The notes beneath the pieces were generated by a model. That model was not told the origin of the DNA. It ran no database searches and saw nothing but the letters and a program-made list of their open reading frames with translations. From a candidate division WWE3 bacterium (GTDB taxonomy: Bacteria > Patescibacteriota > WWE3 > 2-01-FULL-39-13): a stretch of DNA of 64,000 nucleotides. The stretch is from positions 46,460-110,459 of the forward strand of contig CALRDH010000001.1 in NCBI GenBank assembly GCA_943354835.1, read 5' to 3'. The position numbers and the translations under genes were made by a program. This document shows, piece by piece, positions 1 to 64,000 of this stretch; position 1 is the stretch's first letter; each line of letters begins with the position of its first letter.

Positions 1-169
1 CTGTAAATGAAAGAACCCATCCACGACCGGTATTATCGTGTATATCGCCGACTTCCTCTAAAGTCTCTTTAATTCCTTGGCCAATTAACCAATTAAATGA
101 ATTAAGTTGAACCTCTATTGGATTCGGCAGTGGGAATTCTATGTTTTGTTTTGAGAAAGCAATTCTCAT
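1..169 (-). CDS. rpoB: DNA-directed RNA polymerase beta subunit, N-terminal fragment; the gene continues beyond the window start
   Basis: Reverse-complement translation from the ATG at 169 reads MRIAFSKQNIEFPLPNPIEVQLNSFNWLIGQGIKETLEEVGDIHDNTGRGWVLSFT. This matches the conserved RpoB N-terminal pattern (LELPNLIEIQ..SF.WF...GL.E.F..I.D.TG...L.F). Confidence 0.65.
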   Translation of the reverse strand, partial: MRIAFSKQNIEFPLPNPIEVQLNSFNWLIGQGIKETLEEVGDIHDNTGRGWVLSFT

Positions 170-325
170 TAAAGTATTTTTCCTTAATAAATTCGAAAGC
201 TCAATCTACGCGAGTGCAAATATAACAAACAGGCTGTCTTAGTGTCAATACACAAAATACACAACTTTTTTGGCTATGCGAATGATTCTACCCTATCATA
301 ATCGCAAGAGCAAGCAACAGAAATT

Positions 326-1441
326 TCAACTTAGGCCGAGTACTAATCCTAAAAGTCCAAGTATCATACTAATTATCCAAAATCTTGCTGTTACTTTTGT
401 TTCTGGCCAGCCAAGTTTCTCAAAATGATGATGAATTGGAGCTACTAAAAACAACCTTTTTTTGAATAGTTTTACAGCCCATTGTTGAGAAACACTTGAA
501 AGTATTTCTATAACGAAGATCCCTCCAATTAGTAAAAGCGTTGCTTCCCTATGAATTAACGAAGCAATCAAAACCATAACCATGCCAATTGGTAAGGTTC
601 CGACATCAGACATTTCAAATCTTGCAGGGTTAATATTGAAGTATAAAAAGGCTAGTTCTGTTCCAAGTAGTATGAAAGATAATGTAGCCACTTCGGAATA
701 TCCAAGGTAACTTGCTAAAATTCCGTAACACAAAAATGCAACAGAATGAGTTCCGGCCGAAAGGCCATCCATGCCGTCAGTTATCCCTAGTGCTGTTCCG
801 AATCCGAATAGCAAGAATGCTAAAAGGACATAATAAAAATAGCCTAATTCAAAAGAGCCCAAAAACGGTATATAAAGTGAAGTAATATGTCCATTTTGTT
901 CCATATAGATAATCGGAATTATGGCGACAGACAAATACATTAAAAACTTAAAGTGATTTTTTAAACCGCGCTGTTCTCCACCCATAATTCGCAAAGTTTC
1001 TTCAAAAAGTTTCCAAGGAACAAGCAATGTCTTTTTTATATGATTTAATATTCCCCTTGTTGGGAAAAAGCTTTTCATAACTTTGTCGGTACTTTGACTT
1101 ATTCTTAATGCCAAAATCGTTCTACCCAAAGTATTTACATATTCATCAATCCCGCCAAAAATCGCCCCAAAAATTAAGACGAGAATGATCATTGGCAAAT
1201 AATTCCAATCATTTAGAAGAAAAAGCGACATGACAATTGTTGAAAAAATGATAACAAATCCTCCCATAATCGGAGTTCCCATTTTAATTGTTCGACCCGG
1301 AAGCAACTTTTCTAAATCAAGCTTAGAAACACGTCTAATATTAAACTTGTACAAAAGACTTATAAATGGAAGAGTAACTGCAAAACTCAAAAAAAACGAA
1401 GCCAAAATAGTTAAAACATAATCAATCATTTGGAACTCCAC
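326..1441 (-). CDS. mraY: phospho-N-acetylmuramoyl-pentapeptide transferase
   Basis: Polytopic membrane protein carrying the TDGMDGL and PIHHHFE motifs typical of MraY/GT4-family translocases. It sits beside other peptidoglycan genes. Confidence 0.85.
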   Translation of the reverse strand: MEFQMIDYVLTILASFFLSFAVTLPFISLLYKFNIRRVSKLDLEKLLPGRTIKMGTPIMGGFVIIFSTIVMSLFLLNDWNYLPMIILVLIFGAIFGGIDEYVNTLGRTILALRISQSTDKVMKSFFPTRGILNHIKKTLLVPWKLFEETLRIMGGEQRGLKNHFKFLMYLSVAIIPIIYMEQNGHITSLYIPFLGSFELGYFYYVLLAFLLFGFGTALGITDGMDGLSAGTHSVAFLCYGILASYLGYSEVATLSFILLGTELAFLYFNINPARFEMSDVGTLPIGMVMVLIASLIHREATLLLIGGIFVIEILSSVSQQWAVKLFKKRLFLVAPIHHHFEKLGWPETKVTARFWIISMILGLLGLVLGLS

Positions 1442-1527
1442 CTTTCATCCTGACGAACTAATAGACTTTGGGCGATATATATCAATGATATCACTACAAC
1501 GAATTATATACTGCATAATGCATTGTA

Positions 1528-2670
1528 GTGTATATTTGTGGCATGAATGAAAAAGCTTCAACCTGGGTCGAAATTAATAAAAATGCCGTAAGTCAAAATA
1601 TTAAGGTAATAAGAACAATTCTGAAAACAAATGTTATGTTGACTACGGTAGTGAAAGCAAACGGTTACGGACACGGAGCTATTGAGATTTCAAGAATCGC
1701 ACTAGAAAACGGCACAGATAGATTAGCTGTTGCACGCGTTGAGGAAGGGATCGAACTTAGGAAAGCAAGCATTAATGCACCAATCTTGATATTGTCAGCA
1801 ATACCTTTCGACGCTATTTCTGATGCAATCGAAAATACTCTAATATTTAGCGTAGCTAGTTTAGAATTTGCAAAGGAAATTTCCCGAGTCGCAAAAGAAA
1901 AAAATAAAATCGCAACCGTTCACATAAAAATTGATAGCGGAATGAGACGATACGGAGCACTAGAAAGCGAGTCAGTCCAATTAGTTAAAGAATTGGCATT
2001 GTTACCAAACATAAATATCGAAGGCATTTTTACACACTTTGCTTCTGCAGATGAAAATGACTTAAGCTTTACTCACGAACAAGCCACAAAATTTGAATCT
2101 ATAATAAATAATTTAAGCAAAGAAGGAGTAAACATCCCAATAGTTCATACCTCAAACAGCGCTGCTACTCTGCAATTGCAACAATATCATTACAATATGG
2201 TGCGAGTTGGCCTTGCAACTTATGGCATATCACCCATTTCAGATTTACCGATAGGTATTTCTTTACAGCCAGCATTGTCCTTTAAAAGCAGAATTGGATT
2301 GATAAAGGAAATTGAAGCTAGAGATACCATTGGATATGGCAGAACTTTTAAGACCAATAAAAAAATTAAAGTAGCCTTAATAATGTGCGGGTACGCAGAC
2401 GGACTACCCCGTTCGTTATCCAATAAAGGTCTTGTACTTATAAATGGCAAACGATGCAAAATATGTGGAAGAGTAAGCATGGACCAGACAGTTGTAGATA
2501 TATCAAGTGTCCAAGAAGTAAAAATCGGAGACGAAGTTGTCCTAATAGGCACACAAGGACATGAGACTATAACTGCAGAAGAAATTGCAAAATTGGCAGA
2601 AACAATTCCATATGAAATCCTAACTGGCATAAATCAATTAAATTCCAGAGTTCCAAAATTTTATTACTGA
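1528..2670 (+). CDS. alr: alanine racemase
   Basis: Has the VVKANGYGHG PLP-lysine motif of alanine racemase. It lies directly upstream of ddl. The true start may be the internal MNEKAS at about 1543. Confidence 0.85.
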   Translation: MYICGMNEKASTWVEINKNAVSQNIKVIRTILKTNVMLTTVVKANGYGHGAIEISRIALENGTDRLAVARVEEGIELRKASINAPILILSAIPFDAISDAIENTLIFSVASLEFAKEISRVAKEKNKIATVHIKIDSGMRRYGALESESVQLVKELALLPNINIEGIFTHFASADENDLSFTHEQATKFESIINNLSKEGVNIPIVHTSNSAATLQLQQYHYNMVRVGLATYGISPISDLPIGISLQPALSFKSRIGLIKEIEARDTIGYGRTFKTNKKIKVALIMCGYADGLPRSLSNKGLVLINGKRCKICGRVSMDQTVVDISSVQEVKIGDEVVLIGTQGHETITAEEIAKLAETIPYEILTGINQLNSRVPKFYY

Positions 2671-2683
2671 TATAATTCACACT

Positions 2684-3877
2684 ATGGAAAAACAAAAAAT
2701 CGCAGTTATCTTTGGGGGCAAGTCTACAGAACATGAAGTATCGGTAATTACAGGGCTTCAAGTTTTTAAAAATATCGACACAGATAAATATGATCCAATT
2801 GCAATTTATATTTCAAAATCTGGAACTTGGCATATTGGCGACGAATTAAAAAATCCAGATACGTATAAACAATTAGAAACCATCCCCTCGAAAACAAGCG
2901 AAGTTATCCTTTCTCAAAATCCGCAAAAGAAAGAATTATCATTTGTAAACAAAAGCGAATCATTTTTATCATTCGGAAAACAAAACCCAATTAAAATAGA
3001 TGCAATTTTCCCTTGCCTGCACGGAGGCCTTGGAGAAAACGGTGGACTTCAAGGATTATTCGAGTTATCAGAAATCCCATATATCGGATCTGGCATATTA
3101 AGTTCCGCAACCGGAATGGACAAAATAATTATGAAAGGACTTTTCATACAAAATGACATACCGGTCGCAAAATTTCATTCATTTTATAGAACTAATTGGG
3201 GAAAAAATAGCCCTGATGTAATTTCTGATATCGAATCAAAACTTAATTACCCAATGTTCGTTAAACCTGCCAATTCAGGATCAAGCATCGGCATAAGTAA
3301 AGTTAATAATCAAAAAGAATTAACAAATGGGATTGAAGTAGCAGCAGCATTTGATAGAAAAATCATAATTGAGGAAGGTTTCGAATTCACAAAAGAAATT
3401 AATGTCTCCATAATAGGAAATAGCGATTCAGATGTAATGACTTCAGCATGTGAAGAAGTCTATTCATCAAACGCATTTCTCAATTACGACGATAAATATA
3501 AAGGAAATTCAAAATCTGAAGGAATGGCTTCAACAAAAAGGCAAATCCCAGCTGAAATATCAAAAAAGCTAGAAAATGAAATAAAGGAAACCGCAATCAA
3601 AACCTTTAAATGCCTTGATTGCTCCGGTCTTGCCCGTATAGACTTTTTAGTTGACGACGAAAAAGGAAAATTTATAGTGGTTGAAATCAATACTCTTCCA
3701 GGAAGCATCTCGTTCTATCTGTGGGAAAAGAGTAATTTGAAATTTAAAGAGCTTACTACAAAGCTAATAGAATTAGCATTTGAAAAATTTCAAGACAATA
3801 AAAATACTATAGTTAACTTTTCAAGTAATATCTTAGAAAATTTTGGATCTGGGACAAAAGGATCAAAATCAAATTAA
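2684..3877 (+). CDS. ddl: D-alanine--D-alanine ligase
   Basis: N-terminal IAVIFGGKSTEHEVSVITG motif followed by an ATP-grasp C-terminal half (EINTLPG). Confidence 0.85.
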   Translation: MEKQKIAVIFGGKSTEHEVSVITGLQVFKNIDTDKYDPIAIYISKSGTWHIGDELKNPDTYKQLETIPSKTSEVILSQNPQKKELSFVNKSESFLSFGKQNPIKIDAIFPCLHGGLGENGGLQGLFELSEIPYIGSGILSSATGMDKIIMKGLFIQNDIPVAKFHSFYRTNWGKNSPDVISDIESKLNYPMFVKPANSGSSIGISKVNNQKELTNGIEVAAAFDRKIIIEEGFEFTKEINVSIIGNSDSDVMTSACEEVYSSNAFLNYDDKYKGNSKSEGMASTKRQIPAEISKKLENEIKETAIKTFKCLDCSGLARIDFLVDDEKGKFIVVEINTLPGSISFYLWEKSNLKFKELTTKLIELAFEKFQDNKNTIVNFSSNILENFGSGTKGSKSN

Positions 3878-5268
3878 TAATTATCCGGCAAGTCATTTTC
3901 CAACAAAACGACTGGGTGATTTAAATTTAATTTTTTTACTTCCTGCCAAAGTAAATTTATTTTTTCAATATAAATCACTTTCTTTTTATTTTTAACGCCA
4001 GCTTCAATAGATATAGTTCTTTCGTTTCTGCCAACTAAAAAGATATAGTCACAAATTGAATCAGCAATTCCACCTAACTCAACGTGGGTTTCTTTTGTCT
4101 TATTTCCTAATTCAACAATCCCTGGAGTTACCAAAACTTTAGGTCTATTTTCAAATAAATTTAATGTATTTATTGCTTCTCTAAATCCAGTCGGATTACT
4201 GTTATATGCATCATCTATTATTGTTGCATCGTTTTCTTTGTTCTCACTTATTTCTAATCTATGCGCAACGGACTTCAACAAACCTATTTGCTCAACGATT
4301 TTTTCAGGCTTCACGCCAAGTAAAAATGACATGGTCGAAGCCGCAAGAATATTCGATAAATTACTATTCCCTATCAAATTAGTTTTAACCTTGTGTGCTT
4401 TTGAATCTAAAACCAAATCGAAATTGGTTACACCTTTAGACAAGGTAATATTTCTAACACTAAATTCAGAGTTTGAAAATCCATATGCGATAATTTTTCC
4501 CTGATATTTGATGTAGTTATCTTTTACAATCTCGTTATCAATATTTACGATCGAAAAACCATCTGACGGTACCGCTTCTACCAGCTCAAATTTTGCTTTT
4601 GTTGTATTTTCTATAGACCCAAACCTCTCCAAGTGTTGTTCATTGATGCCAGACAAAATTCCGAAATTTGGAGATGTCATTTCACAAAGTTCTTTTATCT
4701 CACCAATTGTATAAGCGCCCATCTCGCAAATGAAAAAATCATAATTGTCATCGAGTTCATAATCTACAACTTTAGAAATACCGAATAATGTATTGTAACT
4801 TTCAGGTGTTTTTAAAACTTTATATTGCGATTTCAAAATAAAATATAAAAATTCTTTAATGCTCGTTTTTCCATACGAACCAGTTACTCCAATTACTTTT
4901 AAATTTTTAAATGATTTAATTTTTTGTCTGGTTTTATTTTTCACCAAATACTTATTTAAAATTTCATATGGTTTAATGAGAACGATTGCCATAGATAAAT
5001 AAATGTAACTCTGTGTTGATAATAAAAACCCGAACAACAATCCATAATTGCCAAATATTTGATAAAAAATACCGGTTAAAACTAAGGCAGAGATAATGCT
5101 CACTCTTAAAATAAGCTTGGCTTTATTAGTCCAAACTAATTGTTTTTTTCCCTCTAAATCTCTTTTAAGAAAATTACTTAATATCCAAGTCCAAAATCTT
5201 GAAATCTCGTAACCTTCCAGTTGCAAAATGTTTAAATGAATTTTATATGGAAATATTTTTTCAATCAT
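3874..5268 (-). CDS. murF: UDP-MurNAc-tripeptide--D-alanyl-D-alanine ligase with an atypical hydrophobic N-terminus
   Basis: Mur ligase P-loop GVTGSYGKTS, then DFFICEMGA and DAYNSNP. It ends the mur cluster next to ddl. The first ~110 aa contain two predicted transmembrane helices in place of the usual MurF domain 1. Confidence 0.7.
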   Translation of the reverse strand: MIEKIFPYKIHLNILQLEGYEISRFWTWILSNFLKRDLEGKKQLVWTNKAKLILRVSIISALVLTGIFYQIFGNYGLLFGFLLSTQSYIYLSMAIVLIKPYEILNKYLVKNKTRQKIKSFKNLKVIGVTGSYGKTSIKEFLYFILKSQYKVLKTPESYNTLFGISKVVDYELDDNYDFFICEMGAYTIGEIKELCEMTSPNFGILSGINEQHLERFGSIENTTKAKFELVEAVPSDGFSIVNIDNEIVKDNYIKYQGKIIAYGFSNSEFSVRNITLSKGVTNFDLVLDSKAHKVKTNLIGNSNLSNILAASTMSFLLGVKPEKIVEQIGLLKSVAHRLEISENKENDATIIDDAYNSNPTGFREAINTLNLFENRPKVLVTPGIVELGNKTKETHVELGGIADSICDYIFLVGRNERTISIEAGVKNKKKVIYIEKINLLWQEVKKLNLNHPVVLLENDLPDNY

Positions 5269-5978
5269 AAATATTCATTCAAAATATCTAAAAATACTTT
5301 TGGTTTTTCGATATGTGGACTGTGATTTGCGCCCCAAACAATTCTTACAGTTGAATTTGGGATTTGCTTCTTGAAAACCTTTGTCTGACTTACATCTAAA
5401 ACGCTGTCTTTATCTCCCCATGTAATTATAGTTGGCGTTTTTATTTTATTAAAAAGAAATGTTAAGTCTTGATTAACAACTTTTACAAATGTTTCTTTTA
5501 ATTTACCGGATGATTTATAGTCTGCACTTCCTAGTTTCATTTTTATTTTTTCAGGAATAAATTTCTTAATTGGATTTAAGAGTGAATTAGCTAAACGAAC
5601 ATATAAAGATTTATTTTCAATTCCTGCACTGTCGACCAAAACAAGTTTATTTATACCTTTTATTTTACTAGCAAGAATTATTCCTAACCTTCCACCAAAT
5701 GAATGACCAATCAGTGAATATTTATTTATATCAAGTTTTTTTAAAAAGTTTTCGACAAAATCTGCATATTCATATGTATCATATGGTCTCTCTGGTAATT
5801 GTGTTCCACCAAATCCAGGAAGGTCCAATAAAATAACTCTATATCGAGTCGAAAGATTTTGCGCCACAGGAACCCATTCGTTTAAGGATCTACCCCATCC
5901 ATGAAGAATTATTAAAACATTATCTCCATGACCGAACTCTTCATAATTTGTAAGTATTCTATCTACTACAATCTGCAT
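5265..5978 (-). CDS. alpha/beta-fold hydrolase
   Basis: HGWG oxyanion motif and GHSFGG nucleophile elbow. Overlaps murF by 4 bp, so likely translationally coupled. Confidence 0.6.
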   Translation of the reverse strand: MQIVVDRILTNYEEFGHGDNVLIILHGWGRSLNEWVPVAQNLSTRYRVILLDLPGFGGTQLPERPYDTYEYADFVENFLKKLDINKYSLIGHSFGGRLGIILASKIKGINKLVLVDSAGIENKSLYVRLANSLLNPIKKFIPEKIKMKLGSADYKSSGKLKETFVKVVNQDLTFLFNKIKTPTIITWGDKDSVLDVSQTKVFKKQIPNSTVRIVWGANHSPHIEKPKVFLDILNEYL

Positions 5979-5987
5979 ATCTAAATT

Positions 5988-6404
5988 TCAACTATCTACT
6001 ACCTTCAACCATTTTATTTTTTTAAAGTCGCTATCGAATGTTGCGATTTTTTTGATACCTAACTTTTTACAATAGTATGCATGATATGCATCGAATGTTT
6101 TAAGATTGTATTTTTTGGCCAAGCCAAGGATATCAATCACGTCGGTTGAGACCAATTCTAAATCAATCAATGCTATCCGTTTCATTTTCAAAATATCTTT
6201 ACAAAGCCTGAGTGCGACCTCTTGACCATCTTTCCTTAAGAAAAAGTAGTGTAACTCATTTAGTATATACGGAGTAATAATCCCGATTTCATTTCTATTA
6301 CTGAATTCATGAACTAAATTACAAGCCTGTTCATAAAACTCGGCGTTACTTTTGAGCATGTTTATAAAGATATTTGAATCTACAAATATCCTGCTTTCAT
6401 TCAT
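5988..6404 (-). CDS. vapC: PIN-domain ribonuclease toxin (VapC-like)
   Basis: N-terminal IFVDSNIFI motif with an acidic residue, and PIN-domain size. Overlaps the upstream small antitoxin-like ORF by 8 bp. Confidence 0.65.
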   Translation of the reverse strand: MNESRIFVDSNIFINMLKSNAEFYEQACNLVHEFSNRNEIGIITPYILNELHYFFLRKDGQEVALRLCKDILKMKRIALIDLELVSTDVIDILGLAKKYNLKTFDAYHAYYCKKLGIKKIATFDSDFKKIKWLKVVDS

Positions 6405-6714
6405 AAATGCCCTCTAGAAATTCCTCAAGCTCTTCTATAGACATTGCTTTACCTTTAAATCCATATTTTTTTTGAAGATCGCGAAGTTCATTTCCCCAAG
6501 TGTCCTTTTCGGTCACAGCATTTTTTTCCTTTTTCACAAAAGTAATAGACTCCCCTTCATAAGAAACATTCAAAGTGTCTCCTATTTCGAAAGGAAATTC
6601 AGCAGGAATTGTTACAACTTTGCTGTTTCCGCTTTTATAAATAGTTAATGGTTCATCGTGGACATAAAAACCATTGGCGTCTTTTAAATTTTTCTTTTTA
6701 GGGTTTTTTGTCAT
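6397..6714 (-). CDS. vapB: AbrB/MazE-type (swapped-hairpin) antitoxin, VapB-like
   Basis: 105 aa with a KVVTIPAEF core. It lies immediately upstream of the PIN gene, overlapping it, and overlaps the murE stop by 4 bp. Confidence 0.5.
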   Translation of the reverse strand: MTKNPKKKNLKDANGFYVHDEPLTIYKSGNSKVVTIPAEFPFEIGDTLNVSYEGESITFVKKEKNAVTEKDTWGNELRDLQKKYGFKGKAMSIEELEEFLEGIYE

Positions 6715-8150
6715 GACAAAAGCTTATCATCGTCATTACGCATACTCAAGAAAAAACTTTCGGCTTCTTTTATATCAGACCAAGGATATTCTGTGCCACC
6801 GATGTTAATAGATTCCTCATGACCTTTTCCTAAAATCAAAACCCAGTCACCTTTTTGCGCCATGCCAATACCTTTAAATATTGCACTATGCCTATCAGGT
6901 TCAACAATGAAATTGTAATCAGGATTCCCAGAAACAATTTGCTTTATAATTTCGTTAACATCTTCAGAACGCGGATCTTCTGCGGTTAAAATTACGGTAT
7001 CCGAAAACTCCGATGCGGTCTTTCCCATGTTTGGCCTTTTATAAAAATCTCTTTCCCCTGCACATCCAAAAACAGTAATCAATTTTTCGTTTGGCTTTTT
7101 CATTTTCAAAACAGCAGACAAAACTTTTCGCATTGCATTTTCTGTATGAGCAAAATCAACAATTGCATTTATGCCTGCTGAATTTTTAATTCGTTGAAAA
7201 CGCCCCTTTGGAGGAGTCGCATTTGAAACAGCCTTAATCGCGATGTCATTATCAACTCCAAGCTTCTTTGAAATCTCTATTGCTAAAGATGCATTTTGTA
7301 AATTATATTCACCAGGAAAAATTTCGCTGAAGGAATCTGTAAGCGACGAAATAAATTTATCATCAGGATTGCTATAAACTATTTCTTTCTTTGCATACTT
7401 TGAAATTTCTGGAATTCCGGTTCCAACTTTATTCAAAACAATGTTTTCAGAAACATCAAAAAGCAAAGACTTATCTTTTATCAATTGTTCATAACTTCCA
7501 TGTGCATCTAAATGCTCTGGAGTAACATTTGTGACTCCACAAACATCAAAGCGAATTCCGAAAAATCTTTTTTGAACTAAAGCATGAGAAGTAACTTCCA
7601 AAACAACATACTCAACCCCAGCGTCAGCCATATCGGAAAGTAGTTTAAATAAAACATCAGGATCAGGCGAAGTTGTATGAAGCCCAGTTGAAACATCTGT
7701 GTCTCCATACTTTGCAGAAACAGTTGAGACTATGCCAACTTTTTTACCATCACTTTTTAGAATTTCATAAACGAAATTAGAAGTTGTTGTTTTTCCGTCA
7801 GTTCCAGTGATGCCTATAAACTTTAATTTATCTTGCGGATTATTATATTTTTGAGCTGAAAGAATCGCCCATTCTTCACGAGAACTATCGACTTTAATAA
7901 GGGTAGCCCCTTTCACGAAAGGGTAGCCCTCATCGTAAACTATGACGCTCGCGCCATTTTCAACTGCCTGATTTATATAATCATGGCCATCAACCTTGAC
8001 GCCTTTGTATGCAATAAACAAATCTCCTTTTTGAACCTTTCTTGAATCAGTTCTTATTTCGTTAACTTCATATGAATTTCCATTTATATCAATTTTCATT
8101 TTTAAGCTTTTCAAAAAAATCCTTAAACTTATCTCCACGGTCAAACTCAT
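6711..8150 (-). CDS. murE: UDP-MurNAc-L-Ala-D-Glu--2,6-diaminopimelate (or L-Lys) ligase
   Basis: Mur ligase P-loop IGITGTDGKTTT. The longest ORF overlaps murD by 62 bp, so the real start is probably the internal ATG at 8099 (MKIDING). Confidence 0.8.
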   Translation of the reverse strand: MSLTVEISLRIFLKSLKMKIDINGNSYEVNEIRTDSRKVQKGDLFIAYKGVKVDGHDYINQAVENGASVIVYDEGYPFVKGATLIKVDSSREEWAILSAQKYNNPQDKLKFIGITGTDGKTTTSNFVYEILKSDGKKVGIVSTVSAKYGDTDVSTGLHTTSPDPDVLFKLLSDMADAGVEYVVLEVTSHALVQKRFFGIRFDVCGVTNVTPEHLDAHGSYEQLIKDKSLLFDVSENIVLNKVGTGIPEISKYAKKEIVYSNPDDKFISSLTDSFSEIFPGEYNLQNASLAIEISKKLGVDNDIAIKAVSNATPPKGRFQRIKNSAGINAIVDFAHTENAMRKVLSAVLKMKKPNEKLITVFGCAGERDFYKRPNMGKTASEFSDTVILTAEDPRSEDVNEIIKQIVSGNPDYNFIVEPDRHSAIFKGIGMAQKGDWVLILGKGHEESINIGGTEYPWSDIKEAESFFLSMRNDDDKLLS

Positions 8151-9414
8151 TTAAAAACATTCCAAAACTTGCAGTTCCCGGAGAAAGCAAAACAATACCA
8201 TTTTTATTTTTTGCGATATTAAAAGCACAAGAAATAGCTACTTCAAAATTATCGTAAACCTTATTTGAATCAAGACCCAAACTAATATAAATATCAGTTG
8301 CCGTGCCTTTTAAAAGGACGTAATCGACTTTAGTTTCTAGTACATAATTAACCAAGCCAGAATAATCTAACTTTTTATCTGCTCCTCCTAAAATCACAAC
8401 TGGGTTTCTGTCTAAATAAGTTTTAATGCCAGAGATGGCGGCGACCGGAGCGGTCGCCGCTGTATCATTAACAAACAAAACACCTTTAATTTCACTAAGC
8501 TCTTCCCCCCTATAAGGAACTCCTTTAAAATTCAAAATCGCATCTTTAGTTTTTTGCAAATCTAAATTCAAAGCTTTTGAAATCTCAAAACATAACGCCA
8601 TATTTCTAACGTTATGCTCGCCTTTTAGAATTGAGCCAGAAAAATCATATCCTCCGCTTATCACATCAATCAAAATATTTTTTGATTTAGAAATCTGCAA
8701 ATAATCATTTGTAAACTCACCATCCTTAATAGTTACAAAAAAATCTTCAGATTTTTGATATTTAAATATTGAGGCCTTTGACATTGCATAATCTTTATAC
8801 GACGCATATCTATTCAAATGATCATGTGAAATATTTGTAATAACTCCAACATGTGGAGAAACTTGATTCTCATCTAAGCCTTCACAATCCCAGCTTGAAA
8901 CTTCCAAAACAACCCAATCATCTTCATTAACTTTTGAAACTAAATCCATTGCCGAATTTCCAGGAGTTCCAGCCTGGTAAACATTTAGACCTTGCGATCT
9001 AATAATTTCCGTTAATAAAGTTGATGTTGTAGTTTTTCCTTTTGTTCCAGTTACACCGATAACATTTTTTGTTTTGGAATACTTCAAAAAGAAACCTTCA
9101 GACATTTGAATTTCAATATTATGATCTTTTATGAACTTGAAAAGTGGAACCTCTCTTGGAATTGCAGGAGATCTAAAAACAATGTCTGCATTTAAAAAAT
9201 CAGATTCTTTGTGCTCACCTAAAACATATTCAATATTAGGAAGATCTTTAATCTCGTCTAAAGATTCTTTTAAATCGGATTCGGTTTTTAAATCTGTCAC
9301 TAAAATTTTTGCGCCATTTTGCGAAAAGAACTTAACTGCAGCTGGTCCATTTCCATGAGTTCCAAAACCCCAAATAACTATTTTTTTATCTTTAAATTCA
9401 GGAAAAATATTCAT
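8089..9414 (-). CDS. murD: UDP-MurNAc-L-alanine--D-glutamate ligase
   Basis: Rossmann-like N-terminus (KIVIWGFGTHG) and Mur ligase P-loop GVTGTKGKTTT. Position in the mur cluster. Confidence 0.8.
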   Translation of the reverse strand: MNIFPEFKDKKIVIWGFGTHGNGPAAVKFFSQNGAKILVTDLKTESDLKESLDEIKDLPNIEYVLGEHKESDFLNADIVFRSPAIPREVPLFKFIKDHNIEIQMSEGFFLKYSKTKNVIGVTGTKGKTTTSTLLTEIIRSQGLNVYQAGTPGNSAMDLVSKVNEDDWVVLEVSSWDCEGLDENQVSPHVGVITNISHDHLNRYASYKDYAMSKASIFKYQKSEDFFVTIKDGEFTNDYLQISKSKNILIDVISGGYDFSGSILKGEHNVRNMALCFEISKALNLDLQKTKDAILNFKGVPYRGEELSEIKGVLFVNDTAATAPVAAISGIKTYLDRNPVVILGGADKKLDYSGLVNYVLETKVDYVLLKGTATDIYISLGLDSNKVYDNFEVAISCAFNIAKNKNGIVLLSPGTASFGMFLNEFDRGDKFKDFFEKLKNEN

Positions 9415-9417
9415 AGA

Positions 9418-10767
9418 TCACAAAGCCTCCAATAAATTTTTTACAATTAAATCTCCATGACCGACAGCAAGAACCAAAACCAGATCTCCTTCGTTAGATT
9501 TCTCAACCGCTAATTTTACGGCATCGTCTAGTGAATTACACAAAACGGAACTAACAGTCCCAGACTTTGTTACATTAAAAAAATCTTCGTTCGAAATTGG
9601 ATATGGAAGATTTTCTCTAGATGCATAAATTGGACATTGAATTAAATCAACACCATTAAAAACTCCGCTGAATTCATTTAAAAGTTCCGCACATCTTTTG
9701 TATTGATGAGGTTCATATATAACGATCACATTTTTTCCTGTTGAAATTGCTGCATCAACAGTCACCTTAATTTCAGTTGGATGGTGACCGTAGTCATTTA
9801 CAACTGTAATTCCATTTTTAATTGAGGATTGAAACCGGCGGCCCGTCCCTTTAAATAAGTTTAATTTTAAGATTGCATCATTGATATCAAAACCCATAAT
9901 CATACAAACAACCAGGGCCGCCGTAGCATTGAATGCGTATTGCTTTCCCGGAAACGGAATTTTTGCATTATAAACATTTTCTCCGATATTAATTTTCCAT
10001 GACGACTCAAATCCATTTATCTCAATTCCACTTATCACTACATCATTTGATTTATCTTCTCCATATGTCATGAAATTTCCAGCAAAATTAGTTTTGATTT
10101 TCTCAACTGGAGTCTGATCTCCCCACATTAAAACATGACCACCCGACTTCACATTTGAAACAAATTTACAAAAAGAATTAATGTACGAATCATAATCTTT
10201 GAAATAATCATGATGATCCATTTCCAATGATGTAATAACAGCGATTTTTGGTTCAAGGCCTAAAAATGCATCAGCAAATTCATCAGCCTCAATCACGAAA
10301 TTTTTTGACATTCCATTTCTCCCGTTTGTTTCAAAATTGATTGAAGTTCCACCAATTCCAAATCCGCATTTATCACCTAAAGAATCTAGCAAAAAAGAAG
10401 TTAATGAAGTTGTTGTCGTTTTTCCATGTGTTCCAGAAATCGCAATAACATCTTTATCATTTAATAATATTGGCAAAAATTCATTTCTCTCATAACTTTT
10501 AACTCCAACATTTATGGCTTCATCAAGTTCCTTTTTATTTTCCTCGTTATATTTAATTGCAGAAGTGTATAAAAACGCATCCAAATTGGATTTAATATGA
10601 GAAGGTGAATTTCCTAAATCAAGATCTTTAAGGCCTAATTCAAATAATTCTTTAACTCGTTCATTTTCATCTAAGTTACAACCAGAAACATCCCAACCCT
10701 TTTCAAGCAAAATTTTTGCAATCCACGACCAACCTTCTCCTCCAATTCCTGCAATATGAACTTTCAT
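9418..10767 (-). CDS. murC: UDP-N-acetylmuramate--L-alanine ligase
   Basis: N-terminal HIAGIGGEGWS (the MurC GIGG motif) and Mur ligase P-loop GTHGKTTTTS. Confidence 0.8.
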   Translation of the reverse strand: MKVHIAGIGGEGWSWIAKILLEKGWDVSGCNLDENERVKELFELGLKDLDLGNSPSHIKSNLDAFLYTSAIKYNEENKKELDEAINVGVKSYERNEFLPILLNDKDVIAISGTHGKTTTTSLTSFLLDSLGDKCGFGIGGTSINFETNGRNGMSKNFVIEADEFADAFLGLEPKIAVITSLEMDHHDYFKDYDSYINSFCKFVSNVKSGGHVLMWGDQTPVEKIKTNFAGNFMTYGEDKSNDVVISGIEINGFESSWKINIGENVYNAKIPFPGKQYAFNATAALVVCMIMGFDINDAILKLNLFKGTGRRFQSSIKNGITVVNDYGHHPTEIKVTVDAAISTGKNVIVIYEPHQYKRCAELLNEFSGVFNGVDLIQCPIYASRENLPYPISNEDFFNVTKSGTVSSVLCNSLDDAVKLAVEKSNEGDLVLVLAVGHGDLIVKNLLEAL

Positions 10768-11750
10768 ATAACAACAACCTCTCTTTCTATGTCTATATCA
10801 AATATCGATTTCACTTTATCTTGAATTAATTTCGAAAATTCAAAAACTTCAAGACCTGTTGCACCGCCAAAATTAATTAAGACCAAAGCTTGTTTTTCAT
10901 AAACCCCGCAATTGCCATACCTCTGTCCCTTAAAACCAGCTTTTTCTATAAGCCAACCTGTTGGAATTTTATACTTCTCATTTTCTTCTAGAAAAAACGG
11001 GACATCAGGATAATTTTTTTGTAAGATTTCAAACTTATCTTTTGAAATTATTGCGTTTTTGAAAAAAGAACCTGCAGTACCAAATTTAATAGTATCTGGA
11101 AGTTTTTCGCTTCGAATTTTTATAACGGCATTTCTTACATCAAGTATCGTCGGATTATTATTTTTTATGAGATCAAAATAGTCCTTCAAAGCTTTATACG
11201 ATAAATTAATAATTGGCTTTTTAGATAATTTATACAAAACAGAAACCACGACGTATTGATTCTTTAATTCATTTTTAAAAACGCTATCTCTGTATCCAAA
11301 TTTACATTCATCCAAATTGAAGAATCTAGTTTCACCTGTATTGATATTAATTGCTTCAAGTGATTCAAAAGAACTTTTAATTTCAGATCCATAAGCGCCA
11401 ATATTTTGAATAGGAGTTGCACCAACAAGGCCAGGAATTCCCGACAAATTTTCAAATCCACCATAACCTTTTTCAACACTATACGAAACTAGATCATCCC
11501 AAATTTCACCAGCATATGCCTTTACATAGACATTATTTTCATCTTCTTTTTCTACGTTAATTCCTTTTAATGAAATTTTAATTACAAGTCCATTAAAATC
11601 TTGTGTAAACAAAACATTACTTCCGCCTCCAAGAATAAATTTGTCTACGTTTTGATATAAAGGATTCTTTAAAATATTAATAAGCTCTGAAAGTGTATCT
11701 GCGTCTTCAAAATACAATGAATTGGCCTTTACGCCAAATGTGTTATACAT
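10764..11750 (-). CDS. murB: UDP-N-acetylenolpyruvoylglucosamine reductase
   Basis: FAD-binding GGGSNVLF motif. Size and position between murC and murA. Confidence 0.8.
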   Translation of the reverse strand: MYNTFGVKANSLYFEDADTLSELINILKNPLYQNVDKFILGGGSNVLFTQDFNGLVIKISLKGINVEKEDENNVYVKAYAGEIWDDLVSYSVEKGYGGFENLSGIPGLVGATPIQNIGAYGSEIKSSFESLEAININTGETRFFNLDECKFGYRDSVFKNELKNQYVVVSVLYKLSKKPIINLSYKALKDYFDLIKNNNPTILDVRNAVIKIRSEKLPDTIKFGTAGSFFKNAIISKDKFEILQKNYPDVPFFLEENEKYKIPTGWLIEKAGFKGQRYGNCGVYEKQALVLINFGGATGLEVFEFSKLIQDKVKSIFDIDIEREVVVI

Positions 11751-11759
11751 ACAAAAATT

Positions 11760-13070
11760 TCACAACAAAGTTATATCAGCACCAAGGCTCTTATATGTTT
11801 CGAAAATATCTGGGTATCGTCTTTTTAAAATATCAACACCGTGAATTGTTGTTTCGACGGGATCACAAAGGCTTGCCAAAAAGATTGCCTTACAAGCCTG
11901 AATTACACCAGGTGAAACAAGTTCTCCACCTTTAAAATTTATTGGCCCACGAATTATAACTCTTTGAGGATCTAAAACTAAAATATCAGCGCCTAACGCA
12001 TTAAGCTCACGTGCAAAATCAAGTCCTGTTTCATACATCCAATTTGAAAGCAGAAGTTGACCACGAACTTTACACGCCAAAGTTGCCATAACTGGAATTA
12101 CATCAACCGGAAAACCTGGCCACGGTCTTGGATAAAGCTTAGGCAAATTATTTCCAGCAAGTGGAAAACCTGATGCTTCAACATCAATTTTTAACTCTCC
12201 ATTATTCTTTACAATCAAATCTTCACCACTTTGAGTAATACTAATATTAAATTTCTCAAACCACTGAATAATTCCACCTATAAAATCAGGTTTATTTGCA
12301 CCTTTTATTGTGATTTCTCCATTTGTTATAGCTGTTGCCACAATATATCCTGCTATATCGACAAAATCAGGCTCCGGTGTAAAACTTGCGCCTTTTAATT
12401 TTCTACTGCCATCAATAATCAGTTTGTTAGAACCAATGCCAGAAACATCTGCGCCCATATCAGAAAGAAGTCTTAACAATTGTGAAACATGAGGTTCGCA
12501 AGCGGCATCGACAATTTCATATTTATTTTCCATACCACTTGCATACATTGCAAGATTTTCCGTAGCTGTAACACTTGCTTCTGTTTGCCAAATAAAATAA
12601 TCTTTTTTGTCATTTTTTGGAGCAGTGAATCTTACAAAACCATCACAGTATTCAATCTTTACCCCAGCTTTTTGAAAAGCATCAACGTGAGCAGAAATCG
12701 ATCTTGCGCCAAGTACGCATCCACCAGGAACAGGAATTTCAGCTAAACCAAAGCGTGAAAGGAGCGGTCCTGCGAACATAATTGAGGCTCTAATTTTCTC
12801 ACCCAAAACTTTATCGACTTTGTAAGTATTTATTTTTGAACAGTTTATTTTCAGGTTATCGTAATTGCTATCATCAACGCTTGCTCCTAAAAGCTTCATC
12901 ATTTCTAAAAGCTTTTCTACATCGGTTGATTTTGGAACATTGTGATAGATAACGGTTTCATCTGTCAAAATTGCTGCGGGAATTGCTGCAACAATAGCAT
13001 TTTTATTTGGTATTAGATTTACGGAACCCTTTAGAGGTTTGCCACCTCGGATTTTTACAGTGCCATTCAT
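11760..13070 (-). CDS. murA: UDP-N-acetylglucosamine 1-carboxyvinyltransferase
   Basis: N-terminus MNGTVKIRGGKPLKGSV is typical of MurA. Length 436 aa. Confidence 0.85.
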   Translation of the reverse strand: MNGTVKIRGGKPLKGSVNLIPNKNAIVAAIPAAILTDETVIYHNVPKSTDVEKLLEMMKLLGASVDDSNYDNLKINCSKINTYKVDKVLGEKIRASIMFAGPLLSRFGLAEIPVPGGCVLGARSISAHVDAFQKAGVKIEYCDGFVRFTAPKNDKKDYFIWQTEASVTATENLAMYASGMENKYEIVDAACEPHVSQLLRLLSDMGADVSGIGSNKLIIDGSRKLKGASFTPEPDFVDIAGYIVATAITNGEITIKGANKPDFIGGIIQWFEKFNISITQSGEDLIVKNNGELKIDVEASGFPLAGNNLPKLYPRPWPGFPVDVIPVMATLACKVRGQLLLSNWMYETGLDFARELNALGADILVLDPQRVIIRGPINFKGGELVSPGVIQACKAIFLASLCDPVETTIHGVDILKRRYPDIFETYKSLGADITLL

Positions 13071-13113
13071 ATTGAATCAAAACTAGCACAACAAGGGCAG
13101 TTTAACAATCCAA

Positions 13114-13998
13114 TCAAAAAGTTTTTTTGTTTCGCAAAAAAACGAGCAACAACGGAACAGCTACAAATGTTGATGAATATGTTCCAGTAACAGTTCCAAC
13201 TAATAGTGCGACTGAAAACCATTTTATAGATGCACCGCCTAATAACGAAAGTGCAGTAAGCATAAAAATGATTGTCATTGAATTATTAATTGACCTAGAA
13301 AGTGTTTGTGTAACTGCCTTATTTACTACATCAACGGGTTTTGCATTTGGACTTTGTTTTAAAGATTCGCGAATTCGATCAAAAACAACTATAGTGTCGT
13401 GAACGCTAAAACTTAATGTTGTTAAAACTGCTGTTACAAATAAAGTATCGATTTCAACATTAAATATTTTTCCAAATATTGAAAATGAACCTATCAAAAT
13501 TATAGTGTCATGAAGCATAGCCAAAATTGCAGACAAACCATAAATTCTACTTTTAAATTGATAAGCAACGTAAAGGAGTATCAATACTGCGGCGATTGAA
13601 ATCGCAGACAGAGTTTTTATCATAAGTTCTTTTCCGAGTGTTGGACCTACAGTTTCGAATCTAGCTTCTTTAACATTTTTATATTCATCATTTAACTTAG
13701 TAATAATCTCTGTTTTTTTAGATTCATCTATATTATTTAATTTTATTATGTAATTTTTTGTATCTTTTACTGATTGAATTGAGCTTACATTTACATCATT
13801 AACCTGAAGAACAAGTTCTTCCATCTTATCAGTTGCAACAGAAACTTCTGTATTTTCAATTGTAACTTCAAGTAAAGCTCCACCTGTAAAATCAATTGAT
13901 GGTTTTAATCCCCAAAAGATCAAAGATAAAATGGATGCTAACAAAAATGTCCCTGATATTAGAAAATATAAATTTCGAAACTTCATGAAGTTAATCAT
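13114..13998 (-). CDS. secF: protein translocase subunit SecF
   Basis: Six-transmembrane protein immediately downstream of secD. SecD/SecF family architecture, ~294 aa. Confidence 0.7.
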   Translation of the reverse strand: MINFMKFRNLYFLISGTFLLASILSLIFWGLKPSIDFTGGALLEVTIENTEVSVATDKMEELVLQVNDVNVSSIQSVKDTKNYIIKLNNIDESKKTEIITKLNDEYKNVKEARFETVGPTLGKELMIKTLSAISIAAVLILLYVAYQFKSRIYGLSAILAMLHDTIILIGSFSIFGKIFNVEIDTLFVTAVLTTLSFSVHDTIVVFDRIRESLKQSPNAKPVDVVNKAVTQTLSRSINNSMTIIFMLTALSLLGGASIKWFSVALLVGTVTGTYSSTFVAVPLLLVFLRNKKTF

Positions 13999-15401
13999 CT
14001 CTTAATCCTCAAGCTACGCTTATAAAAAACTCTTACGAGGTTTCTCGTAATTATTACTCCTGTAAATAAACTTATAAATATTCCAAGTGCCAAGGTTAAA
14101 GCAAATCCTCTGACAGGCCCAGAAGTTGGCAGAAAGCCCCATTCAAATGGATTAAACAATATGAATGCTGTAATAATAGTTGCAAGATTAGCGTCGCGGA
14201 TTGAATCCCATGATCTTCCAAATCCATTTTCTAAAGCAATACTTAATGGTTTATCGAGTCGTAGTTCTTCTTTTATTCTTTCAAAAATCAAAATGTTTGC
14301 ATCAACAGCCATACCAATTGATAAAATAAAGCCGGCAAGACCCGGAAGCGTTAATACAACAGGTACAAATTTATAAATGGCTAGAGTAACAAGCCCGTAT
14401 ATTACAAGCGCAACGCTTGCCATAACGCCAAGTCTTCCATAATAGAAAATCATAAAAGCTACAACAAGCGAAAGACCAACAAGTCCTGCAAATAGACTTT
14501 TGTTAACAGACTCTTGGCCTAAAGTTGGACCAACAGTTCTTTGTTCCAAAACTTTTACAGGAACAGGTAAAGCCCCTGCATTTAATTGTGTAACAAGTAT
14601 TTTTGCATTTTCAACCGAAAATTGTCCTGAAATAATAGCTTTCCCATCTAGTATTGCGCTTTGAACTACAGGCGCTATAACGATTTGATTATCTAAATAA
14701 ATCGCGACTCTTTTTCCAATATTTTTCTCTGTTATGTCTCTGAATTTCTTAGCACCTTCAGAATTAAATTGAAGCTGAATTTTGGGCTCGCCTGTACTAA
14801 CTGTTTGATTTTGATCAAAAACTACAGTCGCTTTTTGCAAATTCGCACCGCTTAAATCAGCATGGATAAAGTTTGGAATTGCATTTGGTTCAGTCGGTGG
14901 GTTATCAGTATCTTCAACTCTAAAATCTAGCTGTGCGACCTGACCAATTGTTGTAAGTGCTTGGTTCGTATCAAAAACGCCAGCTAATTCAACGATTATT
15001 CTGTATTTTCCAGAAACGCTAGAAGTTTGAACAGAAGCTTCTGAAATACCAAGCAAGTTAACTCTTCTTTCGATTACGTCTTTTAAAGAATTAAGAGCAT
15101 CAGCTCTATCGGCTTCGGAAACATTTGACATGTCAGCATCCATAAGAACGCTTACGCCTCCTGCAATATCAAGACCTTTTCGAATTGACAAATCTCTTTG
15201 AATTTTTCCGTTTAATGCATATAAATCATATCCGCCAATTATTCTGTCGTATTTAATTTCATATCCACCTAAAAGCTGTGGAAGTTTATAATTTATTTTT
15301 AAAGGAATTAATGGCAGATCAATCATTACAACAAAAGCCACAAGAACCATAACCATAATTAAAACATTCCGTGGGTTTTGATTTTGAAAAGGTTTCTTCA
15401 T
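13995..15401 (-). CDS. secD: protein translocase subunit SecD
   Basis: N-terminal transmembrane helix, a large periplasmic domain, then a C-terminal six-helix bundle (GMAVDANILIFERI). Overlaps secF by 4 bp. Confidence 0.8.
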   Translation of the reverse strand: MKKPFQNQNPRNVLIMVMVLVAFVVMIDLPLIPLKINYKLPQLLGGYEIKYDRIIGGYDLYALNGKIQRDLSIRKGLDIAGGVSVLMDADMSNVSEADRADALNSLKDVIERRVNLLGISEASVQTSSVSGKYRIIVELAGVFDTNQALTTIGQVAQLDFRVEDTDNPPTEPNAIPNFIHADLSGANLQKATVVFDQNQTVSTGEPKIQLQFNSEGAKKFRDITEKNIGKRVAIYLDNQIVIAPVVQSAILDGKAIISGQFSVENAKILVTQLNAGALPVPVKVLEQRTVGPTLGQESVNKSLFAGLVGLSLVVAFMIFYYGRLGVMASVALVIYGLVTLAIYKFVPVVLTLPGLAGFILSIGMAVDANILIFERIKEELRLDKPLSIALENGFGRSWDSIRDANLATIITAFILFNPFEWGFLPTSGPVRGFALTLALGIFISLFTGVIITRNLVRVFYKRSLRIKR

Positions 15402-15410
15402 TTTAGAATT

Positions 15411-15992
15411 TTATGTAAACGATATTTTCGTTATATCTCCGAGCAGAAAGATATTAGGTGAAACTAAAAACGAAAGCAAAAATGCATCTCTTCGATTTTT
15501 CAAATATTCAAATTCTGACTCACTTAAAACAGTATAGTTTATTTCCCTTTTTGAAAGGGCCGAAACTTCCTTAACAATCTCCGAAAGCTTTGGCAAGTTT
15601 ATATCTCCAACAACCAAAAGATCTAATTCATTCTTTTGGGATTCTCTTCCTTCTGCATATTCAGATGACAAAAGTGCGAGTTTTACTTTCCCTAAATCAG
15701 AAGCGTTTTCAACAATACTTTTTCCAATTCCGACTTCTTTGGAAACCATACCAGTCAACTCATAATAAAATGGATGATCTTTTCTTAGCAAATAGTATAG
15801 CCTATTTCCACGTTTTTCTTTCCTTATTATCCCTGCTTTGTTTAAACGTTTTAGTTCTCTTCTAACAGCATTAATTTCAGTTCCAACTCTTCGAGTTAGT
15901 TCTCTTACGTATAAATGTTTTCTTGTTTCAGAAAAAAGCTCTATTAGAAGCTTAATTCTAACTTCAGATGTAATGATGTCAGATAGATACAT
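15411..15992 (-). CDS. winged-helix DNA-binding protein (putative transcriptional regulator)
   Basis: RELTRRVGTEINAVRRELKRLNKAGIIRKEKRGNRLYY resembles an ArsR/PadR-like winged HTH. The C-terminal half could not be assigned. Confidence 0.35.
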   Translation of the reverse strand: MYLSDIITSEVRIKLLIELFSETRKHLYVRELTRRVGTEINAVRRELKRLNKAGIIRKEKRGNRLYYLLRKDHPFYYELTGMVSKEVGIGKSIVENASDLGKVKLALLSSEYAEGRESQKNELDLLVVGDINLPKLSEIVKEVSALSKREINYTVLSESEFEYLKNRRDAFLLSFLVSPNIFLLGDITKISFT

Positions 15993-15993
15993 T

Positions 15994-17364
15994 TTATTGT
16001 GACATTATGGTTGCCGCTTTTTCATACGTAATAACGTTATCCGTAGGAACTAGCTGTACCCAAATTTGCCCTCTTACAAATTCGAACTCTTTGGAACTAA
16101 GATCAGTATACACATCCATGGTGTCAGGATTTGATCTAGCCCAATTTGCATTTATGACATTTCCATCCTGAAAAATCAAGGCTTTTCCGGCACCCGCGAT
16201 ATCATGATACAAATGGCTCTTCTTATCACCGACTAATTCTTGTTTAGTAAATCTTATAATCACAACCTTAGCGCGAAGCTCTTCACCAGAAAGACCATCT
16301 ATTTGCTTGACGTCTCCTTGATATCTTATATATTCGTTTTTATCACTGTCATAAACCCATTTAACATTAAAACCAGCCATTGTGTCCCAATAATTGAAAG
16401 TAATTGGCGTTTCCTTTCCGACGGTTCCACGATCCTTTAAAGATGCTTCATCTTTAAATTTCCAAGGAGTAAACGGCGTAAATGTATTCCAGCTATCTTG
16501 AGGCCTTATCTTTTTCGCCAATTCATAAATTAATGGAAGTCTAGTGAATGCGGTGTGTTCTAGTGGAATTTTTCCAACTTTATTTGGATCGCGTCCAAAA
16601 GCACAACTTTCGCTGTCACATGAATAATTTCCGCCATCTAGATTTGGAACTCCAAGCTTCACAATCATGTCGTATGCATCAACTGCAGGCTCAGTTTCGA
16701 CAACGCCATTTACTGGCGGACAATATGAGCTCGAAGTTACTGGAGCTTTTTGGCAATCAGGAACATGAGCAGCTCCCCAATGGGCATAGATCGGGCTATA
16801 TGCTGATGCTAACTGGACAAAATAATATCTTGCCGATCTTACAGAACTTACAACACTTGGAATTCTTGAATAAAAAATCGGCATTAACCTTGTTATTCCG
16901 CCTTCAGCAACAGCTTCATAAACAATATCTGCCTTTGATAAACCAGAGCTTGGCCTTGCAACAACATAATTATTTACCATTACAGCAATAGGTTTATTAT
17001 TTTGGAATTTCTTTGCCTCTTCTTTTGAAAAAATCATACCGTTTATAGGATTTTCAAAAGTCTCTCCCTTTGAAACAATTCCGCCAGAATCTGGGCCATT
17101 TGAACCATTCTTATCAGGAAGAGGATTTATAATACTTCCACCTGAAAATACAAAAGCATAAATCAAAGCTGAAATTAAAACTACAGAAACTATCGATAAA
17201 ATAGCAACGATTTTCTTCTCTTTTCCAGATGCATTTGAACTTCCATTTGAAATAACTCTTATAACGTCTTTCTTTTTCGAAGGACTTTGCACAAGACTAC
17301 TCACGGAATCTAGCTCTTTTTTGGGCTGGTTGTTTGTAATATTTTCATCATTCATTGAGTACAT
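15994..17364 (-). CDS. membrane-anchored exported hypothetical protein
   Basis: Single N-terminal transmembrane/signal-anchor (KKIVAILSIVSVVLISALIYAFVF) followed by a large soluble domain. No catalytic motif recognised. Confidence 0.4.
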   Translation of the reverse strand: MYSMNDENITNNQPKKELDSVSSLVQSPSKKKDVIRVISNGSSNASGKEKKIVAILSIVSVVLISALIYAFVFSGGSIINPLPDKNGSNGPDSGGIVSKGETFENPINGMIFSKEEAKKFQNNKPIAVMVNNYVVARPSSGLSKADIVYEAVAEGGITRLMPIFYSRIPSVVSSVRSARYYFVQLASAYSPIYAHWGAAHVPDCQKAPVTSSSYCPPVNGVVETEPAVDAYDMIVKLGVPNLDGGNYSCDSESCAFGRDPNKVGKIPLEHTAFTRLPLIYELAKKIRPQDSWNTFTPFTPWKFKDEASLKDRGTVGKETPITFNYWDTMAGFNVKWVYDSDKNEYIRYQGDVKQIDGLSGEELRAKVVIIRFTKQELVGDKKSHLYHDIAGAGKALIFQDGNVINANWARSNPDTMDVYTDLSSKEFEFVRGQIWVQLVPTDNVITYEKAATIMSQ

Positions 17365-17406
17365 TTTAGCGTCACTTGGGAGCTCAAGTCAAAGATGAAA
17401 TAAGAA

Positions 17407-18417
17407 TTAAAAGAAAAAATCTGTATTAACTGCGTTTTGGATTTCATCTATTACTTCACCAGTCGATTCGTTCAACAAAATTGAATAAGTTTCCTTGACG
17501 CCAAGATCATACCCTGGAATAAACATCCCACCACCTATACCCCACTTTGATTCAGGATTTTGAGGTTCTCCAGTATAATATTCGAGTAAAACTAAGTCGT
17601 TAAGGAGATCTTCCGACCAAAATAATTTGTAGCCTGGTTTGCTATAGCTTGATTTCTCGAAATATTCAAAATTATATGCTCCGGGAAAATCCTCAATAAT
17701 TGCACCTCCGCTTCCAAGAACCGCAACATAATAATTACAAAAATCAATATATTTTTGTTTATGACCTTCACAAGAAGCCTCTACCTTAAATGTATCAACA
17801 AGATTACCAACCAAAATCTCCTGCGCGGTATTTACATCGTAAATATATACTTTTCCATCATTCGATGGATCAGTACTGATAATACCATTTCCAAAGAGCA
17901 CCATTCCTAATTGGAGTGAATCTGTAGACCACACCAACCTACTAGAAAAATGATTAAATCCTAACGTAAACATTTTTTCCGTTTTGCCATCAACATCTGA
18001 AATGTACAGTGGGTATCTCGGAAATCCCCCTGTCACATAACCTATTCCAGAGTACGTTACATATTTACCATTTGGAGAAAATTTAGGATCCTCAACTTTT
18101 CCCGATTTCGAAATCTTTTTTTCACTGTTGGTTGAATAGTCTTTTACCCAAATTTCACCATTTCGCATAAAAGCAGATAGTTTAGGTGAATAAGCTTTCT
18201 TCTCTGACGAAACAGAAACTGTCGGGACAACTTCAGAATTCGCAACCTCAGATATTTTTTTTACTGTATTTTTAACTCCTAGTAAATATCCAATTAAGCC
18301 TGCTATCAAAACAACAAAAACAATAAAGCAAAATACTAATAACTTGTTAATTAAACGTTTAAAGTCTCCTTGAGTAAACGAAGACTTATTAGCACTATTC
18401 TCTATTTTTTCATTCAT
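17407..18417 (-). CDS. membrane-anchored beta-propeller (TolB-like) protein
   Basis: N-terminal transmembrane helix, then repeated xFSPNGKYVTYSG-like blades typical of TolB/WD40-like periplasmic propellers. Confidence 0.4.
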   Translation of the reverse strand: MNEKIENSANKSSFTQGDFKRLINKLLVFCFIVFVVLIAGLIGYLLGVKNTVKKISEVANSEVVPTVSVSSEKKAYSPKLSAFMRNGEIWVKDYSTNSEKKISKSGKVEDPKFSPNGKYVTYSGIGYVTGGFPRYPLYISDVDGKTEKMFTLGFNHFSSRLVWSTDSLQLGMVLFGNGIISTDPSNDGKVYIYDVNTAQEILVGNLVDTFKVEASCEGHKQKYIDFCNYYVAVLGSGGAIIEDFPGAYNFEYFEKSSYSKPGYKLFWSEDLLNDLVLLEYYTGEPQNPESKWGIGGGMFIPGYDLGVKETYSILLNESTGEVIDEIQNAVNTDFFF

Positions 18418-18898
18418 AAAGTCATGATAACATACCCGAATTATATTGATTTACAAGAAAATAATAGGTTCTTATTAATTTGATAACCTGTTGAACTTAC
18501 AATTATAAGTCGAATTGGCATGTTCTTTTTTATCATCGCCTACTGAAGGCCCACTGGGATCACACGCGAGACCCACTGGAGTGGGTAACGAGTGTGCGGT
18601 CAAAAAAAGACAATGGGAATCCTAAGGATTAATAACCGTTTTCTTGTGAGATTTTAGTTTAAAAAGGGACGTTTTTGCCCCAGAACCAACCAAAACCATC
18701 TTCCCGACGTCAGGAAAATGGCCTATATATCATTTTTCGATGTTTTACATACCATTTTAGCTTTCAATATTACGTTACTTTTATTAAAATAATTTCACCA
18801 AGGAGTCTTATACACTCGACACCTCTATTAATAAAAAATCTATATTGAGCATCTTGAAGCCGTGAAATGGCGTCTTCCAATACAGAAAATATTTTAAC

Positions 18899-19678
18899 TT
18901 AGGCATCACGATTTTCTATTAACTCTAGAGGAAACTCCCCTCTCTGCATTATTCTAAGGCGATCTATAAACTGACTGAAATTCCGTTTATTAAGATTTCC
19001 AAGTTCTGACATTCCAGCAACTCCGGGAACATACTCAATATATTGACAATCAACAGGAACAATCCTAGCCGAACCGGAAGGCTCAACTACGATAAACCAA
19101 CTATCCGGAAATTGAAAGTGTATCCCTTGCTTATTAGCTAATTCTATCTGATTCTCTAAATAAAACTGTTCTATTGCGTCCAAGTCTATGGACCTAAATA
19201 GCTCTAGTCCAACAGGATTGCTTGATATCATTCCACGATACGAAGGCATATTTACATCGTTAAGGGATATAACCGTATTTGCACCATTATTTGTTAGGTC
19301 ATCCATCAACAGACCGTCGTCAACAATCCAAAAATTATCGAGGACATCAAGTCCTGCCTCACGCATAGTGCGACAAATTTCAACAAATTTGGATTTGCCC
19401 TCTTGGGAGATGAGCACCTTATGTACCATCAGTAACCTTCGCCCAGTCTCTTTTACTGTCACATTAGAAAGAAAGGCTTCTCCTTCATACCCCCTTCCCA
19501 AAAGTTTAATATGTTCAATGCTGACAGGAACCTCGGCATTATCACCACGCACAATTGCATCTTTATTTTCCGAACCGTACGCCACTTGTTCCTCATTAGA
19601 AAACGAGCTGTCTTCATTATTTACTTTGTCACCTAATATTGATGTAATACTACTTTGATTTTGGTCCACTCTATACAA
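18899..19678 (-). CDS. hypothetical protein with a Gly-rich-loop-like motif
   Basis: 259 aa. LLGRGYEGEAF...VHKV weakly resembles a kinase-like nucleotide-binding loop. Not confidently assigned. Confidence 0.3.
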   Translation of the reverse strand: MYRVDQNQSSITSILGDKVNNEDSSFSNEEQVAYGSENKDAIVRGDNAEVPVSIEHIKLLGRGYEGEAFLSNVTVKETGRRLLMVHKVLISQEGKSKFVEICRTMREAGLDVLDNFWIVDDGLLMDDLTNNGANTVISLNDVNMPSYRGMISSNPVGLELFRSIDLDAIEQFYLENQIELANKQGIHFQFPDSWFIVVEPSGSARIVPVDCQYIEYVPGVAGMSELGNLNKRNFSQFIDRLRIMQRGEFPLELIENRDA

Positions 19679-19782
19679 GATTATAGCTTATGAAAATTGT
19701 TTTAACTAATACAATACTCATTCAACACGTGTTTAAATAAATGGTTTACAAAAGTTAAATGGTTTGCTAATGTTAAACCATT

Positions 19783-20022
19783 ATGAAGTCGCAAATGTCA
19801 AAGCAATACCAAACAACCATTCCCTCGAAGATAAGAAAACAACTGGGCGTAAAACCTGGCAATAGGCTAGCATGGGGAGTTGTTAAAGATGCACTCGGTG
19901 TGGAATATGCAACACTAACTCCTGAAACAAATAATACACTTAAATCACTTAAGGGAATATCTGAAAAAATGTATAAAAGCAGCAAGGGCTACTTGGGTAA
20001 CGAACGAAATTCGTGGAATTAG
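19783..20022 (+). CDS. vapB: AbrB/SpoVT-type antitoxin (VapB-like)
   Basis: 79 aa. TTIPSKIRKQLGVKPGNRLAW swapped-hairpin motif. Overlaps the downstream PIN gene by 10 bp. Confidence 0.55.
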   Translation: MKSQMSKQYQTTIPSKIRKQLGVKPGNRLAWGVVKDALGVEYATLTPETNNTLKSLKGISEKMYKSSKGYLGNERNSWN

Positions 20023-20432
20023 TCGAAAATTCAAAAATCTATATAGATACAAACTTGTTTATATACTTCTTTGAAAATAATCCCGAATACGCCAATAAGG
20101 CAGAAACTATCTTCGAAGAATCAATAAATAAAAACGTGCAACTTATAAGTAGCGAATTGATATACTTAGAATTGTTGGTTTTGCCAAATAAGAAAAAGAA
20201 TAACAATATACTAAATTTATATAAAAATATAGAGGATTACATTCCAAATTTAAAACTGGTTCCTATTTCAAAAGAAATATTGATTTGTGCTTCAGAAATA
20301 AGGGCTGAGTATAACTACAGATCCCCAGATTCGATACATCTAGCAACTGCAAAAATTATAAAGTGTAAATACTTTTATCGAGCCGACAAAAATTTAAAAT
20401 CATTTAAAGACATAAAAATTGTATTAATCTAA
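20013..20432 (+). CDS. vapC: PIN-domain toxin (VapC-like)
   Basis: IYIDTNLFIYFF N-terminal PIN motif, 139 aa. Confidence 0.65.
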   Translation: MELVENSKIYIDTNLFIYFFENNPEYANKAETIFEESINKNVQLISSELIYLELLVLPNKKKNNNILNLYKNIEDYIPNLKLVPISKEILICASEIRAEYNYRSPDSIHLATAKIIKCKYFYRADKNLKSFKDIKIVLI

Positions 20433-20460
20433 TTTATACACATGTTATTATTATTCCAAC

Positions 20461-20730
20461 ATGCCAAAACCAGAAACTAAAAACACTAGAGAATTAAGGC
20501 GAGAAGTTGAAGCGTTACGTGCGCAGTTGAAGTCGGGAGGGCTAGTGTCTACAAAAAAAGAATCGTCCTCTAAAACTAAAACTCTTGAAGCCGGATTTTC
20601 ACCAAAATTGCCAGCAATCGACATTAATCTTATTAAAAAAGATTTTGTTAAAACTATTATTTTGTCTATTTTTGCGTTTGGCATAATAATTTCACTTTGG
20701 TTTTTTAAGGTTAATCTTTCATTTCTATAA
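20461..20730 (+). CDS. possible small membrane protein
   Basis: 89 aa with a charged N-terminal half and a C-terminal transmembrane helix (IILSIFAFGIIISLWFF). Sits in an otherwise empty gap. Weak support. Confidence 0.2.
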   Translation: MPKPETKNTRELRREVEALRAQLKSGGLVSTKKESSSKTKTLEAGFSPKLPAIDINLIKKDFVKTIILSIFAFGIIISLWFFKVNLSFL

Positions 20731-22252
20731 ATCTGTATTGCAATGCTTCGGCTAAATGATTGATGGATATTGACTCTGCTTCCGCAAGGTCGGCGATTGT
20801 GCGCGCGACTTTTAGAATTTTATAATAGGCGCGCGCCGATAATCTAAAATTAGTCACTGCTTTCGCCATTAATGCTTTCTGCCCAAATCCAAGTTCACAA
20901 AATTTTTTGATATCCGAACCGTTTAAATCGGCATTGCAATATACATTCTCAATATTTTTATATCTTTTAGCTTGAAGGTCACGAGCCATCTGAACGCGCT
21001 TTTTTATTTCAAGTGAAGATTCAAGTCCGGGTTCTTCTTCAAGTTCCAAAACAGAAATCATCTGGCAAGCAAAATGCAAATCAATTCGATCAATTATTGG
21101 ACCACTTAGTTTTTCTTGATATCTTTTGACTCTATATTGTCCACAATTACATTCCTTTTGAGGATTTCCAAAATGTCCGCACGGACAAGGGTTTGACGCA
21201 ATAACAAGCATAAAATTGCACGGAAATATAACAGCACCCGAAGCCCTGCTAATTCTAATTTCATGATTTTCAATTGGCTGTCTTAATGCTTCAATATGTT
21301 CTCTTGGAAGTTCTGGGAATTCATCTAAAAACAAAACTCCACGATGAGCCATAGAAATCTCCCCGGGGACAATAGGATTTCCACCCCCAATAAGTCCTGC
21401 CTTGCTTGTCGAATGATGAGGAGATCTAAATTGTCTTGACACAATAAATGGTTGCTCTTTTTTGAGCTGTCCTGCAATTGAATATATTTTTGTAACTTCA
21501 AATGCTTCTTTTTCATGAAGCTTTGGCAAAATCGATACTAATGCTTTTGATAATAATGTTTTACCAGTTCCAGGTGGACCAATTAAACTTATATTGTGTC
21601 CACCCGAAGCAGCAATTTCCAAAGCTCTTTTTGCGAAGGCTTGCCCTTTTATATCTTTAAAATCAACTTCAAACTTCTCATCAATATTTAAATCTTCAAT
21701 ATATTCTAAATACGAACGGATTTTAATTAAGTCTATATTTTTTTCTTCGTTTATATCATTTACAACATCACTTAACGTTTTAACAGGTTTAGCATTTAAT
21801 CCTTTTATAAAAACTACTTCTAATGAATTTTCCTCTGGTAAGAAAATATATTCGAAATTATCCTTTGCAAAAAGCGAAAGTGGTATAACTCCAGCAACTT
21901 TGTTTACGTCTCCGTTTAAAGAAAGTTCGCCAATTATAAAATACTTAGAAATATCTTTAGTTAGAGCTCCAGACGCGACTAAAATCCCTATAGCAATTGG
22001 CAAGTCATAAAACGCCCCTTTTTTAGGCAGATCGGCTGGTGCTAAATTTACAGTAATTTTTCGGTTTGGAAATTGATATCCTGAATTTTTTATAGCTGAA
22101 CGAACCCTTTCTTTTGCTTCATCAATTTCTTTTGCGGGAAGACCCACAATTACAAACCCAGGAAATCCATGATAATCAATATTTACTTCAACCTCGACCA
22201 AATGCGCATCAAGGCCAACAATTGATCCTGTAAAAACTTTACTAAATGACAT
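20711..22252 (-). CDS. comM: YifB/ComM-family Mg-chelatase-like AAA+ ATPase
   Basis: N-terminus MSFSKVFTGSIVGLDAHLVEVEVNI, Walker A GPPGTGKT, and a CxxC-containing C-terminal domain typical of ComM/YifB. Confidence 0.85.
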   Translation of the reverse strand: MSFSKVFTGSIVGLDAHLVEVEVNIDYHGFPGFVIVGLPAKEIDEAKERVRSAIKNSGYQFPNRKITVNLAPADLPKKGAFYDLPIAIGILVASGALTKDISKYFIIGELSLNGDVNKVAGVIPLSLFAKDNFEYIFLPEENSLEVVFIKGLNAKPVKTLSDVVNDINEEKNIDLIKIRSYLEYIEDLNIDEKFEVDFKDIKGQAFAKRALEIAASGGHNISLIGPPGTGKTLLSKALVSILPKLHEKEAFEVTKIYSIAGQLKKEQPFIVSRQFRSPHHSTSKAGLIGGGNPIVPGEISMAHRGVLFLDEFPELPREHIEALRQPIENHEIRISRASGAVIFPCNFMLVIASNPCPCGHFGNPQKECNCGQYRVKRYQEKLSGPIIDRIDLHFACQMISVLELEEEPGLESSLEIKKRVQMARDLQAKRYKNIENVYCNADLNGSDIKKFCELGFGQKALMAKAVTNFRLSARAYYKILKVARTIADLAEAESISINHLAEALQYRFIEMKD

Positions 22253-22283
22253 ACAGAAAAGATATCAAATAGAAATGAAATAT

Positions 22284-23291
22284 TTATAAATATTTCGTAA
22301 CATTTTGGTTATGTTTTTCTAAAGTTTCTGCGTACCTTGTAACACCATTGCTACCTGTTATATAAAACCAATATGGCGTTTCCACATATTTAACAACAGC
22401 TTCAATTGAATTTAAGCTAGGATTGCAAATTGGCGCTGGCGGTAAACCTTTTTGCAAATACGTATTGTAGGGGGAATCTACTTTTCTCAAGTCTTCACGT
22501 GTAACTTTTGGCCACCAATTTCCACTAAAACCTTTTGCATATTGAACCGTTGCATCGGCTTGGATTGCCCAATTACTTTTCCATCTTTTAATTAAAATTC
22601 CGGCAACCATTGGCCTTTCTGAATGTATATTCATCTCTCTTTCTAAAATCGATGCAATAATAATAACTTCATCTTTTGAAAGACCTCGAAGTTCGGCCTT
22701 TGCAAAAAGTTCTTCGGAAACCTTTTTATCAAATGTATTTCTCATCCACGAAGCAAGGTTTCCCGGATCATAACTTTGATCAACAATATAAGTATCAGGA
22801 AACATATAGCCTTCTTTTACATAATTACTTTTTGAAAATTTATCGGCAAATTCAAATCCCATTTGTTTTTCTAGATAATCTTTATATTCTTCAGTTCGCC
22901 AACCTTCTATGAATGTAAGTTTTCTTTCAAAAGAACCTTTCTGAAAAACTTCAATAAGCTTTACTAATGTTAAATCTTTCGAATCAACTTCATAATACCC
23001 AGCCTGAAGTTCCATTTTTGGATTTAAATACATATATGCTTTTAACATAAGCGGATATTTTATTAATTTTTGATTTTTAAGATATTCACCAACTTTGCTT
23101 ACACCCATACCTTTTTCTATAACCAACTTAATTTTCCCAGAAGATGCAGTATTTATTGGCGCATTAATTTCATTCAAATAATATGCATAAACCAAAACTG
23201 CAGATATAATACAAACAAGAAAAAATCCGCAAAATGCGATAGTCAACTTACTTGAAAGTGTTCTTTTGGGCTTTTCGTCTATTAATTCCAT
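22284..23291 (-). CDS. mltG: endolytic murein transglycosylase (YceG-like)
   Basis: N-terminal transmembrane helix plus YceG-like domain (GYMFPDTY, WPKVTREDL, SPYNTY motifs). Confidence 0.75.
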   Translation of the reverse strand: MELIDEKPKRTLSSKLTIAFCGFFLVCIISAVLVYAYYLNEINAPINTASSGKIKLVIEKGMGVSKVGEYLKNQKLIKYPLMLKAYMYLNPKMELQAGYYEVDSKDLTLVKLIEVFQKGSFERKLTFIEGWRTEEYKDYLEKQMGFEFADKFSKSNYVKEGYMFPDTYIVDQSYDPGNLASWMRNTFDKKVSEELFAKAELRGLSKDEVIIIASILEREMNIHSERPMVAGILIKRWKSNWAIQADATVQYAKGFSGNWWPKVTREDLRKVDSPYNTYLQKGLPPAPICNPSLNSIEAVVKYVETPYWFYITGSNGVTRYAETLEKHNQNVTKYL

Positions 23292-23312
23292 GAGTACAAG
23301 AAGATTATCATT

Positions 23313-24035
23313 ATGAATAAAAATGATCTACGGTTTTTACAAAAAGATAAACCAAACTACACACAAAAAGATGTTGAGCTTTTGGAATCTGGATATCCTC
23401 TTTCTTACATTATTGGATACGTGGATTTTTTAAAGGCTAAGATTAATCTAAATCATAAAGTGTTAATTCCAAGACCAGAAACCGAATATTGGGTTTCAAA
23501 AGTTTCTCCTGAAATAAAAGAACTGAAATCTGGCAAAATCCTAGATATCTTTTGTGGATCAGGATGCATTGGAATTTCGCTTCTTCTTGAGAATACAAAT
23601 ATCCATGTGACTTTTTCTGATATTGATGAAAATGCGATTCTTCAAACCAAAGAAAATTTAATTGAAAATAAAATAAGTGAAAATAGATACGAAATCATAA
23701 AATCTGATCTGTTCGAAAATATTTCCGGAAAGTTTGATTATATTTTTGCTAACCCTCCGTATGTTGGGATTAATGATGAAGTCGGAGAAGAAATCAAACA
23801 CGAACCAAAGCACGCAATTTATAGTGAGAATGATGGAATGTATTTGATTGAAAAATTTCTAGGCAGTGCAAAAGATTATCTTAATGAAGACGGAACGATT
23901 TATTTGGAATTTGGATCAAGTCAAAAAACAAAAATGGCGGAGTATGTTGAAATTAATTCAACATACTCCGCTTCTTTTTTTAACGATCAATACGGTAAAG
24001 ACAGATTCGCGAGAATTAGTCCGAAAGTTTTCTAA
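23313..24035 (+). CDS. prmC: release-factor glutamine N5-methyltransferase-like (HemK/PrmC family)
   Basis: SAM-binding DIFCGSGCIG and the NPPY motif (FANPPYV). Confidence 0.7.
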   Translation: MNKNDLRFLQKDKPNYTQKDVELLESGYPLSYIIGYVDFLKAKINLNHKVLIPRPETEYWVSKVSPEIKELKSGKILDIFCGSGCIGISLLLENTNIHVTFSDIDENAILQTKENLIENKISENRYEIIKSDLFENISGKFDYIFANPPYVGINDEVGEEIKHEPKHAIYSENDGMYLIEKFLGSAKDYLNEDGTIYLEFGSSQKTKMAEYVEINSTYSASFFNDQYGKDRFARISPKVF

Positions 24036-24726
24036 TTCCAAAACCTACAAGTACAAGTCCTATTGATAAACCGAGTGCGAAAACATTTTCACCTCCGGTT
24101 GTAGGAAGCTTAGAAATCTTAGATTTAGAAGTTCCTAATACTTTACCTAAAGTTATACAGAAGTTTGCATAATCGGCAGAGTCTTCTGATTTTTTCAAAT
24201 CGTCAGCTCTTTTACCTTTAGCGGTTGCAATATTTGATAAACAAATCTTGTCGCTTTTTGGTGAAATACCGTCATTTTCGATTTTGGCTTTAAATGTGAA
24301 GCTCTTTTTTTCACCTGGCTTTAAATCGCCAACTTCGAATTTAACTTCTTTACCATCTTTTCTGTCATCTCCATCTCCACTGTCATATACTAAAAATGCT
24401 GGTAATGCATCGTAAGCATTAATATCTTTGATTTCTATATCTCCAACATTTTTGATGGTTATTCTGAATTTGAGCTTTTCGCTTGACTCAAATATATATG
24501 GATATGATCCACCGCTTGATTTGATATCACTTTCATACTCACCACTTTTTGGATTGTATATTGTTTTCTCAACTTCAAGGTCTGGATTGTCTGCAACATT
24601 AATACAAGTTTCTCCGCCACCATATTGAGTTGTACAGATTTGCTTCGCGTATGATGTACTAGAAAATACACCAAACATTGCGATAGCTAAAATCAGTACT
24701 GAAAAGCTTTTTATATTTGCTTTCAT
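24016..24726 (-). CDS. LPXTG-anchored surface protein with a DUF11-like repeat domain
   Basis: Signal peptide, a beta-rich domain (ITIKNVGDIEIKDINAYDALPAFL), and a C-terminal LPTTG motif followed by a hydrophobic segment and a charged tail (RKLSD). Confidence 0.65.
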   Translation of the reverse strand: MKANIKSFSVLILAIAMFGVFSSTSYAKQICTTQYGGGETCINVADNPDLEVEKTIYNPKSGEYESDIKSSGGSYPYIFESSEKLKFRITIKNVGDIEIKDINAYDALPAFLVYDSGDGDDRKDGKEVKFEVGDLKPGEKKSFTFKAKIENDGISPKSDKICLSNIATAKGKRADDLKKSEDSADYANFCITLGKVLGTSKSKISKLPTTGGENVFALGLSIGLVLVGFGIRKLSD

Positions 24727-24968
24727 TATATATTTTCTGGGCAGAAAACAGGGCAGTTAACTTAAATAACAAACGGAATAATACAGGCTATAGGATACTT
24801 TGTAAACCCTTAAAAAAGTATAAAAAGCCTGGATATAAAGACATTATACTTAGATATTTCTAATACTAAAAACGATATGATATCATTATTGCCAATTATG
24901 TTTTTAGAATTTGATGAAGAATTTCATGCACCTAGCGAAACCGGGGGGGTATTGCCTTTGAATCCGCT

Positions 24969-25355
24969 ATGGAGGCATTAAAATCGATTTCAGGACAAAT
25001 ATTGGTTCCAGACGCTTTTATGCCACTAATAAGTGATGACCCTGTTCGATCAATTCAATTTAAACAAACAGTAACAAAAGGTATTGCCTTATATGAAAAT
25101 GAAGATCCTATCGGAATATTAAGAGTTGGAGTAGCAAAAAATAAAGATAATGGTATTCGTGTTGTAGTTTCTGGAGAATATGAACTTATCTACCCAGGGT
25201 CACCAATTCGCTTTGATTATCGAAGAATTGGCACAAAAGAGCCGGTACGAACTCAAATAGGCGAAAGTAATTTTATGTTTGTAAGAAAAATGAGAATGGC
25301 TGAAAAAGATTTTAGAAAAGGCCCTTGGGGATATGCTTTTTATCTGGCTGAATAA
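24969..25355 (+). CDS. hypothetical protein
   Basis: 128-aa ORF with no recognisable motif. Lies in the toxin-antitoxin-rich accessory stretch. Confidence 0.3.
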   Translation: MEALKSISGQILVPDAFMPLISDDPVRSIQFKQTVTKGIALYENEDPIGILRVGVAKNKDNGIRVVVSGEYELIYPGSPIRFDYRRIGTKEPVRTQIGESNFMFVRKMRMAEKDFRKGPWGYAFYLAE

Positions 25356-25419
25356 TAAACAAGCTAACATTTCGTACTTTTTAATCCAAATTACACATAT
25401 ATCGAATGTGTCCCTATGT

Positions 25420-25734
25420 CTATAAAGGTAACGGCATCAAGCTTTGATTTTTCTTCTCGGTTTTATAAATACATATAGAATCCATAGCATCTGCAAACTC
25501 GGCTTTTATTGCAAATTCACTTAAACTTTCTATTTTGGATAGATGCACTGGCTTTCTTTTTACCAAAGTGATTTTATCTACAGTCGCCTCACTAGCATTT
25601 TCTAAATTAATATCCAATTCTTTTCTAATCTTGGAAACCGCTCTCTTTAAACCTGGAACACACTTTGCATATTTTTTAAAAGCTTTGTCTCTCATAATAG
25701 AAACAAGGCTACATATATCGACTAAATAATGCAA
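25420..25734 (-). CDS. hypothetical protein
   Basis: 104-aa ORF, divergent from the degraded brnA-like gene. No motif recognised. Confidence 0.3.
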   Translation of the reverse strand: MHYLVDICSLVSIMRDKAFKKYAKCVPGLKRAVSKIRKELDINLENASEATVDKITLVKRKPVHLSKIESLSEFAIKAEFADAMDSICIYKTEKKNQSLMPLPL

Positions 25735-25768
25735 TAATTAGGTTTAATAAGTTATATGGAGGTAAAAA

Positions 25769-26051
25769 ATGAAAAAACAAATAAAAGATCCTTTTGACGG
25801 ATTGGTATTAGATGAATACGAGCAAGCAATAGAAGACTCTGTAGTAGCCGATGGCGATTATTTCTCAATATCAAAAGCTGAAAAAGACGACTTTGCAAAA
25901 ATAGCCAAAATGCATAATCAATTTCAAGTGTCAAAAAAAATAAATATTAGAATAAATAATCAAGATTTAGCAAAAGTAAAATCAAAAGCAAAACACTAAT
26001 AAGCTCAATTGTGCACAAATATGCAAACGGGGAAATTGGAGTAAGTCTGTA
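25769..26051 (+). pseudogene. degraded BrnA-family antitoxin paralog (frameshifted, lacks a BrnT partner)
   Basis: The N-terminal 76 aa (KDPFDGLVLDEYEQAIEDS...KINIRINNQDLAKVKSKAK) are paralogous to the intact BrnA at 27685-28005. The C-terminal helix (LISSIVHKYANGEIGVSL vs LIGSLIRQYAEGRSELVL) continues in a different frame after the stop at 25997-25999. Confidence 0.45.
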
Positions 26052-26119
26052 AGAATCACGGCAGAAAATCCCTCCCCTTACTTGCAAATCTATTCCTTAC
26101 ATGGTAGATTTTCCTTATA

Positions 26120-26371
26120 ATGCATATGATAACTATTACAAGCAAAAACCAAATAACAATTCCAAAATATATTGTAGACGAGCTTAATGCCGAAATGGGT
26201 GATAAGCTAATTGTTTCATTAAAAGATAATTTAATTACCCTAAGGCCAATTAAATCAGTAATGGATGACCTATACGGTAGTCTCTCAATACCGAAGCACT
26301 TAAAAGGTAAAGACATTGACGAAGTCATAAACGAATCCAAGTTAAAACGCTTTTCAACTCATAATTCATAA
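26120..26371 (+). CDS. vapB: AbrB/MazE-type antitoxin (VapB-like)
   Basis: ITIPKYIVDELNAEMGDKLIVSL swapped-hairpin motif. Immediately followed by a PIN gene. Confidence 0.55.
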   Translation: MHMITITSKNQITIPKYIVDELNAEMGDKLIVSLKDNLITLRPIKSVMDDLYGSLSIPKHLKGKDIDEVINESKLKRFSTHNS

Positions 26372-26772
26372 TGAAAATATTTGTTGATACAAATTACTTT
26401 TTACGATTCCTAGTAAAAGATATAGAAGAACAATCATTAATTGTAAAAACCCTCTTTAATGACGGAAAAGATGGTAAAGTCAAACTTTTTTCATCCTCAA
26501 TAGTATTTTTCGAAATTTATTGGGTTCTTGTTAGTAGTTATAAAGTAGAAAATATCAAAGCTATCGATATACTATCCAAAATACTTGAAATGGATTTCAT
26601 CGAATTTAAAGAAAGAAAACTTTTACAATCCGCTCTAGAAATATACTGTAAAAACAATCTAGAATTAGAAGACTGTTATAACCTTGCATACGCGATACGC
26701 TTTGACAAAGAAATCGATATAGCGACCTTTGATATCAAATTACAAAAAGCCTTTAAAAAGCTGATTCAATAA
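26371..26772 (+). CDS. vapC: PIN-domain toxin (VapC-like)
   Basis: MKIFVDTNYFLRFLV N-terminal PIN motif, 133 aa. Confidence 0.65.
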   Translation: MKIFVDTNYFLRFLVKDIEEQSLIVKTLFNDGKDGKVKLFSSSIVFFEIYWVLVSSYKVENIKAIDILSKILEMDFIEFKERKLLQSALEIYCKNNLELEDCYNLAYAIRFDKEIDIATFDIKLQKAFKKLIQ

Positions 26773-27670
26773 ATCCACACACCTGCGACATGATTTCATC
26801 GTCTACCTGATGTGAAAGATCGTCTCTTTTGATAGTGGTTACACTAATTCCAAGTTCTTTTAAACGCAAAACATATCTTTCATACATTTCAACCTTATTA
26901 GCCCCAAGTACTGGCTTAAGTCTTGTAATCACATCTTCATCGTAATTCAAATCATGCGAAAACGAGTTGTTTCTTGGATCATTATCTTTTCCACCAACGA
27001 AAATGAAATGCTTAATTCTTTTGAATTCTACAAAACTAAAACGCTGCCCTTGTATCTGCTCTATATCTGCCGTACCAAAAGGATAACCAACACGCACACC
27101 ATTAATTTCTGATTCAGGATAAGAATCTCCTGCAAGTAAAACAGCCGAAGCCTTTACAATATCTGGATAAAGCAAAGAAAACCGATTGGCTAAACCACCG
27201 CCAGCCGAAATTCCACCTACTATAATTTTATTAGCAATTTTATGTCCCGTTTTCAACATTCTTAACTTTGATTGATTAAGCATTTTTAAAATTTCTATAT
27301 CTGGCCTTCTATAAAATTCTGGACAACTTTCATCAAATAATATAGTCGGCCTAGTCAACATCTGAGTGTCAAAATTTGATCCATCTATTCTTGTCCTAGG
27401 TAAAATCGGCATCAAACATGCAATTTGTTTACGTTCGCATAATTCTTTTATCGCCCGCGGAACACCACCTTCAATTTCCTTCATGTGTTCCACTTGCGAA
27501 TCAAAATCACCTTTTGAATACGACCCATGTCCCCAAAGAAGAACATTAGTAACTTCCGCGTCACTACCAACCGATGGCGTATAAAGAAAATATGGATATT
27601 ATATTTCTTCAGATGATGGAATAAATTCAAACGACCAAGGAGTTAGGGCTTCAGTTGTAAGAAGTGACAT
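26753..27670 (-). pseudogene. alpha/beta hydrolase (esterase-like) interrupted by an in-frame TAA
   Basis: The ORF 26753-27493 carries the GISAGG nucleophile elbow. The same frame upstream encodes ...VLLWGHGSYS (oxyanion HG motif) with no start codon. It is preceded by an in-frame TAA (complement of 27599-27601), and upstream of that lies a 23-codon ATG-initiated N-terminus (MSLLTTEALTPWSFEFIPSSEEI). Confidence 0.5.
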
Positions 27671-27684
27671 CAAAGTATTAATAA

Positions 27685-28005
27685 TTATAGAACTAATTCG
27701 CTTCGACCTTCAGCATACTGTCTAATCAATGACCCAATTAATGTTTGGTATGGAATATTATTCCTTTTAGCTTTTGCTTTGATCGCCAATAAATCATCAA
27801 CATTAACCCTTAAGGAAATTTGTTTAGTTTCCGCCTTTACAAGGTAATTTCGTACAGATTCTTCTAGCATATTCTTTCTTTGAGTAAAATCTGCATCTTT
27901 GATGTAGTCGCCTTTTGCAATCGAATCTTCTATTTTTTGTTCGTATTCATCCAATACTAACCCTTTAAAAGGGTCCTTTGTTTGTTTCTTGTTTTCATTC
28001 ACCAT
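27685..28005 (-). CDS. brnA: BrnA-family antitoxin (ribbon-helix-helix)
   Basis: KQISLRVNVDDLLAIKAKAKRNNIPYQTLIGSLIRQYAEG is a close match to the BrnA C-terminal consensus. Downstream partner of brnT. Confidence 0.7.
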   Translation of the reverse strand: MVNENKKQTKDPFKGLVLDEYEQKIEDSIAKGDYIKDADFTQRKNMLEESVRNYLVKAETKQISLRVNVDDLLAIKAKAKRNNIPYQTLIGSLIRQYAEGRSELVL

Positions 28006-28011
28006 AATTAT

Positions 28012-28302
28012 TTAACTACTTCCAATTAAATACACTTTAGTAAAATACCTAGAAGGATAAACGGTTTTCAAAAAGATAACCTCTCTCTTATCATCCTCAA
28101 CGTACGGGACAACGTAACAATATCCATCAAAATTAATAATCAAAATCCTTTGCTTTGGATATTTCCCTTTGTTTTTATGGACAATATCATCGATCAAATA
28201 CCCTAAACTAATTAACTTTATTGCATCATCGAAATTTATTCCTCTAGTTGCTTTTAATACATCATTTTTATATGAATCAAATTCGATGATGTTGTACTTC
28301 AT
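28012..28302 (-). CDS. brnT: BrnT-family ribonuclease toxin
   Basis: 96 aa. IEFDSYKNDVLKATRGINFDDAIKLI and the C-terminal REVIFLKTVYPSRYFTKVY fit the BrnT (DUF497) pattern. Precedes brnA in the usual order. Confidence 0.65.
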   Translation of the reverse strand: MKYNIIEFDSYKNDVLKATRGINFDDAIKLISLGYLIDDIVHKNKGKYPKQRILIINFDGYCYVVPYVEDDKREVIFLKTVYPSRYFTKVYLIGSS

Positions 28303-28365
28303 AAGAATAGTATATGAATTGCATATACAATGTCAACCAAGTACCCCGCAAATTGTAACGCTTCT

Positions 28366-31300
28366 CTACGCTCGGCTAGCAGTTTTTGCCTTTTTATAAT
28401 ATAAAGAAAATCCAATTACAAAGATAAACACAATAAATACCAAATACCCTAAAAACTGTAAGTATTGTGGCCAGAAGATGATCACATAACTAGCAGAGAC
28501 CCCAGGAACAATCCAAGAATTTGCCCAGTTTTTTGCTAAAACATGACTTGCGGTAGATTTTTTACACGTAAATGGAGTTGTCATTCCTAACAAACATGAA
28601 TCTTTTTCATATAATCCCCAACCATTTTCAAATGATTGATTTAAAATAATAAGTCCGCCTTCTTTTACATCGGCTTTCTCTGATTTCTCAACTTTAACTT
28701 CATATTTATAAATAGCCTTTTTATCGACATTCAAAAGCTTCACACCATTTTCATAAAATTCTGGTGCATTTTTCGGCTTTACATAAATCCCTTTAAGCCA
28801 CTTATATGGGAAATATTTAACATCAACTCCATAAAGCTCATTTTCAGTTGGAGCATTGCCTATAGACTGATTGCCTATGTTGATTCCAACACTTTCGGCA
28901 GATGGATATGAAGGTAGAATAAAAGATTCCCTCCCATTTCCATTTAGTCTTTCTTGAATTAAGCATTTATCAAGATCAATTCCAGCAATACAAATATCTA
29001 AATTCTTACCAATTATATTTTTAGAATCAAATGTAATTAAATAGTCGGAATTTGCGTTTATAACTGTTGTTTCCAGGTTATCACAACTTATTGCATCAAT
29101 TGCTGAATATTTATATAAAGGCCGGTCGTCAAAAAGGCCTAAATCACGAGCAAATTTCTTTTCGTTAAAATTATCACAATTTTTTGCCTCAATATTATAT
29201 CCAAAATCACCAGGAATATATAACTTACTAAGGTTTCTATATTCTGGCAATATAACTTTAAGGGGCAGTTGCTCTTTTGTAACAATTATCTTTTGACTAC
29301 TTGAATAAGCCAACTCCGATGGTGAAAATATTTTAATCTGGGTTAATGGATACCTATAAACTTTTATATCCTTAAATGTTACTTCCTCTGATTTTGTACT
29401 ATTAAATTGATCAGAAATTAAGCTAAACCGCAATTTATCTTGACCTTTGGCAATTACATAATCAATAGATTTTTTAAATTGACCATCGATACTTATAGTT
29501 CCATTATATTTCTCATTCAAACACTTCTTTTCATTTTCGCTGTATAGGCAATAAGTCTGTTTTGAATCAGAAACATTTTTATATAAATAACTTATCTCAT
29601 AAACAAAATCAGTCGTATTCTCAATTCTTTCATCAAAATCCAAACAAACTGAACCGCCATCGCTTGAAACGATTACGCTTCCTGGATATTTATCATATGA
29701 CTTAGCAACGTTTTCGAGCGAACCAGAACAATTATTTACCTCACTACTGTATATTTGGTCACTAAAATCGTAAAAATCCGACGAAAATGAATCATAAGAA
29801 ACAATTGTAGAATTAGGTTTTATTAAAAACGAACTTCCAGTTTCTGTTAATTTAACGGGTTTATTATTAAATAATATCTTTTTGGATGGATCTAAAATGA
29901 CATCGATTACCTCATTAAATTGATTTTCATAAATATCATTATTCTTTGAATCAACAATCTTTGGCCTTAAATAAGAAACCTCAATATTATCGGAATTAAA
30001 AGATACCAAAGCAGGAAGAGGACTATTAAAATCAAAACCTGGAGCGACAACGGAATAAATATCATTCGAAGCGAAAGACGGATAATCAATTAAATAATCT
30101 TCCAGACTAGCCAAAACACGATCATCTGAAAATGGGAAATGCAAGGGCTTTTTGTCGTTTATCGAATCAACTAAAATATAATTAGAAAACCCGGATAAAT
30201 AAATAGGATCGAGATTAGAAAAATTATACCTTGTCAAAATATTGCTCGACTCTTTGGGAGTATATACATACGATATTGAAGGTTCCTTATGATCTACTTT
30301 ATATATAAATATGAAATCTCCAAACTTTGTGTCAAGTGAAATCCGATTAGAACGGGATAATAGTTCTTTGGTTGCCTCATAGAATAAAGCGCGTTTGGCA
30401 TCTGGTGTAATAACACTTTCATCTATTAAGAGATAATCAATTTGATATTTATTCAAAACAGAATCAAATAAATCAATATTTTGTGAATAAATCGCGTATT
30501 GAAGTTCGTTATAGAACTGCTCATTTTTATAATTCCACCCATCAAAAGCCCTATCTGTTATAGCTTGCTCAATACCGTACCACATAAATCCGCTACCCCT
30601 ATATCCCCAATTATGAAATCTCCACCCCCAAAAAGTGTGTTGCGGCAAATTTACAATTCGTTTTGAAATATCTTGTGATTTAAAATAAGCAAATAATTGT
30701 TTATATTCATTCGGCAATTCGATTTTTAAATTTTCGTATATGAAATTTCCACGGAATATAGGATATGATTGTAATAATATAGCCGAAATAATAATTGCCG
30801 CCAATACGTAACTATTATTTTTAAACTTTTCAAAAGTTTTTGCAAAAAAGACAAACCCAAATCCAAGAAAAATACTGTAGGTTAATGAAGCAGGGACAAT
30901 CCACTTTGTAAAAGCAAATCTAAAAACTTCTCCAAAAACTGGAAATTTATCTACTATAAAGCTATATAGAAATCCTGTCGGCCAAGCAGTACCAATCAAA
31001 AAGAATAACGACAAAAAAAACATACACAAAAGGCCCAAAATAAACAAACGTCGATGAGAAAAGGTTGCAAATATAACTCCAATAATTATTATAAGAAATA
31101 GAAAGTATCCAATAAATGCGATAAAGTTGTAACTAATCCAACCTATCCAAGGCTGTAACATGTATTCAAATTGCCCCTCATTATTTGGATAATAGTCGAT
31201 GTACGAAAACCAAAAACCACGCAATTTTGATACATCGGAAATATTTCCATATCTGTTGTTGTATTGGTATGCGTTTTCACTACTAATACGATTGATTATG

Positions 31301-32103
31301 GAATCAAATCTAGAATCTACTCCACCGCTAAATAAATAATAACCAAAAGGAGCTAACCAGTATAAATTTATAAAAAAGAACACCATCCAGAAAACGACTT
31401 GTCTTTTTATGAGTATAAAATTCTTCGTAATCAGGGACTTAATAAAAATACCTAGATTCAAAGGCAGAAAAAGCAAACAAAACACAAAAAATAATGTAGG
31501 GATAAAAAAAGCTGTTGTTATTGCAAGTAAAGCTGTAAGCATTAACCCATTTTTGAATCCAAATCCTTTATATACATATAAATAAAAAATTAATATTGAT
31601 AGCGGTAAAAAAGCATAAAAAGCAGAAAAAGCTTCAAGTGGGGAATAAAAATTCTGAACCGTACCAAGATTTAGCATGTAAAACAAAGCGACAATAAAAG
31701 ACACTAACGAACTATGTTTATATTTCTCAAAAATAGCCAATTTAGATAAAAAATATGTTGAATACACGCCAATTGCGAGCAGTATAAATTGGAAAACATA
31801 TCTGTATAGCCACTGCGGAAGCAGTAATAATGGAGAAAATAAGATAATTCGAACAACTTCTGTAGAATGCCCATGACCTGCAACCAAACCCAAACCCTGA
31901 TATTCTTCCCATACAGAACTAAAATTTCGAGTAAGATTTAATATTGGATCAAACTCAACTTGCTGATTATCCCAACCCAAAAGATATGTATTAGGTCTTA
32001 TATTGCTAATTGCCAGAAAAACTAACACTAAAAATAGTATTAGGACAGGATTAAAAATACGTTTTATTCTTGTTTTCATTGAATTCAAAGCCATATTTGC
32101 CAT
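28366..32103 (-). CDS. large polytopic membrane protein with a big extracytoplasmic domain (GT-C/YfhO/PTPS-related-like)
   Basis: 1245 aa. About 14 N-terminal transmembrane helices, then a ~750-aa soluble region and a C-terminal transmembrane helix. Last gene of a glycosyltransferase operon. Family assignment is tentative. Confidence 0.55.
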   Translation of the reverse strand: MANMALNSMKTRIKRIFNPVLILFLVLVFLAISNIRPNTYLLGWDNQQVEFDPILNLTRNFSSVWEEYQGLGLVAGHGHSTEVVRIILFSPLLLLPQWLYRYVFQFILLAIGVYSTYFLSKLAIFEKYKHSSLVSFIVALFYMLNLGTVQNFYSPLEAFSAFYAFLPLSILIFYLYVYKGFGFKNGLMLTALLAITTAFFIPTLFFVFCLLFLPLNLGIFIKSLITKNFILIKRQVVFWMVFFFINLYWLAPFGYYLFSGGVDSRFDSIINRISSENAYQYNNRYGNISDVSKLRGFWFSYIDYYPNNEGQFEYMLQPWIGWISYNFIAFIGYFLFLIIIIGVIFATFSHRRLFILGLLCMFFLSLFFLIGTAWPTGFLYSFIVDKFPVFGEVFRFAFTKWIVPASLTYSIFLGFGFVFFAKTFEKFKNNSYVLAAIIISAILLQSYPIFRGNFIYENLKIELPNEYKQLFAYFKSQDISKRIVNLPQHTFWGWRFHNWGYRGSGFMWYGIEQAITDRAFDGWNYKNEQFYNELQYAIYSQNIDLFDSVLNKYQIDYLLIDESVITPDAKRALFYEATKELLSRSNRISLDTKFGDFIFIYKVDHKEPSISYVYTPKESSNILTRYNFSNLDPIYLSGFSNYILVDSINDKKPLHFPFSDDRVLASLEDYLIDYPSFASNDIYSVVAPGFDFNSPLPALVSFNSDNIEVSYLRPKIVDSKNNDIYENQFNEVIDVILDPSKKILFNNKPVKLTETGSSFLIKPNSTIVSYDSFSSDFYDFSDQIYSSEVNNCSGSLENVAKSYDKYPGSVIVSSDGGSVCLDFDERIENTTDFVYEISYLYKNVSDSKQTYCLYSENEKKCLNEKYNGTISIDGQFKKSIDYVIAKGQDKLRFSLISDQFNSTKSEEVTFKDIKVYRYPLTQIKIFSPSELAYSSSQKIIVTKEQLPLKVILPEYRNLSKLYIPGDFGYNIEAKNCDNFNEKKFARDLGLFDDRPLYKYSAIDAISCDNLETTVINANSDYLITFDSKNIIGKNLDICIAGIDLDKCLIQERLNGNGRESFILPSYPSAESVGINIGNQSIGNAPTENELYGVDVKYFPYKWLKGIYVKPKNAPEFYENGVKLLNVDKKAIYKYEVKVEKSEKADVKEGGLIILNQSFENGWGLYEKDSCLLGMTTPFTCKKSTASHVLAKNWANSWIVPGVSASYVIIFWPQYLQFLGYLVFIVFIFVIGFSLYYKKAKTASRA

Positions 32104-32107
32104 TTTA

Positions 32108-33385
32108 TTAAAAAGAGGAGATTCCTATTAATAATAGGAAAAAAGTAAATAAAACACATTGAATAGCAACTAAGATAAAAATGCCAAGAGAAGACAATAG
32201 TTTACTAATCTTAAAATCGCTCCATATTACCGACATAATAGCTATTACTTGAAAACCAGGCAAAGAATACCTAATGATACTCGCCATGCTACCTATAGAG
32301 CTTATACTAAAAGTATATACGCACAAAAAAATTGTCATCGTTACTAATTGCTTACGAACATTAGCTGGTAACTTTTTAAATGATGGATGAAAAAGTTTTA
32401 AAAAATAAAACAGCGTGAAAATGATTAAAGAGATGAAACTAACAACTATGAAAATTGTTTGTATTAGTAAATTATTGCTATATGCATTTAAATAATCAAT
32501 AACAATTGCGAATGGATATTTTACACCGTTATCCCAAACTTTCTGTATATCGAATGAAGCAAAAAAATTCCCGGATACCGATTTCAGATGATAAAAAAAC
32601 AATGCTATAGGAAGAAGTGACACAAAACTATACAACACAATTTTAGAAATTGACGAAAATTTGAAATTGTTTTGATAAAAAAGCCCAGATAGATAAAAAT
32701 AGGCGAACGGAAAAACCAAGGTATATCCAATTGGTTTAGTAATCATAGCTAAACCAATACATAAAGAAGATATTAAATATCTTTCTTTAAATAGAAAATA
32801 AAACATACTAATCATTAATAATAAAAACAGACTTTCGGTATAAGCAATACTTGTGAAATAAGCTGCCGGAAAAGCAAGCAGAAATATTATCACTCCATAT
32901 ATCTTATCTTTAGGGACCTTCAGATTTGATAATACTTTATAAACAATAAGATAATTGATATAGATCGCAATATTAGAGACAATGACCCCTGATACAAGTG
33001 CATTCTTATAAGACAAATCGCCCCAAACCCACGTAAAGATAAACACTAACAATGGATACAGTGGATAAAATGCCCAATTGTGATAAGAATTAGTATTAAA
33101 TTTTACTCTGTCGTAACCATCTACAGCAATACGTAGATAATAATTGGTGTCCCATTTCGCCCACAAATCATATATATGATAAGAAGGGCTTAGATTTTGA
33201 AAGACTCTTGGAACAGAAAATAAGCCAGTTGGAGTGGCTTCCTGCCAAATCCTTGCCGGCAGTGTGTAAATTATAAAAACAGAAAAGAAATACCTAGTAA
33301 AAAAAATAACTATGACAAAAATGAGAATTAAAACCTTATAATCAAATAAAAAGCTGATAATTGGCTTTAATCGATTCATTTTCAA
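32108..33385 (-). CDS. polytopic membrane protein, likely a GT-C-fold glycosyltransferase
   Basis: 425 aa with about 11 transmembrane helices and no soluble domain. Operon context with GT4 and the 1245-aa membrane protein. Confidence 0.45.
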   Translation of the reverse strand: MKMNRLKPIISFLFDYKVLILIFVIVIFFTRYFFSVFIIYTLPARIWQEATPTGLFSVPRVFQNLSPSYHIYDLWAKWDTNYYLRIAVDGYDRVKFNTNSYHNWAFYPLYPLLVFIFTWVWGDLSYKNALVSGVIVSNIAIYINYLIVYKVLSNLKVPKDKIYGVIIFLLAFPAAYFTSIAYTESLFLLLMISMFYFLFKERYLISSLCIGLAMITKPIGYTLVFPFAYFYLSGLFYQNNFKFSSISKIVLYSFVSLLPIALFFYHLKSVSGNFFASFDIQKVWDNGVKYPFAIVIDYLNAYSNNLLIQTIFIVVSFISLIIFTLFYFLKLFHPSFKKLPANVRKQLVTMTIFLCVYTFSISSIGSMASIIRYSLPGFQVIAIMSVIWSDFKISKLLSSLGIFILVAIQCVLFTFFLLLIGISSF

Positions 33386-33388
33386 TTT

Positions 33389-34177
33389 TTAGTTAACTCG
33401 GAAAATTTCCGTTGTTTCGTCAGCAAATATTTTTGAAAAAAACTCCATTGTATTGACATCGTCATATATAGGGTCAAACGCATACCAATAGGTTAAAAAA
33501 TAAGTTTTTTCTTGCGGCCTATCAAAATTGAGCGAAATAGAATCGCCTCTTTTAACGTCGTAAGTAAAAACTGGCTCAAATTTGTGGACATTTCCTTCTA
33601 AAGTTTCTTTAAAATCTGCAATCTGTTTTTGGTCACTTGGAGTAGTTAAGTAAACATTTGCCGAATTATCTAGTGAAGTCATTAAACCATCAATATAAAA
33701 TTTTCCGCTTCTTAAAAAAGTGAAATTGGGTTTTGATATATCTTGGCCTGGTATAACTTCTATAGATTTTTGAATGTATCCATTCGTATATTCGCTCTCA
33801 AAGTTATAACTATCAGCTATGTATGACCATGATTTAAAAAACTGCGGACATGGTGTTTTCATGGATTTGTCAAAAATTATTATCTTAATATTTTTTGACT
33901 TAAAATAGTTGTTAGCTTCCTGTCTAGAAATTTCGGTTTCTTTTAAAGATTCACAAGAGAAATATCGATCTTCTTTACTTGCACTAGAACTAATTGATTT
34001 TAATGGGAGTGTAATAGATAAATCGCTTTGGCTAGAGTTAAAAGAAGTATCAACTCCTCTATTATGCCACTTGTTCATATTGAATATGAATAAAGCTAAC
34101 AAAACGATATATGCAACCAAAAGAGCAATGGAAAAACGAGCCACAAAATCTCTAATTCCAAACAAAAAAGACCGCAT
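33389..34177 (-). CDS. membrane-anchored hypothetical protein
   Basis: N-terminal transmembrane helix (IALLVAYIVLLALFIF) then a soluble domain. Operon member. Confidence 0.4.
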   Translation of the reverse strand: MRSFLFGIRDFVARFSIALLVAYIVLLALFIFNMNKWHNRGVDTSFNSSQSDLSITLPLKSISSSASKEDRYFSCESLKETEISRQEANNYFKSKNIKIIIFDKSMKTPCPQFFKSWSYIADSYNFESEYTNGYIQKSIEVIPGQDISKPNFTFLRSGKFYIDGLMTSLDNSANVYLTTPSDQKQIADFKETLEGNVHKFEPVFTYDVKRGDSISLNFDRPQEKTYFLTYWYAFDPIYDDVNTMEFFSKIFADETTEIFRVN

Positions 34178-34189
34178 TATAGAATTCCA

Positions 34190-35509
34190 TTAACTAACGG
34201 TTACTACTAAAGGCTTTAACTCAACATTCACTAATTTAAGTTTAGCATATTGATTAAAAATAAGGGCACAATAGTCTAACGACAAAGATTCCCACTGTCT
34301 CTTTATAAAAACAGATTTAGAAAACGCAACATATTTTTCTATATTTCCTTCTAATTTTGTTAGCCTAGATCTAAAACTTTTTGAATTTATATTAAATATA
34401 ATATCTTCATTTTTCAAACCAGAATTTGCAAGAGAATACTTTATATCATTGCTTTTAAAATACTCGCTCAAAACATTCGATAATAAGACAGGTTTATTGT
34501 ACGAAAAAGCCAATGATAATGGCCCCGAAGATGACATAAACGTTTTGTATGGCAATATAACGGCTTCACAAGCATTATAATAATAATCAACCATATCGTC
34601 AGGAACAAAACCCGTCATTATTGCACCTTTTTCTTTTGCAAGTTTTTTTATCTTTTCTATAAATTCTTGATAAAAAGCATCACTTGCATATGCCGGATTT
34701 TCTCCGCCTGCAATTATTAGTTCATACCCTGTGTTTTTGTCCCAGATTTGAAGTAAATCATCAATTCCTTTATATAAAGATAAAAAGCCAAAGTATAATA
34801 AGTATTTTTTATTTGCATCTAAACCTAATTTCTTTTTCGCAATCGATTTATCTATTATTTTTTTTGGTTCAACAGCTAATGCTATAACAGAAATTTTGTC
34901 ACTATCTCCCAAGTGTTCTTTCATACTCTGCTCAAAAACAATAACGTTTTCACATGGAAACATGATTAAATTGTAAAAAGCACTTCTTAAATTATTAAAG
35001 ATAAAAGCTTTAGCTTTATTATGTTCAAAAACACCTATATCAGAAACAACATTGTGGAATATTAAAGTAACATCTTTACCTATAATCTTTGAAAGATAAA
35101 TTAAACCTATATATATAGGTAAATATATTAAATTCCCAACGATAAAAAATTCAAAAGGAAATAATATCTTATTAGATTTTGACTTTACTATCTCTTTTGC
35201 AATACTAAATAAACCCTTAAGGCTATTAATTTTCCACTTTCTTTGAACGTTAATCCCATCTTCGTCTACGTATGCTTCTGGTTTATTGAAAATATTAGCA
35301 ATAACCTTAACATTTAATTCAGGCATCGCTTTTTTCATCCATTTAAGGGTTTTTTGTGTATGCCAGGCAATTCCACCTGTCATATTTTTATATTTTTTAT
35401 TTCTACTTGGATAACTTGAAATTACTAACAAGCTATCGGTTTCTTTAATATTATTCATAAATTTCATATTTCTATTTACGAGATTAAAATCTCTCCTAAA
35501 TAAAAACAA
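34190..35509 (-). CDS. glycosyltransferase family 4 (GT-B fold)
   Basis: C-terminal GT1/GT4 signature region (LIIAGGENP...FVPDD...AVILPY). A possible later start at MKFMNN, about 35467. Confidence 0.7.
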   Translation of the reverse strand: MFLFRRDFNLVNRNMKFMNNIKETDSLLVISSYPSRNKKYKNMTGGIAWHTQKTLKWMKKAMPELNVKVIANIFNKPEAYVDEDGINVQRKWKINSLKGLFSIAKEIVKSKSNKILFPFEFFIVGNLIYLPIYIGLIYLSKIIGKDVTLIFHNVVSDIGVFEHNKAKAFIFNNLRSAFYNLIMFPCENVIVFEQSMKEHLGDSDKISVIALAVEPKKIIDKSIAKKKLGLDANKKYLLYFGFLSLYKGIDDLLQIWDKNTGYELIIAGGENPAYASDAFYQEFIEKIKKLAKEKGAIMTGFVPDDMVDYYYNACEAVILPYKTFMSSSGPLSLAFSYNKPVLLSNVLSEYFKSNDIKYSLANSGLKNEDIIFNINSKSFRSRLTKLEGNIEKYVAFSKSVFIKRQWESLSLDYCALIFNQYAKLKLVNVELKPLVVTVS

Positions 35510-35611
35510 GCGGTCGAGATCGAAAAGGGAATGTGCATAAGCACAAATAGCAAAATCTGCTACCCTAGTCGACCTCGACCCTAACAGAAAAGCACAAATT
35601 GTACTACGGAA

Positions 35612-35782
35612 CTACGGCTGCGGTGTTGCAGTCACAATCGCACTCGGCTGGGGAGCCGGGAGTTGTGGGGCCGAAGGCTCCTGCTCTCCTATCCCTAGTG
35701 GGTTGTACACGAATTGCAACACGATCAGTAGGACTAGCAGTCCAGCTGCAATTGCTGATTTAACACCGAAATACGCTTTCAT
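35612..35782 (-). CDS. small hypothetical exported or membrane peptide (56 aa) in the high-GC island
   Basis: Reads MKAYFGVKSAIAAGLLVLLIVLQFVYNPLGIGEQEPSAPQLPAPQPSAIVTATPQP. Preceded by GAGGAG six nucleotides upstream of the ATG. GC-rich codons. Shorter than 60 aa, so absent from the ORF track. Confidence 0.3.
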   Translation of the reverse strand: MKAYFGVKSAIAAGLLVLLIVLQFVYNPLGIGEQEPSAPQLPAPQPSAIVTATPQP

Positions 35783-36042
35783 GGAAATCTCCTCGTTGTT
35801 GTGTTGTTGAATAAAAAAAGCACGTTTAAGCTAACGAGGTTGTGACCTCATTCTCTTAATTCGTGCTTTCTAAGTATTCGCAACATTCCAAAAAAGGATT
35901 TCAAAGTCAATGCGAACGCACGCTTTTTCTTTCCGTAATATTTGTGCCGTGTTTACATAATTCTTTGAATTGGCTCAAGCTTATTGAGCTTATCTCTGAA
36001 AAAGCAAACACTATATGAACGTACTTTTACCTTGCGGTAAAT

Positions 36043-36080
36043 CTAAACCAACGAACGAATTGTTCCTTGGCTAGTTTTTA
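36043..36080. repeat. copy A of a conserved ~35-nt upstream motif (AACGAACGAATTGTTCCTTGGCTAG)
   Basis: Shares the CGAACGA(A/T)TTGTTCC core with the copies at 37613 and 39586. Lies about 260 bp 5' of the small ORF start. Confidence 0.35.
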
Positions 36081-36116
36081 ACTGAGATGAAAAGATCGCA
36101 AATCAAAAACTACTGT

Positions 36117-36190
36117 GGGACTGTGACTTTTAAAAACTGATTGCTTGCGCAACCAAAACTCATACGAAATCGCATGAGAGTCACAGTCCC
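36117..36190 (-). terminator. long stem-loop downstream of the island gene: a 12-bp perfect stem enclosing nested small hairpins
   Basis: GGGACTGTGACT (36117-36128) pairs with AGTCACAGTCCC (36179-36190). The 50-nt loop contains the CTCAT...ATGAG and TTGCGCAA palindromes. On the minus strand it is followed by AGTTTTTGATTT. Confidence 0.3.
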
Positions 36191-36212
36191 TTGAGGCACT
36201 ACATCCTACTGA

Positions 36213-37280
36213 CTACTGATTTTTGAACACCAATGGCAAGTTTGTCCTGTAAAGACATTCTTGCTCCTCACCGCCGCCTTCGTACACGTAGCACACGTAA
36301 ATCGGTGTTGGCGTCGGGGTTACCGTCGCTGTTGCCGTCGGCGTGCTGGTTGGTGTCGACGTGCTCGTCGGTGTCGGCGTCGAACTCGGAGTACTGCTGG
36401 GTGTCGCACTCGGCGTCGGGGTAGCCACTGGCTCCTCAACATTCCAAATGGACGATCCACCCGCTGCGATAGTCGCACTTCGCGCCTCTGCCCATGTCGG
36501 CCAAGTCTTTCCATCCACTGCAGGGGAACCTGTTGTAAGGTACCAACCCCCTGGCGTGCACGGATCTGACATCGGCAATCTATTGGCTTCGGCCAAACTA
36601 CTTGTCACCCACGGGGATGACCCATCACAGAACCCACTCGGTGCCGCATCGAACATTGCTGTCGCGGTCGGGGTCGCTGTGGACGTGCTCGTCGGAGTAC
36701 TGCTTGGTGTCGCGGTTGGCGTGTTCGTCGCTGTGCTGGTCGGGACCGGCGTACTCGTTGACGTATTCGTCGCTGTGCTAGTCGGAACCGGCGTACTCGT
36801 TGACGTGTTCGTCGCTGTGCTAGTCGGAACCGGCGTACTCGTTGACGTATTCGTCGCTGTGCTGGTCGGGACCGGCGTACTTGTTGACGTATTCGTCGCT
36901 GTGCTAGTCGGAACCGGCGTACTCGTTGACGTGTTCGTCTCTGGGGTGGCTGTTGCCTCCCAGTGAATGCGCCATATCGACGATCCGCCTGCACTCACAG
37001 TTGCGTTTCTCGCTCCAGTCCATTCCGGCCACCTAACTCCGTTAAGGGTACCCACTCCTATTGTGAGGAATGGCCCTCCGGCTGGTGAACACGGGTCTTG
37101 AACGGGGAGCGCATCTGCCTCTTGCTGCGTACTCGAAACCCAAGGGGCCGATCCTGCACAGAATTGTGCGAGATTCGGCGATCCGGCGGTAACGATACGT
37201 GCAACGTAAGGCGAAAGCGTACTTCCTACGATGATTGCAAACGCAATCAAAGCCCTCAAAAACTTACTAATCTGAAACAT
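36213..37280 (-). CDS. secreted protein with two homologous ~70-aa Cys-containing domains joined by a Thr/Pro-rich tandem-repeat linker
   Basis: Signal peptide (MFQISKFLRALIAFAIIVGS) with AAGGAG 7 nt upstream of the ATG at 37280; the ORF track extends to a GTG at 37310. Domains: CAGSAPWVSSTQQEADALPVQDPCSPAGG...ARNATVSAGGSSIW and CDGSSPWVTSSLAEANRLPMSDPCTPGG...ARSATIAAGGSSIW. The linker is TNTSTSTPVPTSTA five times. GC3-rich codons. Confidence 0.6.
   Translation of the reverse strand: MFQISKFLRALIAFAIIVGSTLSPYVARIVTAGSPNLAQFCAGSAPWVSSTQQEADALPVQDPCSPAGGPFLTIGVGTLNGVRWPEWTGARNATVSAGGSSIWRIHWEATATPETNTSTSTPVPTSTATNTSTSTPVPTSTATNTSTSTPVPTSTATNTSTSTPVPTSTATNTSTSTPVPTSTATNTPTATPSSTPTSTSTATPTATAMFDAAPSGFCDGSSPWVTSSLAEANRLPMSDPCTPGGWYLTTGSPAVDGKTWPTWAEARSATIAAGGSSIWNVEEPVATPTPSATPSSTPSSTPTPTSTSTPTSTPTATATVTPTPTPIYVCYVYEGGGEEQECLYRTNLPLVFKNQ
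36716..36940. repeat. 42-bp tandem repeat (~5.3 copies) encoding the TNTSTSTPVPTSTA linker
   Basis: Direct reading shows GTTGACGT(A/G)TTCGTCGCTGTGCT(A/G)GTCGG(A/G)ACCGGCGTACT(C/T) repeated head-to-tail. Confidence 0.75.
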
Positions 37281-37612
37281 TCTGATTTTCTCCTTACTAC
37301 GAAAAAACACGGGTAGAGGTACTTCAACAACTAACTTATCCCGAGTTTTTTTCCGGATAATTTAGTTGCTGAAGTGTCTATCTTTTGTTTTTCTGTTCTT
37401 TGAAGATTGAATGTCTCTACATTGTCTCTATCTAACTTAGTTTGTAATATAACGCCTTGCACTTGCGTGCGCGGCTACTATTACTCACTTCGTTTGTAAT
37501 ATAGTGCCTCGTATGAGCATAAAGATTCCTAAAGATCCAGTCAGAATTTGATTGGCCTTTATTCGTCTAACTCATACTATTTAAAAGAACTACGCCTTTC
37601 GGCGTTTCCGAT

Positions 37613-37660
37613 TGCTAACGAGCGATTTGCTCCTTAGTCGGTTGAAGGATTTCCCGTCCT
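37613..37660. repeat. copy B of the conserved upstream motif (CTAACGAGCGATTTGCTCCTTAGTCGGTTGAAGGATT)
   Basis: 33 of 37 positions match copy C, and every mismatch is a transition. About 330 bp 5' of the 36213-37280 gene. Confidence 0.4.
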
Positions 37661-38078
37661 GCCCTTCGGAAAACCCTTCAATCGTTTTTGCTACTTATTA
37701 GGTTTTATTTAATGATCGATATCCTGTGAGGTTAACTTAATGGTTGCGGCCTGACAGGACCTTTCACTTAAAAAGCTATCAGTCGCTACAACTTGTGTTT
37801 GTAGCGTACTGCAGTATTAATACTGTAGGCTATTCAAGTGAAGGCTAATATTACTATAGGGCAATCAAGATGTCAAAGGCATGTACAGGCCGGGTACATG
37901 GGTAACACTTTTGAAAAACTATTGTACGAGTTTATCACCTTCTGTACATATTCTACTGGCGTGTCCTGTCCATGGCTCTCATGTGGCTTTTATGTATTGT
38001 ATTCATAGATTCCAAACTTGAAACTGCGGGTGTAAGCCCGTGGAGATTCATATAAAAGAATAATCGTCTACCTCTTTC

Positions 38079-39407
38079 TTAAAATAAGAACTTCTCAAGA
38101 TAGTTAACCATGTAAAATGGCAAAGAAAGAACATTATACCCATGTGCGGTTAGCTCTTTTTTAGGGTGTCCAGAATACAGTTTTACTGCAATTCCACCAT
38201 TGGTATCCGATAAAAAGCTGTCAATAGATTTCCCCTTCGAATCGTTATATTTAACTTCTATGGCTGTTATTTTACTGCTTCCTTGTATGCAGTAATCGAC
38301 TTCGGCACTCCCCTTTTTAGAGTCTTTCGTCCAATAATATAGCTGCTGTCGATTAGCCATATTATTTGCCAATATATTCTGCCCGATTATCTGCTCATAA
38401 ATCGATCCTTTATATGTATATCTGGTCTTGTCAATTTGTTCTGGTGTTTTAACTTGATACAAATAGTTCGTAAACCCTGCGTCAATAAATAATAACTTGT
38501 GTGGTGGCTTATTCTTTTTGTGAATCGGGACCTCTGTAGACCACGTTGCTGGTACCAAAGTTAATAACATGACTTTTTCTAGCAAAGTAAAAGCCTCTCT
38601 TACTTCTCTACTTTTATAGCCCGAATCCGCAAAATTATCGAATTTTATTAAAGAACCAGCATAATATGGTCCTTGTGTAATTATCAAATCGAGGTATTTT
38701 GTTTTAGAGGATGTCGCATACTTATACACATCATCTGCATACCCAGAAAGGATAGAATTGTATATGCTAGTTAATAAATTATTATTTCTATGTTCTGCAT
38801 AATTCGCAACTATTTCTGGCATTCCTCCTATTAAGGTATACAGCCTAAATAACTCTATTAATTCGACATGGATAACATCGATTACTTCGAGATTTAGCAA
38901 ATCAATTTTTTCGATATAACTTACAAATTCTTCTTTCCCTAAGGCCACAAGAAATTCTATAAAAGTTAATGGATTAAGATACGCATACTCAATCCGCCCA
39001 ACCGGAATAGAGACTCCAGTTTCGGTTATTGTGGCTTCGAAAAACGACCCAGCCGCTATAACATGGATATTGGGTCTTAATTCATAAAAGAACCGCAACA
39101 GTGTAATTAAATAAGGATTTACTTGTATTTCGTCGATAAAAACTAATGTTTTTTCGTTTACAAGCGATTTATTATATTTGGTTTTTAAAATATCTTCAAA
39201 TTGCTCTATGCTAATTTCCCCATCAAAGTTATCTCTATCTGCAATATTTTCTAAATTTAAATATATGTAATTTTCGAAATGCTCTGCGAAAATATTTACA
39301 GCCATAGTCTTTCCAACTTGCCTGGCTCCTCTAAGTATTAATGGTTTACGATCGGCTTTATCTTTCCAGTTAAGTAAATATTTATGAATAGCTCGTTTTA
39401 TTCTCAT
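38079..39407 (-). CDS. AAA+ ATPase of the AAA_14/DUF4143 type
   Basis: Walker A LILRGARQVGKT, Walker B VFIDEIQ, and a C-terminal DUF4143-like region. 442 aa. Confidence 0.65.
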   Translation of the reverse strand: MRIKRAIHKYLLNWKDKADRKPLILRGARQVGKTMAVNIFAEHFENYIYLNLENIADRDNFDGEISIEQFEDILKTKYNKSLVNEKTLVFIDEIQVNPYLITLLRFFYELRPNIHVIAAGSFFEATITETGVSIPVGRIEYAYLNPLTFIEFLVALGKEEFVSYIEKIDLLNLEVIDVIHVELIELFRLYTLIGGMPEIVANYAEHRNNNLLTSIYNSILSGYADDVYKYATSSKTKYLDLIITQGPYYAGSLIKFDNFADSGYKSREVREAFTLLEKVMLLTLVPATWSTEVPIHKKNKPPHKLLFIDAGFTNYLYQVKTPEQIDKTRYTYKGSIYEQIIGQNILANNMANRQQLYYWTKDSKKGSAEVDYCIQGSSKITAIEVKYNDSKGKSIDSFLSDTNGGIAVKLYSGHPKKELTAHGYNVLSLPFYMVNYLEKFLF

Positions 39408-39585
39408 CTTAAAAGAATACTACTTTAGTTTTCAAGTTGCAACTTACTTGTAACACACCAGGGAACAAACTAGTACTTACTTAAGACATTCCCGGGGTTA
39501 CAATTCAAGTGTAAGCGAAGAATTGCTAGCCGAACACGTAAGTGTGAGGCGTTAAATTGGATTTCTGTTCCGATCTACAAGCTAT

Positions 39586-39640
39586 TGCTTCTAGCGAACG
39601 ATTTGTTCCCTAGTTGGTCGAAAGATTCATCCTTCGATCA
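39586..39640. repeat. copy C of the conserved upstream motif (CTAGCGAACGATTTGTTCCCTAGTTGGTCGAAAGATT)
   Basis: About 180 bp 5' of the AAA ATPase gene 38079-39407. Also shares the TTCCGAT...ATTGCT block with copy B. Confidence 0.4.
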
Positions 39641-39833
39641 TTAATTTTTCATTCAAATATCCAATAAAACTCACTTTAAAAACGAACTTTAGTAGATACC
39701 CGACTCATTGTAATGATTAAAATTTGTTTTTTTTTGCTGGCTCGAATTGAGTCAACGAAACAAATCTTCTACAAGAAGTTGTCGCAAATGTCTTGGGACA
39801 TTAAGGGGGAAAATAAATTATAAACTAAAAATT

Positions 39834-41012
39834 TTACTGAATATAACCGCCCCACAGGTAGTCGTTAAATCTAGCAGACTCTTCTTTTCCTATCAACCGA
39901 TAATCTTTTATGCCCAGACTTTCACTTTTAGCACTTAGCTTAGACGAATCAATATCTGTCGGAGTTTCTTTTGCCTCTAACGATAGGCTTCTATTCAATA
40001 TAAAATCGATTTCGCCGTCTCTTTTTGAATAGTAGTTCAGATTTCCATAAAAAGATAATTGGTGGCATAATGTATTTTCGTATTTACTTCCGGATGATAT
40101 GTCTGCATTTAAATTTGCTATTCCCGTATCCACAAAATAAATTTTCCCAGCTTTTCTTGTCTGAACATTTATGGATTTAGAATATACTTCTATATTTCTA
40201 ATTAAATAAGTCTTTTCCAAAAATTCAATATAAGAATCTATCGTTGGTCTGCTAATGCCTAATATCTTTGAAATTTCGTTAACATTTGTATTACTTCCTA
40301 TACGTGAAGCAAGTAACTTTATTAATTTTCTTAAATTACTAGAAGATTTAAAATCTGCAATTGCTTCGATGTCTAAAGTAATATACGAACTAAATATTTC
40401 TTCCAGCAATAATCTTTTTCTTTCAATGTCTTCGGTAAGAACTATTTTAGGTAAACCACCATATTCTATGTATTCTCTATACAGTGGTGATAGAAGGTTA
40501 TATGCATTTTTATTAAATTCACCGTTTGTATCAATTTTTTCTGGCAAATCATAACCAACCCCTTTAAAATTTAGAAACTCTTGAAATCTTAATGGAAACA
40601 TTTCATAAATAACTTTTCTTCCTGCCATAGATTCAGAGAATTTATTTTTGATATAAAAAGAGCTCGATCCTGTTAAGAAAAATTTAATATTATAGTGATC
40701 ATGTAGGTATTTAACGATATCCGGAATTGTTTCGAGTAATTGTATTTCGTCAATAGCGATATATAACTTTTCGGCTATATTCAAACCCCTATTTTCAAAC
40801 TCATTTACCAAAGCATCAAAGTTTTTAGTTTCGAAAAGTTCTCTATCTGAAATATTTTGAAGATCGAAATAGATTTTATTCTTTGATTCAAGCTGGTCTA
40901 AAAGCCAATATATGGTTGTAGTTTTTCCGACCTGCCTTGGACCAGTTATTACAATAACCTCCTCCGTAGTTAGCTCTTTTTTCAATTTTGCCCAAATTAA
41001 ACGATTTTTCAT
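39834..41012 (-). CDS. AAA+ ATPase of the AAA_14/DUF4143 type (paralog)
   Basis: Walker A VITGPRQVGKTT, Walker B IAIDEIQ. Its leader sequence is related to that of the upstream paralog. Confidence 0.65.
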   Translation of the reverse strand: MKNRLIWAKLKKELTTEEVIVITGPRQVGKTTTIYWLLDQLESKNKIYFDLQNISDRELFETKNFDALVNEFENRGLNIAEKLYIAIDEIQLLETIPDIVKYLHDHYNIKFFLTGSSSFYIKNKFSESMAGRKVIYEMFPLRFQEFLNFKGVGYDLPEKIDTNGEFNKNAYNLLSPLYREYIEYGGLPKIVLTEDIERKRLLLEEIFSSYITLDIEAIADFKSSSNLRKLIKLLASRIGSNTNVNEISKILGISRPTIDSYIEFLEKTYLIRNIEVYSKSINVQTRKAGKIYFVDTGIANLNADISSGSKYENTLCHQLSFYGNLNYYSKRDGEIDFILNRSLSLEAKETPTDIDSSKLSAKSESLGIKDYRLIGKEESARFNDYLWGGYIQ

Positions 41013-41219
41013 GCTACTACTTTACATAAATGGACGGTTTTTGTAAAGTACAACTTGCACTACGCACACTTAACTATTCCTGTTTCTTCCGTATTCTTTT
41101 TTGTAATCTTTTGCAACCGCCCTAAGATTTATCCAGTTTTGAATCGTCATAGTAATTAAAAAGTGCACATTCTGCCCAATGTGTTACCTGTGTTTCTCAA
41201 CCTGTGCAGGGGGGCCAAT

Positions 41220-41933
41220 TCAAACAAATCGTCCTAATTCATTTCTAAAAACAACGTCGAAGTTACCAATAATATTATGCAAGCTTCTTGGAAGAAAAGC
41301 TTTTAGTTCAGATGAGAAATTTATCTTTGTGGTATTAAAGACATTTAAAACCTGTTTTAACAACTTTCTTTGATTTAGAGTTATCAATCCATTACGTAGC
41401 ATAAAATAGATATCGTAAAAATCCCTTGGCTTCTTTCGACTTATAGAAGCTTTTATCTTTTCTTCGACTAAATAATCTTGAGATAAAGAAAGTAACGTAT
41501 AGTCATTTACGAATTCGCTTGATATTACATGCATATCAGATTTCAATTCACCATTTTGTCTAAGCGACACCTGTATGCTTATTTCAATATTATAATCAAA
41601 AAATTTATAATAAATATTCGATAAATACTCACCAGACGTAGCTTTCGATACTAAAACGCCTACATCAAAGCCTTCTTTTGCAGAACAATCTAACGCCACA
41701 AGTATAGCTCCTTCAATTTTTTTTACAGTTAATGCAGAAGAAAATTCTAAATCTTCAGAAAACCTTGAACTGTTAAACACTATTCGCAAGGCGGTTCCAC
41801 CATTAAAATAAATTTCAGGATTACTAGCATAAAAATAAGACAAAAAAACATGTTGGCAATATTCTCTCGCTATATTTATTTCTGCCGTTTGAAATTTAAT
41901 AGATTTTTTCTTTATTTCCTGCTTGTCTATCAT
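41220..41933 (-). CDS. abiEii: AbiEii-like nucleotidyltransferase toxin (type IV toxin-antitoxin)
   Basis: YFNGGTALRIVFNSSRFSEDLEF matches the GGTAL...RFSEDxDF nucleotidyltransferase motif of the AbiEii/DUF1814 family. Overlaps the upstream antitoxin gene. Confidence 0.65.
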   Translation of the reverse strand: MIDKQEIKKKSIKFQTAEINIAREYCQHVFLSYFYASNPEIYFNGGTALRIVFNSSRFSEDLEFSSALTVKKIEGAILVALDCSAKEGFDVGVLVSKATSGEYLSNIYYKFFDYNIEISIQVSLRQNGELKSDMHVISSEFVNDYTLLSLSQDYLVEEKIKASISRKKPRDFYDIYFMLRNGLITLNQRKLLKQVLNVFNTTKINFSSELKAFLPRSLHNIIGNFDVVFRNELGRFV

Positions 41934-42746
41934 AATTTTCCTTAATCCACTTACTCAAACTCTTAGAATCAAATAATTCGGCATACTCTACAACATCTTT
42001 TTTATTCACTTTCTCTAGGTTTAATCTGTCGTTAAATGCAATCCTGCCCAATGAAACAAAATATAGATAATCAGCAACAGCTTTCTCTGGTTTAGCCATA
42101 TAATAGTTATCCATTTTGGTATATCCCGTAAAAGCTTTTGTTTTAACACTCCTGTATAAATATGACATATTATTTACATCAAACTCATTTGTGGTTTTAG
42201 TTGTCACACATGTAATTGAATAAACAACTTCAGGAATAAGCCCATATACAGAAAGGGCTGATTCTAAGGATATATACGAAGGTTTAATCAGATATGCCGA
42301 AATCGAATACGTACTCGGAATAAAGTCCTTTGAATAATAAAGTCCGTTCTTAATTTTTATAAAAAATCCATAAATTGCTCTTACTTTGAAATTCGTTAAA
42401 CGTGTTGTATCTCATTGGGGAAAGTATACAAAAGTGTATACTTTCCCCAATGAGAATACGAGTCATGAAAGTTATCGCACCAGTCTTTGTTAAATTGCTT
42501 TATGCTTTGATTTAAAGTGTTATCACTTTCAGGAACCAACATCTTTAATGTGTTTTTCATAAAGTATGGAAGGCTTTTTAGTTTTAAAATATCTGCGCTT
42601 TTCATTTTAGTAATGGTACTAAATACATGCCAATTCCAAAACGCGTCGAACAAATTGTCAAACACATGAAACTCCACGGGCTTAGGCCATAGTTTCATAC
42701 AGGGCATAAATTCTGGTATTTTTTGGATCCATATTAGTAACGGCAC
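41896..42746 (-). pseudogene. abiEi: AbiEi-like antitoxin gene split by a 44-bp palindromic insertion or frameshift
   Basis: The 103-aa ORF (AKPEKAVADYLYF) continues upstream in-frame without a start codon (...IKIKNGLYYSKD...SYISLESALSVYGLIPEVV) to a TGA at 42414-42416. The 116-aa ORF 42396-42746 is in the other frame. Deleting 42411-42454 joins them into one ~267-aa AbiEi-like ORF with wHTH TTRLTNFKVRAIYGFFIKIKNGLYY. Confidence 0.5.
42411..42454. repeat. perfect 19-bp inverted repeat with a 6-bp spacer (44 bp)
   Basis: CTCATTGGGGAAAGTATAC aaaagt GTATACTTTCCCCAATGAG. There are no mismatches in the arms. Confidence 0.85.
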
Positions 42747-42755
42747 TAAAAATCT

Positions 42756-43568
42756 TTATTGATATTCGGGTTCTACAACTTCGTATCTGAATCCAGGGTT
42801 TTGGATTCCTCCTGGGACTATCTGCGTAAGCACTGAATTTGGGACATACATAACAAGCGTATCGACCAACATACCCTCTGATGCGGGAATTATTACTATC
42901 GGAACAGCAATTGGAGCTGAATGACTACCGTCAGGACTCGTCATTTGAGGGAAATTCCCTAGCTCTGTTACACGAACACCACTACCACCAAGTCCATTCA
43001 TATGTGTTATATATTTGCTCAAAGGTGTTCTATCAGAAATAAAAGCTTGAGTATGCGATCCAGTATCTTCAATTCTTTGTACCCATAAACCAAAACCTCT
43101 ATCCTGAAAATTTTCGGTAACTCCTGGCACATTTTTAGGTTTGGGATTGATACCTTCTGGTGTGAAAGACATTTTCCATGCAGATCCGTCTGGATTATCT
43201 TGGTGTTTTGCTGGTGGTAATGGTATAAACATAAATAGATCACCAGATGGAAATTGTTCAGATGAAACGAAATCTTCACCGTACGCAACAGAATAAGCAT
43301 GCCTAACAACAGTTGAAACGCTGTCATAAACACCCGCGTAATTTTCGGCAACATACGCATTCGCATCCTTAAACGCTGGTTCAGGGCGATATCCTTGCTT
43401 TTCAGGGTTAGAAACAGACGGAACACAGGCAGCAACTAAAGCTGCTGCCGCGGCAACTCCTGCAGAACCTGCCAAAAATTGTCGTCTAGTCATACCACCC
43501 GAACCATCCGTACTACCCTGCCCAAAAGGTTCTTCTGTTGGATTTATTGTCATTAATTGATTACTCAT
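42756..43568 (-). CDS. Tat-signal lipoprotein, hypothetical
   Basis: Twin-arginine motif TRRQFLAGSAGVAAAAALVAAC with a lipobox-like VAAC. 270 aa. Intermediate GC. Confidence 0.45.
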   Translation of the reverse strand: MSNQLMTINPTEEPFGQGSTDGSGGMTRRQFLAGSAGVAAAAALVAACVPSVSNPEKQGYRPEPAFKDANAYVAENYAGVYDSVSTVVRHAYSVAYGEDFVSSEQFPSGDLFMFIPLPPAKHQDNPDGSAWKMSFTPEGINPKPKNVPGVTENFQDRGFGLWVQRIEDTGSHTQAFISDRTPLSKYITHMNGLGGSGVRVTELGNFPQMTSPDGSHSAPIAVPIVIIPASEGMLVDTLVMYVPNSVLTQIVPGGIQNPGFRYEVVEPEYQ

Positions 43569-43593
43569 AACGAAAAAATGATATCATAAAAAT

Positions 43594-46500
43594 ATGCCTG
43601 TCACATCAATTACTGGGCTTACGCCAGAAAATCAAGCTGAACCTTCGCCAATCGAAATAGCAATTCAAGCAATGGATTCAATAGATTTCGATCAACAATT
43701 GCCATTTGAAGCACGCACTGGATTAACAAGCACTTCACGAAAAGCATATGATCTGCCCCCAGAAAAGGCCGCTGAAATAGTAGCCTATGAAGCAGAACAA
43801 AACAAGGGATATGCCATCGATCAAACCTCACCACCGAGAACTTTTTTCCAAACCCCTACAGAAATTATAGAATACACTGGCACTGATATCGACCAATCTA
43901 GGTTAGCAACGGTAACAGCGATTTATTACGCCACAAGTGCCAGAGAAGGCTTAAATGAAACTGAAGCAACAGCCCAAGCTGGTAAAAAAGAAAACCAAGG
44001 GGCAGGCAGTCATAATTTTGGCCTGAAATTTCTTGCTAATTTAGTAATAACTATTGGTAAGGCTCGATTAAAAATCCTATCGAGATACAACCATCCAAGA
44101 CAAGGACCTGTTGTTTGGGCCGGTGAATACAAGCAAAAAGAAGCTCATAGTGGCATAGGACATCAACTAGCTCTTGATTATCTGAAAGAACAAGATGGAA
44201 AGGGTGATTTACCGCATATAGCATATTCAACATTAATGAAAATAGAAAATCCACCAACAGAATTAGTGCAAGCAGCAGCAAACATGCATAAACGTTACAT
44301 ATTATCTGATCCACATTACCAACATGCCAAATTAGTACAGCCGGCAGAAAACACTTTAGTAAATATAACGGAATTCGATTATAGCCATGCTCACTATGAA
44401 CTACTACCAAGGGGCATACATGCACTCGAAGCCAGTGTAGACAGAAACGGATTATACAAAGCTGCTGCGGTTGACTGGCTAGCTCTTGAAGACCGTGAAA
44501 TTAGATTTCTTTTGCCTTTGGCAATAAGACCATCACCAGAATCAACATACTCGCCGACAAGAAGCCTAGACAGCGGATCCATGTTAAATGGTGAATACAC
44601 AAGATACGCAATCGAAGATCAAATGGAGAAAGGTAATATCCCTTTATTACAACAAATTGTTTTGCGAATGCGCGAGAGTGGATTATATACAGATTTAATC
44701 GTAGGAATAGACGATAAATGGGACAAACGACTAGTTAACTTACCAATCGAATTACGTACTAGAAGTTATAAGACTTCGCCTTGGACAAGGGAAACAAAAA
44801 ACTTTTTTGACGAATTTATAAGTCATGATATGGATGTAATTGCGATGGGTAGCCTATCAGAATACGCCCGTTTATGTGATCTATACAATAGATTAAGCCC
44901 TCAAGTAAGGGTCAAACTTAAAAATTACAAGTTAGCTTTAGTCGGAGATGATTTAAAAGCACAAATGTGCCTTTCTGGCGCAATAACCATCGACACACTC
45001 GAACGCCGCATTGACGACATGGCTGAAATTCAAAGCTGGAAACACGATGAAACCTTTAATCAAGTGCCATTTAATCTTCCATTATTATTACAAGACGTAG
45101 CTAAAGATCCAGGCTTAAAAATAAGCTTTAGTGGATCAACGATAAGTGTTTCACAATCAGGTTATCACCCAATTCGATTAGATCCTCATCGTCAGTTGAT
45201 GCATGGCGATTTGTTCACTTTAGTAGAACAAACTGCTCAAAACGCTCTGTTACGGGACCTCATTAAATTCATATTATGGGCTGAAGCAAAGCGCAATACA
45301 AGAACGATGGCAATCGCAAGAGTATCGATGTCTCAAGGCAAAACCAAACTTGAGTCAAGTTATCGACCGATAAAAGGTACCAATCAAATCCCAATATTAA
45401 GCCATACAGAACAGATCAAAAACAGAAGAAACATTGCGTACCCGCAAATAATGGTAAGAATAGATGGATTAAGCGATGAAACCTTTGAAGAAGTTAGTAG
45501 ATTGTATGAAGATTTCCGTGCGGCCATTTTGAAAGAAAAAGAGATAAAAAAAGAAAATTTAGACAGAAATCTAAAACTCAAAGTTGCGGAACTATGGCGA
45601 AGGAAAAAAGAAAACAGACAAAAATTAACCCGTGACAAAAAGATTCGAATGGAACAAAGTGTGGCGCAAAGCCCTGAAGAAAGAGTGTCTACAGAAACAC
45701 TTAATGTTTGGCAAGCAAGGGCTTCATCAGCAATCCATCATCTAACTTGGATATTATCAACATCTATACTGGCCGGCTCACACGGAAGAAGCCGAGAGGC
45801 GCCAAAACAGCCGAGCAGGCGAGACCTGTTTAGATCAGCCTTTTCAAGTATCGAGTTGAATAACGACAAGGCAAGACCATTGGTGGCTGGGAGGCTTGAT
45901 GATAATGCGGCAAGCAACTCACCAATATCATTTGGAAGTGCTCTGTTACCTGGTCGATCAGAATCACTCGAAAACGCCACGGTTCCCGACCCTATCGAGC
46001 TAAAAGCGTCTCATCCAGGTGTCTTAAAATCCGGCTATTATCTCAATCGTTTATATCATAAAATGCCGGTTGATCCATATCACTTTATAGATCCTCCAGC
46101 CGAAATGACACGTATACAAATAAGAAACGGAAAACCAGAAAGCGAACATCACATTGCAGTTGTATATGATTCAAAAGCAGATGAAGTGACAATACCATTA
46201 AAGCTTGGCGCCACTGTGAATTCTTATACTGGTCCATCCGCGGAGTTCTTTGTTGACACAAACTCACAAACATTAAAAGCAAAAATACTTGGGGATAAAA
46301 GCAAACCCTTAAAGGCTTATATTACTGAAAAAGGAGATTCTAGCGATGTCTATTCACCATGGGCAAATATAGCTAATATGCCAGTAACAGAAGATGATGT
46401 CGCTCCTCTCATTGACATAAGCTTATTATCAAACGAAAATGACCGTCTTGCATTGCAAGCAATAAGAGACTTAGATGCACATACAGATATAAAAATAGCA

Positions 46501-47319
46501 ATGATAACGAAATTTTGGGAGCTCAAGTACGCATACTCTAAATTCACACCACCAGACATGACTTACGAAACATTAGTCACAATGGCCGAAGGCCCATGTG
46601 GGCTATCTGCAATTGGACTCGTTGCCTGCTTACGCGCTGTCGGAATCCCCGCAATTTATGCGAGTGGATTCCTAAACGACAAAGACAACGAACTGACAGA
46701 CAAAGAATTGCATGGTTTTGTATACGTCCATGATGGTTCTATATGGCGCGCGATCGAACCACAAAACGGAAGATTCACTCAAGAAGAAATTCAGACTGCC
46801 GAGATAATAAATCGTGGTGCGCCAACATTTGCGATATCAAATTCAGCAGGACAGCTTACACAAGTAAAACTTGGTGGAAACCCACTAACACTTCGCGATG
46901 CTTCAGGGGTACTTACATCTGCTGAAAACACAGCAAATCCAGCTATCATGGCTACACTTGAAACCGTCCTTAACGTTCCACAAAATGGCGAGACTATGGC
47001 AAATACTAAGGGCAATTCCGTAACTCAGCGTTTACAAACGCCACAAGAAAAGCAATTAGCAAGCAATCAACCTGAAGAGGAGAACCTGAGCGATGCGTCA
47101 CTAACATTACCAACAACCACAGATGGCAACAATGTTATTACAACTATCCTTTCTGAAAATAAAAAAACGGCGACTTATGCGGGTGGAGTACTTCTGGCCG
47201 CAGCTGGAGTAGGCGGAGTACTTAAAGGCATACAAATTGCTACACGGCGTGCATACGCAAGAGGATTTGATGAAGCATATGATGAGGTACTTCATGCAAT
47301 CCAGGATACATTGCTATAA
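43594..47319 (+). CDS. giant hypothetical protein (1241 aa) with a C-terminal transglutaminase-like cysteine peptidase core
   Basis: GPCGLSAIGLVACLRAVGIPAIYASGF...HGFVYVHDGSIWRAIEP fits the Cys/His/Asp transglutaminase-like superfamily signature. No N-terminal signal peptide. A hydrophobic segment lies near the C-terminus (YAGGVLLAAAGVGGVL). Confidence 0.55.
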   Translation: MPVTSITGLTPENQAEPSPIEIAIQAMDSIDFDQQLPFEARTGLTSTSRKAYDLPPEKAAEIVAYEAEQNKGYAIDQTSPPRTFFQTPTEIIEYTGTDIDQSRLATVTAIYYATSAREGLNETEATAQAGKKENQGAGSHNFGLKFLANLVITIGKARLKILSRYNHPRQGPVVWAGEYKQKEAHSGIGHQLALDYLKEQDGKGDLPHIAYSTLMKIENPPTELVQAAANMHKRYILSDPHYQHAKLVQPAENTLVNITEFDYSHAHYELLPRGIHALEASVDRNGLYKAAAVDWLALEDREIRFLLPLAIRPSPESTYSPTRSLDSGSMLNGEYTRYAIEDQMEKGNIPLLQQIVLRMRESGLYTDLIVGIDDKWDKRLVNLPIELRTRSYKTSPWTRETKNFFDEFISHDMDVIAMGSLSEYARLCDLYNRLSPQVRVKLKNYKLALVGDDLKAQMCLSGAITIDTLERRIDDMAEIQSWKHDETFNQVPFNLPLLLQDVAKDPGLKISFSGSTISVSQSGYHPIRLDPHRQLMHGDLFTLVEQTAQNALLRDLIKFILWAEAKRNTRTMAIARVSMSQGKTKLESSYRPIKGTNQIPILSHTEQIKNRRNIAYPQIMVRIDGLSDETFEEVSRLYEDFRAAILKEKEIKKENLDRNLKLKVAELWRRKKENRQKLTRDKKIRMEQSVAQSPEERVSTETLNVWQARASSAIHHLTWILSTSILAGSHGRSREAPKQPSRRDLFRSAFSSIELNNDKARPLVAGRLDDNAASNSPISFGSALLPGRSESLENATVPDPIELKASHPGVLKSGYYLNRLYHKMPVDPYHFIDPPAEMTRIQIRNGKPESEHHIAVVYDSKADEVTIPLKLGATVNSYTGPSAEFFVDTNSQTLKAKILGDKSKPLKAYITEKGDSSDVYSPWANIANMPVTEDDVAPLIDISLLSNENDRLALQAIRDLDAHTDIKIAMITKFWELKYAYSKFTPPDMTYETLVTMAEGPCGLSAIGLVACLRAVGIPAIYASGFLNDKDNELTDKELHGFVYVHDGSIWRAIEPQNGRFTQEEIQTAEIINRGAPTFAISNSAGQLTQVKLGGNPLTLRDASGVLTSAENTANPAIMATLETVLNVPQNGETMANTKGNSVTQRLQTPQEKQLASNQPEEENLSDASLTLPTTTDGNNVITTILSENKKTATYAGGVLLAAAGVGGVLKGIQIATRRAYARGFDEAYDEVLHAIQDTLL

Positions 47320-49185
47320 GAATAACCCATACTTATTAATTCGCTCTTCCACCGCATCTTTGTTTACCGACGGCGCGGCTTTTTGTATTAGTTCGCTGGC
47401 TTTTTGAATGTCACCTTTTTTAATTTGCATATCGGCCATATATACATAATCGTCGCTGAAGTTTCTGGCGTCAAGTTTGATTGTTTTTTCGAAGTTTGCA
47501 TAAGAATCATCGTAGTTTTGACGGGCATAGTATAAAACTCCTAGATAGTGATAGCTTAATGGATCACGCTTATTAAGCGAAACTGCCTTGCTTAAGGATT
47601 CTATAGATCTATCGTCGGCTTTTTTCAAGTAATACATTCCCAAATAGAAATTTGTCTTAAAATCATCAAATCCTGCATACTTTATGTCTATTTTCTCTTT
47701 CATTTTCTCAATATCTCCGCTCCAATATAGAAGAGCAATATATTTGCTAAAAAGGCTTTGCTTAAAAGGATTGTATTTAATAGCTTCTTCTTGAAGTTTT
47801 AAAGATTTTCTAAAATCCCCTTCTAACATAGATGCTTTTTCAAATTTCTCGGAATAACCAATTTGGCTAAACATCAAAGCGCTAAGAAGAAGCGGGAAAA
47901 TCATAAAAAGGACGAAAAGCTTTGATATTAGGGCTTTTTTTATTGTTCCATTTGAAAAAGCTAATAAAGAACCAATAAAAAAAGCCGCGTAAACATAGTT
48001 TATAACGGAATAAAATTCAAACATTCCTTTAACAAAGGTTATTAGAATCGCAAATTTTATATATTTTGATAAATAGAAATCCTTGGAATCGACAATAAAA
48101 AACACATACACAAAAAATGCCGACATAGCTAAAAGCCCAATTAAGCCAGTTTCCACAAGTATATCGACGATTTGGTTGTGAGAACTTTCAACTTCCAAAA
48201 ATAAAACTTCCTTTTTATCATTCATTGGATCCAAGTACATTGGATAAACGTTTTGAAAGTTCGCATTTCCATATCCAAAAATTGGCCTATCTTTAAATGC
48301 TCTAATTCCTACTCCCCACAGGTCAAAACGCTTGTCGTATAACCCGTTTCTGTCTTTGAAGCTTAAGAATCTTTCTACGTTATATGGCAAATCTAGCTTT
48401 TCAGTATCGATTGGAGGAGTTAATACCAAAAGTGCGAATAATAAAAACGGCACAACAATCCAAGAAATCCGAATCTTTTTATTGCGGATAAATGAAAAGG
48501 CTTCTAAATAAGCAAATATTGCGATTCCGATTATAGCGCCTCTTGATCCTGTAATGAAAACTCCAGTAAAAAGTATGGCCAATGAAATCAGGTTCCATTT
48601 TGATTTAAATTTCGATGATTTTAGTAAACCGTAAATTATAGGAATAACACTTGCCAAAATTCCGCCGAGTAAATTTGGTTGTCCAATTGTTGCTGTAGCT
48701 CTTCCGTCGTAGCTTAAATCAATAATTTCAAAATACAATAAAGTGCCATGGATAATGGTTAATGTTCCAAGTAAAACAGCTCCAAAAATCAAAAATTTAA
48801 GTGATTTATTTGTTTTTTCAAGCTTTCCTGAATGAGCAAAATAGAAAACAAGTCCTAGATAACTTATAAGTGCCAATATTGAATCGTTTTGAATGGCGTC
48901 TCCAGCAAAACTTCTGAATGGAATTATAGAACTCGAAAGGTTCAAATAGCTCAATGCAAAAAACGCTAACGCTGCAATTAAAACTGAAATCTTGAGTTCT
49001 GTTTTTTTAAACAGCAAAAAACCGCACAAAATAGCGGAAATCAAAGACACATACATAAGCTTTGGAAGCTCATAAACGCTCAACAGTGATCCCGAAAAAA
49101 GCAATGGAACAAAAACAAAAAGAAAAAACAAAACTAAATTTTCGATTCCAAAAAACAAACTTTTCACACTTTTCACATAATTCAT
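47314..49185 (-). CDS. polytopic membrane protein, O-antigen ligase/Wzy_C-like with C-terminal TPR repeats
   Basis: About 12 transmembrane helices with a large loop, then TPR-like repeats (YHYLGVLYYARQNYDDSYANFEKTIKLD). Confidence 0.55.
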   Translation of the reverse strand: MNYVKSVKSLFFGIENLVLFFLFVFVPLLFSGSLLSVYELPKLMYVSLISAILCGFLLFKKTELKISVLIAALAFFALSYLNLSSSIIPFRSFAGDAIQNDSILALISYLGLVFYFAHSGKLEKTNKSLKFLIFGAVLLGTLTIIHGTLLYFEIIDLSYDGRATATIGQPNLLGGILASVIPIIYGLLKSSKFKSKWNLISLAILFTGVFITGSRGAIIGIAIFAYLEAFSFIRNKKIRISWIVVPFLLFALLVLTPPIDTEKLDLPYNVERFLSFKDRNGLYDKRFDLWGVGIRAFKDRPIFGYGNANFQNVYPMYLDPMNDKKEVLFLEVESSHNQIVDILVETGLIGLLAMSAFFVYVFFIVDSKDFYLSKYIKFAILITFVKGMFEFYSVINYVYAAFFIGSLLAFSNGTIKKALISKLFVLFMIFPLLLSALMFSQIGYSEKFEKASMLEGDFRKSLKLQEEAIKYNPFKQSLFSKYIALLYWSGDIEKMKEKIDIKYAGFDDFKTNFYLGMYYLKKADDRSIESLSKAVSLNKRDPLSYHYLGVLYYARQNYDDSYANFEKTIKLDARNFSDDYVYMADMQIKKGDIQKASELIQKAAPSVNKDAVEERINKYGLFL

Positions 49186-49212
49186 ATTACAGATAACTTA
49201 CCAAAATGGATA

Positions 49213-50730
49213 TTAATTACTTATTGGAAAACTTAAAATATCAGAAAGAACATCCGAAATAGTCTCGGAAATTGGAGTTGAGACGATGTCTGAAATAATC
49301 TCCGAGATTGGATTACTTATAACATCGCTGGTTGGAGTCGATGTTATGCCAGAAATTGGATTGCTGATGACATTAGAAATTCCGTCCGAAATTATTTCTG
49401 AGATTGGGTTACTCACGATGTTGCTAATTCCATCGCTAATTGGAGTTGATGTAATTTGTGATATTGGATTGCTGATAACATTTGAAATTCCATCCGAGAT
49501 AATCTCCGAAATCGGGTTACTAACGATGTTGCTGATTCCATCACTAATTGGATTTGAGGTTATTTGTGATATTGGACTTGAAACGATGTCCGAGAGAATC
49601 TCCGAAATTGGGTTACTAATTACATTCGAAATCCCATCCGAGATGATTTCCGAAATCGGGTTGCTTACGATATTGCTTATTCCATCGCTGATTGGATTTG
49701 AAGTTATATCAGATATTGGACTCGAGATGATGTCCGAGATTATCTCTGAAATTGGATTACTTACGATATTTGAGATTCCATCAGAGATGATTTCTGAAAT
49801 TGGATTACTTAGGATGTTACTAATTCTATCACTGATTGGGCTTGATGTTATGCCGGATATTGGGCTTGAGACGATGTCAGAAATTATTTCTGAGATTGGG
49901 TTACTTACAATATTACTGATTCCATCGCTGATTGGACTTGAGACAATGTCTGAAATTATCTCCGATAATGGATGACTTACGATATTACTAATTCCATTAC
50001 TTAACGGAGTACTTAAAATTACAGATGTCGGATTTGATAGTGGATCTGAAATTATTGGAGAAATAATATCTCCCTGTACTTCAACAAAAAACAAATGTTT
50101 TGATGTTTTTGAAGACTGATTTGCCTTGTCTATTGCTTGAACTTGCACTTCATAAATTCCAAGTGCTGGCCTTACTAAAATAAAAGTGTGAACAGGCTTT
50201 TCAATCACTTCAGAAACCATCGACCCATTAATAAAAAGTCTTGTGTACTTCAAATCATTATCAATTACACGAACAGAAATATTTACATTTTGCCCAAATT
50301 TATACCTTGCCGCAATAAATGACGTATCAGTAAACAAAATAATTGGAGGTGTATTTATTCCGGAAGAATCATCGTTATCGTCGTCGTCATCATCGTCGTC
50401 GGAATCTTCATCGTTATTATCATCATTATTATTGCTTGTATTTTGAATAGTTGAACTTTTTGCGTTTCTTCTACCTGAAGAAAGTACTAGATTCTCAACC
50501 TTTTTAATAACCTCATCAATTTTGCTATCGGACAAAACACTTCCTAAATTTGACTCTACATCATTCGTGACATAATCATCACCATTAATTTTATTAATAA
50601 AATATCCAATTGAAAGTCCAAGAGAAACCCCTGCAATAGAGGTCAAAAGCCAATAAATCCACTTACTCTGTAATTTTAATAACAAGCTTATAATTTTATT
50701 CACGAAAATGTTTATGGACAGAACATTCAA
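49213..50730 (-). CDS. membrane-anchored repeat protein: poly-acidic stretch, Ig-like segment, and a long C-terminal (x-x-I-S)n tetrapeptide-periodic array
   Basis: N-terminal transmembrane helix, NDDNNDEDSDDDDDDDDNDD, then about 280 aa of NPIS/EIIS/DGIS/NIVS units with a 12-nt period. Confidence 0.5.
   Translation of the reverse strand: MNVLSINIFVNKIISLLLKLQSKWIYWLLTSIAGVSLGLSIGYFINKINGDDYVTNDVESNLGSVLSDSKIDEVIKKVENLVLSSGRRNAKSSTIQNTSNNNDDNNDEDSDDDDDDDDNDDSSGINTPPIILFTDTSFIAARYKFGQNVNISVRVIDNDLKYTRLFINGSMVSEVIEKPVHTFILVRPALGIYEVQVQAIDKANQSSKTSKHLFFVEVQGDIISPIISDPLSNPTSVILSTPLSNGISNIVSHPLSEIISDIVSSPISDGISNIVSNPISEIISDIVSSPISGITSSPISDRISNILSNPISEIISDGISNIVSNPISEIISDIISSPISDITSNPISDGISNIVSNPISEIISDGISNVISNPISEILSDIVSSPISQITSNPISDGISNIVSNPISEIISDGISNVISNPISQITSTPISDGISNIVSNPISEIISDGISNVISNPISGITSTPTSDVISNPISEIISDIVSTPISETISDVLSDILSFPISN
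49216..50050. repeat. 12-nt-periodic degenerate tandem repeat array within the coding sequence
   Basis: Units such as ATTGGATTACTTACGATATT / ATCTCCGAAATTGG recur throughout. This produces a long antisense ORF artefact (49286-49975). Confidence 0.6.
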
Positions 50731-50740
50731 AACCTAAAGT

Positions 50741-52507
50741 TTGCGGGATTATACGCTGAAAATGCACAAATCGCAACACGTTATGACTTTCCCACCATGC
50801 TATTCTTTTTTAATGCAGGATTACGTATGGCAGTTTTTAAATGACTCAGAAATTAAAAATAAAGAAGACATCATTAAAGTTGTTCTAAAAAACAGGCAAA
50901 TTGAAGATGTTTCAGAGTTTCTTAATCCTAAAACACCATTTGAATTCATAAAAAACGATAAAGAAATGGTGGCACTTATAAAAGAGCACGTAATTCCAGC
51001 AAAAAAACTAATACTTGAAGCAATTAAAAAAGGACAGGAAATAATAATTCATGGCGATTATGACGTAGATGGACAAACAGCAACAGCAATTCTGTGGAAA
51101 ACGATTTATGAAGATCTTGGATACAAAAACGTAAAACCATTTATACCAAACAGATTCGATGACGGATACGGACTAAGCATAAAAAGCCTGGCGAATATAG
51201 GAGCTACACTTTCAAAAAGGGCAGGCCAAGCTTTAGCTAGGCCTGCCCTCTTAATAACGGTCGACTGTGGCATAGTTTCTATTGATGAAGTTCTGGAAGC
51301 AAAAAAGCTTGGATTTACGGTAATAATCACAGATCATCACGAATCACACAAAAATCTTCCAAAAGCAGATGAAATCATTCACACAACAAATGCAACTGGA
51401 GCTGGAATCGCGTGGGTACTTGCAAACGAACTTTCGCCAGAAACATCAATAAAAAAGCTAGGGCTCGCCGCACTTGGAACAATCTGCGATCTTCAACCTC
51501 TAATTGGATTTAATCGATCAATTGTTAAACATGGACTTTTAGAATTAAACCTAAACATGCCAATAGGAATAAACGCCCTTTCGCAAATTGCAGGAATAAA
51601 AGAAAAAATCGGCGAATACGAAGCAGGATGGCAAATCGGGCCAAGACTTAATGCTACTGGCAGAATGGAAGACGCAATGGATTCCTTAAGACTTTTATCA
51701 ACAAATTCAATGGAACAAGCTATTATACTTGCCAAAAAACTAAATTCGATTAATACACAAAGACAAGACAAAACAATTTCAGACACATTTTCGGCAATAC
51801 AAGAAATTGAAAAAGAAAATTCTGACGGAGTAATAAAGAATTTTATAGTTACATCAAGCACAAACTATCACGAAGGAATAATAGGACTTGTAGCAGGAAA
51901 ACTAACACAAAAATATCACAGGCCTGGAATTGCGATTGCTATAAACGAAAAGGAAGATATTGCAAAAGGTTCTGCAAGATCAATATCTGGGATATCAATT
52001 GTCGATGTGTTAAGAAAATTTAATGAACTTTTTGAAGGACTCGGCGGCCATGAAATGGCCGCCGGCTTTTCCATAAAACCTTCAAATATCCCTTTATTAA
52101 AAGAAAAACTCTACTCACTCAACGACTGGCCGTCTGAAATTTTTAACAAAACTCTAAAAATCGACGCGATTTTAGATACAAATTTAATATCACTTGATTC
52201 CTTAAACGAAATAAACAACCTAAAACCATTTGGCGCCGGGAATTTCGAGCCAGTCTTTTGCATAAAAAACATTACAGTTACTAACTTTTCAAGGTTCGGT
52301 AAAGAAAACGACCACCTAAAACTATTTCTTGAAGATAAGAATCACAATCAATTCACTGGCCTCGCTTTTGGAAAAGGAAACCTATCAAACTCACTTAAAA
52401 ATGGCCAAACTACAGACATCGTCTTTAATCTCTCTCAAAACACATGGAACGAAAAAACCACAATAGAAATAAAAATTAAGGATTTGAAAAAGAGCATTGA
52501 CGGTTAA
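50741..52507 (+). CDS. recJ: single-stranded-DNA-specific exonuclease RecJ (DHH/DHHA1)
   Basis: DHH motifs IIIHGDYDVDGQTA and ITDHH, plus a DHHA1 region with GGH (GLGGHEMAAG). The start is probably the internal MQDYVWQ. Confidence 0.8.
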   Translation: MRDYTLKMHKSQHVMTFPPCYSFLMQDYVWQFLNDSEIKNKEDIIKVVLKNRQIEDVSEFLNPKTPFEFIKNDKEMVALIKEHVIPAKKLILEAIKKGQEIIIHGDYDVDGQTATAILWKTIYEDLGYKNVKPFIPNRFDDGYGLSIKSLANIGATLSKRAGQALARPALLITVDCGIVSIDEVLEAKKLGFTVIITDHHESHKNLPKADEIIHTTNATGAGIAWVLANELSPETSIKKLGLAALGTICDLQPLIGFNRSIVKHGLLELNLNMPIGINALSQIAGIKEKIGEYEAGWQIGPRLNATGRMEDAMDSLRLLSTNSMEQAIILAKKLNSINTQRQDKTISDTFSAIQEIEKENSDGVIKNFIVTSSTNYHEGIIGLVAGKLTQKYHRPGIAIAINEKEDIAKGSARSISGISIVDVLRKFNELFEGLGGHEMAAGFSIKPSNIPLLKEKLYSLNDWPSEIFNKTLKIDAILDTNLISLDSLNEINNLKPFGAGNFEPVFCIKNITVTNFSRFGKENDHLKLFLEDKNHNQFTGLAFGKGNLSNSLKNGQTTDIVFNLSQNTWNEKTTIEIKIKDLKKSIDG

Positions 52508-52531
52508 TAACATACATCATAATGTATAGAC

Positions 52532-52789
52532 ATGAAGCGCACACAAATTTACCTAAAAGATACACAATATAGAAAACTAAAGGAATACTCCGATGCTAAA
52601 TCTGTAAGCCTTTCTGAAAGTGTTCGAGAGATGGTTGATGTTGGCTATGAAGTTACAACAAAAACTAAACAAATAAAAGTAAAAAAATTCGGTGTCGGAG
52701 ATCTCCTTTTAAATAGCAGAAATAGTATTGCCTTTAATGGCCCAAAAGATTTATCCCAAAATATTGATAAATTCGTATATGAAATCTGA
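52532..52789 (+). CDS. ribbon-helix-helix antitoxin (CopG/VapB-like)
   Basis: 85 aa. RTQIYLKDTQYRKLKEYSDAKSVSLSESVREMV fits an RHH N-terminus. Followed by a PIN gene. Confidence 0.45.
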   Translation: MKRTQIYLKDTQYRKLKEYSDAKSVSLSESVREMVDVGYEVTTKTKQIKVKKFGVGDLLLNSRNSIAFNGPKDLSQNIDKFVYEI

Positions 52790-53198
52790 TAATGAAATTT
52801 TCATAGATGCTAGCTTTTTTTGCGCATTTTATAACGAAAATGACGCATTATTTAAAAAAGCCTCATCATACATTGAACTTTTAAACACAAAAAAAATATT
52901 CACATCGAACTTTATCCTGCTTGAAAGTTACACTGTTATCTCACAACGTGTGTCAAAAAAAGCAGCAATTGAATTTGGCAAGACAATTCAAAACATGCCA
53001 GAAATTAAAATAATAAAAGTTGACCAAGATCTAGAAAAATCATCCTGGGGCATTTTTGAAATAATATCCGACAAAAACATGTCCTATGTTGATTGCTCAA
53101 CAATTGCATTAATGCAAGAATACTCAATTAAGCAACTTCTTACTTTCGATTCACACTTCAAAAAACATACAAAACAATTTGGATACAAAATTGTATAA
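52779..53198 (+). CDS. vapC: PIN-domain toxin (VapC-like)
   Basis: EIFIDASFFCAFYNEND N-terminal PIN motif. Start chosen at MKSDNE to limit the overlap; the ORF track starts at 52728. Confidence 0.6.
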   Translation: MKSDNEIFIDASFFCAFYNENDALFKKASSYIELLNTKKIFTSNFILLESYTVISQRVSKKAAIEFGKTIQNMPEIKIIKVDQDLEKSSWGIFEIISDKNMSYVDCSTIALMQEYSIKQLLTFDSHFKKHTKQFGYKIV

Positions 53199-53206
53199 TA
53201 TCTAGA

Positions 53207-54754
53207 ATGTCTTCTTTATATTCCAAAATTAAAATTGCTCTTGATTCAAAAAAAATAATATATAAGGAATTAAGACACGAAGCTGTTTTCACAAGCGAGG
53301 AAGCCGCAAAAATTCGAGGCACGAGTCCCGAAGAAGGCGCAAAGGCACTAATTTTTCAGGCAAAAAGATCTGGCCAAAACGAAAAGATTTTTATACAACT
53401 CGTAATTCAAGGAAATAAGCGCGTAGACAAAGAAAAATTTAAAGCACGCTTTGGATTCGAAACTTTAAAAATGGTTTCCGGTGACGAAGTTGAAAAAATA
53501 TCTGGAGTAAAACCAGGCGCTGTTGCACCATTTGGAAATTTATTTGAACCCGCAATTCAAGTTTTTGTCGAAGCAGGAATTATAAGAACTTCGGAAATAG
53601 AATTTAACGCAGGAGATCACAAAATAAGCATAAGAATGAATACTGGCGATTGGGTTAAAATTGTAAAACCAACCCTTGGAAAATTCGCTGAAAAAGAGGT
53701 TCAAGAAAAACGAAAAAATACAGAAGAAGTGAAATTGCTTCCTGCTCCAGAAGTTCATACAGAAGAAACTCATGCGAAAAAGCAGACAGAGCAACCCGAA
53801 TCAAAACATAAGTTCAAAAGAAACAAAATTGTAGCTCATAAATACGTCTATTCATTTTTGGTAGGAACTCTAATGGTTGCCTCTTTTACAGCAGGGAATT
53901 TATTAAAACCAGAAAAACAGGTTCCAGTGCAAATCGTATCCAATCAAGATTTACCTGAAGTTTTAGGTATAGCAGATGCATCGACCAATGTTGATTCTGA
54001 AACGCCAAAAATCGAAGTAGCTCCACCAGAGGTTTCTGCAAAAGCATACGGAATCTTTGACATGAAAAAAGACACGTCAATTTATACAAAAAATCCTGAT
54101 CTTCCACTTCCTCCAGCGTCTGTTACAAAAGTTATGACTGCAATTGTTGCAATGGATCAAGACGATCTCGAAAAACCGGTTCAAATCCCAGAGAATTGTA
54201 CAAAAATTAATGCAAGTAAAGTTGGATTTGTGGCAAACGAAGTTTTGACACTTGAAGATGTTTTATATGGACTTTTAGTCAGATCAGGAGCCGATGCCGC
54301 ATGTGCTTTGGCAAATTTATACAACGAAACGGATTTCATAGATAAAATGAACCAAAAAGCAAATGAGATTGGAATGGAAAAAACGATTTTTGAAAATCCA
54401 ATAGGCCTTGATTCAGACAAGTTTCAGTTTTCAACTGTTAATGATTTAGAAAAGCTAACGAAATACAGTCTTAAATACGGCGTTTTTAGAAAAATCGTCG
54501 GCACTAAAGAAATAACTTTGAGATCTCTAACCAATCCAAATAGAACTTACAAAATAAAAAATACGAATGATCTTCTTTTCACAATTCCTGGAACTGTTGG
54601 CGTAAAAACAGGTTTTACAACAGGCGCAAGAGAATGCTTAATCTACTTATATGAAGATAATGACAACCAATTTCTAATCGTTGTTTTAGGTTCTGAAGAC
54701 AGATTCGGCGATACTACAAAACTTATCAATTGGACAAAGGAAAACCTTCAATAA
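53207..54754 (+). CDS. fusion of a YbaK/ProX-like aminoacyl-tRNA deacylase domain, a transmembrane helix, and a D-alanyl-D-alanine carboxypeptidase (peptidase S11, PBP5-like)
   Basis: The N-terminal ~170 aa match the YbaK pattern (SEEAAKIRG...GAKALIF...KPGAVAPFGN). Transmembrane helix VYSFLVGTLMVASFTAG. The C-terminal half has SVTK (SxxK), SGAD (SxN-like) and KTGFTTGA (KTG). Confidence 0.55.
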   Translation: MSSLYSKIKIALDSKKIIYKELRHEAVFTSEEAAKIRGTSPEEGAKALIFQAKRSGQNEKIFIQLVIQGNKRVDKEKFKARFGFETLKMVSGDEVEKISGVKPGAVAPFGNLFEPAIQVFVEAGIIRTSEIEFNAGDHKISIRMNTGDWVKIVKPTLGKFAEKEVQEKRKNTEEVKLLPAPEVHTEETHAKKQTEQPESKHKFKRNKIVAHKYVYSFLVGTLMVASFTAGNLLKPEKQVPVQIVSNQDLPEVLGIADASTNVDSETPKIEVAPPEVSAKAYGIFDMKKDTSIYTKNPDLPLPPASVTKVMTAIVAMDQDDLEKPVQIPENCTKINASKVGFVANEVLTLEDVLYGLLVRSGADAACALANLYNETDFIDKMNQKANEIGMEKTIFENPIGLDSDKFQFSTVNDLEKLTKYSLKYGVFRKIVGTKEITLRSLTNPNRTYKIKNTNDLLFTIPGTVGVKTGFTTGARECLIYLYEDNDNQFLIVVLGSEDRFGDTTKLINWTKENLQ

Positions 54755-55142
54755 ATCTTTTAATAATTTGACAGGCAGCTATTGAGTCATCTACTTTTCT
54801 ACGCTTCATAGAAACACCAGAAGCCACTGCAATCTCTGACGACTCGTTTGTCGTTCCGAACTCATCGACATAAACTAACTTTATATTTTCTGGCAGCTTG
54901 CTCTTTAAGAAGTCTCCGAAAGCTTTGACTTTTTCTGATGATTTAGTTGGAACGCCGTTAATATATGGAAGACCTATTACTACAATTTCAATTCTTTCGT
55001 CGTTTATTATTTTTAGTATCGAATTTTGTATATCGGATTGAAAAATCCCAAAAGGAGAAACGATATCATTTACGCCAAGAGCTACACCAACATTCTTTTC
55101 ACCATAATCGATTCCGAGTATCCGCATATTACTTTTTATCAA
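54726..55142 (-). CDS. ruvX: putative pre-16S rRNA nuclease / Holliday-junction-resolvase-like YqgF
   Basis: MRILGIDYGEKNVGVALG N-terminus and RNase H-like fold size (138 aa). Confidence 0.8.
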   Translation of the reverse strand: MIKSNMRILGIDYGEKNVGVALGVNDIVSPFGIFQSDIQNSILKIINDERIEIVVIGLPYINGVPTKSSEKVKAFGDFLKSKLPENIKLVYVDEFGTTNESSEIAVASGVSMKRRKVDDSIAACQIIKRFIEGFPLSN

Positions 55143-56622
55143 TTACTATTTCGATGTTTTTGGAAAGATGAGGCATAGTTTGTATAATCGCAGGCATTTT
55201 TGGACTTAGTGTAATCTCAAATCCCTTAATACTCGAAATAGAATTTAAATAACTTTGTGCTTGATCTAATTTCATACCAGTCATGTCTGATATTATTTTC
55301 TTTTCATCAAGGTTTGGCGTTATATAACTTCGAAGTTTGATTTGAAGGTCAACAATGCCTGTTCCTGCTTTTGCTTTTGTGGCAGCAACTTCATATTCAG
55401 GCTTGCCTCCATCTAAACTATATTCTGAAGGCACAACTGTTTTAACAAGTTCGGATACAATTTCATCAAGATTTTTTTGATCATAAACAATTCCGACACC
55501 CTTTGTTGTCATTTCCAAAGTTAACTCATCTCCTTCTTCGGCAAGTTTTTTATCAAAAGTTCCTGATACAGTTGTAAATTCAATTGAAGATTCAGGTAAC
55601 GTTTGACCTGTTACAACTTTCTTTTTTATCGCTTCTATGACTTTCGTTTTCATAAATTCATCAAGAGTTCTTTTTAGCCCATCTAAATCGGCTTGTGCGA
55701 CAACATTTGCTTCTTTCAGTGTTCCACCTTCAAGATTTTCTTTATTTTCACCAACCAATTTTTCTGTGTTGTAATTATCAACTTCAAATTTTTCTTCTTT
55801 ATCTTGATTATATTTATCACCATACGAAACGGCAGTAATACTTACCTCTTTACTACCGTATTCTGTAGTAGAACCGCCAGTTCCTGTTGGTGTCTTTATT
55901 TGTGCAGGAATATCAATGTTTTCTTGAATTTCATACTTTAAACTTTCGTTATCTGTTGAAATAAGTTTTATAACCTTACCCTTTTTAAGCGTTATAACTT
56001 CGTCTGTCTTGTTAAAAAGCGTAACTTTTCCTTTGGCACTATCTCCAATTTCCTTTTTTCCAGTTGTCGGAATAGTCTGGGAATCAGAAACCGTAACATC
56101 AACATTAATTGCTGGAATAGTTGAATCAGCTACAGAAACAGAAGTCGCAGTTGGACTTGCCTTGATATCTAGAATTTTAACTAATATTTGAGAATCAATA
56201 GAAACAGTAACCTTTGCAGACGGCAAATACCACCACAATGCAAATCCACCACCAAAAAATATTAATAAAAAGGCAGCAACATATATCAAAACTTTTGCAC
56301 CTTTAATATTAAGTTTAAATTCTCTTCTTTCTTTTTTAGGTTTTTGATCCATATTTAAATCTACCGATTCGTCTGGTGTTTGCATAAAATCTCCGTTTAC
56401 GGCATCAATATAGTCTTTGTGTGATTTATTTTCAACATCGAAAGTAACTGTTTTATTTTTTTCGTTAGCTAATTTTTGGAGAATTTTTAAATTTAAAGAT
56501 TTTAAATATAACGTTGATTTCTTCTTGAAAAGGATTTTGACATCAGATTCTACTGCATCGTCAATTGCAATAATCAAATCATTAATTTCTGTAGTTTCAT
56601 CGGCCGTAATATTATAATTCAT
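55129..56622 (-). CDS. membrane-anchored hypothetical protein, possibly cell-division-associated
   Basis: Cytoplasmic N-terminus, a single transmembrane helix (VLIYVAAFLLIFFGGGFALWWYL) and a ~350-aa external domain. Directly downstream of the ftsA-like gene. Confidence 0.35.
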   Translation of the reverse strand: MNYNITADETTEINDLIIAIDDAVESDVKILFKKKSTLYLKSLNLKILQKLANEKNKTVTFDVENKSHKDYIDAVNGDFMQTPDESVDLNMDQKPKKERREFKLNIKGAKVLIYVAAFLLIFFGGGFALWWYLPSAKVTVSIDSQILVKILDIKASPTATSVSVADSTIPAINVDVTVSDSQTIPTTGKKEIGDSAKGKVTLFNKTDEVITLKKGKVIKLISTDNESLKYEIQENIDIPAQIKTPTGTGGSTTEYGSKEVSITAVSYGDKYNQDKEEKFEVDNYNTEKLVGENKENLEGGTLKEANVVAQADLDGLKRTLDEFMKTKVIEAIKKKVVTGQTLPESSIEFTTVSGTFDKKLAEEGDELTLEMTTKGVGIVYDQKNLDEIVSELVKTVVPSEYSLDGGKPEYEVAATKAKAGTGIVDLQIKLRSYITPNLDEKKIISDMTGMKLDQAQSYLNSISSIKGFEITLSPKMPAIIQTMPHLSKNIEIVIDKK

Positions 56623-57781
56623 CTGCTTGATCTAGCTCTAATTTAATAACTCCTAAAGTCCCCGTAACAAACATGCGAGATTTATCTAAAACATTAAGTT
56701 CATCTAGTATATTTTTATCTAGCGACTTTCCATCTGTAGATAAAATTTCGACATCATTTGCAAATGGGATTGCTTTTCTCCATTCATCTTCAAGCATAAC
56801 TTCCTGAATTAATGGAAGCATTGATCCTCCACCGCTTAAATAAATCTTATGAGGAAAGCTTTTAATTCCAGACATAGACTCAAGTGAAGTCGCAAATGCT
56901 GTTCTCCAAACTTTTGAAGCATCATACAGGCAGTCGCCGAATTTATCCATCGATTCCTCATCTAGCGTGCCAAAAGCAAATGCCTCTTTTTTTGAATTTG
57001 CAGCGGCAAAATCAAATCCATGTTTATCGACTAAATGTCTTGAGAAATAACTTCCGCCAATTTCAAATGATCTCGATTGAATAATGTTTTTACCTAATAT
57101 ACATGCGACATCAGTATAGTCTTTTCCAATATCAACAAGTAAGAAATTTTTAGCATCTTCCGAAAGAAGCTTTGATTGTGAATAAATCGTAGTTGTAACT
57201 GTTATAGATGAGAATTTTAGATCGTTAATCAAACTTAAAATCCATCTGTAATATTTTTTGCTTGAGTAAGAACAAAATGCGCTAATTTTTACAAACTCGC
57301 CAGTTACTCCCACAGGTTCGGAAACGACAGCGTCATCAACTTGTATTAAAGTAACAACCAAATCTAAAGGTTCAAACCCATCATCATCTGCTGACCAAAA
57401 GGACCACTTCTTTTTTGCTTGTTCATAGCACGAATCGCGAACTTGATCATAAATCGTTGAAATTTCTTTTTCGGTAATTTGCTTTTCTGCATTTTTTCTT
57501 TTAATTTTGGCAATTAGAGTAAATCCAAAAACTTCAGGACCACTTAAACCAATAATGGCATCGGTTGCTTTTAAATTTGATTGAGACAAACATTCTTTAA
57601 CGGAACTTCGAACGACTTCTTTTCGTAATAAATCTTTGTAGCTATCAGAAATTGAAAAGCCTTTTAAAGAGAGCTTTTTAGAATCTAGATCTTCCTCAAA
57701 CGATAACGTCTTTAAAGAAGTCGGAGAAAAATCCAAAACTAAATATCCATTCGTGTGAGATTTTGATTTTGGCAGTTTCAC
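56612..57781 (-). CDS. actin-fold ATPase, FtsA/PilM-like
   Basis: LLVDIGKDYTDVACI and KIYLSGGGSMLPLI correspond to the FtsA phosphate-2 and adenosine motifs. Confidence 0.5.
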   Translation of the reverse strand: MKLPKSKSHTNGYLVLDFSPTSLKTLSFEEDLDSKKLSLKGFSISDSYKDLLRKEVVRSSVKECLSQSNLKATDAIIGLSGPEVFGFTLIAKIKRKNAEKQITEKEISTIYDQVRDSCYEQAKKKWSFWSADDDGFEPLDLVVTLIQVDDAVVSEPVGVTGEFVKISAFCSYSSKKYYRWILSLINDLKFSSITVTTTIYSQSKLLSEDAKNFLLVDIGKDYTDVACILGKNIIQSRSFEIGGSYFSRHLVDKHGFDFAAANSKKEAFAFGTLDEESMDKFGDCLYDASKVWRTAFATSLESMSGIKSFPHKIYLSGGGSMLPLIQEVMLEDEWRKAIPFANDVEILSTDGKSLDKNILDELNVLDKSRMFVTGTLGVIKLELDQADEL

Positions 57782-57790
57782 AATCGAATT

Positions 57791-59602
57791 TTAGCACAAA
57801 GCCTTAATACGTCTAACACCCTTGGAAACGGCTTCTTCCTTAATGATTTTAAAGCTTCCAAGCTCTGAAGTGTTCGTGACGTGAGGGCCTCCGCAAAACT
57901 CTTTAGACCACGCATTTTCAATAGAATCGCCAATAAAATATATGCTGACCTCATCGCCATACTTATCACCAAAAAAATGCAAAGCGCCAGTTTTTTCGGC
58001 ATCTGCCTTTAACATAACAACCTTATTTACAGGCAATGCTTCCTTAATTTTTTGATTAACAATTTCTTCGACCTTTTTAACTTCATCATCTGTCATTTTT
58101 GTATCGTTGGAAAAATCAAATCTTAAACGTTCTGAAGTAATATTACTTCCCATTTGGTGAACAAGGTCCCCTAAAACTTCTCGCAAAGCTTGATGTAAAA
58201 GATGAGTAGCTGTATGAAGCTTTGTTGTTTCGATTGAATGATCACCAAGGCCGCCTTTGAATCGTTGCGACATATTTGATCTTGATTTATCTTGATGAGA
58301 AGCAACATCACTATCAAAATTACTAAAATCAATACTGATGCCTTGCTCTATAGCGAGATTCTCAATCAAATCTCTAGAAGCACCCTGGGATTGATAAATA
58401 TCAAAAGGATTAATAATATCTTTCACACCTTTTTTTACATAATTCTTGATAATAAATGATCTAGTTCGATCAGTTGCTAATTTATATTGATCAATTTCTG
58501 TCTTAAAAACACCTGTAATAAAATCTAGCTTATCGATTTCTGGATATCTTTCTTTATTTATTTCTATAACAGTTGGAATGATTTCAATAATTTTTGAACT
58601 ATCAATATCAAGTTTCCAAACGCATTCATCAAAAACTCTTCTGATTAACCTTCTTAAAACATAACCTTGATCTTTGTTAGAAGGATACAATCCTTCAATT
58701 ATTAAAAAAGTAGAAGCTCTAATATGATCCGCCACCCGCTGTACTGATTTTTTCGTTTCGCCTGAACTTTTCTCACCAACCAAAGATACAATCTTTTCAA
58801 TAATCGGCCTAAAAAGATCTGTTTCATAATTACTATCCACATTCTGTAATAAGACTGATAAACGTTCGAGTCCGCTACCGGTATCGACACTCATTTTTGC
58901 AAGTGGAACTAATTCCCCGGCTTCATTGCGATTAAATTGCATGAATACACCAGCATTCCATATTTCTAAATAACGAGGATTATCAGTAAGGCCAGGAACA
59001 CTTTCCTCTGGACCAAAATCTTCGCCTCTATCATAAATGACTTCAGTACATGGACCACATGGACCAACCGGCCCAGGTGCCCACCAGTTTTCGGAAGCAG
59101 GAAGCTTTGGGATTCTATTTTCAGGAATACCTACAGATTTCCAAGCCTCTATAGTTTCTGAATCTTCTGGCGCATCCTCATTCCCAGCAAACACAGTTGG
59201 GTAAAAACGGCTTGGATCTAGGCCAAAACCATAATCCTTATTTGTCAAAAGTTCAAAAGAAAATCTAACAGCCTCTTTCTTACCATAATCACCAATTGAC
59301 CAATTCCCCAACATCTCAAAATACGTATGGTGATACTTACTGATTCCGACAATATCCAAATCTCCAGTCCTTATACATTTTTGTGCAGAACATAATCTTT
59401 TTGATCCAAAATCGGAAACAGGATTTTTCTCTCCGAGAAAATAAGGTGTAAATTGGACCATTCCAGAATTAGTAAAAAGTAGAGTTGGATGATTTTCTGG
59501 AATTAAAGAACTAGATGGAACTTCGACATGCTCCATGTTTTCGCGGGCTAAAATTTTAACAAAATATTCTAAAAACCTTTTGCGGATTTCTGTTGATGTC
59601 AT
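57791..59602 (-). CDS. alaS: alanine--tRNA ligase, short form lacking the C-Ala domain
   Basis: N-terminal VPSSSLIPENHPTLLFTNSGMVQF class II AlaRS core and the editing-domain HTATHLLHQAL motif. 603 aa. Confidence 0.8.
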   Translation of the reverse strand: MTSTEIRKRFLEYFVKILARENMEHVEVPSSSLIPENHPTLLFTNSGMVQFTPYFLGEKNPVSDFGSKRLCSAQKCIRTGDLDIVGISKYHHTYFEMLGNWSIGDYGKKEAVRFSFELLTNKDYGFGLDPSRFYPTVFAGNEDAPEDSETIEAWKSVGIPENRIPKLPASENWWAPGPVGPCGPCTEVIYDRGEDFGPEESVPGLTDNPRYLEIWNAGVFMQFNRNEAGELVPLAKMSVDTGSGLERLSVLLQNVDSNYETDLFRPIIEKIVSLVGEKSSGETKKSVQRVADHIRASTFLIIEGLYPSNKDQGYVLRRLIRRVFDECVWKLDIDSSKIIEIIPTVIEINKERYPEIDKLDFITGVFKTEIDQYKLATDRTRSFIIKNYVKKGVKDIINPFDIYQSQGASRDLIENLAIEQGISIDFSNFDSDVASHQDKSRSNMSQRFKGGLGDHSIETTKLHTATHLLHQALREVLGDLVHQMGSNITSERLRFDFSNDTKMTDDEVKKVEEIVNQKIKEALPVNKVVMLKADAEKTGALHFFGDKYGDEVSIYFIGDSIENAWSKEFCGGPHVTNTSELGSFKIIKEEAVSKGVRRIKALC

Positions 59603-60657
59603 AGCGTTATTATTTTAGCATTGTTTTTTATGCTGTCAGGTATGGAATTAATGTCTGCACTTGTAATAATTGTCTGATTTGGTCCGATTACTTTTTCGAT
59701 TGCTGATTTATAGTTTTCGTCGAGTTCACTAAAAATATCGTCTAGCAATAGAATTGGGCGGAGATTTGAAGCTTCAAACATATACTTCTCTTCTAAAATT
59801 TTCATACACAAAACGCCAGTTCGTTGTTGTCCACGCGAACCATAATGTTTTAAATCCAAAACGTGATGATTTCTTAATATAAAAGAATAATCGTCTCTGT
59901 GAGGTCCGATTTGCGTTGTACCGTAAACCAAATCTCTTTGCCTTGTACGAGTTAAACTATCACGCGATAAAAAACTTGGAGAATAATTTGTAGAAAGGGA
60001 AAAACCATCGCTGAACAAATTTATACTTATAGCCTTTAGATTTTGGTTTGAAAAATCAAAAAAATTACGTCTGTGAGTTTGAACAATCTGCGCACACTCC
60101 AAAAGTTGAGCATCCCAGACTAAAAGTTGAGCTTCATGACCATGTTCTAAAACTTTATTTCTATGTTTTAAAACTCTTCCATACTTTAATAGCGCCTTAT
60201 GATAATTAACATTAACTTGACTTAAAATTCTATCGATATAATCTCTACGTCTTTGAGGAGAACCTGCGACAAGGCGAATATCTTCTGGCGCAAAAAACAC
60301 AACCTTCGCACGGCCGACAAATTGAACACCTGTTTTTTGCGCCCCATTAATCTTAAAAGTCTTCACAACTCTTCTTGACTCCGCATTCTTGTTTAAAACA
60401 GCTTCTAACTTAACTTCGTCACCATCAAAGTCCTCATAAATTCCAACGACTCTAGCAAAATCAGAATCGATGTTAATCAAATCCGCTTCAAGACCGCTTC
60501 TAACTGGCTTTGCCAAAGACAGCAAAGCTATAGATTCCAACAAATTAGTTTTACCTGAACCATTTAGACCAACAATAATTGTTACATTTTTTGAAAATTC
60601 AAAAGTGGATTTTTTATGACTTCTAAAATTCTCGAGTTCGATAGACCTAATAAACAT
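59599..60657 (-). CDS. recF: DNA replication and repair protein RecF
   Basis: MFIRSIELENFRSHKKSTFEFSKNVTIIVGLNGSGKTNLLESI (Walker A) and the C-terminal LLLDDIFSELD. Confidence 0.85.
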   Translation of the reverse strand: MFIRSIELENFRSHKKSTFEFSKNVTIIVGLNGSGKTNLLESIALLSLAKPVRSGLEADLINIDSDFARVVGIYEDFDGDEVKLEAVLNKNAESRRVVKTFKINGAQKTGVQFVGRAKVVFFAPEDIRLVAGSPQRRRDYIDRILSQVNVNYHKALLKYGRVLKHRNKVLEHGHEAQLLVWDAQLLECAQIVQTHRRNFFDFSNQNLKAISINLFSDGFSLSTNYSPSFLSRDSLTRTRQRDLVYGTTQIGPHRDDYSFILRNHHVLDLKHYGSRGQQRTGVLCMKILEEKYMFEASNLRPILLLDDIFSELDENYKSAIEKVIGPNQTIITSADINSIPDSIKNNAKIITL

Positions 60658-60875
60658 GCAATGATTTTACATGGAATTTGCGAGGAAAGAAAAATAATTT
60701 TTTTAAATTATGTCGTAACGTATTTTAATCCAAGTCTTCGCCATGCACACTTTTTTGGTGATGCCACTACAGGGCCACTGGGTGGCATCACCAAAAAAAC
60801 ACCTAGGCGGAAGGGTGAACCATATTTTGTCATACAAGCAGTTTAAAAAAATGTAAAAATTCGTTAATTATTAAA

Positions 60876-61157
60876 TTGTATAATCAAGTAATGACAGATA
60901 TTATCAATTTAACCGAGCAAGTCACATTCGCCGGAAGAGGTATGGGGTTCAAAAAGGTTCACGTAACTATACCCATAGAACTCTACGATGCATTTTCAAA
61001 AAGGTATCCATACGGTTGTCGAAGCAGGATATTATCGGTCGCATTAGCGGATAAACTTAAAAAAGCTGAGGAAGAAGACATAAAAATTAAACAATGGTTA
61101 CTCAAAAAACGACTTTTAATAAATACAAATTGGGATGAAATCACTGAAAATGAATAA
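60876..61157 (+). CDS. hypothetical small protein, possibly RHH-like
   Basis: 93 aa. KKVHVTIPIELYDAFSKRYP...ILSVALADKLKK suggests a ribbon-helix-helix. Weak support. Confidence 0.3.
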   Translation: MYNQVMTDIINLTEQVTFAGRGMGFKKVHVTIPIELYDAFSKRYPYGCRSRILSVALADKLKKAEEEDIKIKQWLLKKRLLINTNWDEITENE

Positions 61158-61716
61158 TGAAGAAAATCTTGAAAACATCTCAAATGAAATTTCCTTGTGT
61201 ACAAAGTGTGCATTATGTAAATCCGCGATACAGGCAGTTCCTGGAAGTGGAAATCCAAATACAAAGATTGTTTTTATTGGTGAGGCGCCTGGGTTTTATG
61301 AAGACCAACTAGGTCTATCTTTTGTAGGCAGATCCGGGAAATTATTAGATTTTTTATTAGGTCAAATCAAATTAAATAGGAATGATGTTTGGATCGGGAA
61401 CATTATAAAGCACAGGCCGCCTGAAAACAGGGATCCAAGCCCTGAAGAAATAAAAATCTGCAAATCTTTTTTAACTAGGCAACTTGATGTTATTAATCCT
61501 AAAATTATTATCACATTAGGCAGGTTTTCGATGAATTATTTCTTGCCTGATGCAGTAATTTCAAAGGCACACGGAAAAACGCACCAAGTTGGAAGATTTG
61601 TAATTTATCCTTTGTATCATCCGGCGGCGGGACTTAGAAATCCAAACATGAAACTTCAGCTTATAGAGGACTTTTTAAAAATACCTGATATTATAGAGAT
61701 GACAAATTTAATATGA
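61135..61716 (+). CDS. uracil-DNA glycosylase, family 4
   Basis: CxxC (CTKCALCKS), GEAPG motif (FIGEAPGFYED) and the C-terminal HPAAGLRN. Confidence 0.75.
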   Translation: MKSLKMNNEENLENISNEISLCTKCALCKSAIQAVPGSGNPNTKIVFIGEAPGFYEDQLGLSFVGRSGKLLDFLLGQIKLNRNDVWIGNIIKHRPPENRDPSPEEIKICKSFLTRQLDVINPKIIITLGRFSMNYFLPDAVISKAHGKTHQVGRFVIYPLYHPAAGLRNPNMKLQLIEDFLKIPDIIEMTNLI

Positions 61717-63344
61717 ATATAAGCGAAAGACCATCTTTAAAAATTATTCCAATCGGCGGAACAACAACAGTTCAAAAGAATATGTACGTTTACGAATGCG
61801 GAAACGACATGATCGTCATGGACTGTGGAATTGGATTTCCAGATATGGAAACTCCTGGAGTTGACGTTACAATACCTGATTTTACTTACATACTAGAAAA
61901 TCGACATAAAGTTCGCGGTGTTGTAATAACACATGGCCATGAAGATCATAGAGGTTCACTGCCATACTTACTTCAAGAACATAAGTTCGATGTTTATGCT
62001 GTTCCATTTGTAAAGGCATTAATAGAAAAATCATTAGAAGAGTATACAAATCTTGGAGATTACAAAGTTAAAGCTTTTGATCCTAATCAATCATTCCAAC
62101 TTGGATGTTTTAGGTTGACACCATTTAGAGTTAACCATTCAATCCCAGATACGCTCGGATTTGCAATCGATACACCACAAGGAAGAATTTTCCACAATTC
62201 AGATTTTAAATTTGACTGGTCACCTGTAATGGACAAACCTTTTGATGTACAAAAGGCGGCTCGCCTTGCAGGCGAGCCGCAAGAAGGCGTCTTAGCTCTT
62301 CTTTCAGACTGTTTAGGAGCTACTTCTGAAGGTTTCACAGAATCTGAAAGCAAAATCCAAGAAACTTTCGAAAAAGTATTAAAAAATTCAAAAGACAAAC
62401 AAGTATTCATTACAACAATCTCCTCAAACATTTCAAGAATCCAACAGGCAATTAATGCTGCTGAAAAATTTGGAAGAAAAGTTGTATTAAGTGGAAGATC
62501 AATAAGAAACACAATCGAAATAGCACAACAAATGGGATATATAAAAGAAGCAAAAGACACAATTATTGATGAGCGCGACGCGCATAACCACAAACAAGAA
62601 ACATTAATCTACATTATAACTGGATGCTACGGCCAAAAAGAAGCGGGCCTGTGGCGCGTCGCCCTAGGCGAACACAAAAGTATTACTATTTCAGATAAAT
62701 CAGTAGTAATTTTTTCTGCTGATCCAATACCGAATTCCGTTTCGGCAGTAAATTCACTAATCGACGAACTATATTTAAAAGGCGTTGATGTTTATTATTC
62801 AGAAATCCAAGATGATCTTCACGTTTCTGGCCACGGCGGTCAAGGCGACATGGTGCTTCTTGCCAATATTGTTAGACCAAAATATTTTATTCCAATTGGT
62901 GGAAGCATAAAGCACATGAGGGCATATGCAAATTTAATCGATGCAAATGGTTTTGACAAAAGAAATGTAGCTCAACTACTTGATGGTCAAAGCATCGTTT
63001 TTAAAGATGGAAAAGCGGCACTTGGAGACAGACTAAAACTTAAAGAAGTATACGTAGACGGAAATTTAGTTGGTGATGTTGGCGCAAGCGTTCTTAAAGA
63101 TAGAATTCAAATGGCAAATCATGGAATGGTAGCTGTCGTAATTCACGGCCAAAATATCGAAATAATAACAAGAGGATTTGTTTTCATTAAAGGTTCTAAG
63201 AAGCTTCTAGAATCAGCAGAAAACATAATCAGAAAATCCTTAACAGAAAAGAAGGATGAAAGAAAAATAGAAAATAAACTTCAACAATTTCTATTCAAAG
63301 AAACAGGCAGAGAACCAATTGTCGTCGTCACAATAGCTAACTAA
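61713..63344 (+). CDS. rnj: ribonuclease J (metallo-beta-lactamase/beta-CASP)
   Basis: HxHxDH motif VITHGHEDHRGSLPYL, the beta-CASP region, and HVSGHGGQ. Confidence 0.85.
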   Translation: MNISERPSLKIIPIGGTTTVQKNMYVYECGNDMIVMDCGIGFPDMETPGVDVTIPDFTYILENRHKVRGVVITHGHEDHRGSLPYLLQEHKFDVYAVPFVKALIEKSLEEYTNLGDYKVKAFDPNQSFQLGCFRLTPFRVNHSIPDTLGFAIDTPQGRIFHNSDFKFDWSPVMDKPFDVQKAARLAGEPQEGVLALLSDCLGATSEGFTESESKIQETFEKVLKNSKDKQVFITTISSNISRIQQAINAAEKFGRKVVLSGRSIRNTIEIAQQMGYIKEAKDTIIDERDAHNHKQETLIYIITGCYGQKEAGLWRVALGEHKSITISDKSVVIFSADPIPNSVSAVNSLIDELYLKGVDVYYSEIQDDLHVSGHGGQGDMVLLANIVRPKYFIPIGGSIKHMRAYANLIDANGFDKRNVAQLLDGQSIVFKDGKAALGDRLKLKEVYVDGNLVGDVGASVLKDRIQMANHGMVAVVIHGQNIEIITRGFVFIKGSKKLLESAENIIRKSLTEKKDERKIENKLQQFLFKETGREPIVVVTIAN

Positions 63345-63348
63345 AAGC

Positions 63349-64000
63349 TTATCTCTCCATAACCTTCCAAAAAACATCTTGAGGTATATCAATATTTCCA
63401 AATCTCTTTAAACGTTTCTTTCCACGTTTTTGTTTTTCCAAAAGCTTCATCTTTCTTGTAACATCCCCACCGTATAAATAACCTGTAACATCTTTTCTAA
63501 AAGCAGAAACATCTTCACGCGCGAGTATTTTTCCGCCAACTGCAGCTTGAATTGAGATTGCAAATTGTTGACGCGGAATTATTGTCTTAAGTTTAGAAAC
63601 AATTCGTTTTCCTTCTGTTTCAGCATATTGTCTTTGAACAAGTGTCGAAAGAGGTGCAACAATATCTCCACCTATTAAAATATCCAATTTTGAAACCACT
63701 GATTCTCTATAATCAATTAAAGAATAATCAATCGAAGCGTATCCAGATGAAATCGACTTCAACTTATCATAAAAATCTATAATTAATTCAATAAGTGGAA
63801 TTTCGTAAGAAACCTTCATGCGTTTTCCATCAAGTTGTGATGTGGAAATATAAATAGCTCTTCTTTCTTTACACAAATTCATAATTTCACTCATATATTC
63901 AATCGGAGTATAAATGCTCAAACTTGCCCAAGGCTCTTTTGTTTTTTCTATCGTTGTAATTTCAGGAAATTCTGCAGCCGACTTAATTTCCATTTCTTCT
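63349..64000 (-). CDS. lepA: elongation factor 4 (LepA), C-terminal part; the gene continues beyond the window end
   Basis: IIPRQQFAISIQAAVGGKILAREDV...YGGDVTRKMKLLEKQKRGKKRLKRFGNIDIPQDVF matches the LepA-specific C-terminal domain. Confidence 0.8.
   Translation of the reverse strand, partial: EEMEIKSAAEFPEITTIEKTKEPWASLSIYTPIEYMSEIMNLCKERRAIYISTSQLDGKRMKVSYEIPLIELIIDFYDKLKSISSGYASIDYSLIDYRESVVSKLDILIGGDIVAPLSTLVQRQYAETEGKRIVSKLKTIIPRQQFAISIQAAVGGKILAREDVSAFRKDVTGYLYGGDVTRKMKLLEKQKRGKKRLKRFGNIDIPQDVFWKVMER

Follow-up and report, generated by a model that had tools for sequence, protein, structure and literature searches.

The giant gene and its divergent partner

In the window (the whole 64,000-nucleotide stretch of candidate division WWE3 DNA analyzed here), the list of open reading frames (ORFs) places a gene of 1241 amino acids, hereafter the giant, at 43594-47319 on the forward strand, and one of 270 amino acids at 42756-43568 on the reverse strand. 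Both are as the preliminary description had them, a giant gene and a divergent partner with start codons 25 bp apart. Provided that both annotated starts are used, this spacer (43569-43593) leaves too little room for two promoters, and a promoter scan gave no more sites than shuffled sequence. The giant gene is real, with an identical protein found on three assemblies, and it is a member of a rare, unnamed family of the candidate phyla radiation (CPR).

The partner had been described as a Tat-signal lipoprotein, which agrees with matches to the Pfam TAT_signal model (25.2 bits, cut-off 22.7) and to TIGR01409 (22.1 bits, cut-off 16.7). In the translation, the Tat signal and lipobox span residues 26-48 (MTRRQFLAGSAGVAAAAALVAAC; 43425-43493, reverse strand), the lipobox reading V-A-A-C48. 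When the profile of the partner family (about 250 amino acids, adjoining the giant gene) was compared with the PDB, only Tat signal peptides were matched, and these weakly (NapA, hydrogenase, Rieske protein, FdnG and NosZ). Homologous partners adjoin the giant at six loci (the window, L005, L007, L010, L011 and L013), showing that the pairing is a conserved two-gene module and not a coincidence. Five of these partners make up the alignment (A3) from which an HMM was built, and a search with that HMM recovered the sixth, independent copy in L013 (E 5e-7). The RR motif is present in five of the six and the lipobox cysteine in three. No partner gene is visible at L012 or L014, and at L009 the contig end cuts off the downstream side. 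A motif scan found no TatA-like ORF, and no TatC was seen among the subset of window ORFs run through Pfam.

Architecture of the giant protein

Roughly the first 1000 residues of the giant had been thought to hold no assignable motif, a view that an AF2 model of modest quality (alignment input of 11 sequences, mean pLDDT 62) and structure comparison do not bear out. On this model, residues 55-335 (43756-44598; all features of the giant lie on the forward strand) are predicted to form an ATPase-like module of the GHKL/GHL type, with a Bergerat fold and transducer resembling those of MutL, MORC, Topo VI-B and Hsp90. The module carries the motifs E66xxxN70, G138xxxxG143-L-K, S-T213-x4-N-P-P, D294 and R323..D326-S327, among which E66, G138, G143 and R323/D326/S327 are strongly conserved in the family. 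It has no Pfam or NCBIfam match, a profile search against the PDB returned nothing credible (two unrelated proteins at chance level, E about 0.35-0.38), and hhalign against E. coli MutL gave a probability of 0.1. ATP binding by the module is doubtful: no member of the family has the adenine-binding Asp in its G1 box, and three carry Gly in place of the Mg-binding Asn. There follow an unassigned, poorly modeled middle region of mixed alpha/beta structure (residues 336-627; 44599-45474), alignable family-wide, with pLDDT mostly 35-65 and no recognition by Pfam in any of the members, and a Lys/Arg/Glu-rich, coiled-coil-like helical stalk (residues 628-727; 45475-45774; AF2 helices 628-692 and 700-727).

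The N-terminus is not hydrophobic, consistent with the reported lack of a Sec signal, and the hydrophobic stretch noted near the C-terminus corresponds to membrane helix 2 at residues 1194-1216 (TYAGGVLLAAAGVGGVLKGIQIA; 47173-47241; hydropathy 1.73), followed by a basic tail (TRRAYARG...). Most full-length relatives also have a C-terminal hydrophobic helix; in P0003 and P0010 it scores too low for the scan, and in P0016 it is only weak. Candidate membrane helix 1 (residues 712-729, SAIHHLTWILSTSILAGS; 45727-45780) is weak in the window protein, with a hydropathy of about 1.0 by hand estimate, no peak in the scan and basic residues after the helix. Relatives have a distinct helix at this point of the alignment (P0007 2.08, P0003 1.74, P0004 1.56, P0009 1.55 and P0010 1.31), and the hydropathy scan shows none in P0013 and P0015. 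Hydrophobic helices stand on both sides of the enzyme region in most relatives, and in P0004 and P0007 positive charges lie before helix 1 and after helix 2. Given these flanking helices, the cell-surface location raised in the preliminary description is plausible for the enzyme domain. The secreted effector or toxin also raised there is unlikely, as the giant has no secretion signal and appears to be anchored in the membrane on either side of the enzyme region. If helix 1 of the window protein is not inserted, the entire giant would instead lie in the cytoplasm, anchored by its tail.

The transglutaminase-like domain is genuine, with the Pfam model Transglut_core (PF01841) matching residues 971-1055 at 27.8 bits (cut-off 23 bits) and 12 of 13 family members overall (best E 2.9e-18). 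From Pfam, Foldseek and the triad columns, the core extends over residues 920-1064 (46351-46785). N-terminal to it is a predicted beta-sandwich (residues 809-915; 46018-46338), all strands, with AF2 block-mean pLDDT mostly 73-91; in structure comparison, sandwich and core together align to TgpA and 3isr. Among solved structures, Foldseek ranks the TgpA periplasmic domain as the best match of the core (E 7e-8); 3isr follows at 1e-5, and Rad4/XPC, a non-catalytic transglutaminase fold, is also among the matches. In the AF2 model the enzyme domain is accompanied by disordered linkers, about 80 and 130 residues long. Of the Cys-His-Asp core proposed earlier, Cys1002 (46597-46599) and His1040 (46711-46713) stand, and the third residue is not Asp but Glu1055 (46756-46758; AIEPQ). 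An alignment of 18 sequences shows no variation in Cys, His, Arg and Trp; the third triad residue is Glu in all 11 giants, and Asp occupies the same column in classical small transglutaminase-like proteins. Where a degenerate fold had been allowed for, the alignments keep Cys and His and exchange Asp for a conserved Glu.

Distribution and genomic neighborhood

An exhaustive search identified only about ten full-length relatives, all metagenomic, with Patescibacteria as the only taxonomically informative source name. To date, metagenome assemblies are the sole source of the family, with available labels pointing to Patescibacteria (CPR). The giant is not a core gene, a possibility considered at the outset: in L004, a closer relative, it is missing from the syntenic site, which holds a different Tat lipoprotein in a region where toxin-antitoxin pairs are abundant. 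A second genome has the module in the same neighborhood of RecJ, with RecJ only 51% identical and the giant about 24%, which argues for long residence with fast divergence. Neighboring genes lean towards envelope and division functions (Wzy_C in the window and L013, S11 carboxypeptidase, glucosaminidase, VanY with sortase, FtsA-FtsZ and MurJ).

Proposed function and alternatives

We propose, at a probability of about 0.45, that the giant is a membrane-anchored, surface-exposed enzyme that acts on the envelope and is coupled to a cytoplasmic clamp module. In the predicted topology, the N-terminal ~700 residues (GHL-type ATPase-fold module with transducer, middle region and long helical stalk) would be cytoplasmic, and the chain would cross at helix 1 to the cell exterior, where the beta-sandwich and the transglutaminase-like Cys-His-Glu domain would hang between two flexible linkers. 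At helix 2 it would pass back across the membrane, leaving a short basic tail to end the protein. As to chemistry and substrate, we infer that the outward domain may cleave, deamidate or cross-link an envelope component or surface protein, and that it may act with, or on, the adjoining Tat-exported partner. Coupling could arise if the clamp-type module gates the enzyme through a stalk moved by nucleotide, should ATP be bound at all, or by dimerization.

The preliminary description proposed a host-interaction factor. On such a reading, the surface-exposed enzyme domain and the lipoprotein of an episymbiotic CPR bacterium would be directed at its host cell and not at its own envelope, serving to attach, to modify surface proteins of the host or to feed. 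This seems to us rather unlikely. The predicted extracellular position of the enzyme domain on its two long disordered tethers is consistent with such a role, as are the very fast divergence of the giant relative to RecJ in the same two genomes, the patchy presence of the gene with a different lipoprotein at its site in L004, and the Patescibacteria source name, the nearest genome to the window being a WWE3 assembly. However, nothing near the giant encodes a host-targeting domain, an adhesin repeat or a secretion system, its neighbors are envelope and division genes, and TgpA, the nearest match in structure, is required for viability as a housekeeping protein.

There is also a small chance that the giant is a largely non-catalytic scaffold anchoring the lipoprotein in the envelope or at the surface, with a pseudo-enzyme ATPase fold serving dimerization and a transglutaminase-like domain that only binds, as in Rad4/XPC. 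Although the G1-box and Asn losses, the change from Asp to Glu in the triad and the structural match to Rad4/XPC itself all suit a scaffold, an absence of catalysis is hard to reconcile with the invariance of Cys1002 and His1040 across sequences that are only 15-25% identical. The Glu would still be able to orient the His, and the strong conservation of the motif residues in the ATPase-like module also speaks against this reading.

A conflict or defense system, in which a GHKL-type ATPase sensor joined in one protein to a peptidase effector, in a variable defense island, would fire on phage infection, we regard as quite improbable. AbiEi/AbiEii and two PDC-S01 (AAA_14 + DUF4143) candidate defense ATPases lie directly upstream in the window, the syntenic region of L004 is rich in toxin-antitoxin pairs, and described conflict systems contain GHKL/MORC-type ATPases or transglutaminase-like peptidases, each separately (PMC3710099, PMC7159879). 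Against this, neither the giant nor its partner has a match in PADLOC, PHROGs or the phage and plasmid collections, and the neighbors at other loci are housekeeping genes (FtsZ, RNR/NrdR, LepA, HrcA-GrpE and MurJ). An extracytoplasmic effector domain with a Tat-exported partner would also be a misfit for an intracellular abortive-infection mechanism.

The elevated GC content noted for the two genes is real, and the profile is non-uniform, with 0.409 in the module and 0.333 in the rest of the window, steps at the gene borders (up at 42.8 kb, down at 47.3-47.6 kb) and total-GC z-scores of 3.0 for the giant and 3.7 for the partner. At third codon positions (GC3) the values are 0.30 and 0.25 (z-scores 1.7 and 0.2), compared with a window mean of 0.244 (sd 0.032). 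The excess falls on codon positions 1 and 2, and goes with a higher share of Ala, Pro, Arg, Thr and Gln and a lower share of Phe, Ile, Lys and Asn, so the rise is an effect of amino-acid usage and, with GC3 near the window norm, not evidence of recent transfer. A recently acquired foreign island, as these GC steps and z-scores and the variable flanking region would imply, is thus highly improbable, considering also that a tRNA, an integrase and a flanking direct repeat were all sought and none found, and that a distantly related genome has the module in the same RecJ neighborhood.

Comparison with known systems

Like the GHL branch of GHKL ATPases (MutL, MORC/SMCHD1, Topo VI-B/GyrB/ParE, Hsp90/TRAP1), the predicted N-terminal module has ExxxN on its first helix, a disordered lid loop followed by a glycine-rich motif at a helix N-terminus, and a T-x-[IV]-x-[IV] strand motif; in our own reading, its FVDG motif may recall YVNGR of MutL. 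It differs from them in having no detectable sequence-profile similarity and no G1-box Asp, and we know of no GHL protein in which a membrane helix leads on to a fused enzyme outside the cytoplasm. Sensor histidine kinases similarly place an extracytoplasmic domain between two membrane helices and connect it by a helical stalk to a GHKL-fold domain in the cytoplasm, but the order of parts is reversed, the module of the giant being N-terminal, and no DHp or His-phosphotransfer helix is recognized in the giant.

On the enzyme side, the small bacterial transglutaminase-like putative cysteine proteases (3isr from Cytophaga hutchinsonii, and the 250-300-amino acid matches P0011, P0014 and P0018-P0021) share the succession of beta-sandwich and core as well as the alignment columns for Cys, His, Arg and Trp. 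These soluble proteins consist of a single unit and carry the canonical motifs G-D-C-[ST]-E and D-P-Q, whereas the giants have G-P-C-G or G-I-C-N and E-P-Q motifs and ~800 extra N-terminal residues.

The best structural match to the beta-sandwich and core together is TgpA (PA2873; PDB 6g49/6g4h) of Pseudomonas aeruginosa, which likewise holds its enzyme domain beyond the cytoplasmic membrane and between membrane helices, as predicted for the giant. TgpA is an inner-membrane protein whose periplasmic transglutaminase domain is active as a transglutaminase in vitro, and it is co-transcribed with the upstream PA2875-PA2874 (PMC3507681). It differs from the giant in its N-terminal DUF3488 block with five membrane helices, in having neither a GHKL module nor a coiled coil, in its triad Asp, and in sequence (13-14% identity), and no Tat-signal partner has been described for it. 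We take the two upstream genes for those of a MoxR-type ATPase and a DUF58 protein, which would make them a counterpart to the ATPase-like module fused into the giant. A lead towards a non-protein substrate comes from Bordetella bronchiseptica, whose WbmE, as cited in PMC3507681, is a transglutaminase-like enzyme of the periplasm that modifies O-antigen, a case of a transglutaminase fold at work on a surface glycan outside the membrane; in the window and in L013, the giant adjoins a Wzy_C/O-antigen-ligase-like gene.

Gene pair and genomic setting

The giant protein of 1241 aa is encoded from an ATG start at 43594-47319 on the forward strand, and its 270-aa partner is encoded divergently at 42756-43568 on the reverse strand, with 25 bp between the two start codons; both open reading frames and their spacing were thus found as the preliminary description, drawn from the sequence alone, had given them. 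The giant is identical in three public assemblies, the longest source contig being 429,718 bp. Its setting is an ordinary chromosome, with a set of genes for peptidoglycan synthesis (MraY-type transferase, Alr, Ddl, four Mur ligases, MurB and MurA) and with SecF, RecJ, RuvX and an S11 carboxypeptidase also in the window. With RecJ as the measure, the species collection offers as nearest genome an assembly of candidate division WWE3 (CPR), with 82% identity in RecJ, which lies there at a contig end; a scan of the genome collection with the giant found no close relative. Scans of the window for Rfam families and for tRNAs returned no match. The immediate neighbours of the giant gene are the Tat partner, an AbiE pair and Wzy_C, and the variable region around it contains this AbiEi/AbiEii pair and two PDC-S01 ATPases. 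A role of the giant-partner pair in defence is possible; the giant had no match in phage, plasmid, PADLOC and PHROGs libraries, nor did the partner in PADLOC and PHROGs.

Several other features of the window stand out in their own right. A 365-aa ORF on the reverse strand (36213-37310) has a GC content of 0.57 in a genome with a GC of 0.33, and departs in composition far more strongly than the giant-partner pair does; its features are a hydrophobic anchor at the N-terminus, a 42-nt tandem repeat in five full copies coding for TNTSTSTPVPTSTA, and a Cys-containing domain of ~70 aa that occurs twice, with no Pfam match. A 19-nt inverted repeat (38033-38051 and 42666-42684, 95% complementary) flanks AbiEi/AbiEii and the two PDC-S01 (AAA_14 + DUF4143) candidate defence ATPases, and could represent the borders of an inserted segment. 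Some 300 nt downstream of the partner gene, within a doubtful 116-aa ORF (42396-42746), lies an inverted repeat whose 21-bp arms match perfectly around a 4-nt loop (42410-42455; RNA fold -36.4 kcal/mol, z = -10.6 against shuffles), and which may act as a terminator or be what is left of a small mobile element. The 505-aa protein at 49213-50730 (reverse strand, no Pfam match) has a stretch rich in Asp and Asn, after which repeats of the SNPISEIISD(I/G)VS type, nearly identical to one another, form a long series; it is conserved beside Wzy_C in L004, the locus of a relative. Finally, a second giant ORF on the reverse strand (28366-32103, 1245 aa) has no Pfam match and is followed by two ORFs without Pfam matches and a glycosyltransferase; it was rejected as kin of the transglutaminase giant, the two being unrelated on comparison.

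A family of metagenomic relatives

When a word-indexed search was run over 5.8 billion proteins, the giant and the partner each matched themselves only. An exhaustive search with the giant, run by HMMER over 1.84 billion cluster representatives, returned 20 proteins including the query: ten full-length relatives of 1014-1619 aa (nine with two separate matching stretches and one, P0016, with a single stretch), two fragments, and seven proteins of 250-561 aa in which the match is confined to the transglutaminase region. All relatives come from metagenomes or metagenome-assembled genomes, and their source names are limited to "transglutaminase domain-containing protein" (from "Patescibacteria group bacterium" or unclassified "bacterium") and "hypothetical protein". 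The longest relative, P0007 (1619 aa, L013 4392-9251), carries, before its complete N-terminal domain, a partial second copy in which aa 266-434 match profile positions 170-323. A 546-aa ORF upstream of the giant in locus L005, which had an apparent degenerate transglutaminase motif, was rejected when the family HMM gave no match to it.

A transglutaminase-like unit with a Cys-His-Glu triad

Pfam PF01841 (Transglut_core) matches the giant at aa 971-1055 with 27.8 bits (cut-off 23) and matches 12 of 13 family members, with a best E-value of 2.9e-18. In an alignment of 18 sequences, Cys1002, Arg1014, Gly1025, His1040 and Trp1051 are invariant, so the transglutaminase-like core, Cys and His of the preliminary description stand. 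The Asp it had named does not: the third triad position is Glu1055 (AIEPQ), which is Glu in all 11 giants and in the relative P0017, in a column where classical small transglutaminase-like proteins have Asp, and the triad is therefore Cys-His-Glu. This replacement is a family trait rather than decay, as judged from the aligned sequences, the acidic residue being kept. It is possible that the giant serves as a non-catalytic scaffold, a role to be weighed against this invariant Cys and His and the retained acidic residue.

In an AlphaFold model of aa 700-1241, the stretch from aa 809 to 1064 is confident (block-mean pLDDT mostly 71-97) and forms a beta-sandwich followed by the core, while aa 729-808 and 1065-1193 are disordered. 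A PDB search with the giant sequence gave no match. By Foldseek, the best match among solved structures is the periplasmic domain of Pseudomonas aeruginosa TgpA (E 7e-8), followed by the Cytophaga putative cysteine protease 3isr (E 1e-5) and, at lower ranks, TglA, Rad4/XPC and animal transglutaminases including factor XIII. The core is thus predicted to adopt a papain-like transglutaminase fold. The periplasmic domain of TgpA has Ca-independent transglutaminase activity in vitro, and TgpA is important for viability of P. aeruginosa (PMC3507681).

The N-terminal module

Family alignments reveal a conserved block at about aa 40-390, marked by the motifs Y-E-x-x-Q-N, P-P-P, G-I-T, L-G-x-x-G-R-G-L-K and T-x-I-x-I-x-N-P-P and further by F-L-Y-x-N-P-x-Y, F-V-D-G-L, P-W-x-I and R-x-x-D-S. 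This block (the N-domain) matched nothing in Pfam or NCBIfam; its profile found two chance-level matches in the PDB (E about 0.35-0.38), both to unrelated proteins, and hhalign gave a probability of 0.1 against an approximate E. coli MutL sequence. We built an AlphaFold model of aa 1-730 on an 11-sequence alignment, with a mean pLDDT of 62 and block means of about 66-90 over most of aa 55-235. The structures closest to this model, aligned over 204-309 residues, were topoisomerase II ATPase (structural scores 10.9 and 10.6), SMCHD1 (10.5), Topo VI-B (10.5), ParE (10.3), TRAP1 (9.8), MORC2 (9.5), MutL (9.5) and MORC3 (9.3); histidine kinases scored lower, at about 5-6. Foldseek, as an independent comparison, placed Topo VI-B and Hsp90/Grp94 at the top with weaker matches (best E 2e-3).

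The conserved motifs occupy the positions in the model expected for a Bergerat fold: the first helix carries E66xxxN70, a strand precedes the glycine loop at G119, aa 129-141 make up a disordered lid, G138xxxxG143-L-K sits at a helix N-terminus, and an S/T213-x-[IV]-x-[IV] strand comes after it, with the invariant D294 and R323/D326/S327 in a transducer-like part. The fit to the classical motifs is uneven. For motif I (ExxxN), Glu is present in all 10 members covering the site and Asn in 7 of 10, being Gly in P0010, P0013 and P0015; the window protein has both E66 and N70. The adenine-binding Asp of motif II (DxGxG) is conserved nowhere in the family, the window protein reading T-S-A-R-E-G-L and one subgroup N-x-G-x-G-[LM] at this position. 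For motif III, the family consensus reads G-F-W-G-R-G-L-K with G138 and G143 invariant, and the window protein has Asn in place of the middle Gly. The missing Asp, the Asn70-to-Gly and middle Gly-to-Asn changes and the lack of an hhalign match to MutL set serious limits on the assignment, and the fold is therefore a structural prediction only: a Bergerat fold with a transducer, of the GHL branch, in a putative ATPase. Beyond this domain, aa 336-627 can be aligned across the family and are poorly modelled, and aa 628-727 are modelled by AlphaFold as a long helix pair (the stalk) rich in Lys, Arg and Glu.

Membrane topology

The N-terminus of the giant is not hydrophobic and carries no recognisable signal, in agreement with the lack of a Sec signal noted earlier, and the hydrophobic stretch described near the C-terminus was located at aa 1194-1216, followed by TRRAYARG. 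Most full-length relatives have two candidate membrane helices, helix 1 (aa 712-729 in the window protein) between the stalk and the beta-sandwich, and helix 2 (aa 1194-1216) after the enzyme unit. Hydropathy at helix 1 is 2.08 in P0007, 1.74 in P0003, 1.56 in P0004, 1.55 in P0009 and 1.31 in P0010, weak in P0005 and P0006, and about 1.0 by hand estimate in the window protein, where the scan reported no peak; helix 1 is absent from P0013 and P0015, and neither position shows a clear membrane helix in P0016. The basic residues of P0004 and P0007 lie ahead of helix 1 and behind helix 2, which predicts that both termini are inside the cell and the enzyme unit outside. The predicted topology of the window protein is less secure than that of the family because its helix 1, which has basic residues after it, is marginal. 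Two motifs were noted near this helix: in P0010 (locus L009, aa ~628-650) it is preceded, mid-protein, by a Tat-like MDRRKFLK, and in the window giant PSRRDLF (aa 740-746) comes directly after it.

The early suggestion of a secreted effector or toxin found no backing, there being no N-terminal signal, no secretion-system genes in the neighbourhood of the giant, and candidate membrane helices around the enzyme domain. A host-interaction role for the giant-partner pair is possible all the same.

The Tat-signal partner

The partner had been described as a Tat-signal (TRRQFL) lipoprotein, and the profile searches agree: it matches Pfam TAT_signal with 25.2 bits (cut-off 22.7) and TIGR01409 with 22.1 (cut-off 16.7), and its signal sequence, MTRRQFLAGSAGVAAAAALVAAC, comprises T-R-R-Q-F-L, an Ala- and Gly-rich stretch and the lipobox V45-A46-A47-C48. 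A gene of 242-270 aa adjoins the giant in six sequence-verified loci, and the RR motif is found in 5 of the 6 homologous partners. The partner gene is divergent in the window (TRRQFL, lipobox VAAC), in L007 (degenerate TPRDAL, no lipobox), in L010 (NRRRWFK, no lipobox) and in L011 (SRREFLK, no lipobox), convergent in L005 (SRRTFMK, lipobox LSGC), and downstream on the same strand in L013 (TRRQFM, lipobox IAGC). Five partners align, with common motifs such as I-x-I-Q-R-K-x-D-T, and a partner HMM built without the L013 copy recovers that copy at E 5e-7. Against the PDB, the partner profile found only weak matches, to the Tat signal peptides of NapA, hydrogenase, Rieske protein, FdnG and NosZ.

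On the contig of P0009, a divergent 241-aa gene is called at the partner position (a gene call only); no partner is visible in L012 and L014, and L009 stops at the giant's stop codon, leaving its downstream side uncovered. The gene after P0016 (L015 9265-10035, forward strand) encodes a 256-aa protein without a signal peptide, which has a partner-like motif (IVIQRAENT) and weakly matches the partner profile (hhalign E 1.7e-3, probability 15%). If real, this combination of a giant without clear helices and a signal-less, partner-like neighbour is suggestive of the two proteins being kept in the same compartment. A motif scan of the window found no TatA-like ORF, and neither TatA/TatC nor Lgt/LspA was found among the scanned ORFs of the 64-kb window. 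A survey reports Tat in some CPR classes, WWE3 not being among the classes named (PMC9166423).

Composition and origin of the pair

The two genes together have a GC content of 0.409 compared with 0.333 in the rest of the window, and the steps in the profile, which is not uniform, coincide with the gene borders, bearing out the GC-elevated segment of the preliminary description. Measured against the 39 other ORFs of the window (total GC mean 0.331, sd 0.025; GC3 mean 0.244, sd 0.032), the giant gene has a total GC of 0.407 (z 3.0) and a GC3 of 0.300 (z 1.7), and the partner gene 0.423 (z 3.7) and 0.251 (z 0.2). Because the z-scores are high for total GC and low for GC3, the excess lies in codon positions 1 and 2; it goes with a rise in Ala, Pro, Arg, Thr and Gln and a drop in Phe, Ile, Lys and Asn. 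The segment is thus genuinely elevated in GC, which is hardly informative on recent transfer. It has neither a tRNA nor an integrase nor a flanking direct repeat to mark it, and flanking repeats sought around the module as mobile-element borders yielded none that was convincing.

The pair in L005/L006 shares the neighbourhood of the window (RuvX, S11 carboxypeptidase/tRNA_edit, a PIN pair and RecJ, the last 51% identical to the window RecJ), with a different order and orientation, and the giants themselves are ~24% identical overall and 33% over the N-domain. L004, from a close relative whose Wzy_C is 75% identical to that of the window, has toxin-antitoxin pairs and a Tat lipoprotein of no relation next to Wzy_C, where the window has the giant-partner pair. 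On our reading of these comparisons, the pair has probably been long resident in the lineage, diverging fast and being locally lost or replaced in a variable region. The L004 lipoprotein (389 aa, 3910-5079, forward strand; SRRDFLRF...LLAAC) lies between RelE/Phd-like and PIN toxin-antitoxin pairs and was rejected as a partner homologue, the signal peptide alone being in common with the partner family. The same locus contains two inverted copies of a ~200-nt element (5797-6030 and 8478-8693) with near-identical spurious read-through ORFs (...LGTPGVLKKRLIFMEVVGLCILQRKGW...), which is a repeated non-coding element.

Proposed function and comparison with known systems

The domain content of the family, its conserved residues and the conserved gene pair are observed, and the folds and topology are predicted; the neighbourhoods lean to envelope and division genes (Wzy_C twice, S11 carboxypeptidase, glucosaminidase, VanY with sortase, FtsA-FtsZ and MurJ). 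We propose that the outward-facing Cys-His-Glu enzyme would act on the envelope or on a surface protein, that it would work with or on the Tat-exported partner, and that the cytoplasmic clamp-type module would gate it through the stalk. A more far-reaching reading, to which we give a probability of roughly 30%, is an undescribed class of transmembrane machine. In it, a clamp ATPase of the GHL type in the cytoplasm and a transglutaminase-like Cys-His-Glu enzyme outside would be mechanically coupled, the link running through a membrane hairpin and a coiled-coil stalk, and the enzyme would act with a partner dedicated to it and exported by Tat. If so, the cytoplasmic nucleotide state would control covalent chemistry on the CPR cell surface.

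In genomes as tiny as those of CPR bacteria, a 3.7-kb gene that is kept along with a dedicated partner across deeply diverged lineages is presumably important to the cells. To our knowledge, almost nothing is known of how CPR cells build and remodel their surface or make contact with hosts. If the coupling is real, it would be a new way to drive or gate extracellular protein chemistry from inside the cell and would add to the GHKL superfamily a branch missed by sequence profiles. The family also exposes an annotation gap, public records saying only "transglutaminase domain-containing".

We found no literature report of a transglutaminase-like enzyme linked through the membrane to an ATPase fold of the GHL type, and a full-text search for GHKL or MORC together with transglutaminase found the two co-occurring solely as separate systems. 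New here are the fusion to a predicted GHL-type module that is invisible to sequence searches, the Glu triad and the dedicated Tat partner; the enzyme unit itself is of the known, TgpA-like kind. For TgpA, which Pseudomonas needs for viability although its function is not yet known, the giant provides a relative that can be tested. As in TgpA, the enzyme domain would lie between membrane helices, which are clear in most relatives of the giant with helix 1 weak in the window protein, and the predicted inside-outside-inside layout is the TgpA arrangement. In contrast, the TgpA family has a DUF3488 multi-helix membrane domain, whereas the giant lacks DUF3488 (PF01841 is its sole Pfam match) and has no hydrophobic segment above 1.32 in a hydropathy scan of aa 1-700; the PA2875/PA2874-type genes upstream of TgpA likewise were not found in the window neighbourhood of the giant. 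The predicted topology is also that of sensor kinases, except that the giant has the parts in the opposite order.

What the first reader, a model, noticed from the sequence alone, without database searches (positions are those of the whole stretch)
49213..50730. Surface-type protein with a tetrapeptide-periodic (x-x-I-S)n array and a poly-Asp/Asn tract
About 280 residues follow a strict 4-aa, 12-nt periodicity (NPIS EIIS DGIS NIVS ...) with Ile-Ser at fixed positions, which is compatible with a beta-solenoid or fibre. They are preceded by a transmembrane anchor, the NDDNNDEDSDDDDDDDDNDD tract (a possible cation-binding site) and an Ig-like segment. The repeat DNA is highly similar between units and could vary by slippage or recombination, that is, phase or antigenic variation.
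Basis: seen in the sequence. Interest (0 to 1): 0.5.

Follow-up and report, generated by a model that had tools for sequence, protein, structure and literature searches.

The report
Serine-every-fourth-residue surface protein with glycosyltransferase partner
This is a real, strongly selected gene for a membrane-anchored surface protein of an ultrasmall (CPR/Saccharibacteria-type) bacterium whose tail has a serine at exactly every fourth residue for 72 units; in every relative found it sits directly in front of an O-antigen-ligase-like enzyme that probably attaches sugars to those serines.

Summary
ORF 49213..50730 (-) encodes an N-terminal membrane anchor, an Asp/Asn-rich linker, one Ig-like (diverged Big_7) domain and 72 uninterrupted tetrapeptides S-x-x-(I/V/L) that run to the stop codon.

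It belongs to a small, unannotated family. Nine related loci from CPR metagenomes have the same architecture, with 30 to 105 units. Ser occupies position 1 in 558 of 558 units and Thr never does.

In 10 of 10 loci the gene lies 15-73 nt upstream, on the same strand, of a Wzy_C + TPR protein that keeps the WaaL/PglL-type Arg/Arg/His residues.

The DNA units are not alike: 47% pairwise identity, and pN/pS about 0.1 with saturated synonymous sites. Slippage-driven phase variation is therefore not supported. Unit number does differ between lineages, including one clean 13-unit indel between 96%-identical genes.

AlphaFold folds the Ig domain confidently but not the array (pLDDT 25-35), so a beta-solenoid is unsupported.

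Best reading, inferred and not shown: the array is the dedicated poly-serine acceptor of the co-transcribed O-oligosaccharyltransferase-like enzyme, giving a glycosylated surface stalk or brush. A self-assembling periodic fibre remains a live rival.

The parts
49213..50730 (-). Gene for the tetrapeptide-array surface protein. The ORF as listed starts at a TTG. The probable start is the GTG at 50703, which gives 496 aa.
   Evidence: Start inferred from relative P0017 (MNKIISLLL...) and from conservation in L004.
50748..50776 (-). Promoter-like site (TTGCGA-17-TATAAT, 10 of 12 matches) upstream of the gene, in the divergent intergenic region shared with recJ.
   Evidence: This is a consensus match only; the number of sites in the region is not above the shuffle expectation.
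50593..50661 (-). Single N-terminal transmembrane signal-anchor (aa 24-46, WIYWLLTSIAGVSLGLSIGYFI). Lys residues precede it and acidic residues follow, which implies N-in/C-out.
   Evidence: Hydropathy scan. The same layout is seen in all homologues. Topology is inferred from the positive-inside rule.
50368..50433 (-). Asp/Asn-rich low-complexity linker (aa 100-121).
   Evidence: It is shorter in the close relative P0017, D/N/G-rich in L004, L005, L007 and L008, and Lys-rich in L001-L003.
50074..50349 (-). Ig-like beta-sandwich domain (aa ~128-219), a diverged Big_7 type.
   Evidence: AlphaFold pLDDT 82-92. Foldseek hits 9kvu and 3pdg, TM 0.85-0.87. The family profile hits hundreds of multi-copy Big_7 proteins. 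The L007 copy hits PF17957 at E 6e-5.
49216..50073 (-). (S-x-x-I/V/L) x 72 array (aa 220-505), running to the C-terminus.
   Evidence: Ser is encoded by both TCN (44) and AGY (26) codons. pN/pS between the 48-aa higher-order copies is 0.07-0.12.
47314..49185 (-). Wzy_C (O-antigen ligase family) + C-terminal TPR membrane protein, 623 aa, starting 27 nt after the array gene's stop codon. Proposed O-oligosaccharyltransferase partner.
   Evidence: Pfam Wzy_C E 8e-22 plus TPR. WaaL 7TPG aligns with GSRGA, RFDLW and SHN conserved. It lies next to an array gene in 10 of 10 loci.
49286..49975 (+). Antisense 229-aa ORF inside the array. It is a mirror artefact of the repeat and not a gene.
   Evidence: Equivalent antisense ORFs appear in L002, L003, L004 and L007. 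Only the minus-strand frame continues into the conserved TM/Ig region and shows pN/pS of about 0.1.

Best explanation
The gene encodes a lineage-specific (CPR/Saccharibacteria-type) surface protein held in the cytoplasmic membrane by an uncleaved N-terminal anchor. Outside the cell it carries a flexible charged linker, one Big_7-like Ig domain and a long C-terminal array of S-x-x-(I/V/L) units.

The array gene is co-transcribed with a Wzy_C-TPR enzyme of the WaaL/PglL superfamily. The proposed mechanism is that this enzyme works as a dedicated O-oligosaccharyltransferase. It would transfer lipid-linked glycans on the outer face of the membrane to the invariant serines, possibly using its TPR domain to hold the periodic chain. 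The product would be a densely glycosylated stalk or brush. Its length is set by the unit number, which changes in multiples of four residues between lineages.

Shown: the architecture, the periodicity, purifying selection on it, the conserved gene pair, and retention of the catalytic residues.

Inferred: surface topology, glycosylation of the serines, the role of the TPR domain, and the biological role (envelope coat or contact with the host bacterium).
For: 1. Gene pairing. In the window and all nine related loci (L001-L009; L010 is the window's own locus), the array gene lies immediately upstream of, and on the same strand as, a Wzy_C-TPR gene. The gaps are 15-73 nt. The two proteins have diverged in parallel to 35% identity.

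2. Serine invariance. Ser is 558 of 558 at position 1 across nine proteins, encoded by both codon families. Thr is never at position 1 but occurs 96 times at the other positions. Wzy_C-type PglL enzymes glycosylate Ser about 500 times better than Thr (PMC8423747).

3. Enzyme features. The enzyme keeps the Arg (GSRGA), Arg (RFDLW) and His (SHN) that align with WaaL 7TPG. At 615-645 aa it is close to PglL's reported 550-600 aa (PMC9829042). Wzy_C with a C-terminal TPR is the architecture reported for the O-OTases WsfB and PglL (PMC2943079).

4. Gene-order precedent. Dedicated O-OTases of the TfpO and TfpM types are encoded immediately downstream of their acceptor gene (PMC9829042).

5. No lipid A acceptor or capsule locus is seen nearby. 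The enzyme gene is not embedded in a Wzx/Wzz polysaccharide cluster.

6. Topology. Hydropathy averaged over eight homologues, together with K/R-rich loops, favours 13 TM segments with the TPR domain outside, as in PglS (PMC12800693).

7. Flexibility. AlphaFold gives the array no stable monomer fold. That fits the flexible regions O-OTases act on.

8. In L005, a GT4 glycosyltransferase gene follows the pair.
Against: - No glycan or modification has been observed; the case rests on context and analogy.
- The array does not look like known O-OTase sequons, which are Ala/Pro/Ser-rich. It is also unusually hydrophobic for an exposed glycosylation scaffold: GRAVY +0.4 to +0.8, 33-38% I/V/L, on the ordered side of the charge-hydropathy plot.
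- The register is kept for up to 105 units with no indel. That is more than a string of independent sequons needs, and it points to a structural period.
- The side of the membrane on which the TPR domain sits is not settled.
- No initiating phosphoglycosyltransferase or flippase was identified in the parts of the 64-kb window that were annotated. The only glycosyltransferase seen is a GT1-family gene 14 kb away.
- Wzy_C proteins also include polymerases and ligases for non-protein acceptors.
Confidence: 0.45

Rival explanations
1. The array is a structural periodic element. It would be a self-associating fibre, cross-beta stack or multi-chain superhelix in which the invariant small Ser and the I/V/L at every fourth position are packing positions, following the logic of Gly in collagen. 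The Wzy_C-TPR protein would serve a different envelope task, such as polymerising or ligating a wall polysaccharide, and would be linked to the array only through shared envelope biogenesis.
For: - The register is unbroken for 30-105 units over deep divergence.
- The composition is hydrophobic, rich in beta-branched residues, almost free of K/R, and on the ordered side of the charge-hydropathy plot.
- pN/pS is about 0.1.
- A monomer AlphaFold run cannot see oligomeric fibres, so the low pLDDT does not exclude this reading.
Against: - There is no confident fold in either AlphaFold run.
- Pro and Gly occur at irregular unit spacing, so there is no fixed coil length.
- Total exclusion of Thr, Ala, Gly and Cys at position 1 is stricter than most packing positions require.
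- It does not explain why the Wzy_C-TPR gene is the invariant partner in 10 of 10 loci.
Confidence: 0.25
2. The array is an unmodified, disordered low-complexity spacer that simply holds the protein away from the membrane. Its periodicity would be a relic of how it expanded.
For: - AlphaFold pLDDT is 25-35 over the whole array.
- Unit number varies freely between lineages.
- Unrelated period-4 low-complexity arrays exist in other proteins.
Against: - Synonymous sites between internal copies are saturated (pS 0.64-0.76), while Ser stays 100% conserved and position 4 stays 93% I/V/L. The pattern is therefore maintained by selection and is not a recent expansion.
- The array is distal to the Ig domain, not between the anchor and the domain.
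- The composition is not that of a typical disordered region.
Confidence: 0.1
3. The locus is a contingency locus. Slipped-strand mispairing or frequent recombination in the repeat would switch or rapidly diversify the surface protein (phase or antigenic variation).
For: - A 13-unit indel separates L001 and L003, which are 96% identical. It is flanked by the direct repeat AIS(D/N)VVSTPLSD.
- The range is 30-105 units across the family.
- The acidic tract also differs in length between close relatives.
Against: - The units are 12 nt, so length changes stay in frame and cannot switch expression off.
- The 12-nt units are 47% identical, and the longest exact repeat is 26 nt.
- Five independent 99%-identical copies from different samples all have 30 units.
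Confidence: 0.05

Closest known systems
Dedicated acceptor/O-oligosaccharyltransferase gene pairs (PilA-TfpO/PilO, pilin-TfpM, ComP-PglS) and the Wzy_C O-OTases PglL, WsaB and WsfB
   Same: - The enzyme is a Wzy_C-family multi-pass membrane protein with conserved Arg/Arg/His.
- The enzyme gene lies immediately downstream of the putative acceptor gene.
- Ser is the hydroxyl residue on offer.
- A C-terminal TPR is reported for PglL and WsfB.
- The enzyme is only slightly longer than PglL.
   Different: - The acceptor is not a type IV pilin or an S-layer protein.
- It offers 30-105 phased serines rather than one or a few sites.
- The flanking residues (I/V/L at -1, D/N/E at +1) do not match any described sequon.
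- The organism is a monoderm-type CPR bacterium.
- No glycosylation has been demonstrated.
Staphylococcal Ser-Asp (SD) repeat proteins (ClfA, SdrC/D/E, Pls) with the SdgA/SdgB glycosyltransferases
   Same: - A long, strictly periodic Ser-containing array sits in a surface protein.
- The Ser residues are the glycosylation sites of dedicated enzymes (PMC8561734).
- The array acts as an extended stalk whose length varies between strains.
- From memory, SD repeats also encode Ser with both codon families.
   Different: - The period is 2 (S-D), not 4.
- There is no hydrophobic position.
- The enzymes are cytoplasmic GT-B enzymes that use nucleotide sugars.
- The proteins are anchored through a C-terminal LPXTG motif, and the repeat lies next to the anchor. 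Here the anchor is N-terminal and the array is distal.
Serine-rich repeat glycoproteins (Fap1, GspB, SraP) of Gram-positive bacteria
   Same: These are surface proteins dominated by Ser-periodic repeats that are heavily O-glycosylated by genetically linked enzymes (PMC7948813, listed).
   Different: - SRR units are dipeptide-based (S-A/V/T/E).
- They are glycosylated in the cytoplasm by GtfA/B.
- They are exported by an accessory SecA2/Y2 system.
- They end in LPXTG. None of these features was seen here.
Periodic fibrous or solenoid repeats (collagen G-X-Y, pentapeptide-repeat beta-helix, insect antifreeze beta-solenoids)
   Same: One invariant small residue recurs at a fixed short period, with no register breaks over hundreds of residues.
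   Different: - No known fold has a 4-residue period of this type.
- There is no constant coil length.
- There is no confident prediction.

Membership tests
O-oligosaccharyltransferase (PglL/TfpO/PglS type) plus cognate acceptor | The enzyme carries the Wzy_C (PF04932) domain. | tested here: met
   Pfam E 8.4e-22, aa 201-353. The precomputed PF04932 domain is present in all homologues.
O-oligosaccharyltransferase (PglL/TfpO/PglS type) plus cognate acceptor | Conserved Arg residues (Und-PP binding) and the catalytic His of the WaaL/PglL active site. | tested here: met
   phmmer alignment to WaaL 7TPG: GSRGA/GTRGA, RFDLW/RLKIW, SHN/AHN. R215, R286 and H336 are invariant between the window and L001. 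The roles of these residues are taken from PMC12800693 and from memory of the WaaL literature.
O-oligosaccharyltransferase (PglL/TfpO/PglS type) plus cognate acceptor | The acceptor gene is adjacent to the enzyme gene (dedicated OTases). | tested here: met
   10 of 10 loci have the array gene immediately upstream on the same strand. Precedent in PMC9829042.
O-oligosaccharyltransferase (PglL/TfpO/PglS type) plus cognate acceptor | The extracytoplasmic C-terminal domain is on the same side of the membrane as the acceptor. | tested here: inconclusive
   Averaged hydropathy and positive-inside loops favour 13 TM segments with the TPR outside. A 12-TM, WaaL-like topology with a cytoplasmic TPR is not excluded.
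O-oligosaccharyltransferase (PglL/TfpO/PglS type) plus cognate acceptor | Glycan is transferred en bloc from a lipid carrier to Ser of the acceptor. | not testable with these tools
   Needs glycoproteomics or heterologous co-expression.
O-oligosaccharyltransferase (PglL/TfpO/PglS type) plus cognate acceptor | The acceptor is a type IV pilin or carries a described sequon. | tested here: not met
   There is no pilin N-terminus. The units are Phi-S-(D/N/E)-x, unlike the Ala/Pro-rich sequons.
Serine-rich repeat glycoproteins (SRRP) | Dipeptide S-X repeats, a C-terminal LPXTG anchor, and a linked accessory Sec system with GtfA/B. | tested here: not met
   The period is 4. The protein ends in the array with no LPXTG. 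No SecA2/Y2, Asp or GtfA/B genes were found among the neighbours scanned.
Beta-solenoid repeat proteins | A constant coil length with turn residues at fixed spacing, and a confident solenoid model. | tested here: not met
   Pro-containing units are spaced irregularly. AlphaFold pLDDT is 25-35 for the array, while the Ig domain in the same run reaches 82-92.
Big_7 bacterial Ig domain (PF17957) | Sequence match to the family model and an Ig-like beta-sandwich fold. | tested here: inconclusive
   The window copy itself is below Pfam detection. The L007 copy scores E 6e-5 at 24.0 bits against a 24.1-bit cut-off. The family profile retrieves hundreds of Big_7 proteins at E below 1e-18. The fold is confirmed.
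Simple-sequence contingency (phase-variable) locus | Near-identical tandem DNA units whose gain or loss shifts the reading frame or the promoter spacing. | tested here: not met
   The 12-nt units are in frame and 47% identical. The longest exact repeat is 26 nt. Unit number is constant in five 99%-identical copies.
Polysaccharide co-polymerase (Wzz) partner of a Wzy polymerase | Two flanking TM helices and a Wzz (PF02706) periplasmic coiled-coil domain. | tested here: not met
   There is one TM only and no Wzz domain in Pfam or NCBIfam.

The most novel reading that the evidence does not exclude
(S-x-x-I/V/L)n is a new kind of periodic extracellular polymer. The invariant serine at every fourth residue would be both a packing position of a previously unknown fibrous assembly and the attachment point for glycans added processively by a TPR-guided Wzy_C transferase. 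This would give ultrasmall episymbiotic bacteria a protein-cored 'proteoglycan' rod, of tunable length, for contact with their host cell.
Probability: 0.2. Interest if true: 0.8.

Novelty: new variant of a known kind. Interest (0 to 1): 0.55.

Why it matters
CPR/Saccharibacteria live attached to other bacteria. Apart from type IV pili, little is known about what their surfaces carry.

This locus defines an unannotated two-gene module: a phased poly-serine surface protein and a WaaL/PglL-like enzyme. Public records call the protein "hypothetical". Short-read assemblies break inside the array, so the family is under-counted.

If the enzyme glycosylates the array, three things would follow.
- It would be the first O-oligosaccharyltransferase system described in this radiation.
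- It would be a natural acceptor carrying up to about 100 sites per chain.
- It would be a possible scaffold for glyco-engineering.

If instead the array self-assembles, it would be a new 4-residue-period fibrous motif. Either outcome can be tested directly with the sequences given here.

Tried and rejected
- Pfam and NCBIfam on the array protein gave only sub-threshold noise: Grp7_allergen, MlaA, RcGTA tape measure.
- Single-sequence AlphaFold was uninformative. Mean pLDDT was 40.8, and even the Ig domain scored below 40.
- The first word-indexed homology search returned one hit. Low-complexity words probably filled the 8000-candidate limit.
- The exhaustive profile search found the Ig domain everywhere. 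For the array it found only unrelated period-4 low-complexity proteins, such as (SQPV)n, (MSDR)n and (AEEI/AEPV)n. I treated these as convergent, not homologous.
- Rfam found nothing in the window.
- Alpha-helical reading rejected (reasoning, not a computation). Pro occurs in up to one third of units, and a period of 4.0 would wind the hydrophobic stripe by about +10 degrees per residue, which is too steep for a coiled coil.
- Bacteroidetes O-glycosylation motif D-(S/T)-(A/I/L/V/M/T) rejected (motif from memory). Here the hydrophobic residue precedes Ser and the acidic residue follows it.
- Wzz-like co-polymerase role rejected. The protein has one TM and no Wzz domain.
- The antisense ORF 49286..49975 was rejected as a gene.
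- Literature searches for Saccharibacteria or CPR together with "O-antigen ligase" found no paper.
- The genome-collection and metagenome scans each found only a few loci, because the peptide patterns used were narrow.
Full report
**1. What is in the sequence**

The ORF at 49213..50730 on the minus strand encodes 505 aa from the listed TTG. A close relative's gene call (P0017, MNKIISLLL...) and conservation in L004 place the likely start at the GTG at 50703, which gives 496 aa.

The domain order is as follows.
- A short Lys-containing N-terminus.
- One hydrophobic segment, aa 24-46.
- About 50 residues predicted helical.
- The tract NNNDDNNDEDSDDDDDDDDNDD, aa 100-121.
- A beta-rich segment, aa ~128-219.
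- From aa 220 to the last residue, 72 tetrapeptides with no insertion or deletion.

In the array, position 1 is Ser in 71 of 72 units. Position 2 is mostly N/D/E. Position 3 is I/P/G/V. Position 4 is I/V/L/T. In 20,000 shuffles of the array residues, the best in-register Ser count was 35 against the observed 71. No other such array exists in any frame of the window.

**2. The DNA is not a simple repeat**

Tandem Repeats Finder sees only higher-order periods of 72, 108 and 144 nt at 80-83% matches. The 12-nt units are on average 47% identical, 67 of 71 are distinct, and the longest exact repeat is 26 nt.

Between the three non-overlapping 144-nt copies, the synonymous difference is 0.64-0.76 (saturated). 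The non-synonymous difference is 0.045-0.086, so pN/pS is 0.07-0.12.

Ser at position 1 uses both TCN (44) and AGY (26) codons.

The periodicity is therefore old and held by selection on the protein. It is not produced by recent slippage. The 229-aa antisense ORF (49286..49975) is a mirror artefact of the repeat.

**3. It is a family**

The word-indexed search of 5.8 billion proteins returned one relative, P0001 (36% identity, same architecture). Searches anchored on the neighbouring gene then recovered the rest.

| Locus | Source | Array length |
|---|---|---|
| L001 | Logan | 51 units |
| L002 | MAG titled uncultured Candidatus Saccharibacteria | 30 units |
| L003 | MAG titled uncultured Candidatus Saccharibacteria | 64 units |
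| L004 | JGI metagenome | 45 units |
| L005 | JGI metagenome | about 50 units, plus one 1-residue register shift near the end |
| L006 | JGI metagenome | like L002 |
| L007 | JGI metagenome | 96 units |
| L008 | ENA | 105 units |
| L009 | ENA | at least 51 units; partial, with a non-repeat acidic tail |

Over nine proteins and 558 units:
- Position 1 is Ser in 100% of units.
- Thr never occurs at position 1 but occurs 96 times at positions 2-4.
- Position 4 is I/V/L in 93% of units.
- Positions 2 and 3 are variable, with entropy of about 3.1-3.3 bits.

An exhaustive HMMER profile search of 1.84 billion representatives found only P0001, P0004 (the L002 type) and two fragments (P0017, P0047) with this architecture. 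NCBI calls its copies "hypothetical protein", in a bin labelled candidate division WWE3.

The window's own enzyme gene is present in ENA on a contig that ends inside the array (L010). Short-read assemblies break at the array, so databases under-represent the family.

**4. Domains**

With a five-sequence alignment, AlphaFold predicts aa ~128-219 as a beta-sandwich at pLDDT 82-92. Foldseek matches Fn3/Ig-like modules 9kvu and 3pdg (TM 0.85-0.87, rmsd 1.8-1.9 Å).

The family profile hits hundreds of proteins with many tandem copies of this domain. Two that I checked are Big_7 (PF17957) at E of about 1e-54. The L007 copy hits Big_7 directly at E 6e-5. The Ig-like call is right, and the domain is a diverged Big_7.

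In the same AlphaFold run the array scores pLDDT 25-35. In single-sequence mode it was drawn as low-confidence helices. Pro-containing units occur at irregular spacing, so no constant coil length exists. A beta-solenoid is not supported.

The array is nevertheless not a typical disordered region. GRAVY is +0.4 to +0.8, I/V/L make up 33-38%, there is almost no K/R, and every array falls on the ordered side of the charge-hydropathy boundary.

The acidic tract is a linker, not a conserved site.
- It is 7 residues shorter in the 89%-identical fragment P0017.
- It is D/N/G-rich but different in L004, L005, L007 and L008.
- It is replaced by a Lys-rich tract in the L001-L003 clade.

**5. The conserved partner**

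Twenty-seven nucleotides after the stop codon, on the same strand, begins a 623-aa protein with a Wzy_C domain (E 8e-22) and C-terminal TPRs. No terminator-like site lies between the two genes. The best promoter-like site in the region lies upstream of the array gene.

The same arrangement is found in 10 of 10 loci, with gaps of 15-73 nt. The enzyme has diverged in parallel with the array protein, to 35% identity.

The enzyme aligns with the O-antigen ligase WaaL (7TPG). The GSRGA Arg, the RFDLW Arg and the SHN His are conserved. These correspond to the Und-PP-binding arginines and the catalytic histidine discussed for WaaL and PglS (PMC12800693).

Hydropathy averaged over eight homologues shows four hydrophobic segments after the large loop, with K/R-rich loops at 366-376 and 412-418. 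That favours 13 TM segments with the TPR domain outside, as in PglS. A 12-TM topology is not excluded.

**6. Interpretation**

CPR bacteria of this type are thought to have no lipid A (general knowledge), and the enzyme gene is not inside a Wzx/Wzz polysaccharide cluster. A classical WaaL or Wzy role is therefore unlikely.

Four published points fit the locus.
- Protein O-oligosaccharyltransferases are Wzy_C proteins.
- WsfB and PglL are reported to have a C-terminal TPR (PMC2943079).
- Dedicated O-OTases (TfpO, TfpM) are encoded right after their acceptor gene (PMC9829042).
- PglL enzymes prefer Ser over Thr by about 500-fold (PMC8423747).

The most economical reading is an acceptor-enzyme pair in which every fourth residue is a glycosylation site. 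This is an inference. No modification has been observed. The hydrophobic composition and the absolute register also fit a structural periodic assembly. The two readings are not exclusive.

**7. Variation**

L001 and L003 are 96.0% identical in this gene and 98.05% identical in the neighbouring gene. They differ by one clean 156-nt (13-unit) indel flanked by the direct repeat AIS(D/N)VVSTPLSD. Across the family, unit number ranges from 30 to 105.

Five independently assembled 99%-identical copies of the L002 type all have 30 units. Length therefore changes by occasional in-frame recombination between diverged repeats, on the time scale of strain divergence. It does not behave as a rapid switch.

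**8. Novelty and score**

The kind is known: a periodic Ser-repeat surface protein with a dedicated transferase, and an acceptor/O-OTase gene pair. The following features are not described in the literature I could search.
- The 4-residue S-x-x-Phi unit.
- The 100% Ser register over up to 105 units.
- The Wzy_C-TPR partner.
- The N-terminal anchor with a distal array.
- The CPR host.

I file it as a new variant of a known kind, with interest 0.55. There is a 0.2 chance that it is a new fibrous or glyco-polymer architecture.

Noticed in passing
window 36213..37310 (-), GC-rich island about 36200-37200: A 365-aa secreted-type ORF sits in a stretch of 55-62% GC, against a background of about 33%. 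It has two copies of a ~70-aa Cys-containing module, each followed by a Thr/Ser/Pro linker that includes five tandem TNTSTSTPVPTSTA units. It has no Pfam hit. The composition suggests acquisition from a high-GC organism, and Actinobacteria are the usual hosts of Saccharibacteria.
   Followed up: partly
L010 (ENA ERZ27280224, k141_1589899), positions 1-140: The public contig that carries the window's own Wzy_C-TPR gene ends inside the array. P0017 and P0047 are likewise fragments cut at or near the array. Short-read assemblies break here, so protein databases under-count this family.
   Followed up: yes
L001 3722-5285; L002 6917-8331; L003 7919-9482; L006 2691-4126: In one clade the pair is followed by a DUF11/CLIPPER-type protein with an LPKTG sorting motif and a sortase gene, then rho. 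That makes a compact cell-surface gene block. The window has a DUF11 protein elsewhere, at 24016..24726.
   Followed up: partly
window 43594..47319 (+): A 1241-aa protein with a transglutaminase-core domain and a C-terminal hydrophobic segment converges on the Wzy_C-TPR gene and overlaps its end by 6 nt. It has no NCBIfam match. It is present in L010 but not next to the pair in other loci.
   Followed up: partly
P0148 (855 aa, from the representative library): An unrelated AT-rich protein carries an N-terminal (V/I-S-E-P)n tetrapeptide array fused to a GT90 glycosyltransferase domain (E 2e-26). This is a second, independent association of a period-4 Ser array with a glycosyltransferase.
   Followed up: partly
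L005 5863-7104 (+): A GT4-family glycosyltransferase gene lies directly after the Wzy_C-TPR gene in this locus only.
   Followed up: partly
window 38079..41933 (-): Two AAA_14/DUF4143 ATPase genes and an AbiEii-type nucleotidyltransferase toxin gene sit next to the GC-rich island, which may mark a mobile or defence patch.
   Followed up: no
window 1..64000: No Rfam family reached its gathering score anywhere in the 64 kb, including tRNA, rRNA and riboswitches.
   Followed up: no
window 50741..52507 (+), recJ: The listed RecJ ORF starts at a TTG only 10 nt from the listed start of the array ORF. Both listed starts are probably too far upstream, which would leave a roughly 100-nt divergent promoter region.
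   Followed up: partly
L007 150-2087: All 96 position-1 serines of this homologue use TCN codons and none uses AGY. Every other family member mixes both codon families.
   Followed up: no

Follow-up and report, generated by a model that had tools for sequence, protein, structure and literature searches.

A 515-residue protein encoded in the stretch of WWE3 DNA analysed here (the window, 64 kb in length) joins a domain of the INS/YbaK tRNA-editing superfamily to a peptidase of family S11. This gene fusion is genuine, confined to a subclade of WWE3 (Patescibacteria) and kept by selection. It probably arose by the merger of two neighbouring genes, with each domain keeping its ancestral job under selection. 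The tRNA-edit/S11 fusion does not seem to be a novel kind of signalling device; merger of overlapping neighbours is its most likely origin.

Architecture and spread of the fused protein

The fused gene, its parts and its immediate neighbours are laid out as follows:

53207..54754, + strand: whole fused ORF, 515 aa plus stop (ORF list, ATG start; full-length homologues P0001-P0009)
53207..53701, + strand: predicted cytoplasmic INS/YbaK-superfamily editing domain, residues 1-165, 3op6-like subfamily (Pfam, PDB profile match, pLDDT)
53276-53659, + strand: Pfam tRNA_edit portion, residues 24-151 (E=1.2e-19)
53342..53344, + strand: codon of K46, the family-invariant Lys (alignments)
53504..53539, + strand: Gly/Pro loop G100-V-K-P-G104-A-V-A-P108-F-G-N111 (invariant columns, alignment with YbaK 1dbu)
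53678..53842, + strand: fusion junction and K/E-rich disordered linker, predicted cytoplasmic, residues 158-212 (junction DNA comparison, pLDDT)
53843..53905, + strand: single transmembrane signal-anchor, predicted N-in, residues ~213-233 (hydropathy, K/R bias, AlphaFold2 helix)
53906..54007, + strand: disordered stalk, predicted extracytoplasmic, residues 234-267 (pLDDT <50 for 226-261; poor conservation)
54008..54751, + strand: Peptidase S11 / low-molecular-weight PBP catalytic domain, residues 268-515 (Pfam, 3mfd, K15 1skf)
54119..54130, + strand: SxxK motif S305-V-T-K308, nucleophile Ser and Lys (invariant; aligned with the SxxK of DacB and K15)
54284..54292, + strand: S360-G-A362 at the SxN position (invariant in fused proteins)
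54605..54613, + strand: KTG motif K467-T-G469 (invariant)
52532..53198, + strand: RHH and PIN toxin-antitoxin-like pair, directly upstream (Pfam RHH_3 and PIN)
54726..55142, - strand: RuvX/YqgF gene, convergent, overlapping the 3' end of the fused ORF by 29 nt (Pfam RuvX, E=1e-21)

A preliminary description of this DNA had proposed an editing-like N-terminal domain, a single transmembrane helix and a peptidase S11 with SVTK, SGA and KTG motifs, the deacylase lying inside and the carboxypeptidase outside the cell, and our analysis agrees with this layout. Pfam tRNA_edit (PF04073) scores 71.1 bits in the fused ORF against a cutoff of 25.5 and covers 122 of the 123 profile positions; Peptidase_S11 (PF00768) matches residues 271-496 with 143.7 bits against a cutoff of 27.6 (E=8.7e-42), and SVTK, SGA and KTG are unchanged across all 10 fused homologues. 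The sole hydrophobic segment (residues ~213-233) is weak, with a KD19 maximum of 1.39, and coincides with a lone AlphaFold2 helix (214-228, low pLDDT) between two disordered stretches. A homologous anchor is found at the equivalent position in 32 of 39 relatives, where it is usually more hydrophobic than in the window protein. With six K/R residues flanking the segment on the N-side and two on the C-side, hydropathy and charge bias predict a bitopic N-in/C-out membrane protein. In the AlphaFold2 model, two confident globular domains (pLDDT >90 for 1-165 and 270-515) are joined by disordered segments (e.g., linker residues 181-215, pLDDT <50) and one helix, and no contact between the domains is predicted.

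A search for the same architecture in other genomes, as suggested in the preliminary description, returned 9 further 90%-identity clusters that combine PF04073 and PF00768 at full coverage, with 92-49% identity to the window protein. They are drawn from NCBI, JGI, ENA and Logan assemblies and are labelled WWE3 where named. Linker identity drops to 22-34%, and the reading frame is preserved despite linker indels of varying length and dS>1. The fusion is real because 10 independent, diverged, in-frame sequences show it. An artefact of assembly or sequencing, that is, a chimeric join or a missed frameshift between two genes, is therefore practically excluded: close relatives do encode two genes, and the editing domain is clearly joined to unrelated sequence in P0130, a short chimeric contig, but the ten fused sequences come from different projects and assemblers, are 49-92% identical, vary in linker length and are all in frame. 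Homologues always encoded as two genes had been named beforehand as the mark of an assembly join; many homologues are indeed two genes, but the recurrence of the fusion in 10 diverged in-frame sequences speaks against such a join. Both domains are under strong purifying selection, with dN/dS values of 0.069 (editing domain) and 0.048 (S11 domain), quoted for the window versus L012 alone since deeper divergences are unreliable owing to saturated dS.

The editing and peptidase domains

The closest solved relative of the editing domain is PDB 3op6 from Legionella (E=1.6e-13 with the single sequence, 1e-23 with a profile), which is the sole solved member of this subfamily and is annotated just as 'uncharacterized protein'. 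The editing-domain profile reaches 87 bits to 3op6, 49 bits to the ProRS INS domain and 26-38 bits to others. A ProXp-ala identity was dropped on this basis (26 bits to 5vxb versus 87 bits to 3op6), YbaK proper (TIGR00011) stays under its equivalog cutoff with 43.4 against 153.25 bits, and profile scores did not support assignment to any of the named INS subfamilies YbaK, ProXp-ala or ProXp-x. The domain shares the fold, the Pfam family, a conserved Lys and a Gly-rich loop with characterised INS/YbaK proteins, but belongs to a separate subfamily closest to 3op6 by profile score. This subfamily is widespread: at E<=1e-3, clustering at 50% identity leaves 6,542 representatives. One JGI relative carries the automatic name 'Ala-tRNA(Pro) deacylase'. 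T. brucei MCP3 is a member of ProXp-7.

In alignments, K46 is invariant in the fused proteins and their free-standing relatives; its aligned counterparts are K46 in H. influenzae YbaK (1dbu) and, in ProRS 5znj, residue 279, the INS Lys. The loop residues G100, G104, P108, F109, G110 and N111 are invariant among the fused proteins, and the counterpart of this Gly/Pro loop (G-x-x-x-G-x-x-P-x-G) in the alignment with YbaK 1dbu is G-x-x-x-G-G-x-S-P-x-G. All columns that are invariant among free-standing relatives are likewise invariant in the fused proteins. When the full model was searched with Foldseek, all 50 matches listed were S11 proteins, which added no information on the N-domain to that from its sequence. 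A 2024 review (PMC11295145) describes the trans-editing proteins of the INS superfamily as single-domain, with tRNA(Pro) or tRNAs charged with Ser, Thr or Abu as their substrates.

The best solved relatives of the S11 domain are B. subtilis DacB (PBP5*, 3mfd, E=2e-33) and the Streptomyces K15 DD-transpeptidase, with a TM-score of up to 0.87 to K15 1skf. Both share SxxK and KTG with the window protein, and neither has an N-terminal cytoplasmic domain; DacB carries an additional C-terminal domain, and K15 is a 262-residue single-domain enzyme. The label 'PBP5-type' given in the preliminary description does not fit. E. coli PBP5/DacA is an S11 enzyme with SxxK and KTG, too, but matches weakly (E~1e-9), and its C-terminal beta-sandwich domain, C-terminal amphipathic anchor and SGN middle motif are all absent from the window protein. 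In line with this, the PBP5 C-terminal domain (PF07943) has no Pfam match in the fused ORF, whose catalytic domain forms the protein end, and the PBP5-type equivalogs of NCBIfam score under their cutoffs (DacA 43 versus 694, DacD 68 versus 610, PRK10001 70 versus 765). The top NCBIfam match is the PBP7/PbpG-type DD-endopeptidase (NF008668), yet at 109 bits against a cutoff of 294.

The second motif reads S360-G-A362 rather than a canonical SxN. In K15, too, the third SxN position is not Asn, and the best-scoring K15 entry, the C98A mutant 1es3, has SGA at the equivalent place. Among 120 S11 relatives, the motif is SGAD in 38, SAND in 29, SGND in 20 and of other types in 33; the third position is A in 38, N in 49 and G, S or other in 33, and KTG is found in 114. 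Judging from these counts, SGA for SxN is a trait of the whole Patescibacteria S11 clade and not specific to the fusion. With Ala in place of the SxN Asn, the reaction may be that of a carboxypeptidase, a transpeptidase or an endopeptidase. Alr, Ddl, the Mur ligases, MurA and MurB are encoded in the same window. By their sequences, both domains of the fused protein are intact and have retained their catalytic motifs.

Split relatives, the junction and the link to AspRS

The editing and S11 proteins are separate genes at L001-L003, L005 and L010 and at 17 of 80 GTDB species loci. In most of these split loci S11 lies directly downstream of the editing gene, ten of them with an overlap of 1-23 nt, while at L022 and L036 the two genes are 0.85-1.4 kb apart. 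The complete WWE3 genome OZ246395.1 is an example of the split form. In sister WWE3/Patescibacteria, the split pair comprises a free 3op6-like tRNA_edit protein of ~155 aa and, encoded after it, an N-anchored S11 protein of ~310-440 aa. These two proteins are orthologous to the halves of the window protein (45-59% identity for the editing part, ~55-64% for S11) and have the synteny, the transmembrane anchor and the K/E tail in common with it, but are two ORFs in different frames instead of one.

In split pairs, the final codons of the editing gene (...GGA GAT TAT G..) contain the S11 ATG, with a GGAG in the Gly-Asp codons. The editing protein of split relatives accordingly ends in G-D-Y-x-x-stop, overlapping this ATG, and their S11 proteins begin with MEKEHK or MKDKKK; the window protein instead reads G-K-F-A-E-K-E. 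Among fused junctions we find GDYEMAEKK in L006, where the ATG is kept in frame, GRFAEKEKEE in L008 and GKFAEKEV in the window and L012; the window peptide that spans the junction is ...LGKFAEKEVQEK.... In neighbour-joining trees, the S11 domains of fused proteins form one clade, but with the split pair L005/P0011 nested among them, and in the editing-domain tree L006 stands apart from the other fused forms. The fusion may thus stem from a single event or from several, as both are compatible with these trees.

The gene string AspRS-edit-S11 recurs in Patescibacteria, within a conserved block of RecJ, AspRS, edit, S11, RuvX, FtsA, AlaRS and SMC. A RuvX neighbour is common to L001-L009 and the window. 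In the window, the RHH and PIN pair fills the slot held by AspRS in relatives (contexts L001, L006 and L008), and no AspRS-type gene is found in the 64 kb. Besides its free-standing form, the editing domain occurs in fusions with AspRS on its upstream side, with S11 on its downstream side, or with RuvX. AspRS-edit fusions with a separate downstream S11 gene were confirmed by ORF list and Pfam at L024 and L048 and flagged by script at 11 of the 80 loci. At L092 the domain is fused to RuvX, which an inversion had made its neighbour, with S11 on the opposite strand. Of 149 family representatives, 12 contain tRNA-synt_2, 2 S11 and 1 RuvX, and the synthetase fusions involve both archaeal-type non-discriminating and bacterial-type AspRS. 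The AspRS-edit proteins (tRNA_anti-codon, tRNA-synt_2, in some cases GAD, and tRNA_edit; e.g., P0155, P0158, L024 and L048) contain the same editing subfamily as the window protein, often in a matching gene string with S11 immediately downstream. There, the domain sits at the C-terminus of a probable functional partner in a soluble protein, whereas in the window it is N-terminal on a membrane protein at a locus lacking AspRS.

On the evidence of these fusions and gene orders, AspRS and not the cell wall is the main evolutionary partner of the editing subfamily. The reviews consulted name no proofreading factor for AspRS, and we know of no editing partner of this synthetase.

Origin of the fusion and competing explanations

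We propose that a free-standing aminoacyl-tRNA trans-editing protein of an INS/YbaK subfamily and, downstream of it, a single-domain S11 DD-peptidase with an N-terminal anchor were translationally coupled, overlapping neighbours which a small frame-changing mutation would have merged. This would have joined them end to end, from the G-[DK]-[YF] at the C-terminus of the editing protein through the K/E-rich cytoplasmic tail of the peptidase, the signal-anchor and the stalk to the catalytic domain. Presumably, the two parts would go on doing what they did as separate proteins, one on either side of the membrane. In the cytoplasm, the editing domain, held at the membrane by a flexible tether of ~50 residues, would hydrolyse mischarged aminoacyl-tRNA, most likely a product of AspRS, since AspRS is the recurrent fusion partner and neighbour of the subfamily. 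Outside, the S11 domain would trim or cross-link the D-Ala-D-Ala stem peptides made by the organism. Mechanistic coupling across the membrane would be unnecessary for explaining the fusion, because an additional domain on the cytoplasmic side can be accommodated by an N-in signal anchor, and genes that overlap merge easily and are difficult to separate. Moreover, a merger of neighbours is favoured because the editing domain fuses with whichever gene adjoins it, be it AspRS, S11 or RuvX. Against mere inertia of such a merger counts that the edit-S11 pairing survives changed flanking synteny (L010) and holds across S11 identities down to ~30%, so that this persistent pairing could reflect a functional link instead.

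Such a link would tie membrane-tethered editing to cell-wall or D-amino-acid metabolism, e.g., by clearance of D-aminoacyl- or mischarged tRNAs when D-Ala or D-Asp pools rise, by policing of aminoacyl-tRNAs used at the membrane, or by sensing of charged tRNA that acts on the DD-peptidase. D-Asp can be charged by AspRS, and in Firmicutes aminoacyl-tRNAs supply peptidoglycan bridges via Fem/MurM enzymes. This coupling would account for the edit-S11 adjacency, often with start/stop overlap, in two editing-domain clades despite differing neighbours, for retention of the fusion by purifying selection over dS>1, and for the presence of Alr and Ddl in the window. We nevertheless consider it unlikely: the domain fuses equally to RuvX or AspRS, by adjacency alone, and AspRS is its dominant partner; the scan of 26 window ORFs found no Fem-type tRNA-dependent ligase; the surrounding block mixes unrelated housekeeping functions; and the membrane and about 90 disordered residues set the domains apart. 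A narrower version, which seems quite improbable, is that the 3op6-like domain is a dedicated AspRS proofreader whose attachment to S11 is no accident: aberrant aminoacyl-tRNA(Asp/Asn), for example with a D- or non-cognate residue, would be cleared at the membrane, timed to match the release or uptake of D-amino acids as peptidoglycan is remodelled. If true, quality control of translation would be physically and directly linked to the turnover of the cell wall.

The fusion might also exist at the level of the ORF only, with internal initiation or proteolysis of the long, disordered linker yielding separate editing and S11 proteins as in split lineages. L006 retains the old S11 ATG in frame with a GGAG upstream, and a K-M-L-P-A-P island is conserved in P0001-P0007 amid the variable linker, with GTG and TTG codons there in the window. 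But both the junction ATG and the GGAG are lost in the window and L012, the Met of this island is missing from P0008 and P0009, and a scan between the domains found promoter-like sites not above chance and no coding-strand terminator. The frame kept across many linker indels further argues that read-through matters, and we regard separate products as decidedly unlikely. Very improbable is the proposal of the preliminary description that the YbaK fold has given up tRNA editing and instead binds a ligand in the cytoplasm to regulate the carboxypeptidase. The unusual architecture and the lack of biochemical characterisation of the subfamily would suit it, but the catalytic-type and family-invariant residues are all kept and identical to those of free-standing and AspRS-fused relatives, the recurrent partner is AspRS, the dN/dS of the domain (0.07) is low, just like that of the peptidase, and the 64-kb window holds no second, free paralog to take over editing.

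That no described family has this architecture, as stated beforehand, agrees with full-text literature searches, which found no paper pairing a YbaK/tRNA-edit domain with a DD-carboxypeptidase and nothing relevant on 3OP6, CPR trans-editing, ProXp-7/8/9 or AspRS-YbaK fusions. As a merger of neighbours, the fusion would be a clean example of how overlapping, translationally coupled genes of streamlined genomes turn into multi-domain proteins. It is also a warning that 'Rosetta-stone' fusions should not be taken for functional links, as this one editing domain joins AspRS, S11 or RuvX by adjacency alone. The product is predicted to be a natural membrane-tethered tRNA-editing enzyme, which raises the question of whether trans-editing tolerates or benefits from membrane localisation. 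The more consequential by-product may be an uncharacterised branch of the YbaK/INS superfamily that fusions and conserved adjacency appear to tie to AspRS.

Domain architecture of the fused protein

The open reading frame that holds both domains is uninterrupted, and the preliminary description was right about the domain fusion and its motifs.

53207..54754, + strand: fused ORF, 515 codons, ATG to stop
Residues 24-151: tRNA_edit (PF04073), 71 bits against a cutoff of 25.5, E=1.2e-19
Residues ~213-233: sole hydrophobic segment
Residues 271-496: Peptidase_S11 (PF00768), 144 bits, E=8.7e-42, with S305-V-T-K308, S360-G-A362 and K467-T-G469

Neither half reached a named NCBIfam equivalog: the N-terminal half scored 43 bits with YbaK_EbsC (cutoff 153), and the C-terminal half 109 bits with its top model, a PbpG-type endopeptidase (cutoff 294), and 43 bits with DacA (cutoff 694). 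AlphaFold2, run on a 108-sequence alignment, predicted two confident globular domains (1-165 and 270-515, pLDDT >90), linked by disordered stretches at 181-215 and 226-261 (pLDDT <50) and by a lone helix at 214-228. This helix, the single hydrophobic segment and its charge bias (six K/R in the 15 residues N-terminal to it, two after) agree with the proposed single transmembrane anchor, although the hydrophobicity of the window helix is weak (KD19 1.39); most relatives have a clearly hydrophobic segment at the homologous site (KD19 at least 1.6 in 32 of 39).

Scores of the editing-family profile against solved structures
3op6 (Legionella, 'uncharacterized protein'): 87 bits
ProRS INS domain (5znj): 49 bits
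APE2540 (1wdv): 38 bits
ProXp-x (2cx5): 38 bits
YbaK (1dbu): 38 bits
ProXp-ala (5vxb): 26 bits

Judged by these scores, the editing domain represents a distinct subfamily within the INS superfamily, uncharacterised and nearest to 3op6. The earlier label YbaK/ProX-like thus holds at the level of the tRNA_edit family, but the YbaK equivalog cutoff was missed and ProXp-ala reached 26 bits. When 1.84 billion representatives were searched exhaustively with an HMM, 6,542 members of the subfamily were returned at E<=1e-3. Some proteins consist of tandem copies of this domain only, three in P0153 (491 aa) and P0159 (448 aa) and two in P0227 (303 aa). The invariant K46 of the window domain aligns with K46 of Haemophilus influenzae YbaK and with residue 279 of ProRS (5znj), and its G-x-x-x-G-x-x-P-x-G loop is likewise aligned.

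Among solved structures, the peptidase is closest to the catalytic domain of Bacillus subtilis DacB (3mfd, E=2e-33) and to the Streptomyces K15 DD-transpeptidase (TM-score 0.87); PBP7-like endopeptidases and mycobacterial DacB1/Rv2911 come next. What had been called a PBP5-type enzyme does belong to the S11 family and has its motifs, but Escherichia coli PBP5 is distant, and neither the C-terminal domain nor the C-terminal anchor of PBP5 is found in the fused protein. The Asn of the SxN motif is replaced by Ala (SGA, 54284-54292), as in the K15 C98A mutant (1es3), whose SGA is identical. Among 120 S11 relatives this position reads SGAD in 38, SAND in 29, SGND in 20 and otherwise in 33, and the third residue varies between A, N, G, S and T within the Patescibacteria group. 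Given the non-canonical SxN and the mixed relatives, carboxypeptidase, transpeptidase and endopeptidase activity are all possible. The organism has the substrate: in the window are genes for alanine racemase, Ddl, four Mur ligases, MurA, MurB, a MraY-type transferase and YceG/MltG. They lie in a dense peptidoglycan-precursor cluster (326-13070 and 22284-23291), in which the MraY-type GT4, racemase, ligase and Mur genes are followed by SecDF and, further on, YceG/MltG; an alpha/beta hydrolase (5265-5978) sits among the Mur ligases.

Reality and origin of the fusion

A search of 5.8 billion proteins retrieved nine further 90%-identity clusters combining PF04073 and PF00768 over their full length (92% to 49% identity), so that the architecture recurs elsewhere. 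They originate in NCBI, JGI, ENA and Logan assemblies, and all that bear names are labelled candidate division WWE3. In a 10-sequence alignment of fused proteins both domains are well conserved, and the linker, helix and stalk differ in length and sequence with the frame kept throughout. Compared between the window and L012, a fused WWE3 locus, the editing domain has a dN/dS of 0.069 and S11 one of 0.048 (dS about 1.1-1.6). These in-frame, diverged homologues and low dN/dS values therefore rule out an assembly join or missed frameshift, and we give an artefact practically no weight. Artefactual joins of the editing gene do occur in public data: P0130 (156 aa, on a 1.3-kb JGI contig) is identical to the P0004 editing domain over residues 1-102 and then continues into unrelated sequence, probably reflecting a chimeric short contig.

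None of the other S11 relatives in the 5.8-billion-protein search carries the editing domain. With the editing domain as query we found free-standing ~155-aa proteins (45-59% identity), several of which share contigs with S11-only matches. In a WWE3 genome with the window's synteny each of the two has a gene of its own, with an 11-nt overlap; the order is RecJ, small ORF, PIN, aaRS, edit, S11, and RuvX, a 500-aa protein, FtsA/PilM, AlaRS and SMC follow on the opposite strand. The overlap is 11 nt in L005 and 17 nt in L010, where flanking genes differ. In split pairs the editing gene ends in G-D-Y-x-x-stop, the S11 ATG lies within those codons (ggagattATGa) and a GGAG is located in the Gly-Asp codons, a classic translational-coupling arrangement.

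Junctions in fused and stand-alone forms
L006: GDYEMAEKK, former S11 ATG now in frame
L008: GRFAEKEKEE
Window and L012: GKFAEKEV, neither ATG nor GGAG left
Stand-alone S11 N-termini: MEKEHK... or MKDKKK...

Comparison of split and fused junctions thus shows an end-to-end join at the former overlap. The fusion retains the K/E-rich cytoplasmic tail that belongs to the peptidase itself (7-108 residues long in stand-alone relatives), together with its signal anchor and stalk. In a neighbor-joining (NJ) tree of S11 the fused forms fall into one clade with the split pair P0011/L005 nested inside, and in that of the editing domain L006 stands apart from the other fused forms; both trees fit a history that may have involved either a single origin with reversal or two origins.

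Gene neighbourhoods and the AspRS link

Among 80 loci with the editing domain from GTDB species representatives, one (L012, WWE3) has the S11 fusion and 17 have a separate downstream S11, mostly directly adjacent (0.85-1.4 kb away in L022 and L036); S11 identity among split loci goes down to about 30%. An upstream AspRS is fused to the editing domain in 11/80 loci, with S11 next in eight of them. ORF listings and Pfam confirmed two cases: RecJ, AspRS-edit (608 aa), S11 (320 aa) in L048 and AspRS-edit (603 aa), S11 (312 aa) in L024. The most telling case is L092. Relative to the window, an inversion of the S11/RuvX segment has placed RuvX immediately after the editing gene, and a 298-aa tRNA_edit-RuvX fusion protein (L092:5001-5897; also L093:796-1692) is followed by a separate minus-strand S11 gene (5894-6859). 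This fusion occurs on six contigs, one of 120 kb. The editing domain thus occurs on its own or joined to the gene that happens to adjoin it. Among the closest loci (L013-L053), several are third-party MAGs titled 'Saccharibacteria', 'Gammaproteobacteria', 'Pseudomonadales' or 'Methanosarcinales', yet show typical Patescibacteria synteny; such labels seem unreliable and were left out of taxonomic conclusions.

Partner domains by Pfam in 149 of the best 150 of the 6,542 family members
tRNA-synt_2 (class IIb synthetase core): 12
Peptidase_S11: 2
RuvX: 1
GmrSD_N: 1
Myb-like: 1

The synthetase partner is, by model scores, AspRS: P0155 and the neighbour in L001 score above the curated aspartate--tRNA(Asn) ligase cutoff, and P0158 (with a GAD insertion), P0265 and P0291 above that for bacterial aspartate--tRNA ligase. 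The editing domain is joined to the C-terminus of AspRS of either the archaeal-type non-discriminating or the bacterial GAD-containing form (L024:413-2224, L048:2651-4477; proteins P0155, P0158, P0185, P0265, P0291). The 64-kb window has no AspRS-type gene; its AspRS slot is held by the following pair, and in relatives contains AspRS in L001 (plus a small ORF and PIN) and is empty in L008.

52532-53198, + strand: RHH (85 aa) and PIN (156 aa), toxin-antitoxin-like, overlapping ORFs, between RecJ and the fused gene

We found no AspRS-linked editing domain in the reviews consulted. For work on aminoacyl-tRNA synthetases, this widespread uncharacterised YbaK-like subfamily, evolutionarily tied to AspRS, may be of greater interest than the S11 fusion.

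Competing accounts and further genes of the window

The best-supported account, which we hold to be probable, is a merger of neighbouring genes in which neither ancestral activity was lost. A cytoplasmic deacylase domain would work on a flexible ~50-residue tether, probably on an AspRS product, and a DD-peptidase would act on the outer side of the membrane; the N-in signal anchor would tolerate an extra cytoplasmic domain with export undisturbed. Overlapping genes merge easily by a 1-2 nt change, and rearrangement separates them only with difficulty, which also accounts for the persistence of the pair. The analysis establishes that the fusion is real and how it arose, that both domains are intact and under selection, and that the editing family is associated with AspRS; the enzymatic activities, the membrane topology and the absence of coupling are inferred.

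Functional coupling of the two domains to cell-wall or D-amino-acid metabolism seems unlikely to us. Slightly less probable still are separate products made through internal initiation or cleavage. In the fast-evolving cytoplasmic linker a K-[ML]-L-P-A-P island is conserved (K-L-L-P-A-P in the window, 53732-53749, residues 176-181). P0001-P0007 have ATG as its M/L codon, and the window has TTG, preceded by a GTG two codons earlier; the island may be an internal start, relic or live, or a short linear motif. The earlier suggestion that the YbaK fold was repurposed as a regulatory domain fares worse and is improbable: no column that is invariant among 27 free-standing relatives varies in the fused proteins.

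Both domains belong to known families, and full-text literature searches found no description of the architecture, in agreement with the preliminary description; public databases already list the fused proteins under the name 'hypothetical protein'. According to a 2024 review (PMC11295145), trans-editing factors of the INS superfamily consist of a single domain, with the exception of ProRS-linked and plant ProXp-ala forms.

Two further genes lie downstream of the fused gene.

55129-56622, - strand: predicted membrane protein, 497 aa, between RuvX and the FtsA/PilM-like gene
57791-59602, - strand: AlaRS, 603 aa, catalytic core and tRNA_SAD editing motif

Nothing matched AlaRS beyond residue 599, and the usual C-terminal extension appears to be missing; relatives also have a short AlaRS (605-631 aa). 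For the membrane protein, Pfam yielded nothing significant, only a weak GlxA beta-barrel match (E=6e-4); the protein is conserved (500-525 aa) at the same position in every WWE3 relative examined.
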